From: Patescibacteria group bacterium
GTDB lineage: Bacteria > Patescibacteriota > Patescibacteriia > UBA9570
Assembly: GCA_041665365.1 (NCBI GenBank)
Contig: JBAYIY010000009.1
Location: 1-61,723 of the forward strand
Direction: 5' to 3'
DNA length: 61,723 nucleotides
Shown: piece by piece, positions 1 through 61,723 of the stretch
Layout: each line of letters starts with the position of its first letter
How positions within the stretch are numbered: position 1 is the stretch's first letter
Program-made: the position numbers and the translations under genes
The notes under the pieces: generated by a model
The model's input: only the letters and a program-made list of their open reading frames with translations
Database searches by the model: none
Told to the model about the DNA's origin: nothing

Positions 1-1038
1 ATCGATCGAGCTTAACCAGGAGCGTAATTCAGAGACCGTATTTTCATAATATTCCGCGACGCGTGGATCGGCCGTTAAAACCTTAGCATCATAATACGAT
101 AAAAAATATTCTTCACGAAATCGCGCCCGTCTTTCTAAGGGTAATTCTGGAATCTTTTTAAAGATAGCATTGATTTGATCTTGAGTAATGTGTAAAGGCG
201 GTATGTCTGGCTCAGGAAAATAACGATAATCAGCGGCTTCCTCCTTGCTGCGTAACTCAACAGTTTTACCGGTGGTATCTTCCCAGCCACAAGTGCGTTG
301 TTGCTCAGGCGCTTGCTGGTTTTCCCACAACTTGGTTTGTTCGGTTATTTCATAAATTAAGGCCTGCTCGGCCGCTTTAAACGAATTCATGTTTTTAATT
401 TCCGTTCTGGGACACAAAGCAGTATCCCCAACTGGACGCAATGAAATATTTACATCCATGCGCATGTGCCCCTTTTCCATATCGGCATCAGAGATACCTA
501 AATAACGCACTAACATTTGTAACTCTTGTAAGAAAATGCGCGCCTGCTTTGGTGTACGTAAATCCGGACGGGTCACGATTTCAATCAGTGGGCAGCCAGC
601 GCGGTTAAAATCTACCATCGTGGCGGTGGCAGTATGAACATTTTTAGCCGCATCTTCCTCTAAATGGATCCGTTCAATGCCTATTTCTAAAGGTGTGGCA
701 TCATCTGGATAAATCACCAATTTTCCATTACTGCAGAGCGGTAAATCGTGTTGGGAAATCTGATATCCCTTAGGTAGATCAGGGTAGAAATATTGTTTAC
801 GGTCAAATTTGGTAAATTCAGCAATTTTACAATTAAGGGCTAACCCCGCCAATATGCCCATATCAACGGCGGTGGCATTTAACACTGGCAAAGTACCAGG
901 ATGAGCCAACGAGGTGGGATTAACAAATACATTCGGTTCTAACGAATCAGCGTTAGAATCAGCCGAAAACATTTTCGACTTAGTGTTTAGCTGAACGTGT
1001 ATCTCCAGCCCAATAACCGCCTCGTATGTTTGCTCCAT
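1..1038 (-). CDS. gatB: Asp/Glu-tRNA(Asn/Gln) amidotransferase subunit B, N-terminal 346 codons (3' end lies beyond window)
   Basis: Own translation of the minus strand from the ATG at 1036-1038 to the window edge gives 346 codons with no stop. MEQTYEAVIGLEIHVQLNTKSKMF, FYPDLPKGYQISQ, RIHLEEDAAK and NRAGCPLIEIVT are GatB signatures. Not in the ORF track because the frame is cut by the edge. Confidence 0.9.
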   Translation of the reverse strand, partial: MEQTYEAVIGLEIHVQLNTKSKMFSADSNADSLEPNVFVNPTSLAHPGTLPVLNATAVDMGILAGLALNCKIAEFTKFDRKQYFYPDLPKGYQISQHDLPLCSNGKLVIYPDDATPLEIGIERIHLEEDAAKNVHTATATMVDFNRAGCPLIEIVTRPDLRTPKQARIFLQELQMLVRYLGISDADMEKGHMRMDVNISLRPVGDTALCPRTEIKNMNSFKAAEQALIYEITEQTKLWENQQAPEQQRTCGWEDTTGKTVELRSKEEAADYRYFPEPDIPPLHITQDQINAIFKKIPELPLERRARFREEYFLSYYDAKVLTADPRVAEYYENTVSELRSWLSSID

Positions 1039-1092
1039 ATCTAGGCTAGTTTGCCACAAATCACATTACCGGTCAATTATTCTTTACTAGCT

Positions 1093-2520
1093 TCAGAATC
1101 GCTTAAGGCCTGTAGCATTACTTAACCAACGATGTAAGTATTCAGTGGCAATCACATCATCTTCATTATAATCGATAATGTCTTGCAAAACTTGTTTATC
1201 TTTGGTTTCTAGCCATTTTTCGTACCAAAAAATACTTTGCGCTCCACCGGCCTTAGGATGACGCCATTTATAGTTTAAGAATTTTGATTTGGCTATATCT
1301 TTAATAGAATAAAAATACAATGGGAAGATCACTGACTCTTGAACGGTTTTACACAGATCAATGAAATTTTCAACAAATGGTGCCACGATATCTTCACCAC
1401 CGTAGGTTTTGGCCATACCCAAAACACGCGAGCGTTCATAATCGGCAAAGTGATAAACTTTATACCCGTTAATGGGTAATGTTCTTATCCAATCTATAAA
1501 TTCCTGCCACAAGTGAGCTTCATCTTCTGGTTGTTCGGCAATAAAATAGACATATCGACCCGGTTTTTTACCATCCACTATCCAAAAACCAAACAAGTAT
1601 TGCACTTGCAATAAAGGGTCACCTTCAATATCAAAATAGATTTTGAGTGGTGCTTCAGGGATAATTGGTTTTTGCAGCCAATAAATATCATGATTGATCA
1701 AAGCTTGGGCTTGTAACTTTATTCGCTTCAAACTGTCTGCGCTTGTGAAAGGGATGATCGGTAAACTGGCCAGATCAATCTTGGCAGCATCATGCACAGT
1801 TTTAATACCCAGCGTGCGAAAAGCGGTCAGAGCGCGAGAATCTAGTTTATAGATCAAAGCAATATCATCGACCGCTTCGGCTTCACGAATACATTCTTTA
1901 AACCAGGGATTTTGTTTACAGGTGCTGACTAATTTTAACGGCGGTTTTTTGCCTTCTAAGATGGCCAGTATTTCTTTAATCTTTTTCCAGGTTTTTACTC
2001 GATGCATTTCACTAAGTTCAATTGGTACTCGCTGATACTCACTATTGATAATTTCACAGTCTTGCGGAAACACACCTTGGATTTGCTTTAAAATCAAAGC
2101 ATATAGGGTAAGTTGCAACCAGTGAGTTGGTTTGACTCGTTTAGAATTTTTTATATCCACTGGCCGGTAATAATAATCACCAAACTTTGATTTACCAGGT
2201 AATTTTTCAAGCAAATCTGGCCGTCCTTGATAGCATACTCCTTTTAGCACAGCTCGAATTGAACCTTGATAAATCAGTGGTGTTCCGGCCCGCATCAGCC
2301 GGTCAGTTTCAATATAACCAGCTTCACCTAATTGAGTCGCAACTGATGTTATTGCTAAACCTTTAATGTAGTCATCTTCATGCAGCACGCCCTGCTCTAA
2401 TAATTTAGCGGCCAGTTCAGGCATGTCACCCTTTTTGGATTGATCACCATACAGATCACGCCAGATCCAATGTGGACAGGTAGCGTAACGAAAAAACAAA
2501 GATGGATTGAAGGTCAGCAT
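1093..2520 (-). CDS. RecB-family nuclease, TM0106-like (Cas4/PD-(D/E)XK N-domain plus RNase-H-fold exonuclease C-domain)
   Basis: 475 aa. The N-terminal region has a nuclease core (GRPDLLE ... VDIKNSK) and Cys residues (ATCPHW, STCKQNPWFKEC). The middle is HhH-like (LGIKTVHDAAKIDL). The C-terminal region has exonuclease motifs YFDIEGDP and YNEDDVIATEYL. Confidence 0.7.
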   Translation of the reverse strand: MLTFNPSLFFRYATCPHWIWRDLYGDQSKKGDMPELAAKLLEQGVLHEDDYIKGLAITSVATQLGEAGYIETDRLMRAGTPLIYQGSIRAVLKGVCYQGRPDLLEKLPGKSKFGDYYYRPVDIKNSKRVKPTHWLQLTLYALILKQIQGVFPQDCEIINSEYQRVPIELSEMHRVKTWKKIKEILAILEGKKPPLKLVSTCKQNPWFKECIREAEAVDDIALIYKLDSRALTAFRTLGIKTVHDAAKIDLASLPIIPFTSADSLKRIKLQAQALINHDIYWLQKPIIPEAPLKIYFDIEGDPLLQVQYLFGFWIVDGKKPGRYVYFIAEQPEDEAHLWQEFIDWIRTLPINGYKVYHFADYERSRVLGMAKTYGGEDIVAPFVENFIDLCKTVQESVIFPLYFYSIKDIAKSKFLNYKWRHPKAGGAQSIFWYEKWLETKDKQVLQDIIDYNEDDVIATEYLHRWLSNATGLKRF

Positions 2521-2522
2521 TC

Positions 2523-2888
2523 CTATTTCAAATGGTGTTGCACCCGTTTAACTAAGTCTTCTAATGTGATAGATAATTTTTCAATATATTCCTCTGCTCC
2601 CAGTGCTAAACCCCTGGTAATATCAGATTTCTCAGACAGATTAGAAAATATTATCACCGGAATTTTCTTATAAGCATCGGTCTGTTTAATTTTCTCTAAA
2701 AAAGAAAAACCATTCATTTTTGGTAACCATAGATCTAATAATATTAAATCAGGTTTATTGAGTTTTAATTTTTCTAATGCGTCAATGCCATCTTTGGCCA
2801 TAGTGACGTCAAGTTTAGCATTCTGAAACTGAATATTTAATACTTTTGCCAAAGGCGCTTCATCCTCAACGATGAGAATTTTTTTCAT
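2523..2888 (-). CDS. Stand-alone response-regulator receiver (CheY-like) protein
   Basis: 121 aa. KILIVEDE, phospho-acceptor context LILLDLWLPKMNG, IIFSN and a conserved K (EYIEK). There is no output domain. The stop lies 2 nt before the nuclease start. Confidence 0.85.
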   Translation of the reverse strand: MKKILIVEDEAPLAKVLNIQFQNAKLDVTMAKDGIDALEKLKLNKPDLILLDLWLPKMNGFSFLEKIKQTDAYKKIPVIIFSNLSEKSDITRGLALGAEEYIEKLSITLEDLVKRVQHHLK

Positions 2889-2896
2889 ATTTTTTT

Positions 2897-2902
2897 ATTA
2901 TA
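2897..2902 (-). promoter_or_regulatory. -10 box TATAAT, 8 nt upstream of the receiver-gene ATG (leaderless-type)
   Basis: The minus strand reads TATAAT-aaaaaaat-ATG. There is no convincing -35, because that position overlaps the tRNA 3' end. Confidence 0.4.
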
Positions 2903-2919
2903 AATGATTTTTCATATTG

Positions 2920-2992
2920 TCGGGGTACCGAGACTCGAACTCGGAACCTCACGAACCCGAATCGTGCGCCCTACCAATTGGGCCATACCCCG
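2920..2992 (-). tRNA. tRNA-Pro (anticodon CGG), 73 nt, CCA not encoded
   Basis: Folded by hand. Acceptor CGGGGTA/TACCCCG, D arm GCCC/GGGC, anticodon stem CACGA/TCGTG with loop TTCGGGT, T arm CCGAG-TTCGAGT-CTCGG, discriminator A. Confidence 0.9.
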
Positions 2993-3023
2993 CCTACATC
3001 TAAACCCGCGGAAACCTGAGGTC

Positions 3024-3052
3024 AGATTACCTAATTTATATTAATATGGCAA
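3024..3052 (-). promoter_or_regulatory. Candidate tRNA-Pro promoter TTGCCA-17-TAATCT
   Basis: Read on the minus strand. The -10 ends 31 nt upstream of the mature tRNA 5' end, consistent with an RNase P-processed leader. Confidence 0.4.
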
Positions 3053-3073
3053 CTTAACTTAAGTATCATTTAA

Positions 3074-4570
3074 TTATAGATCGTATCCGGTGTACGATAA
3101 ATTGAAGCTTTTGTTGATGAGGGGGAAATCGGGCACCATGTTATGCAAGCCGGCGTGACTTAATAGTGTCCAGTTAATGAAGGATGGATCCTGTGGTGCC
3201 ACTCGGGAGAGGGTACCAGTTTTATCAGTGGTTACAAAATAGAGTATTTCGCCTCTCCAACCCTCCACTAGCGCTGTGGCCACGGAATTGTTTTTTAATG
3301 CTCCTACTTTTTGTTTGATTGACCCAGTTGGTAATGCTTTTAAAGCCTGGTCAATTAATTCAAGTGCTGTAAATACTTCTTTAACACGAACGTAAAATCT
3401 GGCATAGACATCACCACTTTGCTCGGTAGCAATGGTGGGTAACTTAATTTCTGTATAAGCCGCGTAAGGAAAATCAATCCGCACATCATGCGCAATACCA
3501 GTGGCTTTAGCAGCCACACCGGTTGCTCCGCAGCGCAATACAATCTCCTGTGTAATTTTACCAGTTCCAGTGAGACGATTAAGCAGTGTGCCACTACCTT
3601 TAGCAATGGCCAATACTTCCATAAAATCTTGTTTAATGTCAACCAACTCAACACGCAAAAGTTTTGCGGCAGCACTAGTAATATCTTGTGTGACACCGCC
3701 GCAAATATTAACTCCGCGTAAAAACCGGTTACCGGTTAAGCGCTGATTGATTTGCATAATTCTTTCCCGCAGTCTGGCGCCATGTGCTCCACCAAAATTG
3801 TAGCCAGTATCCAACATGATGGCACCAATATCACCGAAATGATTGGCTAGTCTTTCAAGTTCAGCATAGATCACACGTAAGTAATTGGCACGATTTGGAG
3901 GTGTAGTATCAGATAGTTGTTCGAGTGCTAAACAATAGGCCAAGGCATGACTAAAAGAACTATCTCCGGAAATTTTCTCAGCTAAGCTAATTGTTTTATC
4001 AAGCGGCAATTGTTCAAATAATTTTTCACTGCCTTTATGAGTGTAACCCAACTTTGGTTCAAGCAGCCTGATGGCTTCTCCCATAACACTAAAACGAAAA
4101 TGACCCGGTTCGATAATTCCAGCATGAATGGGGCCTACGGGAATTTCGTATATCCCCTCTTCTGGGAGCGTGGTAAATTCATATTGTCCAGCAGTAACAT
4201 TATCTGGTCGTGTCTGCCAATTAAAATCCTTACGTAATGGGAATTTATCGGTTGGCCAATTGTCGTGGAGAATAAGTTGTCGTTGATCGGCCAGGCCATC
4301 GGCCTTAAGACCAAAAAAGGTTAAAAGCTTCCTTTCGTAATAACTGGCGGCGGGTAGCAGTTTGGATAAAGACGGAAAATGTTGGTTATCAGCTATGGAC
4401 AGACACAAAATTACCTCCCCAAATACATACCAGATTTTATCATCAGAGGCAGTGATCAATTTCAAACTTAGATGCTTAACTGTAATCAATTCTGTTACAA
4501 CATTTAGTAATTTTTCAGGTGTAACATTAATTATTTCTGTCGGCATCATATTAGTATTGTACCGCAACAT
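3074..4570 (-). CDS. Group-4 [NiFe]-hydrogenase large-subunit homologue (HycE/HyfG, NuoC-NuoD fusion type) lacking all four Ni-Fe cysteine ligands
   Basis: 498 aa. IPVGPIHAGIIEPGHFRFS, LGYTHKG and RLANHFGDIG are family motifs. The N-terminal CxxC position reads SGDS (aa 201-204). The C-terminal DPCxxC position reads NLSYTG (aa 490-495). An alternative start is MMPTE at 4549, just after the upstream stop. Confidence 0.8.
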   Translation of the reverse strand: MLRYNTNMMPTEIINVTPEKLLNVVTELITVKHLSLKLITASDDKIWYVFGEVILCLSIADNQHFPSLSKLLPAASYYERKLLTFFGLKADGLADQRQLILHDNWPTDKFPLRKDFNWQTRPDNVTAGQYEFTTLPEEGIYEIPVGPIHAGIIEPGHFRFSVMGEAIRLLEPKLGYTHKGSEKLFEQLPLDKTISLAEKISGDSSFSHALAYCLALEQLSDTTPPNRANYLRVIYAELERLANHFGDIGAIMLDTGYNFGGAHGARLRERIMQINQRLTGNRFLRGVNICGGVTQDITSAAAKLLRVELVDIKQDFMEVLAIAKGSGTLLNRLTGTGKITQEIVLRCGATGVAAKATGIAHDVRIDFPYAAYTEIKLPTIATEQSGDVYARFYVRVKEVFTALELIDQALKALPTGSIKQKVGALKNNSVATALVEGWRGEILYFVTTDKTGTLSRVAPQDPSFINWTLLSHAGLHNMVPDFPLINKSFNLSYTGYDL

Positions 4571-5993
4571 TATTGATTAAAATCTGTAAAAAGGGTGGCA
4601 GCCAAAAACCCAAATATAACACTATAACGAGCAGTGCTAGCGGTGGTAGAATCAGCCAGACACTTTCTTTGGTAGCTACTAGTTGAGTTGGTTTTTCACC
4701 GAACATCATCGCGGAGGTGTGTTTTAAAAAGCCAATAAATAAAACGGCCATGAGCAACAAGACCAGGACGGTACTGACTGGATAGGTTTTGATGCCGATA
4801 GCAAGAATGGATAATTTGGTTAGAAAAATACCAACGGGTGGTGCCCCAGTAATGGCAAAAAAACCAGCCAAAAATAGCCCACCCGTAATTGGAATGGCAG
4901 TCAAAACGCCCTTAACATTGGCAATTTTGGTAGAACTATAATTTAAAAATATTGTACCAGAGGCTAGAAATAAAGCCGATTTAATAAACGCGTGGTACAT
5001 CATGTGAAAAACCGCCGCCAGTGCGCCTAAGCCACCCAGACCAAAGCCGAGCAATATAATTCCCATATTCTCAACACTGGAATAGGCTAACAAACGTTTG
5101 TAATTTTTTTGCGTAAAAATAATCAGTGCGGCAAACAAAATTGAAACACCACCAAATAATAAAAATAGGTGTCCGGTAAAATCCGGTCCAATCACCAGGT
5201 CGGTAATTAACTTAAATCTTAATACCGCCATCAAAGCGACATTCAACAAAACACCCGAGAGCAGTGCCGAAATTGGTACGGGGGCTTTGCTATGGGCATC
5301 CGGTAACCAGGTATGCATGGGAGCAAGACCAACTTTTGTGCCATAGCCAACTAAGACAAAAATAAAAGCGATGCGTGCGATCACCGGATCAAGGTGTGTG
5401 GCGGCTATTGCCAAACCTTGCCAACTGATAAACCCACTAGTCAGGTTTGCCTCGATCGACGTGAAATATAATAAGGTGCCGAAGAAGCCTAATAATAATC
5501 CAATAGAATTAATAATCAGATATTTCCAGGCGGCTTCGGTAGCGGTCGGTTTGTTATAAAAACTAATCAAAAATGCCGTGGCTAAGGTAGTTGCTTCAAT
5601 TGAGATCCAAGTAAAAATTGGACTACTCGACGATACCGCTAAGAACATCGCCATCATAAAGAGATTGAGTAATAAATAGTAGTGTTGCACCTGCTTATAA
5701 CTAATAATATTTTTAGCAGTTTCCGTTCTGAGGTACGGAATAGAATAAGCCACGGTCGCCAAACTAATACAGGCAATAATCAACAGCAGTAGGGCGCCCA
5801 AACTATCAACTGAAAAAAATGTCAAGGCATCATAACTGCCTAGAGCGGCCACCGTTTGTGACACGATAACAGCTTCGACGAGAGCCATAACGGCGGCGAG
5901 TAGTGTAGCGCCTTCAATGAGACGGCGGTCAGTCGCTAATACAGTAATTAACGCGGCTCCGGCTAAGGCTACTAGAATAATGAGTATGGCCAT
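4551..5993 (-). CDS. Antiporter-like membrane subunit (NuoM/NuoN/HyfF/MrpD family)
   Basis: 480 aa polytopic protein with WISIEATTLATAF and GYGTKVGLAPMHTWLPDAHSKAPVPISALLSG motifs. Confidence 0.8.
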   Translation of the reverse strand: MAILIILVALAGAALITVLATDRRLIEGATLLAAVMALVEAVIVSQTVAALGSYDALTFFSVDSLGALLLLIIACISLATVAYSIPYLRTETAKNIISYKQVQHYYLLLNLFMMAMFLAVSSSSPIFTWISIEATTLATAFLISFYNKPTATEAAWKYLIINSIGLLLGFFGTLLYFTSIEANLTSGFISWQGLAIAATHLDPVIARIAFIFVLVGYGTKVGLAPMHTWLPDAHSKAPVPISALLSGVLLNVALMAVLRFKLITDLVIGPDFTGHLFLLFGGVSILFAALIIFTQKNYKRLLAYSSVENMGIILLGFGLGGLGALAAVFHMMYHAFIKSALFLASGTIFLNYSSTKIANVKGVLTAIPITGGLFLAGFFAITGAPPVGIFLTKLSILAIGIKTYPVSTVLVLLLMAVLFIGFLKHTSAMMFGEKPTQLVATKESVWLILPPLALLVIVLYLGFWLPPFLQILINNVAVQY

Positions 5994-5995
5994 AA

Positions 5996-6643
5996 TTAAT
6001 CTTTTAAGTGTTTCATTAAACTGGTATCGAGTGATCCAAAATGTTGATAAATCATTCTTATAAAAACAGTGGCAATAACCAGCCAGATCAGAATATCAAA
6101 AATAATGCCGATTTGCAGGACCGGCGATTGTTCTAGGCCGGCAAAAATAGCAAAAGCGACAATGCCATTTTCCAGAGATAATACACCAATGGCCTGAAAT
6201 AAAGCATCTTTCCGATTAACGATTAAAAACATCGCCATAAAAATAGCGGCCAAGGATAACGCTAATAAACTATGCTGCGCCGGAATAATATTCGTCAGAG
6301 CCGATAAATAATTGGAATGTGCCAGCAGCGTTATTACGGCAATGACAATCAATGTCAGTGGCATGCTTAAATAGTTGCTGACGGAAAAGTTTAGACTGAG
6401 TCGTTTGATTAGACCGGTAAAAAAGACGGTCGCCAAAATAACTTTAACGATCAGGGTTAATAACACGACAATGAGTAAAGAAAAATTATTGGTTTCAAAA
6501 AATGAATTAAGGAGCAGTAGTGTAATAATGACCGATTGAATCACGTAAGCTATTACTGTGCCAAAATTTGTCTCAATTAGGTGTAAGGAAATAATGGTTA
6601 AAAACATTATTCCCAGTAAAACTTGTAAAACAAATATACTCAT
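5996..6643 (-). CDS. HyfE-like small polytopic membrane subunit (NuoK-related)
   Basis: 215 aa and very hydrophobic. Its size and its position between the NuoH-like and HyfF-like genes match hyfE. The conserved Glu in SLENGIVAFA is NuoK-like. Confidence 0.6.
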   Translation of the reverse strand: MSIFVLQVLLGIMFLTIISLHLIETNFGTVIAYVIQSVIITLLLLNSFFETNNFSLLIVVLLTLIVKVILATVFFTGLIKRLSLNFSVSNYLSMPLTLIVIAVITLLAHSNYLSALTNIIPAQHSLLALSLAAIFMAMFLIVNRKDALFQAIGVLSLENGIVAFAIFAGLEQSPVLQIGIIFDILIWLVIATVFIRMIYQHFGSLDTSLMKHLKD

Positions 6644-7572
6644 ACCAGTTGTAATAAACTAATGGCGATCGCACTCAAGATGAAAGACGTAATCAGCAAA
6701 TTGGGTAATTGAAAAAATCTATATTTAGCAATGGTTGATTCAATAATTGCAATAACCAAACAAACCCCAAATACTTTTAACAGCAGTACAATAATTCCGA
6801 ATATAATGGCTAACCCGCTGGTTTGCTGAGCAATGCCATAGGGAAAGAATAAATTAGCCCCTAACGCCGCTAGAATCATGAATTTGTTCGCCGCAGCCCA
6901 TTCCATTAAGGCCAGTCTTTTGCCGGAATATTCAAGAATCATCGCTTCGTGAATCATAGTCAATTCCAAATGAGTCGCCGGATTATCAAATGGGTAGCGA
7001 CCCGTCTCTGCTAATAGCACTATAAAATAGCTGGCCAGGGCAAATATTATCGGCAGAAAAAAGTGGCCGGACAATAACGCGGCAGAGTTGGACATAGCAA
7101 ATAAATTAGTTGTGCCGGTGATTAAAGAAATTGTGAACAGGGCAGTTAAACAACCGGCTTCAGCCAAAGCAAAAACTGTCATTTCCCGGCTTGAACCAAA
7201 GCCACCAAACCCGCTCCCCGTATCCATCCCAGCCAAGGCTAGAAAAAACGTCCCAAGCGCCAACATGTAGATCACGACCAGTAAATCACCGGAATATGGG
7301 TTACTTAAGAAAGCGGCGAATAATGGGATGCTAACACCAATTACCAGTGTGCTGGAGAAAATAATAAATGGTGCAAACCGAAAAATCCAAGACGCCTCAC
7401 GACTAATAATTTCATCTTTATGTAGTAACTTCCAAATATCGCGATACATTTGAAAAATACTGGCACCAGTACGACCCTGTAATTTGGCTTTTATCTTTTT
7501 AATAATACCCAAAGCTAACGGAGATAATAGCGGTATGAAGAGTAATTGAATTAACCAACTAATGACCAGCAT
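6640..7572 (-). CDS. NuoH/HycD/HyfC-like membrane subunit
   Basis: 310 aa. The N-terminus reads KKIKAKLQGRTGASIFQMYRDIWKL, and ETGRYPFDNPATHLELTMIHEAMILEYSG is present. Confidence 0.8.
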   Translation of the reverse strand: MLVISWLIQLLFIPLLSPLALGIIKKIKAKLQGRTGASIFQMYRDIWKLLHKDEIISREASWIFRFAPFIIFSSTLVIGVSIPLFAAFLSNPYSGDLLVVIYMLALGTFFLALAGMDTGSGFGGFGSSREMTVFALAEAGCLTALFTISLITGTTNLFAMSNSAALLSGHFFLPIIFALASYFIVLLAETGRYPFDNPATHLELTMIHEAMILEYSGKRLALMEWAAANKFMILAALGANLFFPYGIAQQTSGLAIIFGIIVLLLKVFGVCLVIAIIESTIAKYRFFQLPNLLITSFILSAIAISLLQLV

Positions 7573-9497
7573 AAAATTATTGTGATAGCAATTAGGATAT
7601 ATAACACATAAACATTGATATTACCACTTTGAATCGTTTTAGCACGCCGTGAAATATTAACGACCACGTGATAGAGTGGCTGATAAAAATATGTTTGGTA
7701 GATGGTTGGTGTGCTGAAGGAAAATATTTGCACGATTGACCTGGCAAAACCGGTGGCCGTAATTTCCATCCGGGCAGTGGGATCTGTACCACAATTCCAA
7801 GTGTCACCAATTGTTGTAGTTTGTTTTTTATAAATTAACTTTTGGATAATTAACCAAACCACCAGTAGTGCCAGCACTAAACTAAGCAAAATAGCTGGCC
7901 CAGAGACAGTGTTTAAATTGATGGCTAGTTTATCAACTGGTAGTTTTTGTATAACAAAAATTTCATGACTGATTTTATTTAAAAGTAACATAATATTATT
8001 GGAAAATACTCCAAACAATAAACACAGTACAGCCAGCGCACCCATGCCCAACTTTAGTGGCCAAGTTGATTCTTTCGCCTGGCTTACTGCTGAACTACGC
8101 GGTCGCGCTAAGAAAGTTGCGCCAAAGGCTTTAACAAAGCAGGCCAGAGCCAGACCACCAGTTAAAGCCAGTGCACCGGCGGCTAAAACAAACAATGATT
8201 TTACAAAAACATCGGCTGTGCCCATGCCTTGCAGTAAGGCTTGATAGGTTAACCACTCACTGAAAAAACCATTAAATGGCGGCAAAGCTGAAATGGCCAT
8301 TGATCCAATCAGAAAATAAACAGCTGTTTGCGGCATAAACTTTATCAGCCCGCCATATTTTTCCATGTTGCGCGTGTGCGTTTGATTAATCACCGATCCG
8401 GCACTAAGAAACAGTAAAGATTTAAATGTGGCATGATTTAAAGTATGAAACAACGCTGCCACTAAGGCCAGCACTGCCAAGGCGAGATGGTTGGTAGAAG
8501 AAAAAAACATGGCACTACCTAGTCCGAGTAAAATAATCCCAATATTTTCAATACTGTGATAAGCCAGCAACTTCTTTAAATCATGCTCAGTGAGCGCATA
8601 TAAAACACCCAGTACGGCTGAGGCTGACCCAACTATGAGAATGGTTATTCCCCACCAGGCCGGAATCGGCATAAGTACATCCAGAAATAACCGCACCATC
8701 ATGTAGATACCAGTTTTGATCATGACGCCGGACATTAGTGCGGAAACATGCGACGGTGCGGCGGGATGGGCGCTAGGTAACCAGATATGAAAAGGAATAA
8801 TGCCGGCTTTCGTTCCAAAACCGATTAACGCGCAGACAAAGATGATATCTTTATATACCGCCGGGATCATAGTTACACCAGATTTGATCGTACTAAAATC
8901 AAATGAACCGGTAAATTTGTACATTAATAAAAAAGCCAGAATGATAAAAACCGTCCCAACGTGTGTCATGACCAAGTAAATAAAACCGGCTTTAATATTG
9001 CCCGGTTCGTTGCGATCATATACCACAAGAAAATATGAGGCGATGGACATAATTTCCCAGGCCATCAAAAAGAACAAGGCTTGGCTCGATGACACAACCA
9101 AAATCATGCCAACAATGAAAAGGTGATAAAAGAATCCTAAAGATCCAAGGTTATATTTACTATAATAGTGTTTGATGTAGCCCAGACCGTAAATTGAACA
9201 AAACAACGCAATTAAAGAGATGATGAATATGAAGAAAGCCGCTAGTTTATCAATGTGAAATGAGGCTGAGAGCAATGGAAACAAACTCGACTGTGCGGTT
9301 AAAACCACTGCCTGACTTTTATTAAATGCACCAATCGCAAAAAGAATTCCCCAACCGGCCGCCAAAATTCCCCAACCATTTTGCCAACCATTGGCTAGAT
9401 TATTATTTTTTTGGCAGACTAAAGACCCGAGTGCACCGCAGACATAAAATGCCAGTAAAATAATGAAACCAGTGGGAGATGAAATAAAACTTAACAT
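7551..9497 (-). CDS. NuoL/HycC/HyfB-like antiporter-type membrane subunit
   Basis: 648 aa with AWEIMSIASYFLV and GFGTKAGIIPFHIWLPSAHPAAPSHVSALMSG, plus a long C-terminal extension. Confidence 0.8.
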   Translation of the reverse strand: MLSFISSPTGFIILLAFYVCGALGSLVCQKNNNLANGWQNGWGILAAGWGILFAIGAFNKSQAVVLTAQSSLFPLLSASFHIDKLAAFFIFIISLIALFCSIYGLGYIKHYYSKYNLGSLGFFYHLFIVGMILVVSSSQALFFLMAWEIMSIASYFLVVYDRNEPGNIKAGFIYLVMTHVGTVFIILAFLLMYKFTGSFDFSTIKSGVTMIPAVYKDIIFVCALIGFGTKAGIIPFHIWLPSAHPAAPSHVSALMSGVMIKTGIYMMVRLFLDVLMPIPAWWGITILIVGSASAVLGVLYALTEHDLKKLLAYHSIENIGIILLGLGSAMFFSSTNHLALAVLALVAALFHTLNHATFKSLLFLSAGSVINQTHTRNMEKYGGLIKFMPQTAVYFLIGSMAISALPPFNGFFSEWLTYQALLQGMGTADVFVKSLFVLAAGALALTGGLALACFVKAFGATFLARPRSSAVSQAKESTWPLKLGMGALAVLCLLFGVFSNNIMLLLNKISHEIFVIQKLPVDKLAINLNTVSGPAILLSLVLALLVVWLIIQKLIYKKQTTTIGDTWNCGTDPTARMEITATGFARSIVQIFSFSTPTIYQTYFYQPLYHVVVNISRRAKTIQSGNINVYVLYILIAITIILCWSLVG

Positions 9498-9502
9498 GAT
9501 GA

Positions 9503-10012
9503 TTAATTAAGAATCCGGAGTAAATGAGTTAGAATGGTGAGCGGCGACGGTGGATCCCCTGGGATGCAATAGTTAACTGGGATCACATCGTTCACACCGT
9601 CAGCGCTGGCGTATGATCCGCGATAAATGCCGCCATTAATAGCATCGTCCCCCACCGCTACAACTATCTTAGGGTCAGGTGTCACGGCGTAAGCGTGCCG
9701 TAAAGCCTTGACCATATTACGCGTCACCGGCCCAGTTATCAAGAGCAGGTCGGCGTGTTTCGGTGAGGCGACAAAGTGGATACCAAACCGTTCCACATCA
9801 TAATAACTATTAGTGAGAGCCACCAGTTCTTGTTCGCAGGCATTATCAGACCCAGCATCAATTTGTCTGATCGCTAAAGAACCGTGAAATAATTTTTTGA
9901 CACGCTCATTTATGGCCTCGCCAACAACCAATAAATCTGGCTCAGCCACAGTGTTTGGTGCCGAAATAACAGTAGGTTTTGTTGTGATAATTTTTTTAAA
10001 AAGTCCAATCAT
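9503..10012 (-). CDS. NuoB/HycG-like hydrogenase small-subunit homologue with three of four [4Fe-4S] cysteines replaced by Asp
   Basis: 169 aa. GSDNACE sits where GSCNGCE is expected. SPKHADLLLITGPVT is conserved. AVGDDAINGG sits where AVGxCAxxGG is expected, and IPGDPPSP where IPGCPPRP is expected. Confidence 0.8.
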   Translation of the reverse strand: MIGLFKKIITTKPTVISAPNTVAEPDLLVVGEAINERVKKLFHGSLAIRQIDAGSDNACEQELVALTNSYYDVERFGIHFVASPKHADLLLITGPVTRNMVKALRHAYAVTPDPKIVVAVGDDAINGGIYRGSYASADGVNDVIPVNYCIPGDPPSPLTILTHLLRILN

Positions 10013-10046
10013 ATTGACTAATATTCATGATGTGCCGATAGGATAA

Positions 10047-11477
10047 CTAATTTACTCTAAAATGGCAACCCAAGCTCTTGGTTCGCTGCAAGGCCGCCTG
10101 TAAAATCTGTTCCCCCACCGTGGCCATGTTGTATAACTCTGGCGAACCTTCCTGTTTAATGGTTTTTTTCAAAATCTGCATGGCGGCCAAGCCGGAGGCT
10201 AAGCCAGCCTTTGTGCGCACAATACCGCCCGCTTCCCACATGATATTCTGTAATTGTTGTTTTAAACCAATTAAAGTATCTGAATTATTATTGAATATTT
10301 TAACAGCATGATTATGATTAGGAATATTTTTGTGTTTTTTGGTCGGAGTGATAGATATAATATTTTTCGCGGCTCGAGTAGCAAATACCAAACACTCCAG
10401 TAAAGAGTTACTGGCCAGCCGGTTAGCGCCTTGCACACCGGTTCTGGCGACTTCACCGATGGCATATAAACCCGGCAAAGAGGTTCGACCGGCTGTGTCG
10501 GTAACAACACCACCGCACATGTAATGAGCGACCGGTGTAATTGGAATTAAATCTTTTTCTAAATGAAAATTATCTTTGGCTAAGGCTTTGTATATTCCAG
10601 GAAAGCGTTGTTTGAGAAAGGCTTTAGTTTCATGGCGGAAATCTAGATAGACCAAACCCTGGCGTTGTTGCCGAAATACTGCTCGGCTGACGTAATCACG
10701 CGGCTTTAATTCAGCGACGAATCTTTGGCCGAGGTGATTTACTAAATGAGCACCTTCACCCCGCAAGGCTTCTGAGAGTAAAAAGGGTTGTTGGCCAGGT
10801 AGATAATAAGCCGTGGGATGAAACTGCACAAACTCTAAATCAGACATTTTAGCACCGGCGCGAATAGCCATCGCCATGCCATCTCCGGTTACGACACTAG
10901 GGTTGGAGGTGTAGGGATAAATTTGACCGGCGCCACCAGTAGCCAGCACGACAGCATCAGCGAAATAATGGTTTTTATTGGTTTGCACGCCAATTACTCG
11001 ATTATTTTTTTTAATTACATCTAGCGCAAACTCCCATTCATGAATTGCAATAGCGTGATGTTTTTTTACAGCAGCAATTAAGGCTTGCTCAACAATTTTT
11101 CCGGTCATATCGGTAGCATGGACAATGCGCCGATAACTGTGTCCACCTTCTCGCCCTAAATCCAACTGGCCTTGTGACTTATTAAAAGCCACTCCCAATT
11201 TGATTAGCTCTTTAATCTGAGCCGGTGCTTCATTAACTAATAACTCGACAGATTTTTTTACATTATGATAAGACCCGGCTTTAAGAGTGTCTGCAATATG
11301 TTTACTAAAGTTGTCTTGCGGATCAAACACAGCGGCGATACCACCTTGGGCATAACTAGAACTACTTTCGATAATTTTATTTTTTGTAATCAAAGTGACA
11401 TGACTATGTTCAGCGCAATGTAAGGCGCAATACAAACCAGCCACACCACTACCAATAATAATTACCTCTCGCTTCAT
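10047..11477 (-). CDS. nadB: L-aspartate oxidase
   Basis: 476 aa with the FAD fold VIIIGSGVAGL, plus SSYAQGGIAA, HPTA and GGANRLASNSLLE-type motifs. Confidence 0.9.
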   Translation of the reverse strand: MKREVIIIGSGVAGLYCALHCAEHSHVTLITKNKIIESSSSYAQGGIAAVFDPQDNFSKHIADTLKAGSYHNVKKSVELLVNEAPAQIKELIKLGVAFNKSQGQLDLGREGGHSYRRIVHATDMTGKIVEQALIAAVKKHHAIAIHEWEFALDVIKKNNRVIGVQTNKNHYFADAVVLATGGAGQIYPYTSNPSVVTGDGMAMAIRAGAKMSDLEFVQFHPTAYYLPGQQPFLLSEALRGEGAHLVNHLGQRFVAELKPRDYVSRAVFRQQRQGLVYLDFRHETKAFLKQRFPGIYKALAKDNFHLEKDLIPITPVAHYMCGGVVTDTAGRTSLPGLYAIGEVARTGVQGANRLASNSLLECLVFATRAAKNIISITPTKKHKNIPNHNHAVKIFNNNSDTLIGLKQQLQNIMWEAGGIVRTKAGLASGLAAMQILKKTIKQEGSPELYNMATVGEQILQAALQRTKSLGCHFRVN

Positions 11478-12325
11478 GGAATAATGTCTAAAGAAATATC
11501 TAAGGCTTTAACTGAATGGGTGAGAAAACCCATTGAAATAACATCAACACCAGTTTTAGCATAGATCTTTATATTTGTCAGGTTAATATTACCAGATGCT
11601 TCAAGAATATATTTATTACGAAGTTTATGTTTGGCTAGCCAGTGTACGGCATAGAGCAATTTATTGGGTGAGAAATTATCTAATAATAAGATTTGAAATT
11701 GTGGATATTGCACAACCGCCCGTTTTAATTGAGCAATTGAGTCTATTTCTAATTCACACAATTGTTTACCGAAATTAGCCTTTTTTAGACTGGCATGGTC
11801 GAGTAAGGCTAAATGGTTATCTTTTACCATGATACCATCACCTAAGTGCAGGCGATGAGTTAAGCCGCCTCCTAAACTGACCGCTTTTTTATCTAAGCCA
11901 CCCCAAGCCGTTTTGCGGGTGGCGGCAATTTTTACTTTGTCCTGCACCATTTGCACACATTGTTTAGTCAGTGTGGCAATACCAGATAAGCGTTGTAAAG
12001 TGTTCAAAACTGTCCGTTCACATCTTAAGATACTTCTAGCATTACCTGATAATTTTAAAAGCACGGCTTTTTTACCTAAAGTTACTGAAATATTTTCACG
12101 TTTTAATAGCCAAATAACCTCATCTAAACCGGCTATAACACCCGGTTGTTTTTGAATAATTTGCGCCTGACACTGTTGGTTACGGGAAATCAATTTTTTA
12201 GAAGTATTATCATAGTAGGCATCACTGGCGAGCGCTCCAGCTATATAGCGTTCGACTTGCTCACGATACCACGGGTGCGTCATTGTTAATTCACTACTGC
12301 GATCGTAGTAGCTACTAATGTTCAT
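11474..12325 (-). CDS. nadC: Nicotinate-nucleotide pyrophosphorylase (quinolinate phosphoribosyltransferase)
   Basis: 283 aa with ERTVLNTLQRLSGIAT, ATRKT, HRLHLGDGIMVKDNH and LLDNF. Overlaps both neighbours by 4 nt. Confidence 0.85.
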   Translation of the reverse strand: MNISSYYDRSSELTMTHPWYREQVERYIAGALASDAYYDNTSKKLISRNQQCQAQIIQKQPGVIAGLDEVIWLLKRENISVTLGKKAVLLKLSGNARSILRCERTVLNTLQRLSGIATLTKQCVQMVQDKVKIAATRKTAWGGLDKKAVSLGGGLTHRLHLGDGIMVKDNHLALLDHASLKKANFGKQLCELEIDSIAQLKRAVVQYPQFQILLLDNFSPNKLLYAVHWLAKHKLRNKYILEASGNINLTNIKIYAKTGVDVISMGFLTHSVKALDISLDIIP

Positions 12326-13284
12326 AGGGCAATCATACGATCAATAGCTAGTTTGGCTTTTTGTTGGATGTCATTGGGTATAGTGATAGCAAATTGATTG
12401 TACAGTAAACTATCATAAACTTTTTGCAGGGTGATCTTTTTCATGTATTCACAGATAGCCGTGTCTTTTAGTGGGATATAAGTTTTTTGTGGCGCGGCTC
12501 GCTTCATGCGTTCAATAATACCAACTTCTGTGCCGATAATAAATTCTTTAGCCGGAGATTGTGTTACTTCTTTGATCATGCCGCTAGTAGATAAGACTTT
12601 GGCTGAGGTTAATTGTGCTTGATTCATCATATATAAACATTGACTGATACAGCCACATTCTGGATGTAATAAAATTTCAGCCTGAGGATGCTTAGCTTGT
12701 AAGGTTTTTAAATGTTCCGCTCGAAAGCCGGCGTGAACATGACACTCGCCTGGCCAGATATGTAAATTGTTTCGCTTGGTGATGCGTTGAATGTAAGCCC
12801 CTAAAAACATATCTGGACCAAATAATATTTCTTGATCGGCTGGAATACTTCGCACAATTTTAACTGCGTTAGATGACGTACAACAATAATCCGATAAGGC
12901 TTTAACTGCTGCAGTGGTGTTAACATACATAACAACTTTAGCTTTGGGATGTTCACTTTTCCACTGCACTAATTGATCGGCAGTGATCGAATCGGCCAAA
13001 GAACAACCGGCCGCTAAATCTGGCAACAACACGGTTTTTTCTGGAGCCAAAATTTTGGCGGTTTCGGCCATAAAATGCACTCCACAAAATACAATTGTTG
13101 CAGCCGTGGTGGTGGCAGCTTGCCGTGATAATTCAAGCGAATCACCAATAAAATCGGCCGCATCATAAATTTCCGGCAATTGATAATTATGCGCTAAAAT
13201 AATTGCCCGGCGCTCTTGTTTAAGCTGCAATACCCGTTCCAGCAATGACTGGTTCGATGATTGGTTGGATGCTTGATGGGACAT
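12322..13284 (-). CDS. nadA: Quinolinate synthase
   Basis: 320 aa with ILAHNYQ, FCGVHFMAETAKIL, GCSLADS, YVNTTA and HPECGC. The first 21 codons overlap the nadM 3' end; a TTG at codon 14 is an alternative start. Confidence 0.9.
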   Translation of the reverse strand: MSHQASNQSSNQSLLERVLQLKQERRAIILAHNYQLPEIYDAADFIGDSLELSRQAATTTAATIVFCGVHFMAETAKILAPEKTVLLPDLAAGCSLADSITADQLVQWKSEHPKAKVVMYVNTTAAVKALSDYCCTSSNAVKIVRSIPADQEILFGPDMFLGAYIQRITKRNNLHIWPGECHVHAGFRAEHLKTLQAKHPQAEILLHPECGCISQCLYMMNQAQLTSAKVLSTSGMIKEVTQSPAKEFIIGTEVGIIERMKRAAPQKTYIPLKDTAICEYMKKITLQKVYDSLLYNQFAITIPNDIQQKAKLAIDRMIAL

Positions 13285-13699
13285 AATGTTTCCAAATATC
13301 GTTATGTTGCTTGATCAATCGTCGAATCACTGTACCGTCAATGGACACACTCACGGCTGGATCCAACACAGGAATGCCCTGCTTTCTAAATAAGAGTTGT
13401 ACCAACCGATTGCCACTAATTACTTGATCGAAACCACTTGGGTAAGCAGCATACACGGTTTTCTTAACATGATCAACCCAATGGGCATCATCATGAATAT
13501 CCGGTATGGCAATAACAGGGATACCGGGTAAAACAATTTCAAGGCACTGTTTCCGTTCGGCAAAAGACAATGGATTATTAGTCGTACGCGCGTATTGACT
13601 GCTACCAATTCCCACTAGTATGGTACCGGAAAATTTTTTCAAGACAGATAAGTGACCAAGATGTAAAGGTTGGAATCGTCCAATAAATAATGATGTCAT
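13220..13699 (-). CDS. nadM: Nicotinamide/nicotinate mononucleotide adenylyltransferase, archaeal NadM type
   Basis: 159 aa. The N-terminus FIGRFQPLHLGHL is the (H/T)xGH nucleotidyltransferase motif of the NadM family. The protein is small and single-domain. Confidence 0.75.
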   Translation of the reverse strand: MTSLFIGRFQPLHLGHLSVLKKFSGTILVGIGSSQYARTTNNPLSFAERKQCLEIVLPGIPVIAIPDIHDDAHWVDHVKKTVYAAYPSGFDQVISGNRLVQLLFRKQGIPVLDPAVSVSIDGTVIRRLIKQHNDIWKHYVPSSIQPIIEPVIAGTGIAA

Positions 13700-13703
13700 A
13701 ATA

Positions 13704-14393
13704 TTATAAATGTGGTGGTAGAACTAATTTATGTTGGGCAGATTTTTGTAATTGCTTTATTTTCTCTACAACAGTTAGATTAGAATAATCTTTATCTTTT
13801 AAGACGCTATCGGCCATTTGATAAGTCATACCTAATTCTGTTTCATCTGTTTGGCCAGACCATAAACCAGCCGATGGGGCTTTGGAGATAATCTGCTCGG
13901 GTACACCCAATTGTTTGGCCAACTCCCACACCTGGGTTTTATATAAATGAGCTAACGGTGCAAGATCTACTCCCCCATCACCATACTTAGTAAAGTAACC
14001 TAACTCGAATTCAGTTCTGTTACCCGTTCCCACTACTAACCCACCTAATTCATTCGCCTGCATATACAAAACAGACATTCTTACTCGCGCCTTTAAATTA
14101 CCCAATGATAACGCTGAGATACTTGGCTCAATTTTTTGAAATTCATGAATAATAGGGTCAATATTAATTACCCTATTTGTTATTTTTAATTTACTAATTA
14201 CCAATTTAGCATCATCTAGATCTTGTTGAGTATTAGAGCCAGATGGTAAATAAAAAGAATAAATTTTATTAGTAGATATAGCTTTAGTTAGTAGATAAGC
14301 TACTACTGTTGAATCTACTCCACCACTCAAACCAATCACGGCCGGCTTATCATGTAAGTGTTTTTTTAAGAATGTTACGATTGGTTCAATCAT
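13704..14393 (-). CDS. nadE: NH3-dependent NAD+ synthetase
   Basis: 229 aa with the PP-loop GLSGGVDSTVVA, plus TGNRTEFELGYFTKYGDG and APSAGLW. Confidence 0.85.
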   Translation of the reverse strand: MIEPIVTFLKKHLHDKPAVIGLSGGVDSTVVAYLLTKAISTNKIYSFYLPSGSNTQQDLDDAKLVISKLKITNRVINIDPIIHEFQKIEPSISALSLGNLKARVRMSVLYMQANELGGLVVGTGNRTEFELGYFTKYGDGGVDLAPLAHLYKTQVWELAKQLGVPEQIISKAPSAGLWSGQTDETELGMTYQMADSVLKDKDYSNLTVVEKIKQLQKSAQHKLVLPPHL

Positions 14394-14812
14394 AAGCCCG
14401 TACTGCCAAAACCATGATCATTTCTATCTGTCACAGATAAATTATCCGTCTCAATAATATTTGGTTGCACAATTGGTTGAATTAATAATTGAGCAATTTT
14501 TTGACCAGATTTTATGATGTAATTTTCCGAACCAGTATTATATAAAGCAATTTTTATTTCACCCCGATAGCCGGAATCGATCACACCGGCTAGAGTGGTT
14601 ACGCCGATTTTAGTGGCAATACCAGATTTATCCCACACTAACCCTACATAACCATCAGGAATGGCCAGACTTATACCTGTTCCTACCAGCCATCGTGCAC
14701 CTCCAGCAATCGTGCATTCCTCAACCGAACAGAGATCTAACCCAGCATCAGTGGTATGGGCATAGTGCGGTAATGTGGCTAAAGGGTTTAATAATTTAAT
14801 GGGTAAATCCAT
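14390..14812 (-). CDS. dut: dUTP diphosphatase
   Basis: 140 aa with DAGLDL, GVIDSGYRGEI and RNDHGFGSTG. Confidence 0.9.
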   Translation of the reverse strand: MDLPIKLLNPLATLPHYAHTTDAGLDLCSVEECTIAGGARWLVGTGISLAIPDGYVGLVWDKSGIATKIGVTTLAGVIDSGYRGEIKIALYNTGSENYIIKSGQKIAQLLIQPIVQPNIIETDNLSVTDRNDHGFGSTGL

Positions 14813-15422
14813 AAAACTTACCTAATAATTGGTTAAGATCAAATTGGACATCACTTAATTTACGATTAGCGTTAATAATTACCCAGTTAGCTTGTTGCTT
14901 GGCGTACTGCAAAAAGTACTCATGGACGGATTGATGGAACTCGAGATCAAAATCATCAAAGCTGTTCATGGTGTGATTAGTCTGCACCCGTTTACGTTCA
15001 ATGCCAATGGCCGGATCAATATCTAAATAGATAGTTAAATCTGGTGTTAAACCAGAGCGAGCGAAGTCTTCCATTTGGATAATTAGATTTTCCGGTTGTA
15101 AATTACGAGCACCAATTTGGTAGGCCAAAGTTGAACCGGTAAAACGATCACATAACACAGTGGTGTTTTTATCTAAGGTCGGTTTAATAATTTCAGCCAC
15201 GTGTTGCGCTCGATCAGCTAGAAATAATAATAGTTCAGCTCGGGTCGCTACTCGTTCTTCTAAAATAAGTTCTCTAATTATTTTACCAATTTTAGTACCA
15301 CCCGGTTCATGAGTAGTAATACTAGAGATCGAGTGCTGTTTTAAAAAATCACTGGTTAATTGGACATGTGACGATTTACCGCTCCCCTCACCACCTTCAA
15401 AAACTATGAATTTACCAGGCAT
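14796..15422 (-). CDS. tmk: Thymidylate kinase
   Basis: P-loop FIVFEGGEGSGKSS, DRF and the lid region. I chose the internal ATG at 15422 (MPGKFIVFEG). The 23 upstream codons in the track lie inside the peptidase gene. Confidence 0.88.
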   Translation of the reverse strand: MPGKFIVFEGGEGSGKSSHVQLTSDFLKQHSISSITTHEPGGTKIGKIIRELILEERVATRAELLLFLADRAQHVAEIIKPTLDKNTTVLCDRFTGSTLAYQIGARNLQPENLIIQMEDFARSGLTPDLTIYLDIDPAIGIERKRVQTNHTMNSFDDFDLEFHQSVHEYFLQYAKQQANWVIINANRKLSDVQFDLNQLLGKFYGFTH

Positions 15423-17049
15423 AAATTTTAGCTCCCATATTAAAATCTTCTTCGTAAACTCTCTCAGTGAATAATACCACAGGTTCAGCATCTAAACTAT
15501 AACCCTTCACCCAAGCTTGGCCGCGACTGGCCTGACTAAATAACACAGTACCATCGGATAAAGCGGTGACATCAATACTGCCAGTAAAATCACTACCAAA
15601 CGGTTGAAATGATTGACCAATTTGTGCGCCGGTTAGAGAAAATACTTTAGCCGTACCAACATCATTACCATTGGTGGTAACAACTAATTGATTATTAAAT
15701 ATTGCCAGATTACAACTGGTAATAGTACTGCTATGGCGAAATGGATTAAACTGATTTACTATCGTGCCACTCGTATCCATAGTCATCACCTTGGCCTTGT
15801 TAAGGTAATTACCACACAGATAAATAGTACCGTCTTTGATCACCATGTCTGTAGCGAGAAAGTTTGGTGGTGAAATAGTCCAGATTAATTCACCGATCAT
15901 ACTGTAAGATGAAATATTATAAGTATTTTTATCGGCAATAATAATTTGGTCGTTGGATACTGTTAAAGCACCAATTCGAATATCTGGCAGATCAAACTGA
16001 TTAATCTTTAACTGATTAATATTTTCTCCAGTTGCTGAGAATATTTTAACGTGATTACCACGAGCGGTAATGATATTGTCATTTTCAACAGCCAAATATG
16101 TCCGTTTAGCAGTATTTTCGCGATAAGGAAAAAATGATTTAGTAACTGAGCCACCGTACGACCATTGCGTGATCTCAGCATTGCTGCTGCCACTTTTCAT
16201 CGCCACAAACATTGGTACCGTAAAAAGATATGTATCCTTTGTAACAGTTCGATTCACCACAGTTTTGTTATTAAACCAATCTCGAGCTATAATTTTCACG
16301 TATAATTTCCCATCGGCGTAATCAGAAATATCAACTACACTTGATAGCACGTAAGTCGGATTGGCGTAATTTGAAATTGTCTGCCAAGTTTCATTATCAC
16401 TACTAACTTTAATACGAACGGATTTAATAGTACTACCCTTATCACCTATTGTGCCAGTGACAGACAAGGAATTTCCAATCACGGCTCCATTTTCTAAGTC
16501 TGGGATAAAGGTGGGTTTCCAAATATCTGCTAATAAATGTTCCGGAATAAAAGTAATTGGGTCGTACCAGTTGGCGGCTTCGGCTGGATCATGCACGTGG
16601 CCGTAATAGATCCACTCACCAGTGTAAGCCGCTTTGTTAATACCGAAATGCAAATGTACTGGCCACCCACCATTATTAACAGTGTCACCTAACACTCCTA
16701 TAACATCCCCCATCGCCACTGTTTGCCCCGGTGTGACTCTAATATCGGTTGGATCAAGGTGCCCATACAACGATACACCAATATCAGTGTGTTCAAGCAA
16801 AACCACTAAACCAAACTGACTACGCTCTTGAGCTTCCCGCACGATGCCATCAGCGGCTGCATAGACAGGCGTTCCGGCTGGCAAATCACCGCCGACATCA
16901 ACGCCCATATGATATAAACCACTACTAATTTCCTCACCTTGTTGTGTAGAAACATGCCAGGTGGGTAACGGATAGATAAAATTAGTGTCCGCCAAACTTG
17001 GCCAAGCGAAGCCAAGTAAGACAAGACTAATTATAAAGTGGCGCACCAT
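15412..17049 (-). CDS. Secreted M23 (LytM-type) metallopeptidase fused to an Ig-like segment and a repeat (beta-propeller-like) C-domain
   Basis: 545 aa. Signal-like N-terminus MVRHFIISLVLLGFAWPSLA. M23 motifs HMGVD (HxxxD) and VHLHFG (HxH). The C-terminal ~250 aa has ~45-aa periodic strands (VKIFSATGE, ISSYSMIGE, VMTMDTSGT, AKVFSLTGA, VKGYSLD). Confidence 0.75.
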   Translation of the reverse strand: MVRHFIISLVLLGFAWPSLADTNFIYPLPTWHVSTQQGEEISSGLYHMGVDVGGDLPAGTPVYAAADGIVREAQERSQFGLVVLLEHTDIGVSLYGHLDPTDIRVTPGQTVAMGDVIGVLGDTVNNGGWPVHLHFGINKAAYTGEWIYYGHVHDPAEAANWYDPITFIPEHLLADIWKPTFIPDLENGAVIGNSLSVTGTIGDKGSTIKSVRIKVSSDNETWQTISNYANPTYVLSSVVDISDYADGKLYVKIIARDWFNNKTVVNRTVTKDTYLFTVPMFVAMKSGSSNAEITQWSYGGSVTKSFFPYRENTAKRTYLAVENDNIITARGNHVKIFSATGENINQLKINQFDLPDIRIGALTVSNDQIIIADKNTYNISSYSMIGELIWTISPPNFLATDMVIKDGTIYLCGNYLNKAKVMTMDTSGTIVNQFNPFRHSSTITSCNLAIFNNQLVVTTNGNDVGTAKVFSLTGAQIGQSFQPFGSDFTGSIDVTALSDGTVLFSQASRGQAWVKGYSLDAEPVVLFTERVYEEDFNMGAKIYAW

Positions 17050-17570
17050 AGGTTTACTTGATTATATAGATCATCTAGCGTGCCCGTATTATGAATTGTG
17101 AAATTGGCGTGTTGCTGCACTAGCGTTATTTCTTGTTCAGTTTGGTCACTTTCTTTTTTTTCAAACTCAGCTAAGGTCATGTTCGCTTCATCAACTTTTT
17201 CTTGACGAAATTTCGTGCGGTCATAACGTGTCTTAATGGGGGCGGTAATATTTAACAAATAAAAATCTGGTAATTTTGCACACGCCTCATATTCAACGAG
17301 ATATCTCATACCATCAACGATCACTAATTGGTCTGATAGTTTGTTCAGATCGTTAATAACGACTTTAACTAATACATCATTACCAAATCTTTGTCTTAAA
17401 AATGTACCAAGGGCAACTAATTCTTGACGCGTGTTGGGTTGATATAAACGGTGTAAAATATCCGTTAAGGGTTGAGAAAATCTTACCACTTGAGCCGACT
17501 TTGTTTTTACTAAATAGTCTGCAACGGTGCCTTTACCGGCTAATTTTTCTCCAGTTAGGGCAATAATCAT
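17031..17570 (-). CDS. P-loop nucleotide kinase (dNMP-kinase-like; exact family uncertain)
   Basis: 179 aa with Walker A ALTGEKLAGKGT and Walker-B-like LVIVDGMR. It sits between the dCMP deaminase and tmk/dut genes. Confidence 0.5.
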   Translation of the reverse strand: MIIALTGEKLAGKGTVADYLVKTKSAQVVRFSQPLTDILHRLYQPNTRQELVALGTFLRQRFGNDVLVKVVINDLNKLSDQLVIVDGMRYLVEYEACAKLPDFYLLNITAPIKTRYDRTKFRQEKVDEANMTLAEFEKKESDQTEQEITLVQQHANFTIHNTGTLDDLYNQVNLWCATL

Positions 17571-17986
17571 GGGTTTACAACGATAAATTCAACCCCGGCT
17601 TCTTTAAACATATTGGTCACTGATTCATCACGATATAATTGAGCTGATACCACTCTTACTATGCCGGCATTTAAAATCAATTTAGTACAGATCTTACAGG
17701 GTGAATGAGTGCAGTAAAGAGTTGTGCCTGCGGTAGTACTGCCATGTACAGCCGCCTGAATAATGGCATTTTGTTCAGCGTGGGTGGTGCGCACACAGTG
17801 GCCGTTTTCCATGAGATGACCAACTTCATCACAGTGCGCCAAACCGCGGGGAGCTCCATTGTAACCGGTTGAAATAATATATTTGTTTCGCACCAACACA
17901 GCACCAATATGTGCGCGATCGCACGTGGCTCGAGTTGCCACCACACTGGCAATATTGATGAAATATTGCTCAGGGGTTGGTCGCAT
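17567..17986 (-). CDS. Deoxycytidylate (dCMP) deaminase
   Basis: 139 aa with zinc motifs HAEQNAI and SPCKICTKLI. Confidence 0.85.
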   Translation of the reverse strand: MRPTPEQYFINIASVVATRATCDRAHIGAVLVRNKYIISTGYNGAPRGLAHCDEVGHLMENGHCVRTTHAEQNAIIQAAVHGSTTAGTTLYCTHSPCKICTKLILNAGIVRVVSAQLYRDESVTNMFKEAGVEFIVVNP

Positions 17987-17987
17987 A

Positions 17988-18674
17988 TTACGCGCCGATG
18001 GCTAAGGGGATGGCTGGACCCATGGTACTAGCCACAGTAATTGAGCGTACAAATGTCCCTTTTGAACCAGCCGGTTTGGCTTTACGAATAGCCTCTAGCG
18101 CAGCGGTGATGTTCTCAGTGAGTTGTTGTTCAGAAAAGGATACACGACCAACGGCCAGATGAATGTTACCGGTGGCATCATTTTTAAAATTAATCTTACC
18201 TTTTTTTAAAGCCGTGATCATTTTCTTAACATCCGGGCCAACCGTGTCAGTTTTCGGGTTAGGCATTAAACCTTTTTGACCAATAATACGAGCAATTGGG
18301 CCAAGGGCCTTCATCATATCAGGTGTAGCCACTGCCACATCAAAGTCAATCTGGCTGGTAGTTTTTATTTGTTGAATAACTTCGGCCGTGCCAATGATAT
18401 CAGCGCCAGCGGCTTTGGCGTCAGCTTCTTGGTTTGAACCAACAAAAGCAATAATGCGTTTGGTCTTACCGGTCCCATGCGGTAATTGAATAGAACCGCG
18501 CACGGTTTGATCGGATTTTTTAGTATCGATGCCAACTTTGATATGCAATTCAACACTCGCATCAAATTTGATAGGTGATTTTTTTACAGCCGCACATGCT
18601 TCAGGCACTGAATAAGTCTTTTGCTTAGAAATCAGTTCAGCGGCGGTGCGATAACGTTTGGAAGGTTTAGGCAT
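17988..18674 (-). CDS. rplA: 50S ribosomal protein L1
   Basis: 228 aa. Typical L1 N-terminus (SKRYR...) and GKTKRIIAF, in the L11-L1 gene order. Confidence 0.95.
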   Translation of the reverse strand: MPKPSKRYRTAAELISKQKTYSVPEACAAVKKSPIKFDASVELHIKVGIDTKKSDQTVRGSIQLPHGTGKTKRIIAFVGSNQEADAKAAGADIIGTAEVIQQIKTTSQIDFDVAVATPDMMKALGPIARIIGQKGLMPNPKTDTVGPDVKKMITALKKGKINFKNDATGNIHLAVGRVSFSEQQLTENITAALEAIRKAKPAGSKGTFVRSITVASTMGPAIPLAIGA

Positions 18675-18677
18675 AAA

Positions 18678-19103
18678 TTAATTTTCTATAGTTAATCCCA
18701 TTTGCCGAGCAGTTCCGGCAATCATTTTGCTGGCTGCTTCAACATCATTGGCATTTAAATCAGCTAGTTTCTTTTCGGCAATCTCCCGAATTTGTTTCAT
18801 GGTTACTTTGCCGACTTTGTCAGTGAGAGGTTTACCGGAACCTTTTTCAATGCCAGCGGCTTTTTTTAGTAACTCGGCCGCCGGCGGTGTTTTTAAAATA
18901 AAAGTGAAACTACGATCTTCAAACACTGTAATCACAACCGGCAAAATATTTCCACGTTGCTCTTGAGTGCGTTCGTTGAATTGCTTACAGAAATCCTGGA
19001 TATTTACACCATGTTGCCCTAAAGCTGGACCAATCGGCGGGGCTGGATTAGCCGCTCCTGCGGGAATCTGTAGTTTAATCTGTGTCTTTATCTTTTTTGC
19101 CAT
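18678..19103 (-). CDS. rplK: 50S ribosomal protein L11
   Basis: 141 aa with [27 protein letters not shown]. Confidence 0.95.
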
Positions 19104-19120
19104 AGCAGTTATACATTAGC

Positions 19121-19666
19121 TTAAATCTTCTTTATTTGTAAGGGGTCTAATTCGACTGGTGTTTCTCGACCAAACATCGAGACTAATACTTTCACTTTAC
19201 CATGTACCTCATCAACCTCTGAAATCTTACCTTCCATATCCTTGAATGGTCCATCGACTATCCGCACCGGGTCAGACGGCAGTAAATCCATCTTCATGGT
19301 GGGCTGATCAATACCCATGCGGCGTTGTAATTCTTTAACTTCTTGCTCAGAAATGGGTGTTGGCGTTGTGCCGGATCCGACGAAACCAGTCACATTTGGT
19401 GTATTTCTGACTACATACCAGGAATCATCCGTTACCACCATTTCTACTAGCACATAACCTGGAAATATTTTTTCTGTAATGACCTTGCGTTTACCATTTT
19501 TGATTTTTATTTTCTTCTCGGTTGGCACCAGCACATTAAAGATTCTATCCTGCATACCCATGGATTCGATTCTTTGTCTCAGATTGTCTGAAACATTTTC
19601 TTCGTATCCAGAATAGGTGTGCAAGACGTACCAGCGGCGACCAAGCGCAGCAGTTTGTTTTGGCAT
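19121..19666 (-). CDS. nusG: Transcription termination/antitermination factor NusG
   Basis: 181 aa with WYVLHTYSGYE, FPGYVLVEM and a KOW segment (VRIVDGPFKDMEGKISEVD). Confidence 0.93.
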   Translation of the reverse strand: MPKQTAALGRRWYVLHTYSGYEENVSDNLRQRIESMGMQDRIFNVLVPTEKKIKIKNGKRKVITEKIFPGYVLVEMVVTDDSWYVVRNTPNVTGFVGSGTTPTPISEQEVKELQRRMGIDQPTMKMDLLPSDPVRIVDGPFKDMEGKISEVDEVHGKVKVLVSMFGRETPVELDPLQIKKI

Positions 19667-19671
19667 AAGCG

Positions 19672-19860
19672 TTAGGCTATTGAAATGAGATAGTTAAGAC
19701 CTAAATTGAAAAGAAAATCTACCACGCCAAGAAATATTGCAAAGCCACCAGCAAAGGCCACTACTATGCCAGTACTGCGTAAGGCTTCCTGACGCGTTGG
19801 CCACGTTACTCGACGTAACTCAGCGTAGGATTCTTTTATATATTTTATGAGTTTCTTCAT
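19672..19860 (-). CDS. secE: Preprotein translocase subunit SecE
   Basis: 62 aa with AELRRVTWPTRQE and a single TM helix, in the secE-nusG-rplK-rplA order. This is the only start in the window with an SD-like AAGGA 7 nt upstream. Confidence 0.85.
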   Translation of the reverse strand: MKKLIKYIKESYAELRRVTWPTRQEALRSTGIVVAFAGGFAIFLGVVDFLFNLGLNYLISIA

Positions 19861-19877
19861 GATAATATCCTTAACTT

Positions 19878-19894
19878 AAAAAAGCCCTGCGGGC
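19878..19894 (-). terminator. Weak candidate intrinsic terminator after gyrB (GCCC-GCA-GGGC followed by T6)
   Basis: The minus strand reads GCCCGCAGGGCTTTTTT. The stem is only 4 bp, so the call is weak. Confidence 0.25.
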
Positions 19895-19926
19895 AAGTAC
19901 TAGGTTACTATAAAGCCAAAAAAGAG

Positions 19927-24070
<4,144 letters not shown>

Positions 24071-24071
24071 A

Positions 24072-24848
24072 TTAGAATTGGGACAAAAACCTTAAATCAT
24101 TGTTCATAAAGTAACGAATATCCTTAATACCGTATTTCATCATAGCGAGCCGATCTATACCCATACCAAAGGCAAAGCCAGTATATTGGCCGGGTTTATA
24201 TCCAGCTGCGGCAAACACTTTAGGATGAATCATGCCGCAGCCTAACATTTCCACCCAACCGGTATGTTTACAAACCGCACAGCCTTTACCAGCGCAAGCC
24301 ACACACGAACAATCCGCTTCAAAACCTGGTTCGACATATGGGAAATAACCCGGTCTAAGCCTTACCTTGATATCACTATTCAGTAATTTCGACATAGCTA
24401 GTTTTAACATATATGTCAGATTGGCAATTGAGATGTCTTTATCCACCACAAAACCTTCCATTTGATAGAAAGTATGCTCATGTGAAGCATCAATGGCTTC
24501 ATTACGAAACACTCGGCCTGGCACAACCACACGTAATGGTGGTGTAAGTTTTTGCATGAGCCGAACCTGCATATTGGAAGTGTGTGTGCGCATCACTTCT
24601 TTTAAGCCGTCAGGGCGGTTAGTATCAAGATAAAAAGTGTCTTGCAAATCGCGCGCCGGATGAGTTTTAGGAATGTTTAAAAATTCAAAACAATAATCTT
24701 CCGTTTCACGCTCATTACCTTCATACACAGCAAAACTCATCGATCGAAAAACATCGACCAACTCGTTTTGTACTAAACGCAGCGGGTGAAGCTGACCAAG
24801 TTTGATAGCTTCTCCCGGTAATGATTGATCAATTAACTGGTTCTTCAT
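24072..24848 (-). CDS. pheS: Phenylalanyl-tRNA synthetase alpha subunit, short form (catalytic core only)
   Basis: 258 aa with HPLRLVQNE, HPARDLQDTFY, MRTHTS, FRNEAIDASHEHTFYQMEG and GFAFGMGIDRLAM. Confidence 0.93.
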   Translation of the reverse strand: MKNQLIDQSLPGEAIKLGQLHPLRLVQNELVDVFRSMSFAVYEGNERETEDYCFEFLNIPKTHPARDLQDTFYLDTNRPDGLKEVMRTHTSNMQVRLMQKLTPPLRVVVPGRVFRNEAIDASHEHTFYQMEGFVVDKDISIANLTYMLKLAMSKLLNSDIKVRLRPGYFPYVEPGFEADCSCVACAGKGCAVCKHTGWVEMLGCGMIHPKVFAAAGYKPGQYTGFAFGMGIDRLAMMKYGIKDIRYFMNNDLRFLSQF

Positions 24849-25242
24849 GGGTTGGTTGTCTTTGTAAACTGTATAAGAAGCCCTCTAACAAGCTAAAGAA
24901 TAACACGAGTAAGCCGGCCGTCATCCAGGTAAATAACTCATGAGCCGTTAAAACTAGTGACAGTAGAACAATGCAGGTGCAAAAAATCGCTTGACGAAAG
25001 GTTGGTAGCATTAAATGAAAAGCCACGACAGTTTGCTTGTGCCAGCGTTTTAAGACAATCCGGATCAATAAACCAAATACCACCATCACAGCGAATACCC
25101 AGCAGCCCAATGTGGCATAAAACAAACCAATTCCGATTGACCCGGTTTGTGTGGGGTCAATAAACTTAATTACAACCACCCAGGCGGCTAAACTAGCCAG
25201 ACCGGCTAAACTCATTAGAATTAAAAATCGGCGCACGGGCAT
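24829..25242 (-). CDS. Hypothetical membrane protein (four predicted TM helices)
   Basis: 137 aa and hydrophobic. A strong leaderless-type promoter lies directly upstream. No family recognised. Confidence 0.6.
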   Translation of the reverse strand: MPVRRFLILMSLAGLASLAAWVVVIKFIDPTQTGSIGIGLFYATLGCWVFAVMVVFGLLIRIVLKRWHKQTVVAFHLMLPTFRQAIFCTCIVLLSLVLTAHELFTWMTAGLLVLFFSLLEGFLYSLQRQPTHEEPVN

Positions 25243-25248
25243 GGTGAT

Positions 25249-25277
25249 AGAATAACAGAATCAGTTGAGATATTCAA
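25249..25277 (-). promoter_or_regulatory. Promoter TTGAAT-17-TATTCT, -10 ends 6 nt before the ATG at 25242 (leaderless-type)
   Basis: Base-by-base reading of the minus strand gives TTGAAT atctcaactgattctgt TATTCT atcacc ATG. Confidence 0.5.
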
Positions 25278-25282
25278 CTAAA

Positions 25283-28200
25283 CTATTTAAGGGCAGCATT
25301 GAATTGATCTGGTACGAAAACACCATGGTAAGATTTATCGGTAACAATGAATCTATCAAAGTAATTTATTAACTTCGTGTAAGTCTCAGGTGTAAGTTCA
25401 ACCCGCGTTGCAGCACAACGAACATACAATTTATCATGATCTTCTATATAAGTCAGGCCATTGGGTCCGCGAAATTTATCAATATCCGCATGGACACTCA
25501 TAACGTGTTTGACTTCTGTCACAAATTTGGAATAATCCCGCGGTAATTTATCCAAACCAAATTGATCTTGTTCGAATAATCTCATTTCGTGCGGTTCATT
25601 GGCTCGATCCAGCACAGCAAAAAATGACTCACGGTGAAACTCATGATCACTAGAACTTTTCAATTTAGTTTTATATTCAGTCATTAACTCATGATACAAT
25701 TTTTCGCTTAGTGGTGGATGATTACCTGTGACATTATGTAAATCCACCGTGACCTGACCATCGTGTAATCCAAACACCAAACCATTTGGGCTGACAATTT
25801 TATGGTTTTTATCGCTGTTAAGTAGAGTTTTTATATTATCGATAAAAGCACCATGATTTTGTGGTTCACCATTGCCCATGAAATGCTGACCTAAATCCAC
25901 ACTTTTTGGTTCAACTACAACCGGTATAGCCAATGGTTCAGCCACGCGACCAGCGGTTTCACCCGTCCACGATCCGCCACTCTCGGCTCGATAATGTTTT
26001 ACTAATTCTATAGACACAGCTCTTAATTCTGGTTTTTCATATAGCTCCTCAGCGGGTATTTCTTGTAATTCGGGAAACTGATCTGGATTACTATGAACAT
26101 AAGTATATAAACCTGAATCGATATATCGCGCAACACTTTGACCCGGACGCGGTTCTGCATAATCATTAACAAAATTAGTGATTTTCGGATTTACTTCAAC
26201 TGGTTCATGCGGTACAGGCACATCATGTTCATGGCCACGTTCATAAAGATAATCGTTCAAGTGTTCCGGAGCAATTTTTTGTTTAGTGGCGACATCATAA
26301 AACTCAACTTGTTTATGACCACCAACGTCATGCACTGCCACACTGATTTTTTCACTATCCTTAACACCCACATCAAGTAATTTTACATTATGGCCGTTAA
26401 CTTTTACTTCTGTAGAATTCAACAAATGTGACATCTCTCGATCGGATACTTGCCCTTTAATGGCATGAGAGACACCTTCTGTGTGGTGAACGATGTGAGT
26501 TAGATCAGCCGATTGAACAGGTGGTTCTGGTAAAATTGGACCGACAAATGGTATTGGAGTATGTCCACCTGGTGGAGGTATCACAACCGGATTTTCCACT
26601 GGATTAGGTTCAACGTGATCAACTGGTACAGATTCACTTTCCACCCGATGGGCGGCTAAAGATACTAATTCGTCACCAACAAAATAGCCAGCTACAGCAC
26701 CAGTGAAGGCTAGCGCGCCACGAACGCAGGCATGATAACGTTTTTTAGCAGTCGGTGCATCCGGTTCAAGCCGGGCTAAATCTTTAATATTTTTTAAAGC
26801 ACCAATATAGGATAAGGCTTGCTCGTATCGGGTGACGATTTCTTGCATAGCCCTATAATCAGTGGGTGATTTTTGTCTAAAATCATTGTCCTGTAATCGT
26901 TCTTTAAACTTATTCATTTCTTGTCGGCTGTTGAGCACAAAGTTGATCCAACTACCATTCATTGGTTTTCTCAATTCGATATCAAAAAATTTGACTCGCT
27001 TATTCTGTTCAGTAATTGACGTACCTTCAGCCCGGCTGATCAAAGCACGTGCTACTGTGTCGCCAAGTCTAGCGCCAGCCAAAGTTGTCATACCAACTCT
27101 TAAACCAGGCCACTCACGGGCAGCGATACCAATGGATGTAAACACCGCTGAAGTTGCCACAGCTTCTAATACTTCACTTTTATCACCAAATATTTCTTTT
27201 AAAATACGCGATGAAGATTGACTTTGGGCTTTTTCCTGAGCGGCGGTTTTATTCTCCATGTCAACTAAATTCGCCTGAGCTTGGGCAATTCGTTTGTATG
27301 GTTCGGCGACACGATCAAATTCAGCCTGGGCTCTTAATACCGCTTGATAATAAAAAGATTTTTGATCTTCTGATGCACTATAATAGTCTGCTTGTGCTTG
27401 CCTTAAATTATCTGTCTCTGTTTTACAATTATCATCTATTAACTTCCCGTAAATCTCTCCTTGTACATCAGCCTGTGTCAGTGCACCTTTGTCAACAAGT
27501 TCTTTCTCTTTTTGTGTCGCCAACAGCGCCGCGAGAGTTTCTAAAGTGGTTTTTAAAGTAGCTTCGGCTTGGCCTAGTGTCAGGTTACCATCAATGAACT
27601 TCTTTCTACTTTGTTTTATTTGGTTTAATAAAGTAGCCTCATGCCTGCTTTGCTCAGTGGCTTGATTCTGGGTGGTTCTTATTCTATCGGCCATTCTTAC
27701 TCCCGCCAAAAGGCCAATAGTTGGAATAGCACCGATTCCAGTCATGCTAAGTGCTACACCGCCGGCCGCAATAGCACCGAGCCTACCTACGGTTTTTAAA
27801 GTACTCCGTCCAGCGCGTTCTTGCGCGGCGGCTTGTTCAGTAATCAGCATGCGCTGCGCCACAATCACTTGCGCAACTCCTTCTGGACTAATACCAAGTT
27901 TTGTCGCCAAAGCAATAACTTCAGGCAAAGCCTTCAATTCAGTATCAGACTTATTAAGATTTTCAAGAGTAATTACACCAGCCAAGGCTTTGATTACATT
28001 AGTATCAGATTTAATCTCAGCTTGTTCCAAATATTGAGTATTTACTCCGGGTTTTTTAGCCTGCATTTCACGAACAATAGAACGATCAAATTGATCCATT
28101 TCAATTTTCGCTGGATCAAATGAAACAGGATAGTCATCGGGAGCAGTTTTGTAGGCTGTCAATTCAGGTTGACCTAGTTCTTTAAGTCGATCAAGAATTT

Positions 28201-29632
28201 TTGGGTTACGTTGAACAATTTTTTTAATCCAAATATCGTATATGTTAATCTGTCCGGCATCACGGGCATCGTCTAATATTTGATGTAAAGCCCATACATC
28301 TCCCAGTTCAGTGATTTCAATATCATCTTTACGCTCAAGAAATTTTTGTCTGAATTCAGGTAATACTCTAACAAATCTTTCATCAGCCTTTCGATCATTT
28401 AACAACCTAATCCAATCTTCAACACCAACTGCCTTCCAGGCTTCTAAATCCACTGGGTTAATTAACCCATTATCATAAGTATTAGCAAACGCCGTCCGCA
28501 TTAATCTCTCATTCTCTTTATAAGCTAATTTAAAAGCTTCAATTTTTACAACATCATAAGGAACCGGCAAAGGTTCAGTCAGATTACGTGCCGTGGTTAG
28601 ATACATGTCTTTATCCTTTATGATCAAATCCTCTAATGGATCTTTATCATCAGGGATAACAATAATACTACGATCTTTATCATCACCGGCAGTAACACTC
28701 TCATTCTTTCTTAGCTGCTCATTTATTTTATTAGTGGCTGTTTGCATGATTTGTTGTGTCGCAGTGTTAGTGTTGGGTTCATCATTTAAGATTTTTCCCA
28801 TCTCGGCTTCAGAGGTGTATAAATGAATTCCATTTGAAGTAATAACAATATCATCACCATCATCAAGTTCAACCCTTATTACAGCTTCATCACCAACTGT
28901 ATTAATTTTACCTAATAAATCAGTGTTTCTATCCGCATCGACGGTTTGTTTTTCCAGTTTATCGCTACCAGCAAAACGTCGATAAACTCTTGAATCACCT
29001 AAATTTCCAATAATGGCCGTTCTTTTACCATCAGCACGACGAACGATTTTTACAACGGTAGCGGCGGTACTGATCTCGCTACCGGATGGTCTGGCTTGAT
29101 CAACATTATCCTGTTTAATTCGGTCATTTATTTCGTTAAAAACATCCCGCAGCACAGCTTTATAGTCATCGATACTACGACAACTACTGAAATCAATAGT
29201 CTTAATAATATGGCGCGCCATAAGAGCGGCTTCACTGCCACCAACTGCCGTATGAACGCCATCAAAAATACCGTATAATTCCTTACTAGGCTCCATTAAT
29301 ACAACATCTTCGTTTTCATTTTTACCAGGATGTTCAGGGCCAGCTTCTGTTTTGTTACTAATCTTACGTAGGCGTTTTTCAGGATTAGCCACAGCATCAA
29401 TTTTCGTCTCGGCGGCGCGTTGTAAATCGGCGGCATGTTTGTCTGTTTCATACAGTTTTTTACTATCTTCAGGAGTAGCCACACCTCTATATTCACGTTG
29501 TTTTGCGGCAATATATCTACCTAACTCACGAATACCACCTTTAGCTCTGGCAGCGGACATCTCAGCAGAAAAACCAATTGGTCTTTTAGATTCAATTTTC
29601 TTTATTTCTGGTCGTGGCGTTGGGTCAGACAT
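25283..29632 (-). CDS. Giant (1449 aa) membrane protein: degenerate PP2C-like N-domain, helical/coiled-coil region with hydrophobic hairpins, Pro-rich linker, His-rich repeated C-domain
   Basis: A single uninterrupted ORF. PP2C-like motifs are NEDVV, IFDGVHTAVGG, LGDSRVY, ITSNGIH and DKDRSIIVI. TM-like segments are LGAIAAGGVALSMTGIGAIPTIGLLAGV and GALAFTGAVAGYFVG. The linker reads PVVIPPPGGHTPIPFVGPILPEPP. Confidence 0.85.
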   Translation of the reverse strand: MSDPTPRPEIKKIESKRPIGFSAEMSAARAKGGIRELGRYIAAKQREYRGVATPEDSKKLYETDKHAADLQRAAETKIDAVANPEKRLRKISNKTEAGPEHPGKNENEDVVLMEPSKELYGIFDGVHTAVGGSEAALMARHIIKTIDFSSCRSIDDYKAVLRDVFNEINDRIKQDNVDQARPSGSEISTAATVVKIVRRADGKRTAIIGNLGDSRVYRRFAGSDKLEKQTVDADRNTDLLGKINTVGDEAVIRVELDDGDDIVITSNGIHLYTSEAEMGKILNDEPNTNTATQQIMQTATNKINEQLRKNESVTAGDDKDRSIIVIPDDKDPLEDLIIKDKDMYLTTARNLTEPLPVPYDVVKIEAFKLAYKENERLMRTAFANTYDNGLINPVDLEAWKAVGVEDWIRLLNDRKADERFVRVLPEFRQKFLERKDDIEITELGDVWALHQILDDARDAGQINIYDIWIKKIVQRNPKILDRLKELGQPELTAYKTAPDDYPVSFDPAKIEMDQFDRSIVREMQAKKPGVNTQYLEQAEIKSDTNVIKALAGVITLENLNKSDTELKALPEVIALATKLGISPEGVAQVIVAQRMLITEQAAAQERAGRSTLKTVGRLGAIAAGGVALSMTGIGAIPTIGLLAGVRMADRIRTTQNQATEQSRHEATLLNQIKQSRKKFIDGNLTLGQAEATLKTTLETLAALLATQKEKELVDKGALTQADVQGEIYGKLIDDNCKTETDNLRQAQADYYSASEDQKSFYYQAVLRAQAEFDRVAEPYKRIAQAQANLVDMENKTAAQEKAQSQSSSRILKEIFGDKSEVLEAVATSAVFTSIGIAAREWPGLRVGMTTLAGARLGDTVARALISRAEGTSITEQNKRVKFFDIELRKPMNGSWINFVLNSRQEMNKFKERLQDNDFRQKSPTDYRAMQEIVTRYEQALSYIGALKNIKDLARLEPDAPTAKKRYHACVRGALAFTGAVAGYFVGDELVSLAAHRVESESVPVDHVEPNPVENPVVIPPPGGHTPIPFVGPILPEPPVQSADLTHIVHHTEGVSHAIKGQVSDREMSHLLNSTEVKVNGHNVKLLDVGVKDSEKISVAVHDVGGHKQVEFYDVATKQKIAPEHLNDYLYERGHEHDVPVPHEPVEVNPKITNFVNDYAEPRPGQSVARYIDSGLYTYVHSNPDQFPELQEIPAEELYEKPELRAVSIELVKHYRAESGGSWTGETAGRVAEPLAIPVVVEPKSVDLGQHFMGNGEPQNHGAFIDNIKTLLNSDKNHKIVSPNGLVFGLHDGQVTVDLHNVTGNHPPLSEKLYHELMTEYKTKLKSSSDHEFHRESFFAVLDRANEPHEMRLFEQDQFGLDKLPRDYSKFVTEVKHVMSVHADIDKFRGPNGLTYIEDHDKLYVRCAATRVELTPETYTKLINYFDRFIVTDKSYHGVFVPDQFNAALK

Positions 29633-29656
29633 AGGATTTTTTAAGGTTATTATTTA

Positions 29657-30583
29657 CTATTTGGTTTGATTTTTACCTTTAATCACTATCACCGTTCGGT
29701 CATCCTCTGTTTTATTGTTCGGACCAATCCGTAAGCCATCTTTGGATAACTGTAATAAACGATCGGCATTAACTTGGGCAGAGTCATCAGGGTTAATACC
29801 AGCTGCCAGATCGTTATGTGGCACAAGATCGGATATGCCATCAGTACATAACACTAGTGTATCACCGGCTTCTAGCACTTTTGTAACAATGTGTACTTCA
29901 TTTGCTTCTTGACCACCTAATACACTGGTAAGATTTAACATTTTATACAAGGTTCGTTCAGAAAATTTATTATCATCAAGAACATATTTTTTTTCGCTAT
30001 CCAATTCATCAACTGAACGTATTGTACTAAATAATCGATTTAACCTATTTATTTCTGCTAGTGTAATTGGTTTACCGGCTATATCTAATTGAGTTAAATA
30101 ATTATCATCGACTGATACTTGTAGTAACTCACTGGATTGTTTCTTGACATAAAAACGAGAATCACCAACAGACGCACAAATGGCTATTGTTTTATCCCCC
30201 AATTTTCGTATTATAACAACCGTCGCTGTGGTGGCACCTTCTGTCAAATCATCAATTATATGACCATCGGAAAAATACACAGCCTGTTCAATAATTTGGC
30301 GAATTGCTTTGATATCAGTGATATCGTCAGTCAAATTTTTATCTAAATATTGTGTAACCATGGCGCGGGCTAATTCGGCGGCAGCGCGGGCACCTGTAAT
30401 ACCACCGGCACCATCATAAACGGCAAAGAAACCATGTTCTGGATCGGCGGTATAAGCGTCTTCACACACGGTATGACCAGGGTCTGGTTCTTGGGCAATA
30501 CCAACATCAAACGGTTCTTTCTCCCTGCTTTCTGATTCAGGTAACGGTCTAGGTGGTTTTGGTTCGCGCTTTGGTTCAGACAT
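29657..30583 (-). CDS. PP2C-family (PPM) Ser/Thr protein phosphatase
   Basis: 308 aa with CEDAY, FFAVYDGAGG, ATTATVVII, VGDSRFYV, LCTDGISD and EDDRTVIVI. Confidence 0.88.
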   Translation of the reverse strand: MSEPKREPKPPRPLPESESREKEPFDVGIAQEPDPGHTVCEDAYTADPEHGFFAVYDGAGGITGARAAAELARAMVTQYLDKNLTDDITDIKAIRQIIEQAVYFSDGHIIDDLTEGATTATVVIIRKLGDKTIAICASVGDSRFYVKKQSSELLQVSVDDNYLTQLDIAGKPITLAEINRLNRLFSTIRSVDELDSEKKYVLDDNKFSERTLYKMLNLTSVLGGQEANEVHIVTKVLEAGDTLVLCTDGISDLVPHNDLAAGINPDDSAQVNADRLLQLSKDGLRIGPNNKTEDDRTVIVIKGKNQTK

Positions 30584-30586
30584 AGT

Positions 30587-30763
30587 TTAGGCTTGATGTA
30601 ACTTATCTAAAGTGTCTTTGATTTTATCGTGATCGATTTTGGCTACCACTCGCTTTATAACTTCATCTTGTTCAGTTTTTAAATCATTCAGTTGTGCCAT
30701 AAAATCGTCATAAATGCGATGAATCAATTTTATTTTTGCTTCCTCCTGTGGAGATAACTCCAT
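30587..30763 (-). CDS. Small (58 aa) predicted coiled-coil protein, below the ORF-track size cut-off
   Basis: Own translation: MELSPQEEAKIKLIHRIYDDFMAQLNDLKTEQDEVIKRVVAKIDHDKIKDTLDKLHQA. It fills the 30584-30772 gap exactly, and its stop lies 3 nt before the PP2C ATG. Confidence 0.55.
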   Translation of the reverse strand: MELSPQEEAKIKLIHRIYDDFMAQLNDLKTEQDEVIKRVVAKIDHDKIKDTLDKLHQA

Positions 30764-30772
30764 AAGTAGAGC

Positions 30773-31084
30773 CTATTTTTGCGACTTCAAAAACTCGACC
30801 GCTAAATCGGTGAGGGCGGTTTTAATCTTGTCGGCAAATTTTTCGGTAGTATTTTTGGTCAAAAAATCATTCACAGCTGTTTGATCAATTTTATCAGGAT
30901 TGGCAACTAATTCAGTAAATTGGCCAGCTTGCTCGTCGTTTAGTTCCTCCATAATAACCACTCCAATACGGCGATAGGCTTGTACCATTAATTGATCCTG
31001 AAGACTTTGTTTAAAATCGTCTGGCAAGGTATCTAATTTGGCCTCTTTCATTAGATTTAGCACGAATTCATTCACTGGATCCAT
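30773..31084 (-). CDS. Small acidic helical protein, DUF5663-like (family recalled from CPR genomes)
   Basis: 103 aa. The pattern LMKEAKLDTLPDDFKQSLQDQL...VIMEELNDEQAGQFTELV matches my memory of DUF5663. First gene after the 31127-31155 promoter. Confidence 0.6.
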   Translation of the reverse strand: MDPVNEFVLNLMKEAKLDTLPDDFKQSLQDQLMVQAYRRIGVVIMEELNDEQAGQFTELVANPDKIDQTAVNDFLTKNTTEKFADKIKTALTDLAVEFLKSQK

Positions 31085-31126
31085 ATATTTTATTATTTAT
31101 TTAGTAGATTCTTATTAACTTGATAC

Positions 31127-31155
31127 TTTATATAACATTTTTTTGAAAATGTCAA
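31127..31155 (-). promoter_or_regulatory. Promoter TTGACA-17-TATAAA heading the DUF5663-like/PP2C/giant-protein operon
   Basis: The minus strand reads TTGACA ttttcaaaaaaatgtta TATAAA. The -10 ends 42 nt upstream of the ATG at 31084. Confidence 0.55.
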
Positions 31156-31182
31156 TATTTTTTTGACTTATCCACAATAAAA

Positions 31183-31473
31183 ATGGCTTTATTTATTGAC
31201 TGGTTACTGTCTTTCCAGTACTCTATAGGCGCCATGAAATCACCATACCTTATGGCCATGGCTGTTTCTAGCGGAAACATACTTGGTCCTTTACTCCTAT
31301 TTGGAGGCATTGGTTACCTAATAAGTAAGCAAACTGGATCAAATATTTATGTGCTTGCGGGCATATTTGTTGCCTTTATCACATCAAACCTGTTAATTTT
31401 TACAACCACAAGAAAATTTCTTTCCTATTTACAACATGGCCGAGACAACGGACACACAACCGATCACAGCTGA
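31183..31473 (+). CDS. AtpZ/AtpI-like small membrane protein of the ATP synthase operon
   Basis: Two TM helices (ILGPLLLFGGIGYLI, VLAGIFVAFITSNLLIF) directly upstream of atpB. The start may instead be 31234 (MKSPYL...). Confidence 0.6.
   Translation: MALFIDWLLSFQYSIGAMKSPYLMAMAVSSGNILGPLLLFGGIGYLISKQTGSNIYVLAGIFVAFITSNLLIFTTTRKFLSYLQHGRDNGHTTDHS
31196..31224 (+). promoter_or_regulatory. Candidate atp operon promoter TTGACT-17-TACTCT, 9 nt before the internal ATG at 31234
   Basis: Reads TTGACT ggttactgtctttccag TACTCT ataggcgcc ATG. It competes with a weaker TTGAAA-17-ACTTAT at 31143-31171 that would serve the ATG at 31183. Confidence 0.4.
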
Positions 31474-32251
31474 GCAAGTCAGTGAAGAACACTCCGAGGA
31501 AGGTGGCATTCATGTTAGCTTAAAACCCGAGGTTATTTTCAATATCGGCCCAATGCCAGTAACAAATTCAATGCTATCGGCCTATACAGTTAGCCTGTTT
31601 TTAATAGTGTTGACAGTTATTATTCGTCTTAAATTAAAAACTGTTCCAGGCAAATTACAATTTTTCTATGAGACAGTACTTACTAGTGTATATGGTTTTA
31701 TTAAGGATACCACCAAAAATGAACCACTAACCAAATGGTTTTTCCCAGTCTTTATGACCCTGGTAATGTTCTTTTGGACGGCTAATATGGCTAATTTTAT
31801 CCCTGGTTTATTGGCTTTACGCGTGAATGGAGCTCATTTATATCGCCCGGCTTTGGCCGATTACGCCTTAGTTATTGGGGTGACTTTATGCATGTTTATT
31901 TTTTCTCAATTTACCGTCTTTAAGTTTGTTGGAGTAAAAATGTACTTAAAACACTTTTTTAATTTTTCTAGTCCAATAAATTTCTTTGTTGGCTTGCTGG
32001 AAATGATCGGTGAAGTCGCCCGGGTGTTGTCATTATCATTTCGTTTATTTGGTAATATTTTCTCGGAAGAAGTTTTGATGTTAGTAATGTTATCGATTGC
32101 ACCATTTGTTGCCCCCATTCCCTTTGCCATGCTTGGTTTATTAACGGCCACCATTCAGGCGATATTGTTTCCCCTGCTGTTGTTGCTGTTTGTAAATATT
32201 TCCGTGGAGGAAGGCCTTCATGCCCAGCATGCTCAATTAACTAATTCATAA
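31436..32251 (+). CDS. atpB: F-type ATP synthase subunit a
   Basis: 271 aa with LSLSFRLFGNIFSEE (conserved Arg) and operon position. Confidence 0.92.
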   Translation: MAETTDTQPITAEQVSEEHSEEGGIHVSLKPEVIFNIGPMPVTNSMLSAYTVSLFLIVLTVIIRLKLKTVPGKLQFFYETVLTSVYGFIKDTTKNEPLTKWFFPVFMTLVMFFWTANMANFIPGLLALRVNGAHLYRPALADYALVIGVTLCMFIFSQFTVFKFVGVKMYLKHFFNFSSPINFFVGLLEMIGEVARVLSLSFRLFGNIFSEEVLMLVMLSIAPFVAPIPFAMLGLLTATIQAILFPLLLLLFVNISVEEGLHAQHAQLTNS

Positions 32252-32268
32252 TTATTTATATATCTCTT

Positions 32269-32496
32269 ATGGATATCGAAGTTGCAAAAATGTTCGCCGC
32301 CGCCATCGCCGTCAGTGTCGGTTGTGCTGGCCCAGCGATCGCGCAAGGCCTAATGGCTAAACAAACCATGGAATCGATCGGGCGTAATCCCAGTATCGAA
32401 AACACCATATTTAGTAAGTTGGTTATTGCCATGGCTATCACCGAATCGCTCGGTATTTACTCATTGGTTATTGCCTTGCTCATTCTGTTTGTCTAG
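32269..32496 (+). CDS. atpE: F-type ATP synthase subunit c (Q...ES...Y, Na+-type signature)
   Basis: 75 aa hairpin with GPAIAQG, the loop ESIGRNP, and AITESLGIYSLVIAL. Confidence 0.93.
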   Translation: MDIEVAKMFAAAIAVSVGCAGPAIAQGLMAKQTMESIGRNPSIENTIFSKLVIAMAITESLGIYSLVIALLILFV

Positions 32497-32502
32497 TAAT
32501 CT

Positions 32503-32994
32503 ATGGAACTGTTCTCTGCGCTCGGCATAGACTACAAAATCCTCATTGCGCAGGTGATTAATTTTGCTGTACTTGGTTTTATCTTGTACAAAGTTGGCTA
32601 TAAACCAATTTTAAAGTTTGTGCAGGATCGTACCGCCACCATTGAATTGGGCGTAAAACAAGCTGAGGAGGCCAAGCTAGCCATCACTGCAGCGACCGCT
32701 GATCAGCAAAATATTATCAAACAAGCCAAGGTAGCTGCTCAAAAACTATTAGATGAAGCCAAAGAGCAATCATTGGTACAAGGGCAACAACTGGTTGAAC
32801 GCAGTAAAGTCGCGGCCAGTAAAGTAGTTGAGCAAGCCAAACATGACATCAGATTAGAGCACGATAAAATGATGCAAGGGGCTAAAGCTGAATTAAGTGA
32901 GTTAGTGCTATTAGCGACCGAAAAAATTCTCAAACAGAAACTAACAGCTGAGGCGGATAAAAGTTTAATTGAAAAAACTATCCATGAAATATAG
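32503..32994 (+). CDS. atpF: F-type ATP synthase subunit b
   Basis: 163 aa with a single N-terminal TM helix followed by a long charged helix. Operon position. Confidence 0.88.
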   Translation: MELFSALGIDYKILIAQVINFAVLGFILYKVGYKPILKFVQDRTATIELGVKQAEEAKLAITAATADQQNIIKQAKVAAQKLLDEAKEQSLVQGQQLVERSKVAASKVVEQAKHDIRLEHDKMMQGAKAELSELVLLATEKILKQKLTAEADKSLIEKTIHEI

Positions 32995-33376
32995 TGCCCG
33001 TATTTACGCTGAAACTTGGTTTTCCTCTTTGTCTGAGGCACCAAATTCTGACTGGGCAAAGCTGTCGACTAATTACTTACAGCACATTTATCGCCATGGT
33101 CATATAAAATGGCTACCGGAAATTGTCAGATTAATTGCGGAATTAGAACACAAGAAAAATGGCACAACCCCAGTGGTTGTCACTACCGCGCATAATGCTG
33201 ACGAAAATCTCGTGAAACAATTGACAGACAAAATTTTACCCAACACCACCGTTGTCATCGAACAGCGCGTTGATCCAGCCATGCTCGGTGGTATTAAACT
33301 TGCCACCTCAAACCAACGCTGGGATGCCTCAGTGCTGGGACATTTAAACCATTTAGCACATAGCCTTTCTTTATGA
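32984..33376 (+). CDS. atpH: F-type ATP synthase subunit delta (short, 130 aa)
   Basis: [10 protein letters not shown]... and a C-terminal GGIKL motif. I chose the ATG at 32984 rather than the track's TTG at 32969. Overlaps atpF by 11 nt. Confidence 0.8.
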
Positions 33377-34872
33377 ACGAATCGATTGTACAACACCTAA
33401 AAGAAGAAATTGCCAACTTTAAGCAGACGGTAGCAGCTGAAGAAATCGGCACAGTGATTGAAATTGGCGATGGTATCGTAAAAGCGGTTGGTTTAGCGAA
33501 TGTGCGCGGTTCAGAAATGGTTGAGTTTGATAATGGTGTCCAAGGGGTCGCTTTGAACTTGGAAGAAGGCATGGTTGGTATCATGGTGATGGGAGAGTTT
33601 AGTGGCATCAGTGAAGGTATGACGGTTAAAGCGCTTGGTAAAATATTAGAAGTGCCAGTGGGTGAGGCCATGATTGGTCGCGTGGTTGATGCACTTGGCC
33701 GACCGAAAGATGGTAAGGGACCAATCAAAACTGATAAGACATACCCCATGGAGCGCATTGCGCCTGGTGTAATCACACGGAAATCGGTACATCAACCAGT
33801 ACAAACCGGCCTTAAATCAATCGATGCTATGACACCGGTCGGGCGTGGTCAACGCGAATTGATTATCGGTGATCGGCAAACTGGAAAAACCGCCGTGGCC
33901 ATTGACACCATTCTCAATCAGAAGGGTCAAAATATGATGTGTATTTATGTAGCGATTGGTCAAAAAGAAAGTAAAATTGCTCAATTGGTGGCTAAACTTG
34001 AAGAGAAAGGCGCTATGGAATACACAGTGGTGGTATGTACCAGTGCTGCTGAGCCGGCCGCATTATCTTTCTTAGCACCTTATGCTGGTTGTGCCATGGG
34101 TGAGTATTTTATGGATAATGGCAAAGATGCTTTAATTGTTTATGACGATCTCTCCAAACATGCCGTCGCTTACCGGCAAATTTCATTATTACTCCGTCGC
34201 CCACCCGGCCGAGAAGCTTACCCAGGCGATGTATTTTATCTACACTCACGTTTATTAGAACGCGCTGCAAAATTAAATGAAGACAACGGTAATGGTTCAC
34301 TCACTGCCCTACCGATTATTGAAACCCAAGGTAATGATGTGTCAGCTTATATTCCGACTAATGTGATTTCGATTACTGACGGGCAGATTTATTTAGAAAC
34401 CAATTTATTTAATAAGGGTTTCCGTCCAGCCATTAACGTTGGGTTATCAGTTTCTCGTGTCGGTGGTGCGGCTCAGATTAAAGCTATGAAAAAAGTCGCC
34501 GGTACCTTGCGGCTTGGTCTAGCTCAATTTCGTGAATTAGAAGCCTTTACCCAGTTTGGTTCTGATCTTGATGAAACCACCAAAAAACAATTAGAACGTG
34601 GTAAACGTTTAGAAGAGCTACTTAAACAGAAGCAATTTGAACCATTAGCCGTTGAGCATCAAGTGGTGCAAATATATGCTGTCACCAAAGGTTTAACCGA
34701 TGACGTACCGGCTCATACTATTGAAAGTTTTAGTAGCAATTTAATTACATACATTGAACAACACGCACCACAACTATTTGAAAAGATTCGTACTGATAAA
34801 GCCTTCGATGATGCCTGGGAAGAAAAACTACAAGCTACTATTAAAGAATATAAAAACACTCTAGCGCGGTAA
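33373..34872 (+). CDS. atpA: F-type ATP synthase subunit alpha
   Basis: 499 aa with [26 protein letters not shown] and ITDGQI. Confidence 0.97.
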
Positions 34873-34873
34873 T

Positions 34874-35755
34874 ATGGCATTACAAGGTCGTGAAATAAAA
34901 AACCGGTTACGGTCCATCAAAAACTCCAAAAAGATAACAAAAGCGATGGAGCTGGTTTCGGCTGCCAAAATGCGTCGCGCCGTACAATCGGCTTTGAATA
35001 CACGCACCTATTCGAATTTACTGTGGGATATTATCAGACGAGTGAAGCCAACCGATTCATCTAATATCTTTTTTGATAAACCCAAGGGCGAACATACCAC
35101 GATAGTTTTGTTCACATCAAACAGAGGTTTGTGTGGAGCGTTTAATTCTAACGTGATAAAAAAAGTCATTCAAATCATTAAAGAAATTGGGCGAGATAAT
35201 GTTACTGTAGTGGCGATTGGTAAAAAAGGCGTTAGCACTTTAAATAATATTGGTATCAAAGCAGAGTTCGCTTATGTAAAAGATGATAGTGCCAAGACTA
35301 CCGCCTCTATTGCTGAAATAGCTGCGTATTTACATAAACAATATGCCTTGGGAAAAACTAGTCGAGTACTGGTAGCGTATACCGATTATCAATCAACCGT
35401 CTTACAAACTCCGGTGGTAAAACAGTTATTTCCCTTGATAGAAGCTAGTAGCATTACCGCGGCGGTCGATAATATTTCAGTCGATACATCAACGATGCTT
35501 GATTACATTTATGAACCAAATAAACTTGATGTGTTAGAATACGTCATACCGCGCCTGACTGAAGTTCAGCTGTACCAAGCTCTTTTAGAAAGTAATGCGT
35601 CTGAACATAGTGCCAGAATGTTAGCGATGAAGAACGCTACTGATGCGGCTGGTGATATGATTGATGAATTAGTACTGGCCTTTAATCGGGCACGCCAGGC
35701 CACCATTACTAAAGAAATTGCTGAAATCTCAGCTGGAACAGCCGCAGTCGCTTAA
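34874..35755 (+). CDS. atpG: F-type ATP synthase subunit gamma
   Basis: 293 aa with IKNRLRSIKNSKKITKAMELVSAAKMRRA and a C-terminal ITKEIAEI. Confidence 0.93.
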   Translation: MALQGREIKNRLRSIKNSKKITKAMELVSAAKMRRAVQSALNTRTYSNLLWDIIRRVKPTDSSNIFFDKPKGEHTTIVLFTSNRGLCGAFNSNVIKKVIQIIKEIGRDNVTVVAIGKKGVSTLNNIGIKAEFAYVKDDSAKTTASIAEIAAYLHKQYALGKTSRVLVAYTDYQSTVLQTPVVKQLFPLIEASSITAAVDNISVDTSTMLDYIYEPNKLDVLEYVIPRLTEVQLYQALLESNASEHSARMLAMKNATDAAGDMIDELVLAFNRARQATITKEIAEISAGTAAVA

Positions 35756-35758
35756 TAA

Positions 35759-37162
<1,404 letters not shown>

Positions 37163-37163
37163 T

Positions 37164-37574
37164 ATGAAACTACAGCTCAAACTGGTTACGCCGATTACAA
37201 CTGTCTTTGAGCAGGAAGTTGACGGGGTTAGTTTACCCACGCAAATGGGTCAGATCACGGTTTTACCAAATCACACTGAAATAGTCAGTGTGCTCACCGC
37301 CGGTGAATTAATTGTTCGTAACGATGACAAACAATTCCCCTTGGCCGTCAGTGGTGGTTTGGTAGAAGTAAATAAAAATACTCTTTACGTGTTAGCCGAT
37401 TCAGCCGAACATGCTCAAGATATCGACATCACAGCCGCGGAAAGTAGAACCCAACAACTCGAGCAAGATCTTAAAGAGCGCACCGACCTTGATCTCAATA
37501 CCTATACATTATTGCAGCGTCAACTCGAAGCTGAACGTGCCAAACTGCATGTTGCCAAAAAATGGCACAAATAA
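37164..37574 (+). CDS. atpC: F-type ATP synthase subunit epsilon
   Basis: MKLQLKLVTP... from the ATG at 37164, 1 nt after the atpD stop. The track's upstream extension overlaps atpD. Confidence 0.88.
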   Translation: MKLQLKLVTPITTVFEQEVDGVSLPTQMGQITVLPNHTEIVSVLTAGELIVRNDDKQFPLAVSGGLVEVNKNTLYVLADSAEHAQDIDITAAESRTQQLEQDLKERTDLDLNTYTLLQRQLEAERAKLHVAKKWHK

Positions 37575-37582
37575 ACATGTCT

Positions 37583-38227
37583 CTACTGGTGACGCGGTAC
37601 AATCTCAATCTGTTGGCGTAGTTTTACGATACTGTTTTCGGATATGCAACCTCTAATACTACTACCAGCATAAATAGTTGTATTTCTACCAATAATGGTA
37701 CCTGGATTAAGAATAGCACCTGATCCAATTTCAACATTATCGCCCAACACAGCGCCAAATTTACGTAAACCAGTGTCAATTGTTTCTGTTTCAGTGACAA
37801 TCACTACATTTTTGCCGTCAGTTTTAAAATTTGCCAACACCGCTCCCCCACCCAAATGTACTTTATACCCCACCACACTATCACCCACATAATTAAAATG
37901 AGGTAGTACCACATCATCAAAGATCAAACAGTGTTTTACTTCAGTGGCATGCCCAATAATACAGTTTCTACCAATCACACTGTACGGGCGTATATAGGCT
38001 CCAAAACCAATCGTGGTGTTATCACCGATCACTACCGGTCCTTCGATTCTGGCTTGAGAATCAATGACTACATTTTTACCACAAATAATATCAGTCTTTC
38101 CTTTTGTTAAGTTATCCACATAGCTTTTTAAAGCTAACAAAATTTCCCAAGGAAATTTTTTATCCTTAAATAACACCGCATGCTCAGTATGGGTCAAATC
38201 GAGTAATGTTGTAGTTTTAAGATTCAT
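37583..38227 (-). CDS. Left-handed beta-helix (hexapeptide-repeat) acyl/acetyltransferase, GlmU C-domain-like
   Basis: 214 aa with repeated [LIV]G-x4 hexapeptides (VVIGDNTTIGFGAYI, SVIGRNCIIGHAT, AVLGDNVEIGSGAIL). Confidence 0.7.
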   Translation of the reverse strand: MNLKTTTLLDLTHTEHAVLFKDKKFPWEILLALKSYVDNLTKGKTDIICGKNVVIDSQARIEGPVVIGDNTTIGFGAYIRPYSVIGRNCIIGHATEVKHCLIFDDVVLPHFNYVGDSVVGYKVHLGGGAVLANFKTDGKNVVIVTETETIDTGLRKFGAVLGDNVEIGSGAILNPGTIIGRNTTIYAGSSIRGCISENSIVKLRQQIEIVPRHQ

Positions 38228-39081
38228 GAAATATGAAATAAATCCTTAGCGTTTTTAGTAGTTTGCTTAACTAAATCAGTATAGCTGATACCTTTAATAT
38301 CGGCCAGGTGACGCGCCACGAACTCCACAAAACTAGGTTCATTTCTTTTACCGCGCTTTGGTATTGGCGCTAAATATGGGGCATCGGTTTCTAATAACAA
38401 ACGATCTAGTGGCACTAATCTGGCACTGGCCTGCACCTCTTTGGCACTCGGAAAAGTGACAATTCCGGTAAAACCAATATAAAAACCTAACTCTAAAAAT
38501 TTTGGAATATACTGTGGTGTGCCAGTATAACAATGGATTGTCCCGGTTATGTTATTTTTATAATCATTAAGGATTTTGAGTAAATCATCAAATGCAGCCA
38601 CTGTGTCCGTTGTGTGTGTGGCCGCATCGCGACAGTGAATAATCACCGGTAATTTTAGGTCTTGAGCTAGTTCAATATGTTGTCTTAATACTTCATTCTG
38701 TTTTTCAGCATAACCTCGGCCATGGTAGTAATCCAAACCACACTCACCTATGGCCTTAACTCGTTTAGATGATAAGGCCAGCTTTTTATAGTTGTCAGGA
38801 ATAAATGTTTCGGCTCGTGTTTTAATGATTTGCACCGATTCACCAATGGCCTGTGCTTCAACTACATCTTCGAGTAAATGTAATGGATGCAGACCAACCG
38901 CCGCATAAATATCGCCACCTAATTCATCAGCGATGAGCACGGAGCGTTGCGATGATTCCCATTGTGTTCCAACATTGATTAATCCAATATTCTTATCAAT
39001 GGCTCGTTGTAAAACTACTCGATAATCATTGAGAAAAGGCTGAAAATTAACGTGGGTGTGTGTATCCACTAATATAGCCAT
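38224..39081 (-). CDS. tatD: TatD-family metal-dependent hydrolase/DNase
   Basis: 285 aa with VDTHTHV, AIGECGLDY, VIIHCRDA and LLLETDAPYL. Confidence 0.88.
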   Translation of the reverse strand: MAILVDTHTHVNFQPFLNDYRVVLQRAIDKNIGLINVGTQWESSQRSVLIADELGGDIYAAVGLHPLHLLEDVVEAQAIGESVQIIKTRAETFIPDNYKKLALSSKRVKAIGECGLDYYHGRGYAEKQNEVLRQHIELAQDLKLPVIIHCRDAATHTTDTVAAFDDLLKILNDYKNNITGTIHCYTGTPQYIPKFLELGFYIGFTGIVTFPSAKEVQASARLVPLDRLLLETDAPYLAPIPKRGKRNEPSFVEFVARHLADIKGISYTDLVKQTTKNAKDLFHIS

Positions 39082-39334
39082 ATAGAACTGTACCGATAAT
39101 AGTAAGCCACGTGCCTAAAAAAGAGCTCTCAATAACCGTGCTGACTTCTTTTGGTAATGAGATAGTGTCTAAATATCCAAACAGGACGGTTATTAGTACT
39201 AAATTTATTATCACACTTAATAAGCCACCAATTAATTTACTCAATAAAGCCAAGAAAGGGATGTTGAATGATTTTGTGCCTAATAGAAAACTTAGGCCTA
39301 ACCAACTTAATATAATCCAATCAACTATGTTCAT
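39047..39334 (-). CDS. Small membrane protein, CvpA-like
   Basis: 95 aa with three TM helices. The N-terminus MNIVDWIILSWL resembles the CvpA family. Confidence 0.45.
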   Translation of the reverse strand: MNIVDWIILSWLGLSFLLGTKSFNIPFLALLSKLIGGLLSVIINLVLITVLFGYLDTISLPKEVSTVIESSFLGTWLTIIGTVLYGYISGYTHPR

Positions 39335-39343
39335 AAAGGTATG

Positions 39344-40789
39344 TTATAAAATTCTGGGAAATAAAGGGGGCATTTTTTTAATGTGATCTTGAGCAAAATG
39401 CTCTTGAATACTTTTAGCAGTATCTGGTAAAAATGGCTCTAGGGCTAAGCCAATATCTTGCACTAAAACCACTAATTTAGCTAATACTAAACTGAGTTTT
39501 TCTGGATTACTTTTAGTAAATAACTCCCAAGGTTTTTCATCATCCACCATTTTATTGGCTTGACGCACAATTTTCCAAATGGCCTCCAAGGCTTCATTAA
39601 ACCGAAACTGGCTAGTGAGTTGGTTAACATCTTCCAGTTGATATTCCGGCTCTGGTAATTCAATGGCCGGCAAGACACCAGCTAAATAACGTTCCACCAT
39701 ATTTGATACGCGACTAACTAAATTACCCAAATCATTAGCTAAATCGGCATTATAACGCTCAATAAATTTAGCTTCAGACCAATCACCGTCTTCTACAGGC
39801 GGAATTTCTCTTAATAAATAATATCTAACTGCATCCGCGCCATAACTGTGAATATACTCGAATGGATCAACTACATTACCCAATGTCTTGCTCATTTTTT
39901 TGCCTTCAGACGAAACATAACCATGAATAAAAAGTGCCTTAGGCAGAGCAATATGCGCTGAGAGCAACATGGCCGGCCAATAGATGGCATGAAATCTTGA
40001 TATGCCTTTACCAATCACATGTAAATCGGCTGGCCAATATTTTTTAAATAAGGCTGTATCACCTGATCCATAGCCAAGTGCTGTGATGTAATTACTCAAA
40101 GCATCAAACCAAACATACATCACTTGCTCAGCATCACCCGGTACGGCCACTCCCCAATCTTTGGCGCGCCCACGTGACCGTGAAATAGAAAAATCGTCCA
40201 GCCCCATATTAATAAAAGACAGTACTTCATTTTTTCTAAATTTGGGATAAATTAACAATTCACCAGATTCAATCAAACGTTTCAAACGATCTTGATAAGA
40301 GGATAATCTAAAGAAATAATTTTCTTCTTGGATTTCCTCAGGTTTCGTATTGTGCTCAGGGCATAACCCGTTTACCAAATCTTTTTCCGTGTAATAAGCT
40401 TCGCACCCAACACAATACAAGCCATGATAGGTTTTTTTATAAATATCTTCTGGTCGACATGCTGACCACAAGGCCTGCGCTCCACGATGATGCTGTTCGG
40501 ATGATGTGCGAAAAAACTGATCAGTTGTGATATTTAGTAATTTAACCAAGTCTTGAAAACTAGCGGCGTGTTGATTACATAACTCTTGCACAGTTAAGTC
40601 GGCTTGTTCGGCGGCGCGCACATTCTTTAAACTATTTTCATCAACACCAGTTAAAAAATACGTATCATCACCAATAATACGATGATATCTAACTAGCACA
40701 TCGGATTGGACGAGTTCCAGCGCAAAACCGACGTGTGGCTTTGAATTGACGTACGGTATAGCCGTTGTGAGATAGTATGGTTTGGCCAT
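39344..40789 (-). CDS. metG: Methionyl-tRNA synthetase (short form, no C-terminal tRNA-binding domain)
   Basis: 481 aa with TTAIPYVNSKPHVGFA (HIGH-type) and KMSKTLGN. Confidence 0.93.
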   Translation of the reverse strand: MAKPYYLTTAIPYVNSKPHVGFALELVQSDVLVRYHRIIGDDTYFLTGVDENSLKNVRAAEQADLTVQELCNQHAASFQDLVKLLNITTDQFFRTSSEQHHRGAQALWSACRPEDIYKKTYHGLYCVGCEAYYTEKDLVNGLCPEHNTKPEEIQEENYFFRLSSYQDRLKRLIESGELLIYPKFRKNEVLSFINMGLDDFSISRSRGRAKDWGVAVPGDAEQVMYVWFDALSNYITALGYGSGDTALFKKYWPADLHVIGKGISRFHAIYWPAMLLSAHIALPKALFIHGYVSSEGKKMSKTLGNVVDPFEYIHSYGADAVRYYLLREIPPVEDGDWSEAKFIERYNADLANDLGNLVSRVSNMVERYLAGVLPAIELPEPEYQLEDVNQLTSQFRFNEALEAIWKIVRQANKMVDDEKPWELFTKSNPEKLSLVLAKLVVLVQDIGLALEPFLPDTAKSIQEHFAQDHIKKMPPLFPRIL

Positions 40790-40792
40790 AAA

Positions 40793-41857
40793 CTAGGCTT
40801 CTAAGCGATTTTCTTCATGCTGTCTGCGTTCCATGAAGTCCTGCAAAAAAACATCTAATATAGCCACACACGGTACGGATAAAAGAACGCCAACAAAGCC
40901 ACCTAATTTTACACCCACTAACAAAGCAATGATGATAATGATTGGGCTCACACCCAGGGCTTGTTTCATAATTCTTGGCACCAGTAATTGGTTCTCAATT
41001 TGTTGAATCAAAATAAAAATACCGAGCACCACAAATGGTTTATAGGGTGCCTCAGCGAAATCGGTAAAAGCGAAAAAAAGCGCCGGGACAGCGGACACTG
41101 CCGGGCCAACTACGGGAATAAATTCAAGTAAACCGGCAACGATACCCAATACCAACCAGTATTTTACACCTAGTAACCATAACGCTAATCCGGTTAAGGT
41201 ACCAACGAAGATCATTAATACTAACTCACCCCATAGCCAATTACTCAAGCGTTGTTGGATTTGATTGAACTTATGTGCCACGTAAGGCTGGTAGTTAATT
41301 GGCACAATTGATTGAATAAAATTCTTAATGGCGTTCTCTTCACTGGTCATGTAGAAAGCAATTACTAATACAGCTAATACTGCCACCAAACCATTTAACA
41401 CAGATGCAACGGCTGAATAAATACCAGAGGGTAACTGGGCCACACTTTTTACGGCATTATTAAGAGTAGTTTGCAAAGTATCAACCAAACCAATAGTTTC
41501 TCCGGTATGTCTAATTTGATTCAAGGCTGCTTGAATCGGCTCATAATAACTTGGAAAATTCTGCGCGATGCTGGTTAACTCTGTGGTTACAGCCGGTACC
41601 AGGACAATAAAAAAGCCACACACAATAGAAACTGCCAGAATATAGACCGATAAAATACCAACAAAACGAGGAATATGAAAACGTTGCACAAAATTTACCC
41701 AGGGTTGTAATGTCATCGATAAAACCCAAGCGACAAAAATCATTACCACAACATCCCGAATTAACCAAAAAACTATTAAAGCCAAACCAAGCAAAACAAT
41801 TTTAGCAATCGTTAAACTAGAAATATTTATATTAGTGGGAGCGCGTTGTTCTAACAT
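40793..41857 (-). CDS. AI-2E family transporter (PerM-like permease)
   Basis: 354 aa polytopic protein with the characteristic LLEFIPVVGP motif. Confidence 0.8.
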   Translation of the reverse strand: MLEQRAPTNINISSLTIAKIVLLGLALIVFWLIRDVVVMIFVAWVLSMTLQPWVNFVQRFHIPRFVGILSVYILAVSIVCGFFIVLVPAVTTELTSIAQNFPSYYEPIQAALNQIRHTGETIGLVDTLQTTLNNAVKSVAQLPSGIYSAVASVLNGLVAVLAVLVIAFYMTSEENAIKNFIQSIVPINYQPYVAHKFNQIQQRLSNWLWGELVLMIFVGTLTGLALWLLGVKYWLVLGIVAGLLEFIPVVGPAVSAVPALFFAFTDFAEAPYKPFVVLGIFILIQQIENQLLVPRIMKQALGVSPIIIIIALLVGVKLGGFVGVLLSVPCVAILDVFLQDFMERRQHEENRLEA

Positions 41858-43140
41858 GTAAGTTTTTTTGCCACACTAGCCAGCTGCCGTTGTGGACCAA
41901 TACTGGCGATGTTTAACTGTTTAAAGTTTAGCAAATGCCGAGCTAAACGTCGAATATCTGCTTTGGTGACAGTGTTGATTAGAGCTAGTTTTTTTTGCGG
42001 TGGGAGTAAAGTGCCAAGCAAGACAGATTGTTTGCCATAATATCCAGCCAGAGCGGAAGAACTTTCTAATTTTATAGCCGTCTGACCAGCCATGCAGTTT
42101 TTGGCATTTATTAACTCCTCTGTTGTCACTAAATCTGTTTTAAGTTTTGCTAACTCCTCAACAATGGCAATGATGGCTGGATAAACGCGCTCATTATCCA
42201 CTCCTGCCTGAACCATTAAGGCACTGCTATCAACGTACGGGCTAATATCACTGTGAATGACATAACACAAGCCTTGTCTTTCCCTAATTGATATAAATAA
42301 TCTAGAACTCATATTGCCACCCAGGATGGTAGATAACACCGATAAGGTTGCCAGCTGTTTGTCTTCACGTAAACCCGGTGCCAAAACACCTAAAGCAAGC
42401 TGAGTTTGTTTGGTGTCTTTATATTTATGATTAAATTGAATATTCTTTTGATATGGTTGGAAATGTTTATATGACGGCTTACCTTGACCAGCTGGTTGAT
42501 CACCGAAATATTGTTTAACCCACCGTGACACGCGTTTATCAATGTTACCAGCTATTACTAAATGCATGGCGGCCGGTGAATAATGAGTTTTTTTGTAATC
42601 AATGAACGCTTGGCGGGGTAATTTACGAATATTATCTTTTTTACCACCAATGTCGTAACCTAAGGGGTGGGTTTTATTAAACACAGACATTTCAAATAAA
42701 GTATCAACATGCATTAAAGGATTATCCTCATACATGTTTAATTCTTCCAAAATCACACCGCGCTCACGATCAATTTCAGCCGGATCAAACAAAGAATGAA
42801 ACAACATGTCGGAAAATAAATCTAAAGCTAACTCCAGTTGACTGGCCGCTACTTTAATATAGTAGATAGTAGTATCTTTTGAGGTAAAAGCATTATATTC
42901 TGCACCAACAGCATCAAGTTGTTTGGTTAGCTCCAGCGTACTAGGCCGACGTTCAGTACCTTTGAACATTAAATGTTCGAGAAAATGTGAAATACCGTTA
43001 TTGTGTGGCACTTCATGGCGTGATCCAACTGGTACTAACACCATAACAGTGACAGTATCCGTCGTGTCTTGCGGGATGGTTAAAACCGTTAGTTTATTGT
43101 TGAGAATTTTTTTAGAGACCTTGATCATGGAGATAATCAC
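41851..43140 (-). CDS. M16-family (insulinase/pitrilysin-like) zinc peptidase
   Basis: 429 aa with the inverted zinc motif HFLEHLMFKGT. The track start is a GTG; the ATG at 43128 is equally plausible. Confidence 0.85.
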   Translation of the reverse strand: MIISMIKVSKKILNNKLTVLTIPQDTTDTVTVMVLVPVGSRHEVPHNNGISHFLEHLMFKGTERRPSTLELTKQLDAVGAEYNAFTSKDTTIYYIKVAASQLELALDLFSDMLFHSLFDPAEIDRERGVILEELNMYEDNPLMHVDTLFEMSVFNKTHPLGYDIGGKKDNIRKLPRQAFIDYKKTHYSPAAMHLVIAGNIDKRVSRWVKQYFGDQPAGQGKPSYKHFQPYQKNIQFNHKYKDTKQTQLALGVLAPGLREDKQLATLSVLSTILGGNMSSRLFISIRERQGLCYVIHSDISPYVDSSALMVQAGVDNERVYPAIIAIVEELAKLKTDLVTTEELINAKNCMAGQTAIKLESSSALAGYYGKQSVLLGTLLPPQKKLALINTVTKADIRRLARHLLNFKQLNIASIGPQRQLASVAKKLTC

Positions 43141-44386
43141 TTACTTTGTTAATAGGTAAACGAATTTGCTGCATAGTATCACGCTCACGGATAGTAACCT
43201 GCTGATCGTTTAATGACTCAAAATCCACCGTGATACAATATGGCGTACCAATTTCATCTTGCCGGCGATACCGCTTACCAATACTTTGGGTTTCATCATA
43301 ATTACAGCGGAACGTTTTTAATAGATCTTGAAATAGAGGCTGAGACACCTTTTGTAATTCAGGTTTTTTAGATAAGGGTAAAATTGCCACTTGGTATGGA
43401 GCCATTTCCTTCGTAAATTTTAAGACAACTCTGTCTTCATCATTTACTTTTTCAGTATGATAAGCACTGACTAATAAAGCTAATAAAGTACGATCCACGC
43501 CCATAGTTGGTTCAATTACATGCGGAGTAAATTTATTCTTTGGGTCAATCGGGTCGGTATAATCTAATTTATGATTCTTTAAATCAAAATCTGTCCGATA
43601 GGCTAAGCCCCATAGTTCCTTACGACCAAAGGGAAAATCGAACTCAAAATCAATCGTTTTTTGAGAATAATGAGCTAATTCTGCTTGAGGGACATCTAAT
43701 TCATGCAATTTATCAACATCTATCCCAATTGTACGAGCCCAAGTTAACATGAACTTTTTCCAGTCGGCAAAATGTTGTTCCCAGGTATCAGCCTGAATAA
43801 AATATTCTATTTCCATTTGTTCAAACTCTAAAGTTCTAAAAATATAATTACCAGGCGTGATTTCATTACGAAAGGCTTTGCCAATTTGCGCCATCCCAAA
43901 AGGTAATCTTGGATGCATGGTCTGAATAATATTTTTAAAATTTACAAACATAGCCTGAGCCGTTTCTGGTCGTAAATATACCGGGCTAGCGTCCGCTGAT
44001 ACAGGACCGACATAAGTTTTGAACATCAAATTAAACTCGCGCGGCGCCGACAATTCACCAGAGCAATCAGGGCACTGTTTGGTGGTTAATTGATCAGCTC
44101 GAAAACGATGCTGACACTGCTTGCATTCTACTAATGGGTCGTGAAATGTACTAACATGGCCACTGGCTTCCCATACTTTTGGATTCATGATTATGGCTCC
44201 ATCTAGCCCATACATGTCACTCCGTTGCTGCACGACCTCTTTCCACCAGGCATTTTTAATATTCATCCGTAACTGTGCGCCAAGTGGTCCGTAATCCCAC
44301 GAATTGGCCAGGCCACCATAGATTTCGCTACCAGGGAAAATAAAACCACGTTGTTTACATAACGCGACTAATTGCTCCATCTCCAT
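43112..44386 (-). CDS. glyQS: Glycyl-tRNA synthetase, dimeric class II type
   Basis: 424 aa with CKQRGFIFPGSEIYGGLANSWDYGPLG, FRNEITP and GVDR. Confidence 0.93.
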   Translation of the reverse strand: MEMEQLVALCKQRGFIFPGSEIYGGLANSWDYGPLGAQLRMNIKNAWWKEVVQQRSDMYGLDGAIIMNPKVWEASGHVSTFHDPLVECKQCQHRFRADQLTTKQCPDCSGELSAPREFNLMFKTYVGPVSADASPVYLRPETAQAMFVNFKNIIQTMHPRLPFGMAQIGKAFRNEITPGNYIFRTLEFEQMEIEYFIQADTWEQHFADWKKFMLTWARTIGIDVDKLHELDVPQAELAHYSQKTIDFEFDFPFGRKELWGLAYRTDFDLKNHKLDYTDPIDPKNKFTPHVIEPTMGVDRTLLALLVSAYHTEKVNDEDRVVLKFTKEMAPYQVAILPLSKKPELQKVSQPLFQDLLKTFRCNYDETQSIGKRYRRQDEIGTPYCITVDFESLNDQQVTIRERDTMQQIRLPINKVSDYLHDQGL

Positions 44387-44389
44387 ACC

Positions 44390-45100
44390 TTATTTGACGG
44401 GAGATAACCGATAAACTATGCCATAACCGTAACCGATCAGAGCAAACGCAAACGGCATGGTAAAAAACATGCCAATAAAAAAGGCCACCGCACCTAGCCC
44501 ACTGACTAGTGAAGCAAAATAACCGATCAGGAAAATAATCACGACATTAAATATATTGGCTTTTAAAAATGGCCAGACAAATTTTTTCAGATTAATCGCC
44601 TCTGCAATCGACCCACCGGCTGCTATTTTTGTACTAGTAGCCACTTGTACAACCGCATTAAATAGCGCATACATTATGAAAACCAAATAAAATAATACAG
44701 ATGACAACGATGAAACGATCATGAACATTATTAAGATTGCATCATCATTAATAAGTGCGGTTAAAAGGGTTCCAAGTACTAGAATTACTGCGTAGAGGAG
44801 CAAAAAACATATCATTGGCAAACCGTAAACTAAACCGGCTACGAGCGCTTTCCAGCCCAACTTCCAATACAGTTGAAAATCCCACTCCGGATAATTTTTT
44901 GTGCCATTAATACCAGATTGAATATGTGCAATCATGAAGCCATTGATCAATGGAATACCGATCAAAAATGGACATAGCAGCATCAGTACTGCACCTTGTA
45001 AACCTATCAAAACAAACCAATTTTTACCTGTAAACGGATAGACAATTAACTCGTTAAACTCTTTGTTGGTGAGTGTCAGCATGGGCACAGTATGCCACAT
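44390..45100 (-). CDS. Polytopic membrane protein, DUF4013-like
   Basis: 236 aa with a glycine-zipper-rich TM bundle. A leaderless-type promoter favours the start at 45082 (MLTLTNKEF). Confidence 0.6.
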   Translation of the reverse strand: MWHTVPMLTLTNKEFNELIVYPFTGKNWFVLIGLQGAVLMLLCPFLIGIPLINGFMIAHIQSGINGTKNYPEWDFQLYWKLGWKALVAGLVYGLPMICFLLLYAVILVLGTLLTALINDDAILIMFMIVSSLSSVLFYLVFIMYALFNAVVQVATSTKIAAGGSIAEAINLKKFVWPFLKANIFNVVIIFLIGYFASLVSGLGAVAFFIGMFFTMPFAFALIGYGYGIVYRLSPVK

Positions 45101-45118
45101 GCTTGACAGGCTTGTAAA
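45089..45118 (-). promoter_or_regulatory. Promoter TTTACA-18-CATACT, -10 ends 6 nt before the ATG at 45082
   Basis: The minus strand reads TTTACA agcctgtcaagcatgtgg CATACT gtgccc ATG. It overlaps the divergent rpmA promoter. Confidence 0.4.
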
Positions 45119-45131
45119 GCCTTGTTAACAT
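45103..45131 (+). promoter_or_regulatory. rpmA promoter TTGACA-17-TAACAT, -10 ends 8 nt before the ATG
   Basis: Reads TTGACA ggcttgtaaagccttgt TAACAT cgtcacgt ATG. Confidence 0.55.
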
Positions 45132-45139
45132 CGTCACGT

Positions 45140-45412
45140 ATGGCACACACAAAAGCAGGCGGCTCTACAGCGCTAGGCCGCGATTCAGTATCAAAACGAC
45201 TCGGTGTAAAAGTGTATGGCGGTCAAACTGCCAAAGCTGGTGATATCATTATCCGACAACGTGGTACCAAGTATCACCCCGGTAAGAATGTCCGACGCGG
45301 TGAAGATGACACTTTGTACGCCGCCAAAACTGGCACAGTTAGCTTTGTTATCAGAAAAGTAAAAAGCTTCACTGGAAAAATCGTTCGTCGTCAGTTTGTA
45401 AACGTCGCTTAA
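45140..45412 (+). CDS. rpmA: 50S ribosomal protein L27
   Basis: [16 protein letters not shown]... and [14 protein letters not shown] chose the ATG at 45140; the track start is an upstream TTG. Confidence 0.93.
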
Positions 45413-45417
45413 AAGAA

Positions 45418-45450
45418 GCAGTGAACGAATATTATTCGTTCACTGCTTTT
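45418..45450. terminator. Bidirectional intrinsic terminator between rpmA and pyrG (13-bp stem, 3-nt loop, T-runs on both strands)
   Basis: GCAGTGAACGAAT-att-ATTCGTTCACTGC followed by TTTT. The minus-strand reading is followed by TTCTTTT. Confidence 0.65.
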
Positions 45451-45456
45451 ATTCGT

Positions 45457-47076
45457 TCACTGCTTTTTCAAACAAGCCTTCACGAAACCTGTATACAACG
45501 GGTGTGGTTCTAATGGACGTGATTTAAACTCTGGATGGAATTGGGTTCCAACAAACCAGGGATGTTTGGTATATTCAGCTATTTCAACTAAATCCTGTTC
45601 TGGATTAATTCCAGAAAACACTACACCAGCTTGTTCTAGGATTTCTTTATATGCATTATTAAACTCATAACGATGGCGATGGCGTTCGGATATCTCGGCT
45701 TTACCATAGGCTTGATAAGCCTTGGTTTGTTTTTGGACAACACACCGGAATGAGCCTAACCGCATGGTTCCGCCATAATGGTTTAACTTAACATTCTCTG
45801 ACTGTTTTGGGTTGATATGAATAATCGGCTCTGGCGTATTTGGGCGCATTTCCACGGTGTTAGCCTCTAGTAAACCGGCCTCGTGTCGAGCAATCTCAAT
45901 CATAGCTAACTGCATGCCGTAACATAAGCCTAAATATGGGATGCCAGAAACGCGCACATAATGGATGGCTGTGATGATCCCCTCAACTCCACGAGTCCCA
46001 AAACCACCCGGTACAATCACGCCATCATATTTTGATAATTCCTTAGCCTTTTTTGGATTAGTTTCATAGGCTTCAGAGTCAATCCAGGTTAACTGCGGTT
46101 TACGATCTTGAGACCAGGCCGCATGTTTTAGTGCTTCGATAACTGATATATATGAATCAGACAAAGTGTATTCACCCGTGCCAAAATACTTTCCAACTAT
46201 GGCAATATTTAACGGCTTAGTGACCTGCATAGCCCGCTTCACCATGGCATTCCAGTTCTGTAAATGAGTCGGACGAGCTTTAAGATGAAGTTGTTTTAAT
46301 ATTTTGTCACCTAACTGTTGTTTTTCTAGTACTTGGGGTATTTGATAAATCATATCCACATCAGGCGCTGAAATAGCATTCTCACTGTGAATACCACAGA
46401 ACGTGGCTAATTTTTCTTGACGTTTTTTATCTAATGGTTTGGCGGCTCGGCAAATAATAAAGTCGGCCTGAATGCCAGCGGCATTTAAAGCTCGAGCGGC
46501 TGACTGAGTGGGTTTCGTTTTCATTTCTCCTACCCGTTCCGGTATCGGCAGATAACTTACCAACATAAAACACACATCATTTGGCTGACGTGTTTTCATC
46601 ATGCGCGCCGCCTCTAGAAACAAAATATTTTGGTATTCACCGACCGTGCCACCAATTTCTATAATAGTAACATCTGCTTTGGCTTGTTTTTGAGCATCTT
46701 TAATACGTTTAATAATTTCTTCTGGAATATGTGGAACCACTTCTACACAGGCACCTTTATACTCTAAATTTCGCTCTTTTCGTATGACAGTGTCGTACAC
46801 TCGACCGGTGGTCATATAATTTACTGACAAAATATTTTCATTCAAAAAACGTTCATAATTACCAAGGTCTTGATCGGTTTCGTCGCGATCTTCGGTCACA
46901 AATACTTCACCGTGTTCGGTTGGATTCATTGTGCCGGCATCAAGATTAATGTATGGATCCGCCTTAACAGCTGTAACCCGTAAACCTTTGGCTAAAAGAA
47001 TTCTACCCACACTAGCGGCAGTAATACCTTTACCTACGCTAGACATCACTCCACCAACGACAAAGATGTATTTCAT
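45457..47076 (-). CDS. pyrG: CTP synthase
   Basis: 539 aa with KYIFVVGGVMSSVGKG, a glutaminase domain (GLCYGMQ) and HRHRYE. Confidence 0.96.
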   Translation of the reverse strand: MKYIFVVGGVMSSVGKGITAASVGRILLAKGLRVTAVKADPYINLDAGTMNPTEHGEVFVTEDRDETDQDLGNYERFLNENILSVNYMTTGRVYDTVIRKERNLEYKGACVEVVPHIPEEIIKRIKDAQKQAKADVTIIEIGGTVGEYQNILFLEAARMMKTRQPNDVCFMLVSYLPIPERVGEMKTKPTQSAARALNAAGIQADFIICRAAKPLDKKRQEKLATFCGIHSENAISAPDVDMIYQIPQVLEKQQLGDKILKQLHLKARPTHLQNWNAMVKRAMQVTKPLNIAIVGKYFGTGEYTLSDSYISVIEALKHAAWSQDRKPQLTWIDSEAYETNPKKAKELSKYDGVIVPGGFGTRGVEGIITAIHYVRVSGIPYLGLCYGMQLAMIEIARHEAGLLEANTVEMRPNTPEPIIHINPKQSENVKLNHYGGTMRLGSFRCVVQKQTKAYQAYGKAEISERHRHRYEFNNAYKEILEQAGVVFSGINPEQDLVEIAEYTKHPWFVGTQFHPEFKSRPLEPHPLYTGFVKACLKKQ

Positions 47077-47492
47077 GCGGCTTGAACGGTTAATTTTAAC
47101 TCAACCACGGGTAATCCGGGCAGCTGAACCGCAACAGTATGTTCCCCTACTTGTTTGATGGTTTGTAAATTGATCATATCTTCCGTCACATCCATACGCT
47201 GAGTTTTACAGGCGGTGGCAACATCAGATTTCTGCACCGCGGCAAATAATTTACCTTGCTCATTAGCTGGTAACGTTAACGTTAGTCTGGTGTGACTAAG
47301 TTTTTCCACTAAAGCCGCATTTAATTCAGCCTGTTTTATAGCCACAGCCTCTTCTACGCTCTGATTTTTCTTGACCTTCACCACTTCGGCTTCCGTCGCG
47401 GGAACGGCTAATTTCTGCGGAAAAAGATAGTTTCTGGCATAACCATCTGATACTACTTTTAGTTGACCGGTTTTATTCAATATTACTTGCAT
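47073..47492 (-). CDS. rplI: 50S ribosomal protein L9
   Basis: 139 aa with MQVIL...V.DGYARNYLFPQKLAVPAT. Confidence 0.88.
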   Translation of the reverse strand: MQVILNKTGQLKVVSDGYARNYLFPQKLAVPATEAEVVKVKKNQSVEEAVAIKQAELNAALVEKLSHTRLTLTLPANEQGKLFAAVQKSDVATACKTQRMDVTEDMINLQTIKQVGEHTVAVQLPGLPVVELKLTVQAA

Positions 47493-47498
47493 AGAGTT

Positions 47499-47507
47499 AT
47501 TATATCA
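47499..47507 (-). promoter_or_regulatory. Extended -10 promoter TGaTATAAT, ends 6 nt before the rplI ATG
   Basis: The minus strand reads TGATATAAT aactct ATG. It overlaps the ctpA stop codon. Confidence 0.5.
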
Positions 47508-48674
47508 TTTGTTAGTCAGATATTCTAGCGCACTGGTCATGGCATCGTCAGAAGTTTGATCTGGTGTTATCCCAGTGTGATTTATTGTCCGTCCATTTGG
47601 TGTTAACCAATGTGATACGGTCATTTTTAAACTTGAACCATCCGGAAATTCCTGTAGTTGTTGCACTGACCCTTTACCGAATGTAGTTGTACCAATTAGA
47701 TGAGCCCGCTTGGTATCTTGTAAAGCGCCAGCAATAATTTCAGCGGCGGAGGCACTACCGCCATTTACCAAAACGACAATTGGCAAACTATCCGGTACCA
47801 TCTTGGCTTCGGTCGTACGATAAGATTTAATTGCACCACTACTATCTTGCTCAGATACGACGACACTATCTTCAACAAAGAATGATACAATGTCGATGGC
47901 TTTATTCAAAACACCACCGGGATTATTACGCACATCCAGGACTAAACCATCGGGCATGTCTAAAAGTATTTTATTCAATATTTCGCGCATATCCTCAGTG
48001 GAGGTTTCATCAATGATGGAGATAGATAATACACCAATAGTTTTGCCAGATTGATCAACCGTGTGATATTCCATGCTCGGTATGTCGATAGCAGCGCGGG
48101 TGACAGGAACATCGAGTAAATTATCCATACCGGTACGATAGATGGTTAGGGTAACAACTGTGTCTTTGGGTCCACGAATTTTTTGAATCGCCTCATCAAC
48201 TGATAATCCGACTGTGTCTGCCCCATCAATTTTAATGATAGCATCATTAGGTTGTAACCCAGCTGCTTCGGCCGGTGTACCGTGCAATGGTGTAATAATT
48301 ACAATTTGACCATCTTTGGCGCCAATTTCAGCACCAATCCCCTCAAAACTACCGGTAATTGATGTATTAAACTCCTTCGTTTCCGTCGGATCAAAAAAAA
48401 CTGTATAGGGATCATTTACCGAGCCCGCCAAACCACGTAGTGACCCATAATACAACACTTCATCTTCCACTGGTTGTTCAACATAGTTCTTTTTTACAGC
48501 ATTCCAGACTTTCCAAAACATGTCGGATTTCAATGGTTCTCTGTATGCCGGACTACTAACCGCAGCACTTTGAGTGATTAACGCAGCGCCATAACCACCG
48601 GTAAAAGCCACCGCACTGATAGTGAGTACTAAGACAGACAAAATAAAGAATTTTCCTGATCGTTCAGTCGACAT
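47505..48674 (-). CDS. ctpA: Carboxy-terminal processing (S41, tail-specific) peptidase with PDZ domain
   Basis: 389 aa with an N-terminal TM anchor, a PDZ domain (GLQPNDAIIKIDG), VLVNGGSASAAEI and GKGSVQ. Confidence 0.88.
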   Translation of the reverse strand: MSTERSGKFFILSVLVLTISAVAFTGGYGAALITQSAAVSSPAYREPLKSDMFWKVWNAVKKNYVEQPVEDEVLYYGSLRGLAGSVNDPYTVFFDPTETKEFNTSITGSFEGIGAEIGAKDGQIVIITPLHGTPAEAAGLQPNDAIIKIDGADTVGLSVDEAIQKIRGPKDTVVTLTIYRTGMDNLLDVPVTRAAIDIPSMEYHTVDQSGKTIGVLSISIIDETSTEDMREILNKILLDMPDGLVLDVRNNPGGVLNKAIDIVSFFVEDSVVVSEQDSSGAIKSYRTTEAKMVPDSLPIVVLVNGGSASAAEIIAGALQDTKRAHLIGTTTFGKGSVQQLQEFPDGSSLKMTVSHWLTPNGRTINHTGITPDQTSDDAMTSALEYLTNK

Positions 48675-48683
48675 AACTTTCGT

Positions 48684-48712
48684 AGTTTAGCAGCTTACTT
48701 TACTTCCAGCAA
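48684..48712 (-). promoter_or_regulatory. Candidate ctpA promoter TTGCTG-17-TAAACT, 9 nt before the ATG
   Basis: The minus strand reads TTGCTG gaagtaaagtaagctgc TAAACT acgaaagtt ATG. Confidence 0.4.
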
Positions 48713-48717
48713 TACTC

Positions 48718-49980
48718 CTATTTTTCCCTAGAAATTCTGACACCAATTTGCTGTAAACGCGTATCAATATTTTCATAGCCACGATCAATTTGATAGGCAT
48801 TGCCAATTTCAGTTGTCCCTTGAGCAATGGCTCCGGCGATAATCATGGCGATACCGGCGCGCAAGTCTGGGCTTTCTACTTGCTTCCCTTTCAAGGGCGT
48901 ACCACCTTGAATAGTAATATGTTGGGAAGTGTGCATGGTAATGTTTGCCCCCATGCGGTTTAACACATCGGTATAAAATAACCGGTTAGTATAAATGGTT
49001 TCGATAACTTCGTTTTGGCCAGGTATTTGCGTTAATAATACGGTTAGTGGTGATTGTCCGTCAGTTGGAAAACCGGGATATTCACGAGTAATAACCGATA
49101 ATGGTTTTAATGTCTTCCAGGGATGAACAGTGATACTATCATTTGTAACAGTAAATTTAGCTCCACTATCGCGTAAAATTTGCAAAGGCACAGCAACATG
49201 GGTTGGCTCACAGGCTGTGATAGTTAATTTGGCTTTGGCCGCTAAGCCTAAAAATATAAAAGACAATGTTTCAATACGATCTGGAATAATATGAGCTTTA
49301 CCACCGGAGAGTTGGTTTACCCCTTGAATATGAATAGTACTCGTACCGGCGCCGGAAATTTTCGCACCAGCCGCATTGAGGAAATCTGCCAGCGCTGGTA
49401 TTTCCGGTTCACGCGCCGCATTTTCAATAACAGTTTCACCGTTAGCCAAGACAGCAGCTAACATTAATGTTTCCGTGCCTGTTACACTGATCACTGGAAA
49501 AACATAATGCGTCCCATGTAAACCAGTAGTTGGTGCGATGAGAATATGTTTATTTTTGACGCAGCGGTATTTTGCACCCATGGCCTGAAAAGCATCAATA
49601 AACAAATTAATTGGGCGTTTGCCAATGGCACAACCACCTGGATGCGGCAAGGTGACTTTACCGAACCGTGCCAATAATGGGCCGCTCAGCAAGATGGCGG
49701 CCCGTAATTGTGGTACCAAGCGTGCCGACAACTCAGTGAAAATTTTTTTAGGTGTCGTAATTTGATATTGAGCATGATCGAGCTGCTTTATATCAACACC
49801 AATATCACGCATAATTTCAGTTAAACGAAAAATATCTTCGATCTCCGGAACATTATCTAAGATTAGCGGTTGATCACTCAGTAAGCCAGCTGCAAACATC
49901 TTGAGAGCATGGTTTTTTGCTCCAGAAACTGGAATGATTCCACTAATTTTATGACCACCTTGTATAATAAACTTGGACAT
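48718..49980 (-). CDS. murA: UDP-N-acetylglucosamine 1-carboxyvinyltransferase
   Basis: MSKFIIQGGHKISG..., GGCAIGKRPI and PGFPTD. I chose the ATG at 49980; the track's start at 49986 is a TTG two codons upstream. Confidence 0.94.
   Translation of the reverse strand: MSKFIIQGGHKISGIIPVSGAKNHALKMFAAGLLSDQPLILDNVPEIEDIFRLTEIMRDIGVDIKQLDHAQYQITTPKKIFTELSARLVPQLRAAILLSGPLLARFGKVTLPHPGGCAIGKRPINLFIDAFQAMGAKYRCVKNKHILIAPTTGLHGTHYVFPVISVTGTETLMLAAVLANGETVIENAAREPEIPALADFLNAAGAKISGAGTSTIHIQGVNQLSGGKAHIIPDRIETLSFIFLGLAAKAKLTITACEPTHVAVPLQILRDSGAKFTVTNDSITVHPWKTLKPLSVITREYPGFPTDGQSPLTVLLTQIPGQNEVIETIYTNRLFYTDVLNRMGANITMHTSQHITIQGGTPLKGKQVESPDLRAGIAMIIAGAIAQGTTEIGNAYQIDRGYENIDTRLQQIGVRISREK
49963..49968 (+). 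promoter_or_regulatory. -10 box TATAAT, 10 nt before the ATG at 49979 (inside murA coding sequence)
   Basis: Reads TATAAT aaacttggac ATG. No good -35 is present. Confidence 0.4.
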
Positions 49981-50701
49981 GTACAATGAGTCTACGATGT
50001 CTAGTCGAACGCGTCAACTCATCTTTGTTTGTGTAGTAATCTCTGCTCTCATCTGTTTAGTTTATATTTTGATTTATGGTTCCGGTTATCGACTTGATGC
50101 ACAACAATGGAAATTAGTGCCCACCGGCAGTATTCGTTTTGCGATTGAGCCAGCCAACAACATGCTTGTATTATTACTACCAGATGCCCAAAGTAGCACA
50201 AAAACTGCCGGAAGTTTTACACACTTATTACCCGGTACATATCATTTCTCAATTGAAGCTACTGGTTATTATCCAATCAACTATACTCTAGAAATTAAAC
50301 CCAGTGCCACAATCATACTAGAGCCCATTCGGTTGTGGCCTGATCATGGTTTATTTAAAATTGACTCTACTACAGCCATATCTGAACCGAATTTACGTGA
50401 TGGTTTGACATTAAACAAATACAGTCTTGATATTAAAACTAGTGCCAATAAAAAAACGATAATCAGATTAAGCCAACCCATAACAGCGGCTAGTTGGATT
50501 GATGATACCCCATATATTGCCTACTCTACGGCCAGTGAATTTCATATTATTGATACGCGTGAGCAGACAGATTATCATGATCAATTAATTAGTTCATTAC
50601 CTGAACCCATCACACAATTGAGTTATGACAAATCCACTAAAGCCATGTTGCTAAAAAATCAAACGACAGTTTACAGTTATCCTCTGGAGGTTGCTAAATA
50701 A
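49979..50701 (+). CDS. Membrane-anchored protein with PEGA-like beta-sandwich domain
   Basis: An N-terminal TM helix (LIFVCVVISALICLVYILIY) followed by LLPGTYHFSIEATGYYP. The start is taken at the ATG 49979; alternatives are TTG 49973 and ATG 49997. Confidence 0.65.
   Translation: MYNESTMSSRTRQLIFVCVVISALICLVYILIYGSGYRLDAQQWKLVPTGSIRFAIEPANNMLVLLLPDAQSSTKTAGSFTHLLPGTYHFSIEATGYYPINYTLEIKPSATIILEPIRLWPDHGLFKIDSTTAISEPNLRDGLTLNKYSLDIKTSANKKTIIRLSQPITAASWIDDTPYIAYSTASEFHIIDTREQTDYHDQLISSLPEPITQLSYDKSTKAMLLKNQTTVYSYPLEVAK
49989..50017 (-). promoter_or_regulatory. murA promoter TTGACG-17-TAGACT, -10 ends 8 nt before the ATG at 49980 (inside the divergent gene)
   Basis: The minus strand reads TTGACG cgttcgactagacatcg TAGACT cattgtac ATG. 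Confidence 0.5.
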
Positions 50702-51516
50702 TCAGCGAGCGCGTCTTGCCAAGAGCGCAGCGCTGGTAGTTTGGTATTTAGTAGAATGGAATAATTCGGGCGATGTGCCGGACGAGGAAAAGCCTCACTG
50801 GCACATGGTTTTACCATTATAGTTCGCTTGGTCTGTTTAAATATCTCTTGAGCAAATTCGTACCACGTACAGGTTCCATTATTTGTTCGATGATAGATAC
50901 CGAAAGCTTGATTTGATTCTAATAATTCTAAAGTAGCTTCAGCCAAATCAACTACATAAGTTGGACTACCATGTTGATCGTTCACGACAGTTAGTTCTGG
51001 TTTAGAATCAGCCAGTTTTAGCATCGTGTCAACAAAGTTTGGACCATGTTGACCATATAACCAAGCAGTACGAATGATGTATGATTTTTCCCACTGTTGT
51101 ACAGCGCGCTCCCCAGCTAACTTACTGGCTCCATAAACATTGACCGGTTTGTCGGGTTGATCAGTTTCTGAATAACCAGTCGGTTTAGTTCCGGAAAAAA
51201 CGTAATCAGTACTGTAATGCACAAGACTAGCATTAGCTGCCCGAGCCGCTTGAGCGATAAATTCAGGTGCCCGACCATTAACCAACATGGCAATCTCTTG
51301 GTTGGTTTCACAATCATCTACTTTGGTATAAGCGGCAGCATTTATTATTATATCTGGCTTAATCTCAGAAATTTTTTCTAATACTTTGGTTTTATTTGTG
51401 ATATCAACATCATAGTGTTTTAAACTAATCAGATGGTAGCCTGTTAGGGCAACTTGTAGGGCGCGGCCTAACATACCATTACCGCCAAATAGAACTATGG
51501 TTGTATTTTTATCCAT
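50677..51516 (-). CDS. rfbD: dTDP-4-dehydrorhamnose reductase
   Basis: 279 aa with LFGGNGMLG, the YxxxK motif (YGASKLAGE) and operon context. Confidence 0.9.
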   Translation of the reverse strand: MDKNTTIVLFGGNGMLGRALQVALTGYHLISLKHYDVDITNKTKVLEKISEIKPDIIINAAAYTKVDDCETNQEIAMLVNGRAPEFIAQAARAANASLVHYSTDYVFSGTKPTGYSETDQPDKPVNVYGASKLAGERAVQQWEKSYIIRTAWLYGQHGPNFVDTMLKLADSKPELTVVNDQHGSPTYVVDLAEATLELLESNQAFGIYHRTNNGTCTWYEFAQEIFKQTKRTIMVKPCASEAFPRPAHRPNYSILLNTKLPALRSWQDALADYLATSRG

Positions 51517-52457
51517 GAACGATGATTTTCAAACCACGTGATGGTTCGTTTTAAACCAGTGATTAAATCCACGCTGGGTTGCCAACCTAAATCTCGTTCT
51601 ATTTTGTTGTAATCCATGGCATAGCGTAAATCATGACCGAGTCGATCTGTCACAAATTTAATCGCTGATTCTGGTTTGTCCATTAATTTTAAAATTAGCT
51701 TAACGAGAGATAAATTATCTATTTCTGAATTACCCCCCACACAATATGTTTCTCCAATTACACCCTTCTTCAAGACTAGATCGATCGCCCGACAATGATC
51801 TTCCACATACAACCAATCGCGTACATTTAACCCTTGACCATAAACTGGGACAGGTTTATTAAACATTAAATTTGTAATAGCCAGTGGGATAAACTTCTCC
51901 GGAAAATGCCACGGGCCGTAATTATTAGTACAATTTGTTATGGTGATTGGTAACCCATAGGTGTCATGATAGGCACGCACGAGATGATCTGAAGCTGCTT
52001 TAGAGGCAGAATATGGACTGTGTGGATTATATGGTGATAATTCGTTAAACTTAGCTGAACTACTTAAGGGCAATGTGCCAAATACTTCATCGGTCGATAC
52101 ATGATGAAATCTTTTTTTATACTCTAAAGCAGCTTGTAATAACATTTGGGTGCCAACCACATTAGTTTGAATAAATTCACCTGGTGAAGTTATGGATCTA
52201 TCCACATGCGATTCAGCCGCAAAATGAACTATCACATCACAAGTCTGCACTAAAGTATTCACTATCTTACTGTCACAAATATCACCTTTAACAAACTTAT
52301 AATTTGGTTGTTCCGAGATACTAGCCAAATTTTCTAGATTGCCGGCATAAGTGAGTTTATCTAAATTCACCACCTGATCAGCTGGATATTTATTCAACCA
52401 ATAGAGAATAAAATTAGACCCAATAAACCCAGCTCCACCGGTCACTAATAACTTCAT
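51495..52457 (-). CDS. rfbB: dTDP-glucose 4,6-dehydratase
   Basis: MKLLVTGGAGFIGSNF, STDEVFG and YSASKAASD. I chose the internal ATG at 52457; the track's extension overlaps rfbC. Confidence 0.93.
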   Translation of the reverse strand: MKLLVTGGAGFIGSNFILYWLNKYPADQVVNLDKLTYAGNLENLASISEQPNYKFVKGDICDSKIVNTLVQTCDVIVHFAAESHVDRSITSPGEFIQTNVVGTQMLLQAALEYKKRFHHVSTDEVFGTLPLSSSAKFNELSPYNPHSPYSASKAASDHLVRAYHDTYGLPITITNCTNNYGPWHFPEKFIPLAITNLMFNKPVPVYGQGLNVRDWLYVEDHCRAIDLVLKKGVIGETYCVGGNSEIDNLSLVKLILKLMDKPESAIKFVTDRLGHDLRYAMDYNKIERDLGWQPSVDLITGLKRTITWFENHRSWIKIQP

Positions 52458-52458
52458 A

Positions 52459-52965
52459 TTACCCTTTGGTTTGCTGCCAAATATCGACGCCAAACTGATC
52501 CCATGGTAAACGATACTCATCACTTAATTTTGGATCGGCGGAAAAATGTTGACTAACCAAATATATAATCATGGCTGGTTTCTTCCATAAATTAGTGGCT
52601 CCATGAGCAATACCACGCGGTATAAACAATAACTGAGCCTTACCCCCACCCAACACAAACCGCATGGTGACATGATTTTTAATATCATGCAGTGCCACTA
52701 ATAATCTTTGGCTGGGTGGCACAAACCAAATGTCGTCTTGCTGGTGATGGATATGCCAAGCTTTGATTACACTGGGATCCATTTCTGATAGGTTGATTTG
52801 TTTTAGATCGAATTCTGGAAAATGTTCCAAGACATGTTTCTGAAAGCGACCCAGTTCTAAAAACCAACCGCCGTCATCTTGCAAAACTTTTAAATCAACT
52901 AATTTGACTCCGTCAATTTTAGGTTTTGGTTGGTAATCTTGCTTAGTTAAAATAATTTTTTTCAT
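52459..52965 (-). CDS. rfbC: dTDP-4-dehydrorhamnose 3,5-epimerase-like cupin (short SpsL-like type)
   Basis: 168 aa with WHIHHQQDDIWFV and IPRGIAHG. Lies between rfbA and rfbB. Confidence 0.65.
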   Translation of the reverse strand: MKKIILTKQDYQPKPKIDGVKLVDLKVLQDDGGWFLELGRFQKHVLEHFPEFDLKQINLSEMDPSVIKAWHIHHQQDDIWFVPPSQRLLVALHDIKNHVTMRFVLGGGKAQLLFIPRGIAHGATNLWKKPAMIIYLVSQHFSADPKLSDEYRLPWDQFGVDIWQQTKG

Positions 52966-53672
52966 ATGACATGTTTACGCCGAAATTCGGCAGCTTTAAA
53001 TAAGCTTTCTAAGGTGCCCGCATCAATCCACTCCCCTTCAATCAAACTAGCTGTGAGAACACCCTTCTCTAAGTAAAGATTATTTAAATCAGTAATCTCC
53101 AATTCACCGCGGTGGGATGGTTTCAATTGTCGAATAATATCAAAGACATGCTCATCATAAATATAGGCGCCGGTTTGAGCTAAGTTACTTTTGGGGTGCT
53201 TCGGTTTTTCGATTATGCTCAAAACATGATTATTTTCATCCATTTCTACTACTCCAAAACGTTCCGCATCTGGTACTTCTTTAACAAAAATGTGAGCGCC
53301 GGAGGTAAATTGTTTGACCGCCTCAGTAAAATCATGTTCATAAATATTATCGCCTAAAATCATCATACAGCTATCCCCACCCACAAATGTTTCGGCTAGT
53401 GACAAACCCTGTGCTAAACCAGCCGGTTTATCTTGAATCTCGTAAGTAAAACGACAACCAAAGTGTGCCCCCGAACCAAGGGCGTTTAAATAATCGCCGG
53501 CATGGTCAGGTGAGACAATAAACAATATATCTTTAATGCTAGCCTTAATAAGGGTTTGTAAAGGGAAATAAACCATCGGCTGATCATAGATCGGCAGAAG
53601 TTGTTTACTCGTTACTTTGGTCAGAGGCGCCAATCGGCTACCGCTACCACCGGCTAATATTATGCCTTTCAT
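52962..53672 (-). CDS. rfbA: Glucose-1-phosphate thymidylyltransferase (short form)
   Basis: MKGIILAGGSGSRLAPLT, KQLLPIYD and LGDNI. I chose the ATG at 53672. Confidence 0.9.
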   Translation of the reverse strand: MKGIILAGGSGSRLAPLTKVTSKQLLPIYDQPMVYFPLQTLIKASIKDILFIVSPDHAGDYLNALGSGAHFGCRFTYEIQDKPAGLAQGLSLAETFVGGDSCMMILGDNIYEHDFTEAVKQFTSGAHIFVKEVPDAERFGVVEMDENNHVLSIIEKPKHPKSNLAQTGAYIYDEHVFDIIRQLKPSHRGELEITDLNNLYLEKGVLTASLIEGEWIDAGTLESLFKAAEFRRKHVI

Positions 53673-53680
53673 CGCCGCTG

Positions 53681-53689
53681 ATAATACCA
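53681..53689 (-). promoter_or_regulatory. Extended -10 promoter TGgTATTAT, ends 8 nt before the rfbA ATG
   Basis: The minus strand reads TGGTATTAT cagcggcg ATG. Confidence 0.45.
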
Positions 53690-53814
53690 CAACAAAATTA
53701 AATTGGCTACCCAGACAATACCCAATAGATTCAACGGCATAATAATTGACACAAAGCCATGCAACACACTATCTAATGTGTACATCAGTAACAACCAAAT
53801 GGTAAACGTAATAG

Positions 53815-55221
53815 TTATTTCCCGCCAAAGAGTTTTTGCCATAGGTATGTTATTGTCAAAGGTGTTTGTTCGGCCGTTATATCAATTGAACTGACTTTTA
53901 ATCCAATCGGAACCGTATCTAAACCCGGAGCCGATAACATAAACTGGAGTTGATTTGGTCTAGTTTGTGTCACACCGGTTAAATCGAACGATGCCGTCGC
54001 TGTTGTCCAACCACGTAAACGACTTGGCTCGGAATATTTACGACTCAAAACATAATCCAGTTTAGCCCCATCATTTGATCTAGCAATCGGTCTAAAACCA
54101 AACCAGGGATCAAATTCTGTTGCACCAGGTAAAGCTAAGTAAGAATCGCTGTCCAAATAAACATCACCATGTGGGAATACTGCAGTGAAATGATATCGTG
54201 TAATTGGATTGTTCCAGGTCACTGGCACATCAACGCGATTCAACAAAAAATCTCTATCATACATTGGTACAATTCCAACGCCCGCCGGATGTTTAGCCAT
54301 CATTGTCAACCAGTTTCCATCGGAATTAATCGTCACTGGCGTCGCTGATTCAGCTAATAAAGCCGTATTATTTACCACTAGCCGTTCCTGATTTGATTGT
54401 AATCTGGTTATTATAATGTCATCCGTTGTGTCAACCTTTAAACGATAAACCCCGGCTGTATCTGCAAGATACTGGAGGGATGAATTTTCTGATGTCACCA
54501 CCGCTGCATCATTTCTGAACAGCGTCATTATAATTGGATCTTCGCCCGGTATGACATTTAAGTTGGTTGTAGATAAAATAACTGAAATATCTTCACCCGC
54601 TGCAGCATAGAGATAAAATTCATGTTTACCACGCAGTGGCACATTGATATCACTACCGGTAGCTGGATTAGGCATATAATCTGGATCAACAAATTCCGGT
54701 GTCGGCGGTGCTAAATACGTACCGACTTTTTTATCTAGGGGTGGATTTTTAATAAAGTCATCTATGGAAGAATAGACCGGCTCTTTCTGCAATAAAATTA
54801 ATTCATCATTTTCTAGTCTCGACCAGTCACTATTATCTACTAACTTATTTTCTAGTGGTTGAATAATATAATCAAAGAGATCGACATCCTTAGTTTTTTT
54901 GACGCCTAATTCAACAACTGTTTGGTTCGGGTTTTGGTAACGCAGTGTCACCGTGACGTGATCGAAGGCACCGGGTAAATCAACCGTAAAATAAACTGGT
55001 TCTCCAACTAAACGTTGATATGTTTCACCATTATCTAGATTGCGCTCAATATCTAAAGCCCGACCATGTGGCGAAAAAGCCGACACCGATCCTTTTGTAT
55101 CATTAAAATTATAACTAAGCTGCAACGTACCGTTACCGCCAAAATACAAATACACTATCCAGACACAACTTAGAATAATGAAACATCCCCCGATAACACG
55201 AACCACCCGTACAGATGACAT
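53815..55221 (-). CDS. Membrane-anchored extracytoplasmic protein of unknown function (468 aa)
   Basis: The start is taken at the ATG 55221 (MSSVRVVRVIGGCFIILSCVWIVYLYF), supported by a leaderless-type promoter. The track's 67 extra codons overlap the divergent GT2 gene. No family recognised. Confidence 0.7.
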   Translation of the reverse strand: MSSVRVVRVIGGCFIILSCVWIVYLYFGGNGTLQLSYNFNDTKGSVSAFSPHGRALDIERNLDNGETYQRLVGEPVYFTVDLPGAFDHVTVTLRYQNPNQTVVELGVKKTKDVDLFDYIIQPLENKLVDNSDWSRLENDELILLQKEPVYSSIDDFIKNPPLDKKVGTYLAPPTPEFVDPDYMPNPATGSDINVPLRGKHEFYLYAAAGEDISVILSTTNLNVIPGEDPIIMTLFRNDAAVVTSENSSLQYLADTAGVYRLKVDTTDDIIITRLQSNQERLVVNNTALLAESATPVTINSDGNWLTMMAKHPAGVGIVPMYDRDFLLNRVDVPVTWNNPITRYHFTAVFPHGDVYLDSDSYLALPGATEFDPWFGFRPIARSNDGAKLDYVLSRKYSEPSRLRGWTTATASFDLTGVTQTRPNQLQFMLSAPGLDTVPIGLKVSSIDITAEQTPLTITYLWQKLFGGK

Positions 55222-55227
55222 GAAAAC

Positions 55228-55256
55228 AGTATATCGGGCTTGCCAAAAGGGCGCAA
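55228..55256 (-). promoter_or_regulatory. Promoter TTGCGC-17-TATACT, -10 ends 6 nt before the ATG at 55221
   Basis: The minus strand reads TTGCGC ccttttggcaagcccga TATACT gttttc ATG. Confidence 0.5.
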
Positions 55257-55268
55257 TACTGGTATAGT
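55240..55268 (+). promoter_or_regulatory. Promoter TTGCCA-17-TATAGT, -10 ends 11 nt before the ATG at 55280
   Basis: Reads TTGCCA aaagggcgcaatactgg TATAGT ctcgctgtttt ATG. It interleaves with the divergent promoter. Confidence 0.5.
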
Positions 55269-55279
55269 CTCGCTGTTTT

Positions 55280-56206
55280 ATGTATAGCATTATTGTACCA
55301 GTATATAACGAAGCCCTAAATATACCTGAATTACACCAGCGTCTTTTGGACGTGACCAAAAAACTGTCTGGTAATTTTGAAATCATTATGGTCGATGATG
55401 GCAGTACTGATAATACGAGCAAACTATTAGCTGAACTGCCCAGTATAACTGTAATAACCTTACGGAAGAATTTTGGTCAAACCGCTGCTTTAGACGCCGG
55501 TATTAAACAAGCCAAGGGTGATGTGATTGTGACACTGGACGGTGACTTACAAAATCCTCCAGAAGAGATTCCAAAATTGATCAACTACATGCAGGAACAC
55601 AAATATGATGTTGTGTCTGGTTGGAGGAAGAACCGGCAAGATGGGTTTGGAAAAAAAATTAGTTCTTATGGTGCGCTAGTATTAAGAAAAATATTATTAC
55701 ATGATAGTATTCATGATTCCGGATGTACCTTAAAGGTCTACAAAAAATCCTGCTTCGAGGATGTGAATTTGTATGGCGAGAGTCATCGCTTTATTCCAGC
55801 CATTTTACATTTGAGTGGCTTCTCAGTTGGAGAAATAGTTGTAGAACATCAGGCCCGTCGCGCCGGACAATCCAAATATGGTTCCGGCCGAATTATTCGA
55901 GCCTTTATTGATTTATTAGGTCTCTGGTTTTGGAGAAATTACTCGTATCGCCCATTACATCTATTTGGCGGACTTGGTTTAATATTAATGTCATCCGGTA
56001 GTATCTTATTATTTTTGTTAGCCCTAGCTCGACTGGTTTGGCAATACCCGCTTTCTACCAGCATCTGGCCAATGATTGCCGTGCTGTCAATTCTGGCTGG
56101 CTTACAACTTTTTATTACCGGTTTAATCGCCGAGGTATTAGCAAAATCATACTATAGTGAGGGTAGAAAACCTTACACCATCAAAACTATCGTTACCAAT
56201 GGCTAA
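55280..56206 (+). CDS. GT2 polyprenyl-phosphate glycosyltransferase (GtrB/ArnC/DPM1-like) with two C-terminal TM helices
   Basis: 308 aa with IIVPVYNE, MVDDGSTD, LDGDLQNPPEEI and C-terminal hydrophobic helices. Confidence 0.82.
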   Translation: MYSIIVPVYNEALNIPELHQRLLDVTKKLSGNFEIIMVDDGSTDNTSKLLAELPSITVITLRKNFGQTAALDAGIKQAKGDVIVTLDGDLQNPPEEIPKLINYMQEHKYDVVSGWRKNRQDGFGKKISSYGALVLRKILLHDSIHDSGCTLKVYKKSCFEDVNLYGESHRFIPAILHLSGFSVGEIVVEHQARRAGQSKYGSGRIIRAFIDLLGLWFWRNYSYRPLHLFGGLGLILMSSGSILLFLLALARLVWQYPLSTSIWPMIAVLSILAGLQLFITGLIAEVLAKSYYSEGRKPYTIKTIVTNG

Positions 56207-57242
56207 AGCAACTATTTTGGTCATCGCCCCAACGCCGTACTTTTCTGATCGGGGTTGTCATATTCGAATCTATGAAGAACTCAAAGTTATTTCAAACTTA
56301 GGTTATCAAGCCGAATTAGTCACCTATCCATTAGGTAGATCAATCGGTTCAGCTCATATTACAAGAACGGCTAATTTGTTTTGGTACAAAAAAACTTCGG
56401 CTGGTCCGGCTTTATCAAAAATTATTTTAGATAAACTATTAATATTAAAAGCCTTGCACATAACTAAAAAAACACACCCGGTTTTAATCCATGCTCACCT
56501 ACATGAAGGTATGTTCATTGCCTGGTGGGTGCGTTTTTTTTATCGTATCCCTATTTTATTAGACTTACAAAGCAATTTAAGTGAAGAGTTAACCAGTTAT
56601 AGAGGGATCTGGAAATTATTATCACCCTTAGGTAAAATATATGAAAATTGGTGTCTAACTAGCGCCGATTATGTCGTAGCCAGTTCGAATCACTTTAAAA
56701 AAAATATTACTGTTTTGCCTGATGGTATCAGTAGTACCTTACCCAATCTCACTGGAGATTATAAGTATGATCTAGTTTATAGTGGCGGGTTGGGTAAACA
56801 AAAAGGGACAGATTTATTATTTACCATTTTACAATCACTCGATGTAAAATGTCTGTTAATTGCTAATGATGTGACGGGTTATTGGCATACTCAGGCTGAG
56901 CAGCTTGGCATTGCTAGTAAACTCACCTGGCTCACTGTACCGTACGAAAACTTACTTAATGTGTTAGTGACAACCAAATTTGGCCTTGAACCAAAACCAA
57001 TCGAATCAACTGAGGGTAGTGGTAAACTATTAAATTATATGGCCGCCGGTGTTATACCAATTGCACTTAGAAAAGCTAATCCCTATATAGAGTCTTTATC
57101 AGATTTGGATAAAATCTTAAAACAACCCGTTGATTTAAACTATAGAAAACACATGCAAGATTTTGTTGTCAAGCAATCTAGTTGGTCAAATCAAACAGCT
57201 ACCTTAAAACAAATTTATGACCGCCTTATCCATCAAGCATAA
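56199..57242 (+). CDS. GT4-type (GT-B fold) glycosyltransferase
   Basis: MAKATILVIAPTPYFSDRGCHIR... and a C-terminal EGSGKLLNYMAAGV. The ATG at 56199 overlaps the upstream stop. Confidence 0.65.
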   Translation: MAKATILVIAPTPYFSDRGCHIRIYEELKVISNLGYQAELVTYPLGRSIGSAHITRTANLFWYKKTSAGPALSKIILDKLLILKALHITKKTHPVLIHAHLHEGMFIAWWVRFFYRIPILLDLQSNLSEELTSYRGIWKLLSPLGKIYENWCLTSADYVVASSNHFKKNITVLPDGISSTLPNLTGDYKYDLVYSGGLGKQKGTDLLFTILQSLDVKCLLIANDVTGYWHTQAEQLGIASKLTWLTVPYENLLNVLVTTKFGLEPKPIESTEGSGKLLNYMAAGVIPIALRKANPYIESLSDLDKILKQPVDLNYRKHMQDFVVKQSSWSNQTATLKQIYDRLIHQA

Positions 57243-58449
57243 TGCTACTTGGTTAATCGCCAGCGAGTTTGTCAGCCGCTTCATTCTGTTTGGTGTCGTC
57301 GTATGGTTAGCCAACAGTTTGGGTAGCTCTAATTTCGGTGAATTATCTTATGTCTTTGCTATTGCCAACTTAACCGTTGTTTTAGCCGATTTCGGTATCC
57401 ACACCTACACCACCAGGTTGATTGCCCAATCTGTTACAGCTTGGCAGAAAGAAAAAACTCAACTTATCAAATTTAAATTACTTGGTTCCAGTTTGAGCTG
57501 GTTGCTAACCATATTAATTGTAGCCGTTAGTAGTAAACTAAATTTGACCACCGTAGTGTTTGGTAGTTTGGCTATTATTATCATGTCTGCGCGCATGTTT
57601 AGTGATAGTATTGCCCGCGGTACACAACAGATGCAGTTAGAAGGGATTAGTAAAATTATTCACACGGTGTTTCAAGCCATTGGTCTAACCTTAGGGATAA
57701 TTTTACATTGGTCACTACCTTTAATTGCTTTGAGCTATTCAATTAGTGCGCTACTGGGTTGGTTAGTTAGTCTATATTTAGTTCGTAACACACTATTTAC
57801 CTTACCAAACTTACCTAGTGAAAAAACTCTTCAGACATTAGCTGTGCTACTATTACCTTTTGCCACTAGCATTGCTATCAATGCGCAATTTAATTATTTT
57901 GATTCGGCTGTGCTCGGTTGGTTTAATCCCAAAGAAGTGGTTGGGTGGTATACCGCTGCCTATAAACCAATTTTTTTCTTAACGGCCTTAATCGGTTTAT
58001 TAATTAGTGCCTTTTTCCCAGTAATCACTAAACTATGGCACGATAATAAATTTCCTGAAGCTGAACAAAAAATCATTTCACTATTAAAATTAACTATGTT
58101 GTTGGGTTGGCCTATAGTTATCATTGGCACATTGGCCGCACCGACTATATTTAGTCTATTATTTAAACCTGAATACGCTCCGGCGGTGCTGCCGTTTAGA
58201 ATATTATTATGGAGTACGTTAGCGATCTTTTTCTGGGCTCCTTTGGGTAATAGCCTACAAGCGATTGGTCAGGAAAAACTTTATACTAAAAATTTTATTA
58301 TTGCCTCAATTATAAATATTCCATTAACTATTATATTAGTTTATTGGTACAATTTAAGCGGAGCGGCCACTGCCACTTTAATAACACAATTACTCTTAGC
58401 TGTACTCATGTATAAAGACGCCAGAAAATATTTTAAACACTTATGGTAG
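57217..58449 (+). CDS. MOP-superfamily polysaccharide flippase (Wzx-like)
   Basis: 410 aa with about 12 TM helices. The N-terminal pattern (SEFVSRFILFGVVVWLAN) is typical of Wzx-like proteins. Confidence 0.7.
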   Translation: MTALSIKHNATWLIASEFVSRFILFGVVVWLANSLGSSNFGELSYVFAIANLTVVLADFGIHTYTTRLIAQSVTAWQKEKTQLIKFKLLGSSLSWLLTILIVAVSSKLNLTTVVFGSLAIIIMSARMFSDSIARGTQQMQLEGISKIIHTVFQAIGLTLGIILHWSLPLIALSYSISALLGWLVSLYLVRNTLFTLPNLPSEKTLQTLAVLLLPFATSIAINAQFNYFDSAVLGWFNPKEVVGWYTAAYKPIFFLTALIGLLISAFFPVITKLWHDNKFPEAEQKIISLLKLTMLLGWPIVIIGTLAAPTIFSLLFKPEYAPAVLPFRILLWSTLAIFFWAPLGNSLQAIGQEKLYTKNFIIASIINIPLTIILVYWYNLSGAATATLITQLLLAVLMYKDARKYFKHLW

Positions 58450-59264
58450 CCATTAGTTTACTTAACTGGAATGGCCTTGAATTAACCACGCGCTGTTTGC
58501 AGGGTTTAATCAAACACCATATTCCAGCTGACATTTTTGTGTTAGATAACGGCTCAGATCAAGATGAATCTGTAAAACTCAAACAGGTTTTTGGAGATAT
58601 TAAGCATATTAATATCGAACGAAGCGATATAAATTTAGGTTTTACTGGTGGTAACAATCATAATATAAACAAATTATCTAATAAATATGATTATATTTTA
58701 TTACTAAACCAAGATACTATTATTGATACTGATTTTGTCACTCCCCTAGTGCAGTATCTTGAGCAACACCCCAAGACAGCTGTCACTGGACCAGTGGTTT
58801 ATAACGAAGATAGCACTATCCAATCAGCTGGGGCCAGTATTTCACTCTGGACCGGTAAAGTGCGTAGTCACAAAACACTACCCACTCAACCGACTCCAGT
58901 AGATTGTATTGTTGGTAATTGTTTTATGATGAGAACTCAGGCTATAAAAGAAATTGGTCAGCTCACGGAAAAATATTTTGCTTACTATGAAGAAGCCGAT
59001 TGGTGTCTGCAAGCTAAACAGCACGGTTGGAATTGTGTGGTAGTACCCATGGCCAAACTAACTCATGCCAAGGCGAATAATTTTCGGACTTATTTTATTG
59101 CCCGGAACATGGTTTGGTTTATGAAGAAATTTGCCTCTCCCCTTCAACTAAGCTATTTTTTTTGCTATTATTTTACTATATTTTTCCTTGAGAGATTAAA
59201 AAAAGGTTCCCATTTAGCTGATTTAATCAGAGCTAGTCAGGCTGGTTGGCTACAACATTTATGA
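58443..59264 (+). CDS. GT2 glycosyltransferase (rhamnosyltransferase-like)
   Basis: 273 aa with LLNWNG, VLDNGSDQDE, GFTGGNN, LLLNQDT and EEADWC. Confidence 0.72.
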   Translation: MVAISLLNWNGLELTTRCLQGLIKHHIPADIFVLDNGSDQDESVKLKQVFGDIKHINIERSDINLGFTGGNNHNINKLSNKYDYILLLNQDTIIDTDFVTPLVQYLEQHPKTAVTGPVVYNEDSTIQSAGASISLWTGKVRSHKTLPTQPTPVDCIVGNCFMMRTQAIKEIGQLTEKYFAYYEEADWCLQAKQHGWNCVVVPMAKLTHAKANNFRTYFIARNMVWFMKKFASPLQLSYFFCYYFTIFFLERLKKGSHLADLIRASQAGWLQHL

Positions 59265-60160
59265 CATACTCCATTATCATACCGGTCTATAATGACCCCT
59301 ACTTACCCAAGTGTTTAGAAAGTATTAAACAAGCCATACATAATTTTACTGTTGAGGTGATTATAGTAGAAAATAGTAACACCGTTTGGGTTGAACCGCT
59401 CGTGAAAAAATTTGGTTTCACTTATTTAAAAGAGCCCATCACCGGTTCTTATCAGGCAAGAAATACTGGCCTAACTAAAGCCACTGGTGATATTCTCGCC
59501 TTCACTGATTCTGACTGTACCGTGCAACCTGACTGGTTAGAACAAATTCAGGCCACACTAGAAAATGATAATATCGCTGGAGTGATGGGTTTCTCGGCTG
59601 GTGCCCCGGCTACCCGAGTAGCCGCTTTAGAACAATTAATGTATGAAGCTAACATTGCTGCTTTCACCAACACCGCTAAACTAAAACGAGTTGATACTAG
59701 AAATCTGGCCATTAAACGCAAAGTAATCGAGAGAATTGGTCAATTTACGTCAGAGCTTAAATATGGTGGCGATATGGAATTCGGTGCCCGCGCCCATTTA
59801 GCGGGTTTAAGCTTAGTGTATAACTCAAACATGATTGTCACACACAATAACGCCAAATTTTGCCGCGGTTTATTACTGAAACGTCTCCGCCAAAACTACG
59901 GCAACATGTTGATTACGCAATTACATAACAAGCAATTTATCCAAACATATTTTCCACATCTGTTGCGTTATCAGGCGGGTTTTAAAAATACTTTAACTTA
60001 CTACTGGTATAAAATATTATTCTGGCCAAATTATTATTTATCAGATACAATCATAAATCTTTTACCAATTAAGTTAGGCTATACGTATTTCAAATTTGTT
60101 AATGTGTTAGCGATGCGCATTGGCCAATTAACTTTTGTCTTTAGAAAAAATATATGGTAA
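59261..60160 (+). CDS. GT2 glycosyltransferase
   Basis: MTYSIIIPVYND..., FTDSDC. The ATG at 59261 overlaps the upstream stop (ATGA). Confidence 0.68.
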   Translation: MTYSIIIPVYNDPYLPKCLESIKQAIHNFTVEVIIVENSNTVWVEPLVKKFGFTYLKEPITGSYQARNTGLTKATGDILAFTDSDCTVQPDWLEQIQATLENDNIAGVMGFSAGAPATRVAALEQLMYEANIAAFTNTAKLKRVDTRNLAIKRKVIERIGQFTSELKYGGDMEFGARAHLAGLSLVYNSNMIVTHNNAKFCRGLLLKRLRQNYGNMLITQLHNKQFIQTYFPHLLRYQAGFKNTLTYYWYKILFWPNYYLSDTIINLLPIKLGYTYFKFVNVLAMRIGQLTFVFRKNIW

Positions 60161-60924
60161 GTGTTATTGTCTTATCCTGGAATGCCCGCGATGAAATAGT
60201 GGCGTGTGTAGACTCACTGCTTGAGGCTAGTAAAATTATTCCGCTGGAGATTATTGTGATTGATAATGCCTCAGGTGATGACAGTGTTGCCTATTTAGAA
60301 AAATATTCAGATATTAAACTAGTTAAAAACAACACTAATCGTTTATATGCAGGCGGTAATAATCAGGGCTATAGTTTAACTAAAGCCGATCTGGTTTTAT
60401 TATTAAATCAAGACACAATAGTGAATGGTCCGGCGATTAAAGCCATGTCTGATTGGTTAATGCAACATCCAAATTATGGTGGTGCTACTGTAAAATTATT
60501 AAACCTGGATGGATCGACGCAATATCATATGCACCGCCGCCTACCACACTGGTATGATATTCCCTTAGGATTACTGCACAAAAGAATCCCGGCCATAATG
60601 TTTAATACCACAAAAAAATATTTATATTTAGACAATAAATTTGATCAAGATTTTGATATCGAGCAAGCTGCCGGCGCTTGTTTAATGGTACGACGCACCG
60701 CTATTGCACAATTGGGTGTGCTATTCGATGAACCACACTTCCCTTTATATTATAATGATGTTGATTTGTGTTATAGATTGCATAAAGCGGGCTGGCCAAT
60801 CAGATGTTTAACCAGCGTGTCTATTATGCACCGTAAAGGTACAAGTGTGCGTAAATTACCAAAATGGAAGAATATGAAAATTTATCTGCGTTCACTGTTT
60901 TATTATTTTGCTCGGTTCAAATAA
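60154..60924 (+). CDS. GT2 glycosyltransferase (rhamnosyltransferase-like)
   Basis: 256 aa with VIVLSWNA, VIDNASGDDS, YAGGNNQG, LLLNQDT and NDVDLC. Confidence 0.72.
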   Translation: MVSVIVLSWNARDEIVACVDSLLEASKIIPLEIIVIDNASGDDSVAYLEKYSDIKLVKNNTNRLYAGGNNQGYSLTKADLVLLLNQDTIVNGPAIKAMSDWLMQHPNYGGATVKLLNLDGSTQYHMHRRLPHWYDIPLGLLHKRIPAIMFNTTKKYLYLDNKFDQDFDIEQAAGACLMVRRTAIAQLGVLFDEPHFPLYYNDVDLCYRLHKAGWPIRCLTSVSIMHRKGTSVRKLPKWKNMKIYLRSLFYYFARFK

Positions 60925-61723
60925 TAGATCAAGACGTTGGTTTCGGTGGGTTGATATATTTTCTTAAAGTGTTTAGCAATATAGTTCAGCACTTTATCAC
61001 TGAGATGTCGTTTATGATTTGTGTTATATACCACATATACCCCCGTGTCACTGGTTTCGGTCAAGGCTTTGAATTCAGTCAGAGACAGACTTTTATAACC
61101 ACCCAGGAGATAAACCGGAATTGAATTATCTGGCCAATAAAAGAATCTGGGCCCTTGCATTAAGACAATATCACCAGGCTGAACTTGATCGACTACATCT
61201 GAGTAGGCAGTTTTCATGTCGGCATAACCCAATTCTGTAGTTGTAAAGTCGGTTTTAAAAGACAAGGCTGGTCCGACCAAAATAACTAACGGTAAAATTA
61301 AACTGACGCGAAATACATTTCGCCCTGGTAATAATGAATAGAGAAACTTCATGGTAGTTACTAATCCCACTACGGTAATTAAAGTGATGGCCGGAACCAC
61401 AATGCTGATATATCTTTGTGCATCCCAGCGATGACTAAAAAATGTAAAATAAACCAACACGGTTATACTCACTATGGCGGTTAATCCCAGATAGCTCCTG
61501 ATTTTCTTTAAACTTAAAATAATCCCCAGTACAAAAAATGCCCCAGCAAAAATTGGGAAATACCAACCGGCCAATGTATCTATGATATAACTCCAGTGTG
61601 GTTGCGCACGAATAATCACAGCATCCAATGGTACGATATTATATCTCAACAAAGTGAGTATTAGCGCTATACTAACACCAATTACTCCTAATACCCAACA
61701 CCAGAACCAATATTTATCCCTAA
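60903..61723 (-). CDS. C-terminal part of a large polytopic membrane protein, GT-C (ArnT/PMT, GT39/83)-like; 5' end beyond window
   Basis: The frame stays open to the window edge: the 23 codons upstream of the track's TTG read RDKYWFWCWVLGVIGVSIALILT. Several TM helices are followed by a soluble tail. Family assignment is tentative. Confidence 0.6.
   Translation of the reverse strand, partial: RDKYWFWCWVLGVIGVSIALILTLLRYNIVPLDAVIIRAQPHWSYIIDTLAGWYFPIFAGAFFVLGIILSLKKIRSYLGLTAIVSITVLVYFTFFSHRWDAQRYISIVVPAITLITVVGLVTTMKFLYSLLPGRNVFRVSLILPLVILVGPALSFKTDFTTTELGYADMKTAYSDVVDQVQPGDIVLMQGPRFFYWPDNSIPVYLLGGYKSLSLTEFKALTETSDTGVYVVYNTNHKRHLSDKVLNYIAKHFKKIYQPTETNVLIYYLNRAK

Follow-up and report, generated by a model that had tools for sequence, protein, structure and literature searches.

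Why does a CPR bacterium with a tiny genome keep an intact membrane complex with ion-channel parts, though its electron-moving metal sites are gone? The question is raised by a six-gene cassette at 3074-10012 of a contig of 61,723 nucleotides (the window, meaning the whole stretch of DNA that was analysed). The cassette encodes a self-contained, six-subunit, L-shaped membrane complex of the complex-I/Hyf type in a CPR/Patescibacteria genome (Table 1), and this complex is a member of Ehr, a family that is known but has not been characterised. All six minus-strand open reading frames are intact and abut or overlap, exactly at the coordinates given in a preliminary description of this DNA, and the Pfam and NCBIfam profiles led to the same six subunit identities. 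Public gene calls start the large subunit at 4549, which gives 491 aa. The hyf-like gene order that had been claimed holds for B-C-E-F-G, but not for the full order, which is I-B-C-E-F-G with the small subunit first, whereas E. coli hyf has the small subunit last. A flavoprotein gene, nadB, adjoins the cassette; this linkage was seen in this window only.

Table 1. Genes of the cassette and the ATP synthase operon in the window.
Feature	Position	Strand	Basis
Small subunit, NuoB/HycG/MbhJ-like, 169 aa	9503..10012	-	Pfam PF01058, 82.8 bits (Oxidored_q6/NuoB)
HyfB/HycC/NuoL-like antiporter-like subunit, 648 aa	7551..9497	-	NCBIfam hydrogenase-4 subunit B, 642 bits
NuoH/HycD-like membrane anchor with E-channel, 310 aa	6640..7572	-	Pfam PF00146 (NADHdh/NuoH)
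HyfE-like membrane subunit, 215 aa	5996..6643	-	NCBIfam hydrogenase-4 membrane subunit HyfE, 51.7 bits, under cut-off
HyfF/NuoM/N-like antiporter-like subunit, 480 aa	4551..5993	-	NCBIfam hydrogenase-4 subunit F, 395 bits
Large subunit, NuoC+NuoD fusion, HycE-like, 498 aa	3074..4570	-	Pfam PF00329 (Complex1_30kDa) and PF00346 (Complex1_49kDa)
F1Fo ATP synthase operon (a, c, b, delta, alpha, gamma, beta, epsilon)	31436-37574	+	Pfam annotation of the contig, translations

In the large subunit, a residue-level alignment with E. coli HycE (7z0s_E) placed S201, S204, S492 and G495 at the NiFe ligands C241, C244, C531 and C534, respectively, and its C-terminus coincided with that of the mature hydrogenase. 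The AlphaFold2 model (pTM 0.82) had HycE as its top fold match (TM 0.78). The proton-path residues H149, E154, N243, H244, K355, E398 and R439 are retained and D529 is replaced by N490; conservation of the former NiFe pocket and of its proton-delivery path is as strict as that seen in true hydrogenases. D203, an invariant Asp specific for Ehr, lies between the positions once occupied by Cys, and the canopy acid has become Asn. When the protein was aligned to 2fug_4, I153 and G202 fell on H38 and Y87 of T. thermophilus Nqo4, which we take to be the quinone head-group residues of NuoD.

The small subunit has lost the ligands of its [4Fe-4S] cluster. Alignment with MbhJ (6cfw_J) and HycG (7z0s_G) placed D56 and C59 on the CxxC motif, D123 on GxC and D153 on GCPP, so that three of the four cysteines are now Asp and C59 remains. 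Of the 120 closest homologues, 92 have DCDD, 17 DCDN, 5 TCDD and 6 another quartet, and CCCC was not found; D123 is invariant and D56 and C59 are nearly so. Some members have A, I, P or E in place of C59, and the quartet S/T-E-G-D of one subclade contains no Cys. Throughout the cofactor-less clade, two to three acidic residues are always present at the four former ligand positions. Thus, both peripheral-arm subunits lack their metal ligands by alignment to solved structures (S,S,S,G in the large and D,C,D,D in the small subunit), as had been proposed, and misalignment is not the reason, since no Cys stands at the lost ligand positions. The CxxC motif is absent from all six proteins, and Pfam, NCBIfam and a motif scan revealed no NADH, flavin or Fe-S binding motif in any subunit. 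With the loss of the NiFe site, of the last [4Fe-4S] cluster and of any ferredoxin subunit, the complex has no recognisable redox-cofactor site in its own six subunits.

It could be argued that the complex is still an electron-transfer enzyme, with a partner encoded elsewhere or with an unconventional Asp-ligated cluster or metal. Fe-S clusters are ligated by Asp in a few proteins, and the constancy of D123, D56 and C59 would suit such a site. Moreover, the Ehr complexes of other phyla retain the cluster, some with fused ferredoxin domains, and a route from NADH through the complex and a cupredoxin to NirK was proposed for Kaiserbacteria (PMC5581439). However, there is no known precedent for a cluster ligated by one Cys and three Asp, and the Cys is replaced in the members described above. 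The binding motifs and the quinone-site residues are missing, and no conserved redox partner occurs nearby in 25 related loci. We therefore consider this explanation improbable, and the ligand analysis makes the NADH-driven role proposed in 2017 very unlikely.

The loss of the small-subunit cluster is confined to one clade. In our neighbour-joining tree of the large subunit, all 14 of the 14 cofactor-less loci formed a single clade, while the other loci with a readable small subunit (137 examined) have CCCC, bar one with PCCC. The nearest homologues come from named Patescibacteria lineages, and the GyrB of the host is nearest to Kerfeldbacteria/Patescibacteria; a few contigs labelled as non-CPR, e.g. 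Fibrobacteria and Firestonebacteria, also fall into the clade. The CPR-clade grouping was judged from our own tree and not from that of Jaffe et al. 2020, who reported a monophyletic CPR Ehr clade without NiFe cysteines (PMC7304191). Since Danczak et al. 2017 had also described, from CPR bacteria, a 'six-subunit Nqo-like/hydrogenase' that lacks Ni sites (PMC5581439), the complex is not the undescribed system that it had been suggested to be. Three points were not found by us in the searchable literature: the loss of the cluster in one clade, the two to three acidic residues in its place and the flanking by ATP synthase genes. We found no remodelling of the large subunit that is specific to the cofactor-less clade and accompanies the cluster loss, which suggests that the selected function never depended on the small-subunit cluster.

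The membrane motifs quoted previously do occur, with the canonical TM5 Glu and TM7 Lys. In the HyfB-like subunit, the residues mapped on HycC are E148 (TM5), K230 (TM7), K261 (TM8), H351, H355, K359, E414 (TM12), K456 and C569, and these are invariant across 59 loci, except that position 456 is K in 54/59. Its C-terminal extension is ND3-like (a fused ND3/NuoA-like segment), and C569 is the conserved Cys of the ND3 loop. Compared with HycD, the NuoH-like subunit retains Y102, E130, E138, E189, E203 and E209, while R108 is replaced by T, E199 by A and E201 by H. Among 67 loci, its E138, E189, H201, E203 and E209 never vary; position 130 is always Glu in the cofactor-less clade and is Glu in 49/54 others. 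In the HyfF-like subunit, 76 loci show no or almost no change at E133, K220, H227, H330, H334 and K338; the TM8 position is Asn, and the TM12 residue is K393 in the window protein and Glu in most relatives. The C-terminal half of the HyfE-like subunit, with Q36, K67, E158 and N159 invariant, resembles NuoK/MrpC/MbhG, although a profile of 18 homologues matched MbhG (6cfw_G) with only E=0.001; a relative gave one weak Pfam Oxidored_q2 match. All of the antiporter-like and E-channel Lys, Glu and His residues listed for FHL (PMC9474812) are conserved except HycC D354 (N377 here), and the TM7 Lys of the HyfB-like subunit is missing from E. coli HycC itself. The mapping covered the three coupling loops other than the NDUFS7/PSST loop, and the residues checked in them are kept, namely H149/E154 in beta1-beta2, E203/E209 in the ND1 loop and C569 in the ND3 loop.

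The stepwise loss of cofactors resembles degeneration, and perhaps the complex moves no ions and has a structural role (in membrane organisation, or in the assembly or regulation of the ATP synthase), or is being lost. This would be in line with the patchy distribution of Ehr in the CPR (PMC7304191), with two deletions in the NuoC-like domain of the window protein relative to its relatives and with a single frameshift in the small-subunit gene of one related contig, the name of which suggests a long-read assembly. However, the orthologues checked for decay had intact six-gene cassettes, the one split gene being a scaffold gap; six intact genes are present in essentially every locus, and the same strain was found with an intact cassette in three samples. 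The functional charged residues of the ion pathway are invariant across deep lineages (near-invariant for K456 and E130). Sequence conservation is high despite the strong reductive pressure on these genomes: mean column identity across CPR lineages is 76% for the small subunit, the best conserved of the six proteins, and 69% for the large one. Judging from this CPR-wide identity and the intact loci, the cassette is under strong purifying selection. Hence, a relic is highly improbable, and the earlier view that selection has preserved an ion-translocating membrane arm agrees with the conserved channel residues, the purifying selection and the intact genes.

What does the arm work with? The preliminary description held that no other respiratory gene was present in the 61 kb. 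This was incorrect, because it overlooked a complete F1Fo ATP synthase operon (Table 1), which is the most informative partner of the cassette. In the window, the operon is 21 kb from the cassette on the opposite strand and is not adjacent. In related loci, however, the suggested survey of neighbours found that ATP synthase genes recur beside cofactor-less cassettes: atp genes flank the cassette in 8/26 of these loci, in both subclades, versus 0/137 cluster-keeping loci (Fisher p=1.5e-7), and in five of the eight atpC is directly upstream on the same strand. Besides the ATP synthase, no conserved neighbouring enzyme or transporter was found beside the related cassettes. As had been stated, HyfA/HyfH/HycF-type, formate dehydrogenase, hyp and hycI genes were not found in the 61.7-kb window, nor were Fe-S assembly genes, and in 25 related loci no ferredoxin subunit, hyp or formate dehydrogenase gene travels beside the cassette. 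Beside two related cassettes, the c subunits resemble the proton type (no Gln, E-A), and that of the window has Q..E-S..Y, so there is no consistent Na+ signal. Because the cassette often lies beside ATP synthase genes in related genomes, the complex probably moves ions without redox chemistry, and we infer that the F1Fo ATP synthase is its functional partner. The linkage supports an ion-gradient role in general and does not separate a consumer from a producer of the gradient.

The explanation that we tentatively favour, at somewhat less than an even chance, is that the complex is a redox-independent converter of ion gradients, which would perform Mrp-like cation/proton exchange together with the F1Fo ATPase. 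A continuous charged axis would run through both antiporter-like subunits, the NuoK-like subunit and the acidic E-channel in the NuoH-like subunit, and along it protons would be swapped for Na+ or K+ as the other cation, in the manner of Mrp antiporters and deactive complex I. There is a precedent, since complex I with its redox turnover switched off works as a Na+/H+ antiporter (PMC3464577). The proton gradient would be supplied by the F1Fo ATPase fuelled by fermentation ATP, and with the pair, non-respiring cells could expel cations at the expense of ATP, regulate their pH and maintain a membrane potential that they can use. We propose that the NuoB/NuoCD cap has been retained without cofactors as a lid and gate for the E-channel at its cytoplasmic end, acting via the conserved coupling loops. 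Protons may enter or leave on the cytoplasmic side by the former substrate-proton path, from R439-N490-H244-E398-K355 to E154, and the carboxylates at the former ligand positions may stand in for the negative charge that the cluster used to provide. On the other hand, no MrpB/E/F/G genes occur in or beside the cassette, and it is not obvious why a simple antiporter would need the peripheral cap, whose small subunit is nonetheless the best conserved protein.

Alternatively, the complex may be a new non-redox energy converter, in which the remodelled former NiFe pocket (S201, D203, S204, N490 and S492 with E154, R439 and H244) binds a small polar or ionic substrate and couples its chemistry to ion translocation. 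The chemistry might be a protonation-dependent or CO2/bicarbonate-type interconversion, for example, or a binding event; either the reaction would drive a primary pump feeding the ATP synthase, or the gradient would drive the reaction. The strictness of the pocket and its proton path, the rise of D203, the change of the canopy acid to Asn and the high conservation of the small subunit favour this possibility. So does the fact that three of the four redox-to-pump coupling loops retain the residues checked, which seems needless for a plain antiporter. The adjacency of the ATP synthase is equally compatible with a pump that feeds it. However, there is no candidate substrate, the only conserved neighbour is the ATP synthase, and non-redox catalysis at such a site is without precedent. 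Most pocket residues are unchanged from the sister true hydrogenases and thus may be structural. We regard a substrate-driven converter of this kind as rather unlikely. It is likewise unlikely, and slightly more so, that the complex represents an unrecognised class of bioenergetic machine, in which the fully retained complex-I coupling apparatus is driven by non-redox chemistry or a ligand at the former NiFe pocket, or which forms a unit with F1Fo, and which gives the CPR a membrane potential. If this is true, it would offer a natural, genetically 'redox-dead' model of the way in which the proton pumps of complex I are driven by the loops of the peripheral arm.

Among known systems, the core reading holds: the complex is of the Ehr type and is related to the group-4 hydrogenases and to complex I. 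In the definition of Marreiros et al. 2013, as far as it is quoted in PMC6349859, Ehr complexes have a group-4-like large subunit without Ni/Fe-coordinating residues. Here, a group-4/NuoD-like large subunit without Ni/Fe ligands is encoded alongside NuoB-, NuoH- and antiporter-like genes. Other Ehr complexes, the function of which is likewise not yet assigned (PMC10284858, 10.1101/765248), have in common with it the subunit set HyfB, NuoH, HyfE, HyfF, NuoCD and NuoB, identical ion-path residues, the large-subunit signatures S-G-D-[STEN] and N-L-S-Y-x-G at the sites of the two former CxxC motifs, and the invariant HAGIIEPG and PDFPLINK. In contrast, they keep the four small-subunit Cys, many have Cys-rich or 2x[4Fe-4S] N-terminal domains, their small-subunit gene is usually last and none adjoins ATP synthase genes. 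The window complex is almost certainly the same entity as the CPR complexes of PMC5581439 and PMC7304191, which are also monophyletic six-gene Patescibacteria cassettes without Ni ligands or maturation genes; the loss of the small-subunit Fe-S ligands and the ATP synthase linkage are not in those papers.

The best matches of four subunits are in E. coli FHL-1/Hyc (7Z0S), with HycE at E=5.7e-64, HycC at E=2.5e-79, HycD at E=5.2e-40 and HycG at E=7.8e-26. FHL-1/Hyc and FHL-2/Hyf share with the window complex the proton path, the E-channel and the checked residues of the three coupling loops, but differ in the NiFe site, the proximal cluster, HycB/HycF/HyfA/HyfH, FdhF and hyp/hycI, none of which is found in the window. 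A second antiporter-like subunit and the TM7 Lys missing in HycC also set the window complex apart from Hyc. A group 4a [NiFe]-hydrogenase/Hyf (FHL-2) was rejected, as the L1/L2 CxxC, the four-Cys proximal cluster and accessory genes are absent in the window. Respiratory complex I (NDH-1) was also rejected, as there are no NuoB N2 ligands, no equivalents of Nqo4 H38/Y87 and, among just six genes, no NuoI, NuoJ, separate NuoA or electron-input module (NuoEFG). MBS/Mbx of P. furiosus uses three [4Fe-4S] clusters (MbsJ, MbsN) for substrate reduction, whereas the window complex has no cluster ligands and lacks a NuoI-like subunit; the match to the MBS 6u8y chains is weak. Mrp antiporters are redox-free as well and have MrpA/MrpD-type subunits with the same Glu/Lys/His axis (HyfB-MrpA 3e-43), and their MrpC/NuoK-like subunit may have a counterpart in the HyfE-like one. 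The Mrp-type TM5 Glu, TM7 Lys, TM8 Lys and TM12 Lys/Glu are present in the window complex, apart from the TM8 Asn of the HyfF-like subunit. It differs from Mrp in its NuoH-like subunit and NuoB/NuoCD peripheral cap, both missing from Mrp, and in having no MrpB/E/F/G. In deactive mitochondrial complex I (PMC3464577), the membrane domain works uncoupled from redox chemistry, as it would in the window complex. However, that state is reversible and all cofactors stay in place, whereas the window complex has lost its own for good, at the level of its genes.

The six genes of the membrane cassette are intact minus-strand reading frames, abutting or overlapping, and each was found at exactly the coordinates assigned to it from the sequence alone. 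The earlier reading of the cassette as an Ehr complex, a relative of group-4 [NiFe]-hydrogenases and complex I without NiFe ligands, was supported. The closest solved structures were HycE, HycC, HycD and HycG of the E. coli formate hydrogenlyase, together with P. furiosus MBH. The large subunit gave an AlphaFold2 model with a pTM of 0.82 and HycE as its best fold match (TM 0.78); that of the small subunit, which was modelled alone, was poor (pLDDT 61, with the minimum at the former cluster loops) and was not used. In the NuoC-like domain of the large subunit, two segments (~7 and ~6 residues) present in 24 of 24 aligned relatives are missing at about residues 44-60, and the domain is still confident in the model (pLDDT 85-93). 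The best non-self match of this subunit was 62-63% identical, and GyrB relatives reach 85%.

Features of the cassette and its surroundings in the window
Feature	Position	Strand	Remark
tRNA-Pro(CGG)	2919-2992	-	Rfam; in the 185-nt gap directly after the large-subunit gene
Large subunit, fused NuoC-NuoD/HycE-type	3074-4570	-	profile search
HyfF, second antiporter-like subunit	4551-5993	-	profile search
HyfE	5996-6643	-	weak profile match, below cut-off
NuoH/HycD	6640-7572	-	profile search
HyfB, antiporter-like subunit	7551-9497	-	642 bits, hydrogenase-4 subunit B model
Small subunit, NuoB/HycG-type	9503-10012	-	profile search
nadE, nadD, nadA, nadC, nadB	10047-14393	-	full de novo NAD pathway; directly upstream of the cassette
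1449-aa ORF	25283-29632	-	no Pfam family on record; adjoins a PP2C phosphatase gene
F1Fo ATP synthase operon	31436-37574	+	complete (a, c, b, delta, alpha, gamma, beta, epsilon)
ATP synthase c subunit	32269-32496		part of the operon
dTDP-rhamnose, glycosyltransferase and flippase genes	49973-56206 and 56680-61723		

The complex has no recognisable redox-cofactor site. In the HMMER alignment to HycE, numbered as in PMC9474812 (PDB chain offset +12), the NiFe ligands C241, C244, C531 and C534 are replaced by S201, S204, S492 and G495, and alignments to MbhJ and HycG place D56, C59, D123 and D153 at the [4Fe-4S] cysteines of the small subunit; the loss of both sets of ligands that had been read by eye was thus borne out. 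None of the six cassette proteins contains a CxxC motif. At the positions of the complex-I quinone-site residues Nqo4 H38 and Y87, the large subunit has I153 and G202. Changes specific to the Ehr type, relative to sister true hydrogenases, are C201S, A/V203D, C204S/T/E, E490N, C492S, C495G and R498L. It has been proposed that the related complex of CPR bacteria passes NADH electrons towards cupredoxin and NirK (Danczak et al. 2017, PMC5581439). The evidence from the cassette argues against this published route from NADH to nitrite reductase, and continued electron transfer in the complex, for which we found little support, is very unlikely.

The ion-translocation apparatus, by contrast with the redox centres, is complete, and the complex is strongly conserved. 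The residues given as functional for FHL in PMC9474812 were mapped onto the complex. The large subunit retains the beta1-beta2-loop His (H149) and the proton-donating Glu (E154), as well as the substrate-proton path, in which HycE R478, H284, E437, R395 and canopy S283 correspond to R439, H244, E398, K355 and N243; the sole change that we count among the mapped path residues is that of the canopy Asp D529 to N490. Y102, E130, E138, E189, E203 and E209 are retained in the NuoH-like subunit, E148, K261, H351, H355, K359, E414, K456 and the ND3-loop Cys (C569) in the HyfB-like subunit, and E133, K220, H330, H334, K338 and the TM12 Lys in the HyfF-like subunit. E. coli HycC is without the TM7 Lys, whereas the HyfB-like subunit has K230 at this position. 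Nearly all of the mapped residues are invariant across the cluster-free and cluster-containing clades, and the mean column identity is 76% for the small subunit and 69% for the large subunit. At the TM12 position of the HyfF-like subunit (K393 in the window), 8 of 14 cofactor-less loci have Lys and 60 of 62 cluster-containing loci have Glu; at the TM8 position of this subunit, Asn stands in place of the usual Lys. That the complex is a relic that transports nothing is poorly supported and is the least probable of the readings considered here. An apparent case of gene decay among the related loci, a split HycD in L002, proved to be a run of N. A single-base frameshift breaks the small-subunit gene at L091:4284-4842, a locus with Fibrobacter-type neighbours; this case is ambiguous between an assembly error and a real pseudogene, and the name of the contig suggests a long-read assembly.

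A scan of species-representative genomes with two large-subunit motifs matched at least 591 stretches, from which 80 loci were analysed, and a metagenome scan provided 80 further loci. The Ehr signature S-G-D-[S/T/E/N] ... N-L-S-Y-x-G was found in nearly all large subunits of the loci analysed, and three loci of the genome set were true hydrogenases (large subunit CCCC). The four small-subunit cysteines are kept by the distant relatives (137 loci, one of these reading PCCC), and in the loci analysed from both sets their loss is confined to one clade, which includes the window. The contigs of this cluster-free clade are labelled Daviesbacteria, Saccharibacteria, Magasanikbacteria, Falkowbacteria and other Patescibacteria, and a few are labelled Firestonebacteria, Fibrobacteria, Endomicrobiales or Bdellovibrionales. 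On two Fibrobacteres-type contigs (L089:13550-21575 and L006:10505-14042), a second, different Hyf-like cluster lies downstream, within a few kb of the cofactor-less cassette, so the clade is not restricted to the CPR and can coexist with a relative. Within the clade the small-subunit gene comes first and the same six genes are always present, with otherwise unrelated flanks.

The former ligand positions in this clade read DCDD, TCDD, DCGD, DCDN, SEGD, TEGD or TEDD. The 120 closest small-subunit sequences of the protein database comprised 92 DCDD, 17 DCDN, five TCDD and six of other types, with no CCCC. Because the replacements vary between and within subclades (D/T/S; C/E/A/I/P; D/G; D/N), the reading of D/C/D/D as a strict substitute metal site was rejected. 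Two or three of the four positions are always acidic in the cluster-free clade, and these residues presumably make up for the negative charge that went with the cluster. The idea that the large subunit was remodelled along with cluster loss was also rejected, as there were zero clade-specific fixed differences. In several cluster-containing relatives the small subunit is extended by a fused 2x[4Fe-4S] domain, or a HyfH-like gene occurs separately. The cluster-free clade has neither, and the expectation that no ferredoxin-type gene travels with the cassette held in 25 related loci. In small-subunit ORFs of cluster-containing relatives (L028, L036, L044, L048, L049, L051, L058, L064, L067 and L071), many have two CxxCxxCxxxC motifs, a fused HyfH/NuoI-type ferredoxin domain, and others are about 285 aa long with 8-13 Cys and are without the canonical motif.

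The GyrB of the host is closest to those of Candidatus Kerfeldbacteria and other Patescibacteria, indicating a CPR genome. A 365-kb metagenomic contig comes from this organism too, and three samples yielded the same strain, with an identity of at least 99.8%. The window reaches about 5 kb past the start of the matching ENA contig (at 56680-61723) and so stems from a different, longer record. Only 34 nt separate the end of nadB from the small-subunit gene, and the nadE-D-A-C-B genes and the cassette look like a single transcription unit. A complete de novo NAD pathway is an unusual biosynthetic capacity in a CPR genome. NadB was rejected as a general redox partner since nad genes adjoin the cassette in none of the 80 other loci checked. 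Apart from this tRNA the window has no tRNA and no Rfam match, and further downstream of the cassette are genes for a receiver-only response regulator and a TM0106-type nuclease. As the preliminary description held, the window contains no hyp, hycI, formate dehydrogenase or ferredoxin-type gene; it also contains no Fe-S assembly gene. Promoter and terminator scans of the window gave nothing usable, with promoter counts at chance level.

The statement that there is no other respiratory gene in 61 kb is contradicted by the ATP synthase operon, 21 kb from the cassette. Among related loci, the cassette and ATP synthase genes are genomically linked. An all-against-all comparison of flanking ORFs pointed to ATP synthase subunits. 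Counted within the fetched flanks of both collections, atp genes flank 8 of 26 cofactor-less loci compared with 0 of 137 cluster-keeping loci (Fisher p=1.5e-7). Five loci (L009, L014, L066, L094 and L156) have atpC immediately upstream in the same orientation, and in L098 the cassette is followed by atpB. In a Daviesbacteria locus (L010:2923-20651), the cassette plus some 5 kb of further DNA splits the ATP synthase operon, lying between atpD and atpC in opposite orientation. Such loci occur in both the DCDD-type and the S/T-E-G-D-type subclades, and hence do not reflect one inherited arrangement. The c subunit of the window has Q26, E59-S60 and Y64, which resembles the Na+-binding signature, except for Leu where I. 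tartaricus has T67; those adjoining the L156 and L098 cassettes look H+-type. As the c subunits differ between loci, they do not point consistently to one ion, and a Na+-type ATP synthase was dropped as an uninformative clue to ion specificity.

We infer that the complex translocates ions without redox chemistry. We tentatively favour, with less than even odds, an Mrp-like exchange of cations and protons as the most economical mechanism. ATP from fermentation would allow the ATPase to build a proton gradient, this gradient would drive the exchange by the cassette complex, and the cofactor-free cap would gate the E-channel at its cytoplasmic end. Deactive complex I acts as a Na+/H+ antiporter and is a direct precedent (PMC3464577). 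The main alternative is that the conserved pocket and coupling loops still carry out some non-redox chemistry, which either drives ion flow or is powered by it. We consider this rather unlikely, but if true the complex would represent a truly new kind of machine.

The CPR, or Patescibacteria, account for much of bacterial diversity and, to our knowledge, are without a respiratory chain. A conserved, ATP-synthase-linked, cofactor-free descendant of the complex-I/hydrogenase machine is a concrete candidate for energising their membranes. For research on complex I, it is a natural experiment: all redox centres of the peripheral arm are lost, yet the E-channel and the antiporter axis are invariant, as are the residues examined in three of four coupling loops, so that the role of these elements can be asked without electron transfer.

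Ehr complexes are relatives of group-4 hydrogenases without NiFe ligands, found in many phyla and uncharacterised (PMC6349859, PMC10284858, 10.1101/765248). A six-subunit Nqo-like/hydrogenase complex without Ni sites and maturation genes has been reported from the CPR (Danczak et al. 2017, PMC5581439), as has a monophyletic CPR Ehr clade with missing NiFe cysteines (Jaffe et al. 2020, PMC7304191). Putting the cassette forward as a candidate for an undescribed system thus overstated its novelty, and it is a member of the known, uncharacterised Ehr family. Our search on Ehr together with CPR or Patescibacteria found nothing beyond the papers cited here, and the cluster state of the small subunit is mentioned in neither of these two CPR reports nor in the other literature found. 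The cluster-free state and the linkage to ATP synthase mark a distinct variant, apparently one not yet reported in the searchable literature. The Ehr family divides into cluster-containing and cluster-free types, which warrant separate annotation; at present both go under the names 'NADH-quinone oxidoreductase subunit' or 'Ni,Fe-hydrogenase III'.

Follow-up and report, generated by a model that had tools for sequence, protein, structure and literature searches.

The minus strand of a contig from an uncultivated groundwater Patescibacteria group bacterium (JBAYIY010000009.1; the 61.7-kb stretch analyzed in its entirety is hereafter the window) carries a tight cluster of four ORFs encoding proteins of 103, 58, 308, and 1449 aa, placed between a divergent ATP-synthase operon and a unit of a 137-aa protein gene, pheS, and pheT. 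A sequence-only reading had interpreted the cluster as a four-gene Ser/Thr phosphatase operon, which raises the question of whether the phosphatase is truly the essence of this locus or an accessory to something else. The layout described in that reading, with gaps of 9, 3, and 24 nt between successive ORFs, recurs at the same coordinates in the ORF list. Because positions 24800–31400 are identical in an independent 13.4-kb contig of one sequencing run and both gene junctions are covered by contigs of a second sample with zero differences, the gene arrangement at 25283–31155 is not an assembly artefact. All features below lie on the minus strand.

The gene order at 12 related loci follows a simple rule: a DUF5663 gene, a ~60-aa protein gene (in one clade only), and the giant gene. 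The order DUF5663, ~60 aa, giant, ~135 aa, and pheS is found at L001, L005, L012, L088, and L094, with the same order at L009, while in a distant branch (L089–L093) the giant directly follows DUF5663 and the flanks are map, ruvX, and recO and an Asp/Asn-tRNA synthetase gene. At L008, the module is missing between atpB and the 142-aa/pheS genes. Counting only related loci in which the 5’ side of the giant is available, the DUF5663, ~60-aa, and giant genes occur together throughout, but the standalone PP2C gene occurs in none of them. Co-occurrence of the genes thus held for three of the four, and the four-gene operon is not supported as the functional unit.

The first gene (30773–31084) encodes an acidic, predicted helical protein of 103 aa. 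Its earlier description as DUF5663-like is sub-threshold in current Pfam, where the protein has no match at E≤1, but it is upheld by a precomputed PF18908 tag and by the orthologues (45–51% identical), which match PF18908 cleanly. At the position just 5’ of the giant or the ~60-aa gene, a DUF5663 gene is present at L001, L002, L005, L009, L012, L088, L094, and L089–L093, and its product appears from this synteny to be a universally conserved partner of the giant. The second gene (30587–30763) encodes a helical, coiled-coil-like protein of 58 aa with an invariant IDH motif and 41–49% identity to orthologues of 60–70 aa. These are present at L001, L002, L005, L009, L012, L087, L088, and L094 and absent from the distant branch L089–L093, so that this partner is conserved solely inside the Kerfeldbacteria-like clade. 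Pfam and NCBIfam gave the 58-aa protein sub-threshold matches only, one of them to a model named “addiction module component” (17.1 bits against a cut-off of 31.9, E 0.004). The conserved heart of the module is the DUF5663 protein plus the giant, with the ~60-aa protein between them in the Kerfeldbacteria-like clade.

The boundaries of the transcription unit are largely as had been proposed. A sigma-70-type promoter (31127–31155), with TTGACA at 31155–31150 and TATAAA at 31132–31127 separated by 17 nt, is read directly from the sequence ~43 nt upstream of the first start codon. Its pattern, TTGAC(A/T)-17-TATA(A/T)(A/T/G), is kept ~60–80 nt 5’ of the DUF5663 start at L001, L002, L005, and L012, where the DUF5663 proteins are themselves only 45–51% identical, and a box pair shared by such diverged loci exceeds chance. 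It should be noted that the generic promoter scan accepts a -10 box only if its sixth base is T and for this reason alone skips TATAAA. The same scan contradicts the statement that the unit lacks internal promoter-like boxes, as it gives seven minus-strand matches (9–10/12) inside the unit, the best at 30237–30210; in the whole region, promoter-like matches number 20, compared with 23.3 ± 4.2 by chance. A scan for a terminator-like site 3’ of the giant found none. Directly after the giant, a new promoter had been placed at 25249–25277. As a -35/-10 pair this is weak, but an extended -10 element (TGtTATTCT, 25257–25249, within the feature 25243–25257 outside the module) is well conserved. This TGnTAnnnT box and the ATG (25242) of the 137-aa membrane protein gene that precedes pheS and pheT are exactly 6 nt apart, and the box recurs at the same distance in six other loci (L001, L004, L005, L009, L012, and L008), the last of which keeps it although it has neither module nor giant. 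With so short a distance to the ATG, a leaderless mRNA is therefore implied for the 137-aa/pheS/pheT unit. A well-bounded unit is thus supported by a conserved promoter upstream and a conserved next-unit promoter downstream.

The giant (25283–29632) has no Pfam family, no PDB sequence match, and an N-terminus that is not signal-peptide-like. An exhaustive search of 1.84 billion representative proteins recovered 13 relatives, all from Patescibacteria or groundwater, and the giant accordingly belongs to a tiny family confined to Patescibacteria. It is collinear with its 1621-aa orthologue at L001 at ~24% identity. Family alignment delimits a basic leader (residues 1–95; 29348–29632) with the motifs AAA..GGI and K(I/V)(D/E)A(V/I)..PEKR, the R being invariant, followed by a degenerate PP2C head (residues 96–330; 28643–29347). 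The head is recognized only by family alignments and, over residues 105–233 alone, by the Stp1 model of NCBIfam (E 1.8e-10), with no Pfam PP2C match and no PDB PP2C match at E≤1. It retains motifs I, II, GDSR, and XI, but the motif-VIII metal-ligand Asp, present in all eight other heads aligned, is replaced by Asn (ITSNGI), and a deletion of ~45–60 residues includes motif VII and the flap. Across the family, the head is canonical in P0006, P0009, P0010, P0015, and the giants of L002, L012, and L009, ruined in P0013 (L001), and missing from P0007, P0008, P0014, P0016, and P0017. No PP2C gene was found adjoining giants with no head or a ruined head (L001). Such members show that the module can do without a phosphatase, so phosphatase signaling cannot be its core function, and the PP2C domain is better regarded as an accessory than as the essence of the system. 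Beyond the head lies a variable helical region without family assignment (residues 331–545; 27998–28642), in which a ~90-aa module ending in W..(A/V)G..DW(I/L) occurs once in the window giant and twice in P0009 and L002.

The 308-aa protein (29657–30583) is, by contrast with the giant's head, a complete PP2C/PPM Ser/Thr phosphatase by sequence: it exceeds the Pfam cut-offs for both PP2C_2 (53.8 bits, cut-off 24) and PP2C (33.6 bits), and all canonical motifs are kept. The earlier contention that just one of the two copies is canonical was thus supported. Over the entire domain it aligns to the heads of P0009 and P0006 with 111–114 bits and 32–33% identity, compared with 57 bits for its best PDB PP2C, tPphA. 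It also has in common with the window giant a tip of the giant type at its N-terminus, an insertion specific to the family (RKFANV...EL type), and, towards the C-terminus, the motif SKxGxRxGPxxKxxDDRT, while lacking the giant's basic leader and retaining just a Pro/Lys/Glu-rich tip. There is no counterpart of the 308-aa gene at any related locus, nor did an indexed search of 5.8 billion proteins yield a further relative at E≤1e-10. Because it groups with the N-terminal heads of the giants in a single PP2C clade, it is a detached paralogue of those heads, not their ancestor. The two phosphatase-domain proteins had been described as tandem paralogues; the paralogy holds, but in a crude neighbor-joining tree the 308-aa protein is not sister to the head of the adjacent giant, and the tree fails to prove an in-place tandem duplication as opposed to a head imported from another allele. 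The proposal that the giant acquired ~1100 extra residues is not supported: the giant architecture is ancestral and the 308-aa gene a lineage-specific novelty.

The sole part common to the window giant and the distant head-less branch is a conserved core (residues 546–1000; 26633–27997; alignment of 11 members), within which the best-scoring matches of P0014, P0016, and P0017 fall at residues 566–941. Between ~560 and 1000, helices lead into a hydrophobic hairpin rich in Gly and Ala, after which come a coiled coil, another hairpin, and finally a weak transmembrane helix. AlphaFold2 models the core as all-helical, with helices of up to 58 residues (mean pLDDT 63.6), and neither Foldseek nor PDB-profile searches returned a relative of it. 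Hairpin 1 (residues 615–646; 27695–27790) is a putative membrane anchor with a Kyte-Doolittle peak of 1.72, a central Pro/Gly turn, and K/R-rich flanks on both sides in 11/11 members. Amphipathic hairpin 2 (residues 819–852; 27077–27178) contains the best-conserved motif of the family, STAVF.G.GIAARE.P..R....AGAR.G, and helix 3 (residues 968–992; 26657–26731) bears a GA..G motif. By approximate Hessa sums, these segments score +2.3, +6.3, and +5.0 kcal/mol, respectively, compared with −1.8 to +1.3 kcal/mol for the transmembrane helices of the neighboring 137-aa protein. Helix 3 contains Asp-Glu in the window giant and has acidic residues in most members, while a clean run of 19 hydrophobic residues occupies this position in the L012 orthologue (+1.2 kcal/mol). 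In the Kerfeldbacteria-like clade, 3–6 K/R precede the helix and 0–1 follow it, with an acidic C-flank. These charges, the K/R flanks of hairpin 1, the clean helix of L012, and the Pro-rich linker beyond helix 3 hint at the topology, and for the window giant a crossing of the membrane by helix 3 is inferred. Membrane insertion and an outside C-terminus are nonetheless unproven, since the segments are weak, helix 3 carries Asp-Glu, and pLDDT drops below 50 at hairpin 1; the membrane hairpins of the sequence-only reading are thus plausible, though only weakly hydrophobic.

C-terminal to the core is a Pro-rich low-complexity linker (residues 1001–1045; 26498–26632; columns 1590–1720 of the family alignment), which spans 20–120 residues in relatives; Pro makes up 11% of residues 1000–1250, and the C-terminal AlphaFold2 model opens with pLDDT <50. 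The domains that follow are modeled confidently (pLDDT 79). D1 (residues 1046–1133; 26234–26497; pLDDT 70–88) is a mixed alpha/beta domain with the motifs GEG.SHAL.GQ, TKV...G..V.L.D.GV, GHK...(F/Y)D, and YLY and a mean column identity of 66%, and D2 (residues 1147–1220; 25973–26194) is helical (model residues 120–189, pLDDT 77–91). The protein ends in an alpha/beta module that is duplicated in the window giant: copy 1 (residues 1247–1345; 25598–25894; pLDDT 80–96; motifs PNGL.F ... L.VD ... L.E.LY..L) and copy 2 (residues 1346–1449; 25286–25597) match each other by hhalign with a probability of 99.5% (E 3e-22). P0007, P0008, and the L012 giant likewise have two copies, while P0006, P0009, P0010, and P0013 have one. 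Searches of the PDB, BFVD, Pfam, and PDB sequences yielded no relatives of the C-terminal domains, in agreement with their previous description as unassigned, and the C-terminal domains of the two branches show no homology to each other (hhalign probability 0.2%).

The module also diverges quickly. Between the window and L012, PheS, GyrB, AtpB, and PheT are 82%, 81%, 74%, and 54% identical, compared with 46% for DUF5663, 35% for the 58-aa protein, and 28% for the giant. Judged by these identities, the module evolves much faster than its neighbors, which fits an exposed or interacting surface.

How, then, should the locus be read? The phosphatase operon originally proposed, in which two PP2C paralogues would act on a kinase pathway and the giant would have grown from the small PP2C, draws on co-directional, tightly spaced genes behind a single promoter and on PP2C-type sequence in both proteins. 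It now seems very improbable and is already largely refuted by synteny: its four-gene arrangement exists in the window only, the giant architecture predates the small gene, and the giant's head is degenerate. Moreover, the noted absence of kinase, FHA, STAS, and anti-sigma genes from the operon extends to the rest of the 61.7-kb window, leaving no kinase or phospho-binding partner there. We consider it very improbable that this is a conflict or toxin system, with Gly-zipper-like hairpins forming a pore or lesion, the small upstream proteins acting as chaperones or conferring immunity, and the ends diversifying in an arms race against phage or competitors. The Gly/Ala-rich small-xxx-small hairpins, rapid evolution, presence/absence variation, and sub-threshold addiction-module resemblance of the 58-aa protein would suit such a system, but PADLOC defence models have no match to DUF5663, the 58-aa protein, or the giant (PP2C noise only), and neither Pfam nor NCBIfam detects a toxin domain. 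The module also occupies a fixed syntenic position among housekeeping genes in two clades rather than mobile or island DNA, and the GC content of its genes (0.33–0.41) resembles that of neighboring genes (0.40–0.43).

Two structural interpretations deserve more weight. The giant could be a purely structural protein of the surface or envelope (an adhesin, a tether, or an anchor to cell wall or S-layer). Its C-terminal domains, which evolve fast, would then bind a host or the wall of the cell itself, and its PP2C head would be a dispensable passenger with no signaling role. Retention of the rest of the module in head-less and ruined-head members, clade-specific C-terminal domains, the Pro-rich stalk, the low conservation of the giant relative to PheS, and the patchy occurrence of the module, which some close relatives have and others, such as L008, lack, are all compatible with this idea. 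We nevertheless regard it as unlikely, as it would be unusual for an adhesin to keep more than half of its length (here ~1000 residues, the best-conserved core among them) in the cytoplasm or membrane; the giant has neither a signal peptide nor a sortase motif, and it contains no LysM, SLH, or known adhesin domain; and canonical heads in at least seven lineages plus an intact copy here argue that the phosphatase is under selection. Slightly less probable in our estimation is a wholly cytoplasmic or peripheral coiled-coil scaffold (e.g. for division, cell shape, or protein localization), in which monotopic Gly/Ala-rich hairpins would sit on the inner membrane face, the C-terminal domains would remain inside, and the Pro-rich stretch would be a flexible linker. 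The weak hydrophobic segments, the acidic residues in helix 3 of most members, the long helices of the predicted core, the two small soluble helical partners, and the positive charge on both sides of hairpin 1, as expected of a monotopic hairpin, all favor a scaffold of this type. The clean transmembrane helix at position 3 in L012 speaks against it, as does the K/R asymmetry of helix 3 in the Kerfeldbacteria-like clade, which obeys the positive-inside rule with an N-in/C-out orientation, and extreme divergence with clade-specific C-terminal replacement is more typical of exposed proteins.

The reading that we tentatively prefer, at a little under an even chance, is that of a scaffold or receptor anchored in the membrane, whose cytoplasmic heads are exchangeable and which in this genome works with a detached PP2C. 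The giant would most likely be anchored in the cytoplasmic membrane via its all-helical core, through the Gly/Ala-rich hairpins and one weak transmembrane helix. Lacking a signal peptide, its N-terminal part, with the exchangeable head (PP2C in most members), would be cytoplasmic, while the clade-specific C-terminal domains on their Pro-rich stalk would probably be outside the cell. In this genome, the PP2C module appears to have been duplicated, with the detached 308-aa copy predicted to be catalytic and cotranscribed with the giant. The attached head, having lost its metal-ligand Asp and flap, is probably a pseudo-phosphatase, possibly kept as a docking or dimerization partner for the free enzyme. 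The activity of the one, the inactivity of the other, the substrates, and any signaling role are inferred, and the earlier suggestion of a host-interaction or envelope-signaling device is conjecture. Overall, the locus is a module restricted to one lineage, groundwater Patescibacteria with kinship to Candidatus Kerfeldbacteria, in which the giant would put a PP2C at the membrane, coupled to a ligand of its C-terminal domains that may belong to the cell's own envelope or to a host surface.

The window derives from a groundwater metagenome, and the four co-directional minus-strand ORFs reported in the sequence-only reading were recovered exactly. They encode a DUF5663-family protein (103 aa, 30773-31084), a 58-aa protein (30587-30763), a 308-aa PP2C (29657-30583), and a 1449-aa giant (25283-29632), separated by gaps of 9, 3, and 24 nt. 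Over 24800-31400, the window is matched without differences by a 13.4-kb contig assembled independently from one groundwater run, and contigs of a second sample span both critical junctions. Since independent contigs of two samples reproduce it, the gene arrangement is real. A promoter (TTGACA-17-TATAAA, 31155-31127, minus strand) can be read 5’ of the DUF5663 gene, which our generic promoter scan missed because its rule requires a T at the last -10 position; the -35/-10 pair with its 17-nt spacing is kept in four related loci (L001, L002, L005, and L012). Within the unit, the scan returned seven minus-strand matches scoring 9-10 of 12. These internal matches carry no weight, because the region holds 20 promoter-like matches against a shuffle expectation of 23.3 ± 4.2. 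From spacing and promoters, we infer that the module genes are cotranscribed. The scan found no terminator-like site 3’ of the giant, and transcription may read through into the following 137-aa/pheS/pheT unit. The 3’ boundary that had been proposed for the unit is nonetheless backed by a conserved extended -10 box of the next unit (TGtTATTCT, 25257-25249, minus strand), which ends 6 nt before the ATG of the 137-aa gene (box-to-ATG stretch 25243-25257). Seven loci (the window, L001, L004, L005, L008, L009, and L012) have a TGnTAnnnT box at exactly this distance from the start codon of the ~137-aa gene, and one of them (L008) lacks the module. Such spacing implies that the mRNA of the 137-aa/pheS/pheT unit is leaderless. 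The 137-aa gene also overlaps pheS by 20 nt (24829-24848). In L001, the giant is separated from the gene that follows by 104 nt (15400-15503), which include a GC-rich self-complementary stretch (gggagaccccgg...ccccgaggctccc) missing from the other loci, which could be a terminator or an inserted element.

The window PheS is 73-82% identical to those of Patescibacteria MAGs, the nearest credibly named of which is a Candidatus Kerfeldbacteria bacterium (L009). Four GTDB-representative MAGs (L006, L007, L008, and L012) are titled ‘uncultured Gammaproteobacteria bacterium’. These labels look wrong, because the gene content and the nearest named relatives at the same identity are those of Patescibacteria (PheS 73-82% identical to the window, and GyrB ~81-83% where the locus includes gyrB). 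The window PheS itself (24072-24848, minus strand) is only 258 aa long and lacks the ~85-residue N-terminal coiled-coil domain (Phe_tRNA-synt_N) carried by its closest relatives of 338-347 aa (L012, L088, and L094); no sequence of this type is encoded elsewhere in the window. Further along the contig, 3074-10012 (minus strand) encodes a complex-I/Mbh-like membrane module that is unexpected in a small Patescibacteria genome, comprising a fused 30-kDa/49-kDa subunit, two Mrp-antiporter-type subunits, and NuoH-like and NuoB-like subunits. It is accompanied by a run of five NAD-synthesis-type genes (10047-14393, minus strand: a nadB-like flavoprotein, nadC, nadA, a cytidylyltransferase-like nadD-type gene, and nadE) and, after these, dUTPase and thymidylate kinase genes. 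The NAD-synthesis run is notable in a lineage usually described as auxotrophic. The segment 1093-2888 (minus strand) encodes a protein of 475 aa that combines Cas4-like and RNase_H_2 (RecB-type nuclease) domains and, beside it, a response-regulator receiver protein of 121 aa that stands alone; a tRNA gene occupies 2920-2992.

An exhaustive HMMER search of 1.84 billion representative proteins with giant residues 340-1449 identified only 13 matches, all of which, like every other family member, are named ‘hypothetical protein’ in the databases. An indexed word search with the whole giant returned nothing, not even the giant itself, which reflects a limit of the word index. Genomic context was recovered for most of the 13 matches and for three GTDB or metagenome relatives; a scan with an alignment of the C-terminal domain D1 yielded one additional locus (L086). 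In the window, the module is flanked by a divergent ATP-synthase operon on one side and by the 137-aa membrane protein, pheS, pheT, gyrB, nusG, L11, and L1 genes on the other. The Kerfeldbacteria-like relatives share the order divergent atp operon, DUF5663 (103-118 aa), helical protein (56-70 aa), giant (1080-2220 aa), membrane protein (~113-148 aa), pheS, and pheT, which was found in L001, L005, L009, L012, L088, and L094, as well as in the partial loci L002/L003, L004, L086, and L087. A distant branch (proteins P0014, P0016, and P0017, from Patescibacteria MAGs) differs in its neighborhood, with secY, map, ruvX, and recO on one side and Asp/Asn-tRNA synthetases on the other; its DUF5663 gene (114-117 aa) is followed directly by a head-less giant (923-1193 aa), that is, one without the N-terminal PP2C-type domain. 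The module is present in some close relatives and missing from another: in L008, which is as near the window as L009 by PheS and GyrB, the atp operon adjoins the 142-aa/pheS genes. More distant, module-free Patescibacteria also have the ~137-aa membrane protein 5’ of pheS, which assigns it to the pheST unit. Thus, the conserved pair is DUF5663 and the giant, with the ~60-aa helical protein as a clade-specific third member. No related locus examined contains a separate PP2C gene; the four-gene arrangement with a standalone PP2C, which the sequence-only reading took as the unit, is found in the window alone.

The intergenic region between the atp operon and the DUF5663 promoter carries a perfect DnaA-box consensus at 31168-31176 (TTATCCACA, plus strand; TGTGGATAA, minus strand), kept at the equivalent position in L001, L012, and L008. 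The two copies in the whole window are no more than chance by count, and the GC skew shows no origin-like switch at the box.

Assignment of the first gene to Pfam DUF5663 (PF18908), a family without a described function whose tag the gene and its orthologues carry, depends upon the search employed. The window protein has a precomputed PF18908.7 tag, yet gives no match to PF18908 at E ≤1 in current Pfam, and the L001 orthologue reaches 16.4 bits against a gathering threshold of 23.7 bits. Precomputed matches (E ≤1e-5) exist for the orthologues in L088, L089, L090, L092, and L094, and hhalign ties the DUF5663 proteins of the clade to the 118-aa protein of L009 (probability 98%). A GTDB scan with the DUF5663 alignment gave no confirmed match. 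The literature we searched contained no paper mentioning DUF5663 and none linking Patescibacteria giants to PP2C, and the DUF5663-giant link appears not to have been described before.

The giant begins with a basic leader (residues 1-95), followed by a degenerate PP2C head (96-330), a variable helical region with a W..G..DW module (331-545), a conserved core (546-1000), a Pro-rich linker (1001-1045), a mixed alpha/beta domain D1 (1046-1133), a helical D2 (1147-1220), and two alpha/beta modules (1247-1345 and 1346-1449). The last two are tandem duplicates by profile comparison (hhalign probability 99.5%, E 3e-22), which succeeded where BLASTP failed to align them, and some relatives possess a single copy. 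An alignment of all giants is too divergent for pattern derivation. The family was defined upon the core (window residues ~560-1000), in which an alignment of 11 cores together with HMMER identified four motifs: hairpin 1 followed by R..D; STAVF.G.GIAARE.P..R....AGAR.G; L.D..F....P.EY..LK; and a terminal GA..G helix. These core motifs with DUF5663 directly upstream delimit the DUF5663-associated giants, and the order was found in 12 loci. Only the core and the DUF5663 partner are universal across the family; the C-terminal regions of its two branches have no detectable homology to one another. AlphaFold2 predicted the C-terminal region with a mean pLDDT of 79 (347 of 420 residues ≥70) and the core as all-helical with a moderate pLDDT of 63.6. 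Foldseek found no relative at E ≤0.001 for either model in the PDB or for the C-terminal model in BFVD (query-normalised TM-scores ≤0.19), and PDB profile searches returned only noise (SK-channel calmodulin-binding helices and a prion Gly-rich stretch, E ≥0.09). The start of D1 (H.V..GEG.SHAL..Q ... LL, with a predicted strand-helix-helix-strand) looked LysM-like by eye, but no member matches a LysM or wall-binding Pfam family even at E ≤10. About three quarters of the giant is without known relatives.

Three hydrophobic elements lie within the core: a Gly/Ala-rich hairpin followed by the invariant R..D (615-646), an amphipathic hairpin that contains the best-conserved motif of the family (819-852), and a last Gly-rich helix (968-992). 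Their approximate Hessa sums, calculated with scale values from the literature, are +2.3, +6.3, and +5.0 kcal/mol, respectively, compared with -1.8 to +1.3 kcal/mol for the far more hydrophobic transmembrane helices of the neighboring 137-aa protein. The flanks of hairpin 1 are K/R-rich on both sides in all members, while helix 3 in the Kerfeldbacteria-like clade is preceded by 3-6 K/R and followed by 0-1. The weak window version of helix 3 contains an Asp-Glu, and only L012 has a clean hydrophobic stretch. Judged from sequence, these features fit a topology in which the N-terminal 1000 residues would be cytoplasmic, the hairpins monotopic or re-entrant, and helix 3 a single transmembrane pass, which would place the C-terminal ~430 residues outside upon the Pro-rich stalk. 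The weakness of helix 3 would suit a wholly cytoplasmic giant serving as a hairpin-anchored coiled-coil scaffold, and the asymmetric charges around the same helix would not; we regard this reading as unlikely.

The PP2C head takes several states across the family. Canonical heads are present in P0006, P0009, P0010, P0015, and the giants of L002 and L012, and the L009 giant has a canonical PP2C behind an additional N-terminal region of ~500 residues. In P0013, the giant of L001, the head is ruined, with GNAGEAKVF in place of GDSRVY and its second half lost. P0007, P0008, and the distant branch have no head. The window head aligns with the canonical heads and its homology is clear from the family alignment. 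However, its motif VIII reads ITSNGI where all eight other heads have (S/T)DG, the Asp of which is a metal ligand in PP2C enzymes equivalent to Asp239 of human PP2C-alpha, and it lacks ~45-60 residues spanning motif VII and the flap; it therefore retains neither the full set of metal-ligand Asp residues nor the flap/motif VII region. Neither Pfam (no family) nor a PDB search (no PP2C) recognized the window head at E ≤1, and the NCBIfam Stp1 model reached 40.8 bits over its N-terminal half only (cut-off 230). The Asp-to-Asn change and the flap deletion indicate that the window head is probably an inactive pseudo-phosphatase. The L009 giant (2625-9287, Candidatus Kerfeldbacteria) is ~2200 aa long, and its N-terminal ~500 residues have no counterpart in other giants; its mid-protein PP2C is a further sign that the cytoplasmic end of the giants is modular.

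By contrast with the window head, the 308-aa protein is, by Pfam score and motif content, a bona fide PP2C and a predicted Mn2+/Mg2+-dependent phospho-Ser/Thr phosphatase. It exceeds the Pfam cut-offs for PP2C_2 (53.8 bits, cut-off 24), PP2C (33.6, cut-off 20.3), and SpoIIE (26.2, cut-off 25), and alignment with the canonical heads and tPphA shows its motifs to be complete: CED (I), AVYDGAGG (II), VGDSRFY (GDSR), LCTDGISD (VIII), and EDDRTVIVI (XI). Its closest affinity is to the giant heads, as it scores 111-114 bits against those of P0009 and P0006 (32-33% identity across the whole domain), compared with 57 bits (E 2e-14) for its best solved relative, tPphA (2j82/5d2u), making it about twice as similar to the heads by bit score. 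It also shares with them an insertion after the T.D(H) motif (RLFSTIRSVDEL, compare RKFANVTDPATEL), a C-terminal motif (SK.G.R.GP..K..DDRT), and a Pro/Lys/Glu-rich N-terminal tip (MSEPKREPKPP, compare MAEPKPEKPP in the L002 head), and it has no counterpart to the basic leader of ~80 residues in front of the giants’ heads. These family-specific features and scores, together with the missing leader, argue that the 308-aa protein belongs to the head clade as a detached member. Among NCBIfam models, Stp1_PP2C_phos matches it best (E 1e-19); it is not an Stp1/IreP orthologue, since it scores 70.9 bits against the NF033484 equivalog cut-off of 230. An indexed search at E ≤1e-10 recovered only the protein itself, which rules out a close standalone relative and not distant PP2Cs, and a metagenome scan gave no match.

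It had been proposed from the sequence that the giant grew out of a small PP2C by acquiring additional domains. The comparison reverses this direction: the fused giant is ancestral, and the 308-aa gene is a lineage-specific duplicate. The attached head decayed after the 308-aa copy arose, or its decay was tolerated owing to the free copy. DNA comparison of the 308-aa gene with the 5’ part of the giant retains only a marginal collinear likeness, with 16/18 nt around the start codons and a second patch of 18/22 nt, and in a rough neighbor-joining tree the 308-aa protein is not the sister of the window head. The near loss of DNA similarity and the non-sister placement imply that the duplication is old or that the head was imported from another allele, two scenarios that the tree is too weak to separate. 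Because head-less members exist, phosphatase signaling is not the core function of the family; because canonical heads are kept in at least seven lineages and an intact copy is kept in the window, the phosphatase is selected where present. The three module proteins shared with L012 also evolve far faster than their neighbors, judged by protein identity between the window and L012: 46% for DUF5663, 35% for the 58-aa protein, and 28% for the giant, compared with 82% for PheS, 81% for GyrB, 74% for AtpB, 62% for the 137-aa protein, and 54% for PheT.

The nearest known protein to the giant by order of parts is PstP of M. tuberculosis (Rv0018c), which consists of a 237-aa catalytic domain, one transmembrane helix, and a 191-residue extracellular domain (PMC3052367). 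As in PstP, a presumably cytoplasmic N-terminal PP2C would be followed in the giant by a juxtamembrane region, a putative transmembrane helix, and a putatively extracellular C-terminus; the order and flank charges fit this N-in/C-out layout, with the qualifications of a weak window helix and two extra hairpins. A PDB search with the 308-aa protein also matched the catalytic domain of PstP (1txo and 2cm1, E about 1e-5). Unlike PstP, the giant is three times larger, has unrelated C-terminal domains, and separates its PP2C from the putative transmembrane helix by ~650 residues of helical core, two hydrophobic hairpins included; its head is degenerate in the window, and the family persists without PP2C. 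The PstP-type neighborhood of Hanks kinases and cell-wall synthesis genes (pknA/pknB/FHA/rodA/pbpA) is likewise not encountered in the window. Among small soluble PP2Cs (Stp1/IreP/PrpC and tPphA), the 308-aa protein has the same domain and all of the catalytic motifs, but its insertions and C-terminal motif are known solely from giant heads. SpoIIE of Bacillus resembles the giant as a large multi-domain membrane protein with a PP2C, and the 308-aa protein is matched by the SpoIIE Pfam model over its C-terminal part. In SpoIIE, the domains run in reverse order, with 10 transmembrane helices at the N-terminus and the PP2C at the C-terminus, and outside the PP2C domain its sequence is unrelated to that of the giant. 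SpoIIAA/SpoIIAB-type partners (STAS/anti-sigma kinase) were not found in the window: no adjacent STAS and HATPase_c genes exist as in the RsbU/RsbP and SpoIIE partner-switching systems, and the DUF5663 and 58-aa proteins match neither STAS nor kinase families. PP2C-fold pseudo-phosphatases such as eukaryotic TAB1 have lost a metal-ligand residue and may act as binding modules. The ligand loss in the window head is analogous, with no sequence relationship beyond the fold family.

We tentatively favor a reading in which the giant is anchored in the membrane and acts as a scaffold or receptor whose ends can be exchanged. In the cytoplasm, DUF5663 (joined in the window by the 58-aa protein) would partner the conserved core or the leader, the N-terminal head would carry a PP2C phosphatase to the membrane, and the C-terminal domains would bind something outside the cell. 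In the window genome, the catalytic job would have moved to the cotranscribed free 308-aa paralogue, with the attached head perhaps serving as a docking site, for which the regulation of PP2Cs by dimerization in RsbU and SpoIIE provides a precedent. A purely structural surface tether or adhesin is a less probable account, though somewhat more credible to us than the wholly cytoplasmic scaffold; the putative stalk and the head-less members would accord with it, and the retention of canonical heads would be left unexplained. The four-gene phosphatase operon of the sequence-only reading seems improbable. Its unit boundaries and the paralogy of its two PP2C domains stood, as did the claim that the operon encodes no kinase, FHA, STAS, or anti-sigma partner, which extends to the entire 61.7-kb window (Pfam on ORFs ≥100 aa and a kinase-motif regex in all six frames); what fell were the four-gene unit and the direction of evolution. 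Slightly more improbable still is a pore-forming or conflict system, a role for which hydrophobic hairpins and fast evolution might be cited. PADLOC defense models matched none of the DUF5663, 58-aa, and giant proteins and gave only noise for the PP2C (E 0.0097-0.04).

A bolder version of the scaffold/receptor reading, which we consider speculative and rather unlikely as it stands, would make DUF5663 and the helical core a device not described before, one that is confined to Patescibacteria, spans the envelope, and takes plug-in domains at its ends. On the cytoplasmic side, an effector head (PP2C, a different domain as in L009, or no head at all) would be coupled through the hairpin-anchored coiled-coil core to clade-specific extracellular domains, and these fast-evolving domains would touch a host or the cell’s own wall. 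In the window, such a receptor-phosphatase would then have undergone a natural ‘split’, one part remaining as a pseudo-enzyme scaffold and the other becoming a freestanding catalytic subunit.

Overall, the result is best described as a new and very narrow family, the DUF5663-associated giants, in which the PP2C head is intact, split, ruined, or absent according to lineage, and the window shows the split state of this series. The evolutionary series and the conserved DUF5663 pairing are new and solid; the function proposed for the family is tentative. Patescibacteria (CPR) constitute a large share of groundwater bacteria; their genomes are tiny, and most of the proteins specific to their lineages carry no annotation. 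An isolated ‘hypothetical giant’ among these now becomes a defined family with a conserved partner, a conserved core, and exchangeable ends, which provides the first genomic association for DUF5663, a source of confidently folding domains without known structural relatives, and a natural experiment on the conversion of a fused enzyme domain into a pseudo-enzyme in the presence of a free paralogue. Should the C-terminus indeed lie outside, these giants would be candidate sensors of the envelope or of host contact in organisms that still resist cultivation, and, if the envelope-spanning device were real, it would offer a first handle on trans-envelope signaling by episymbiotic ultra-small bacteria without obvious nearby kinases.
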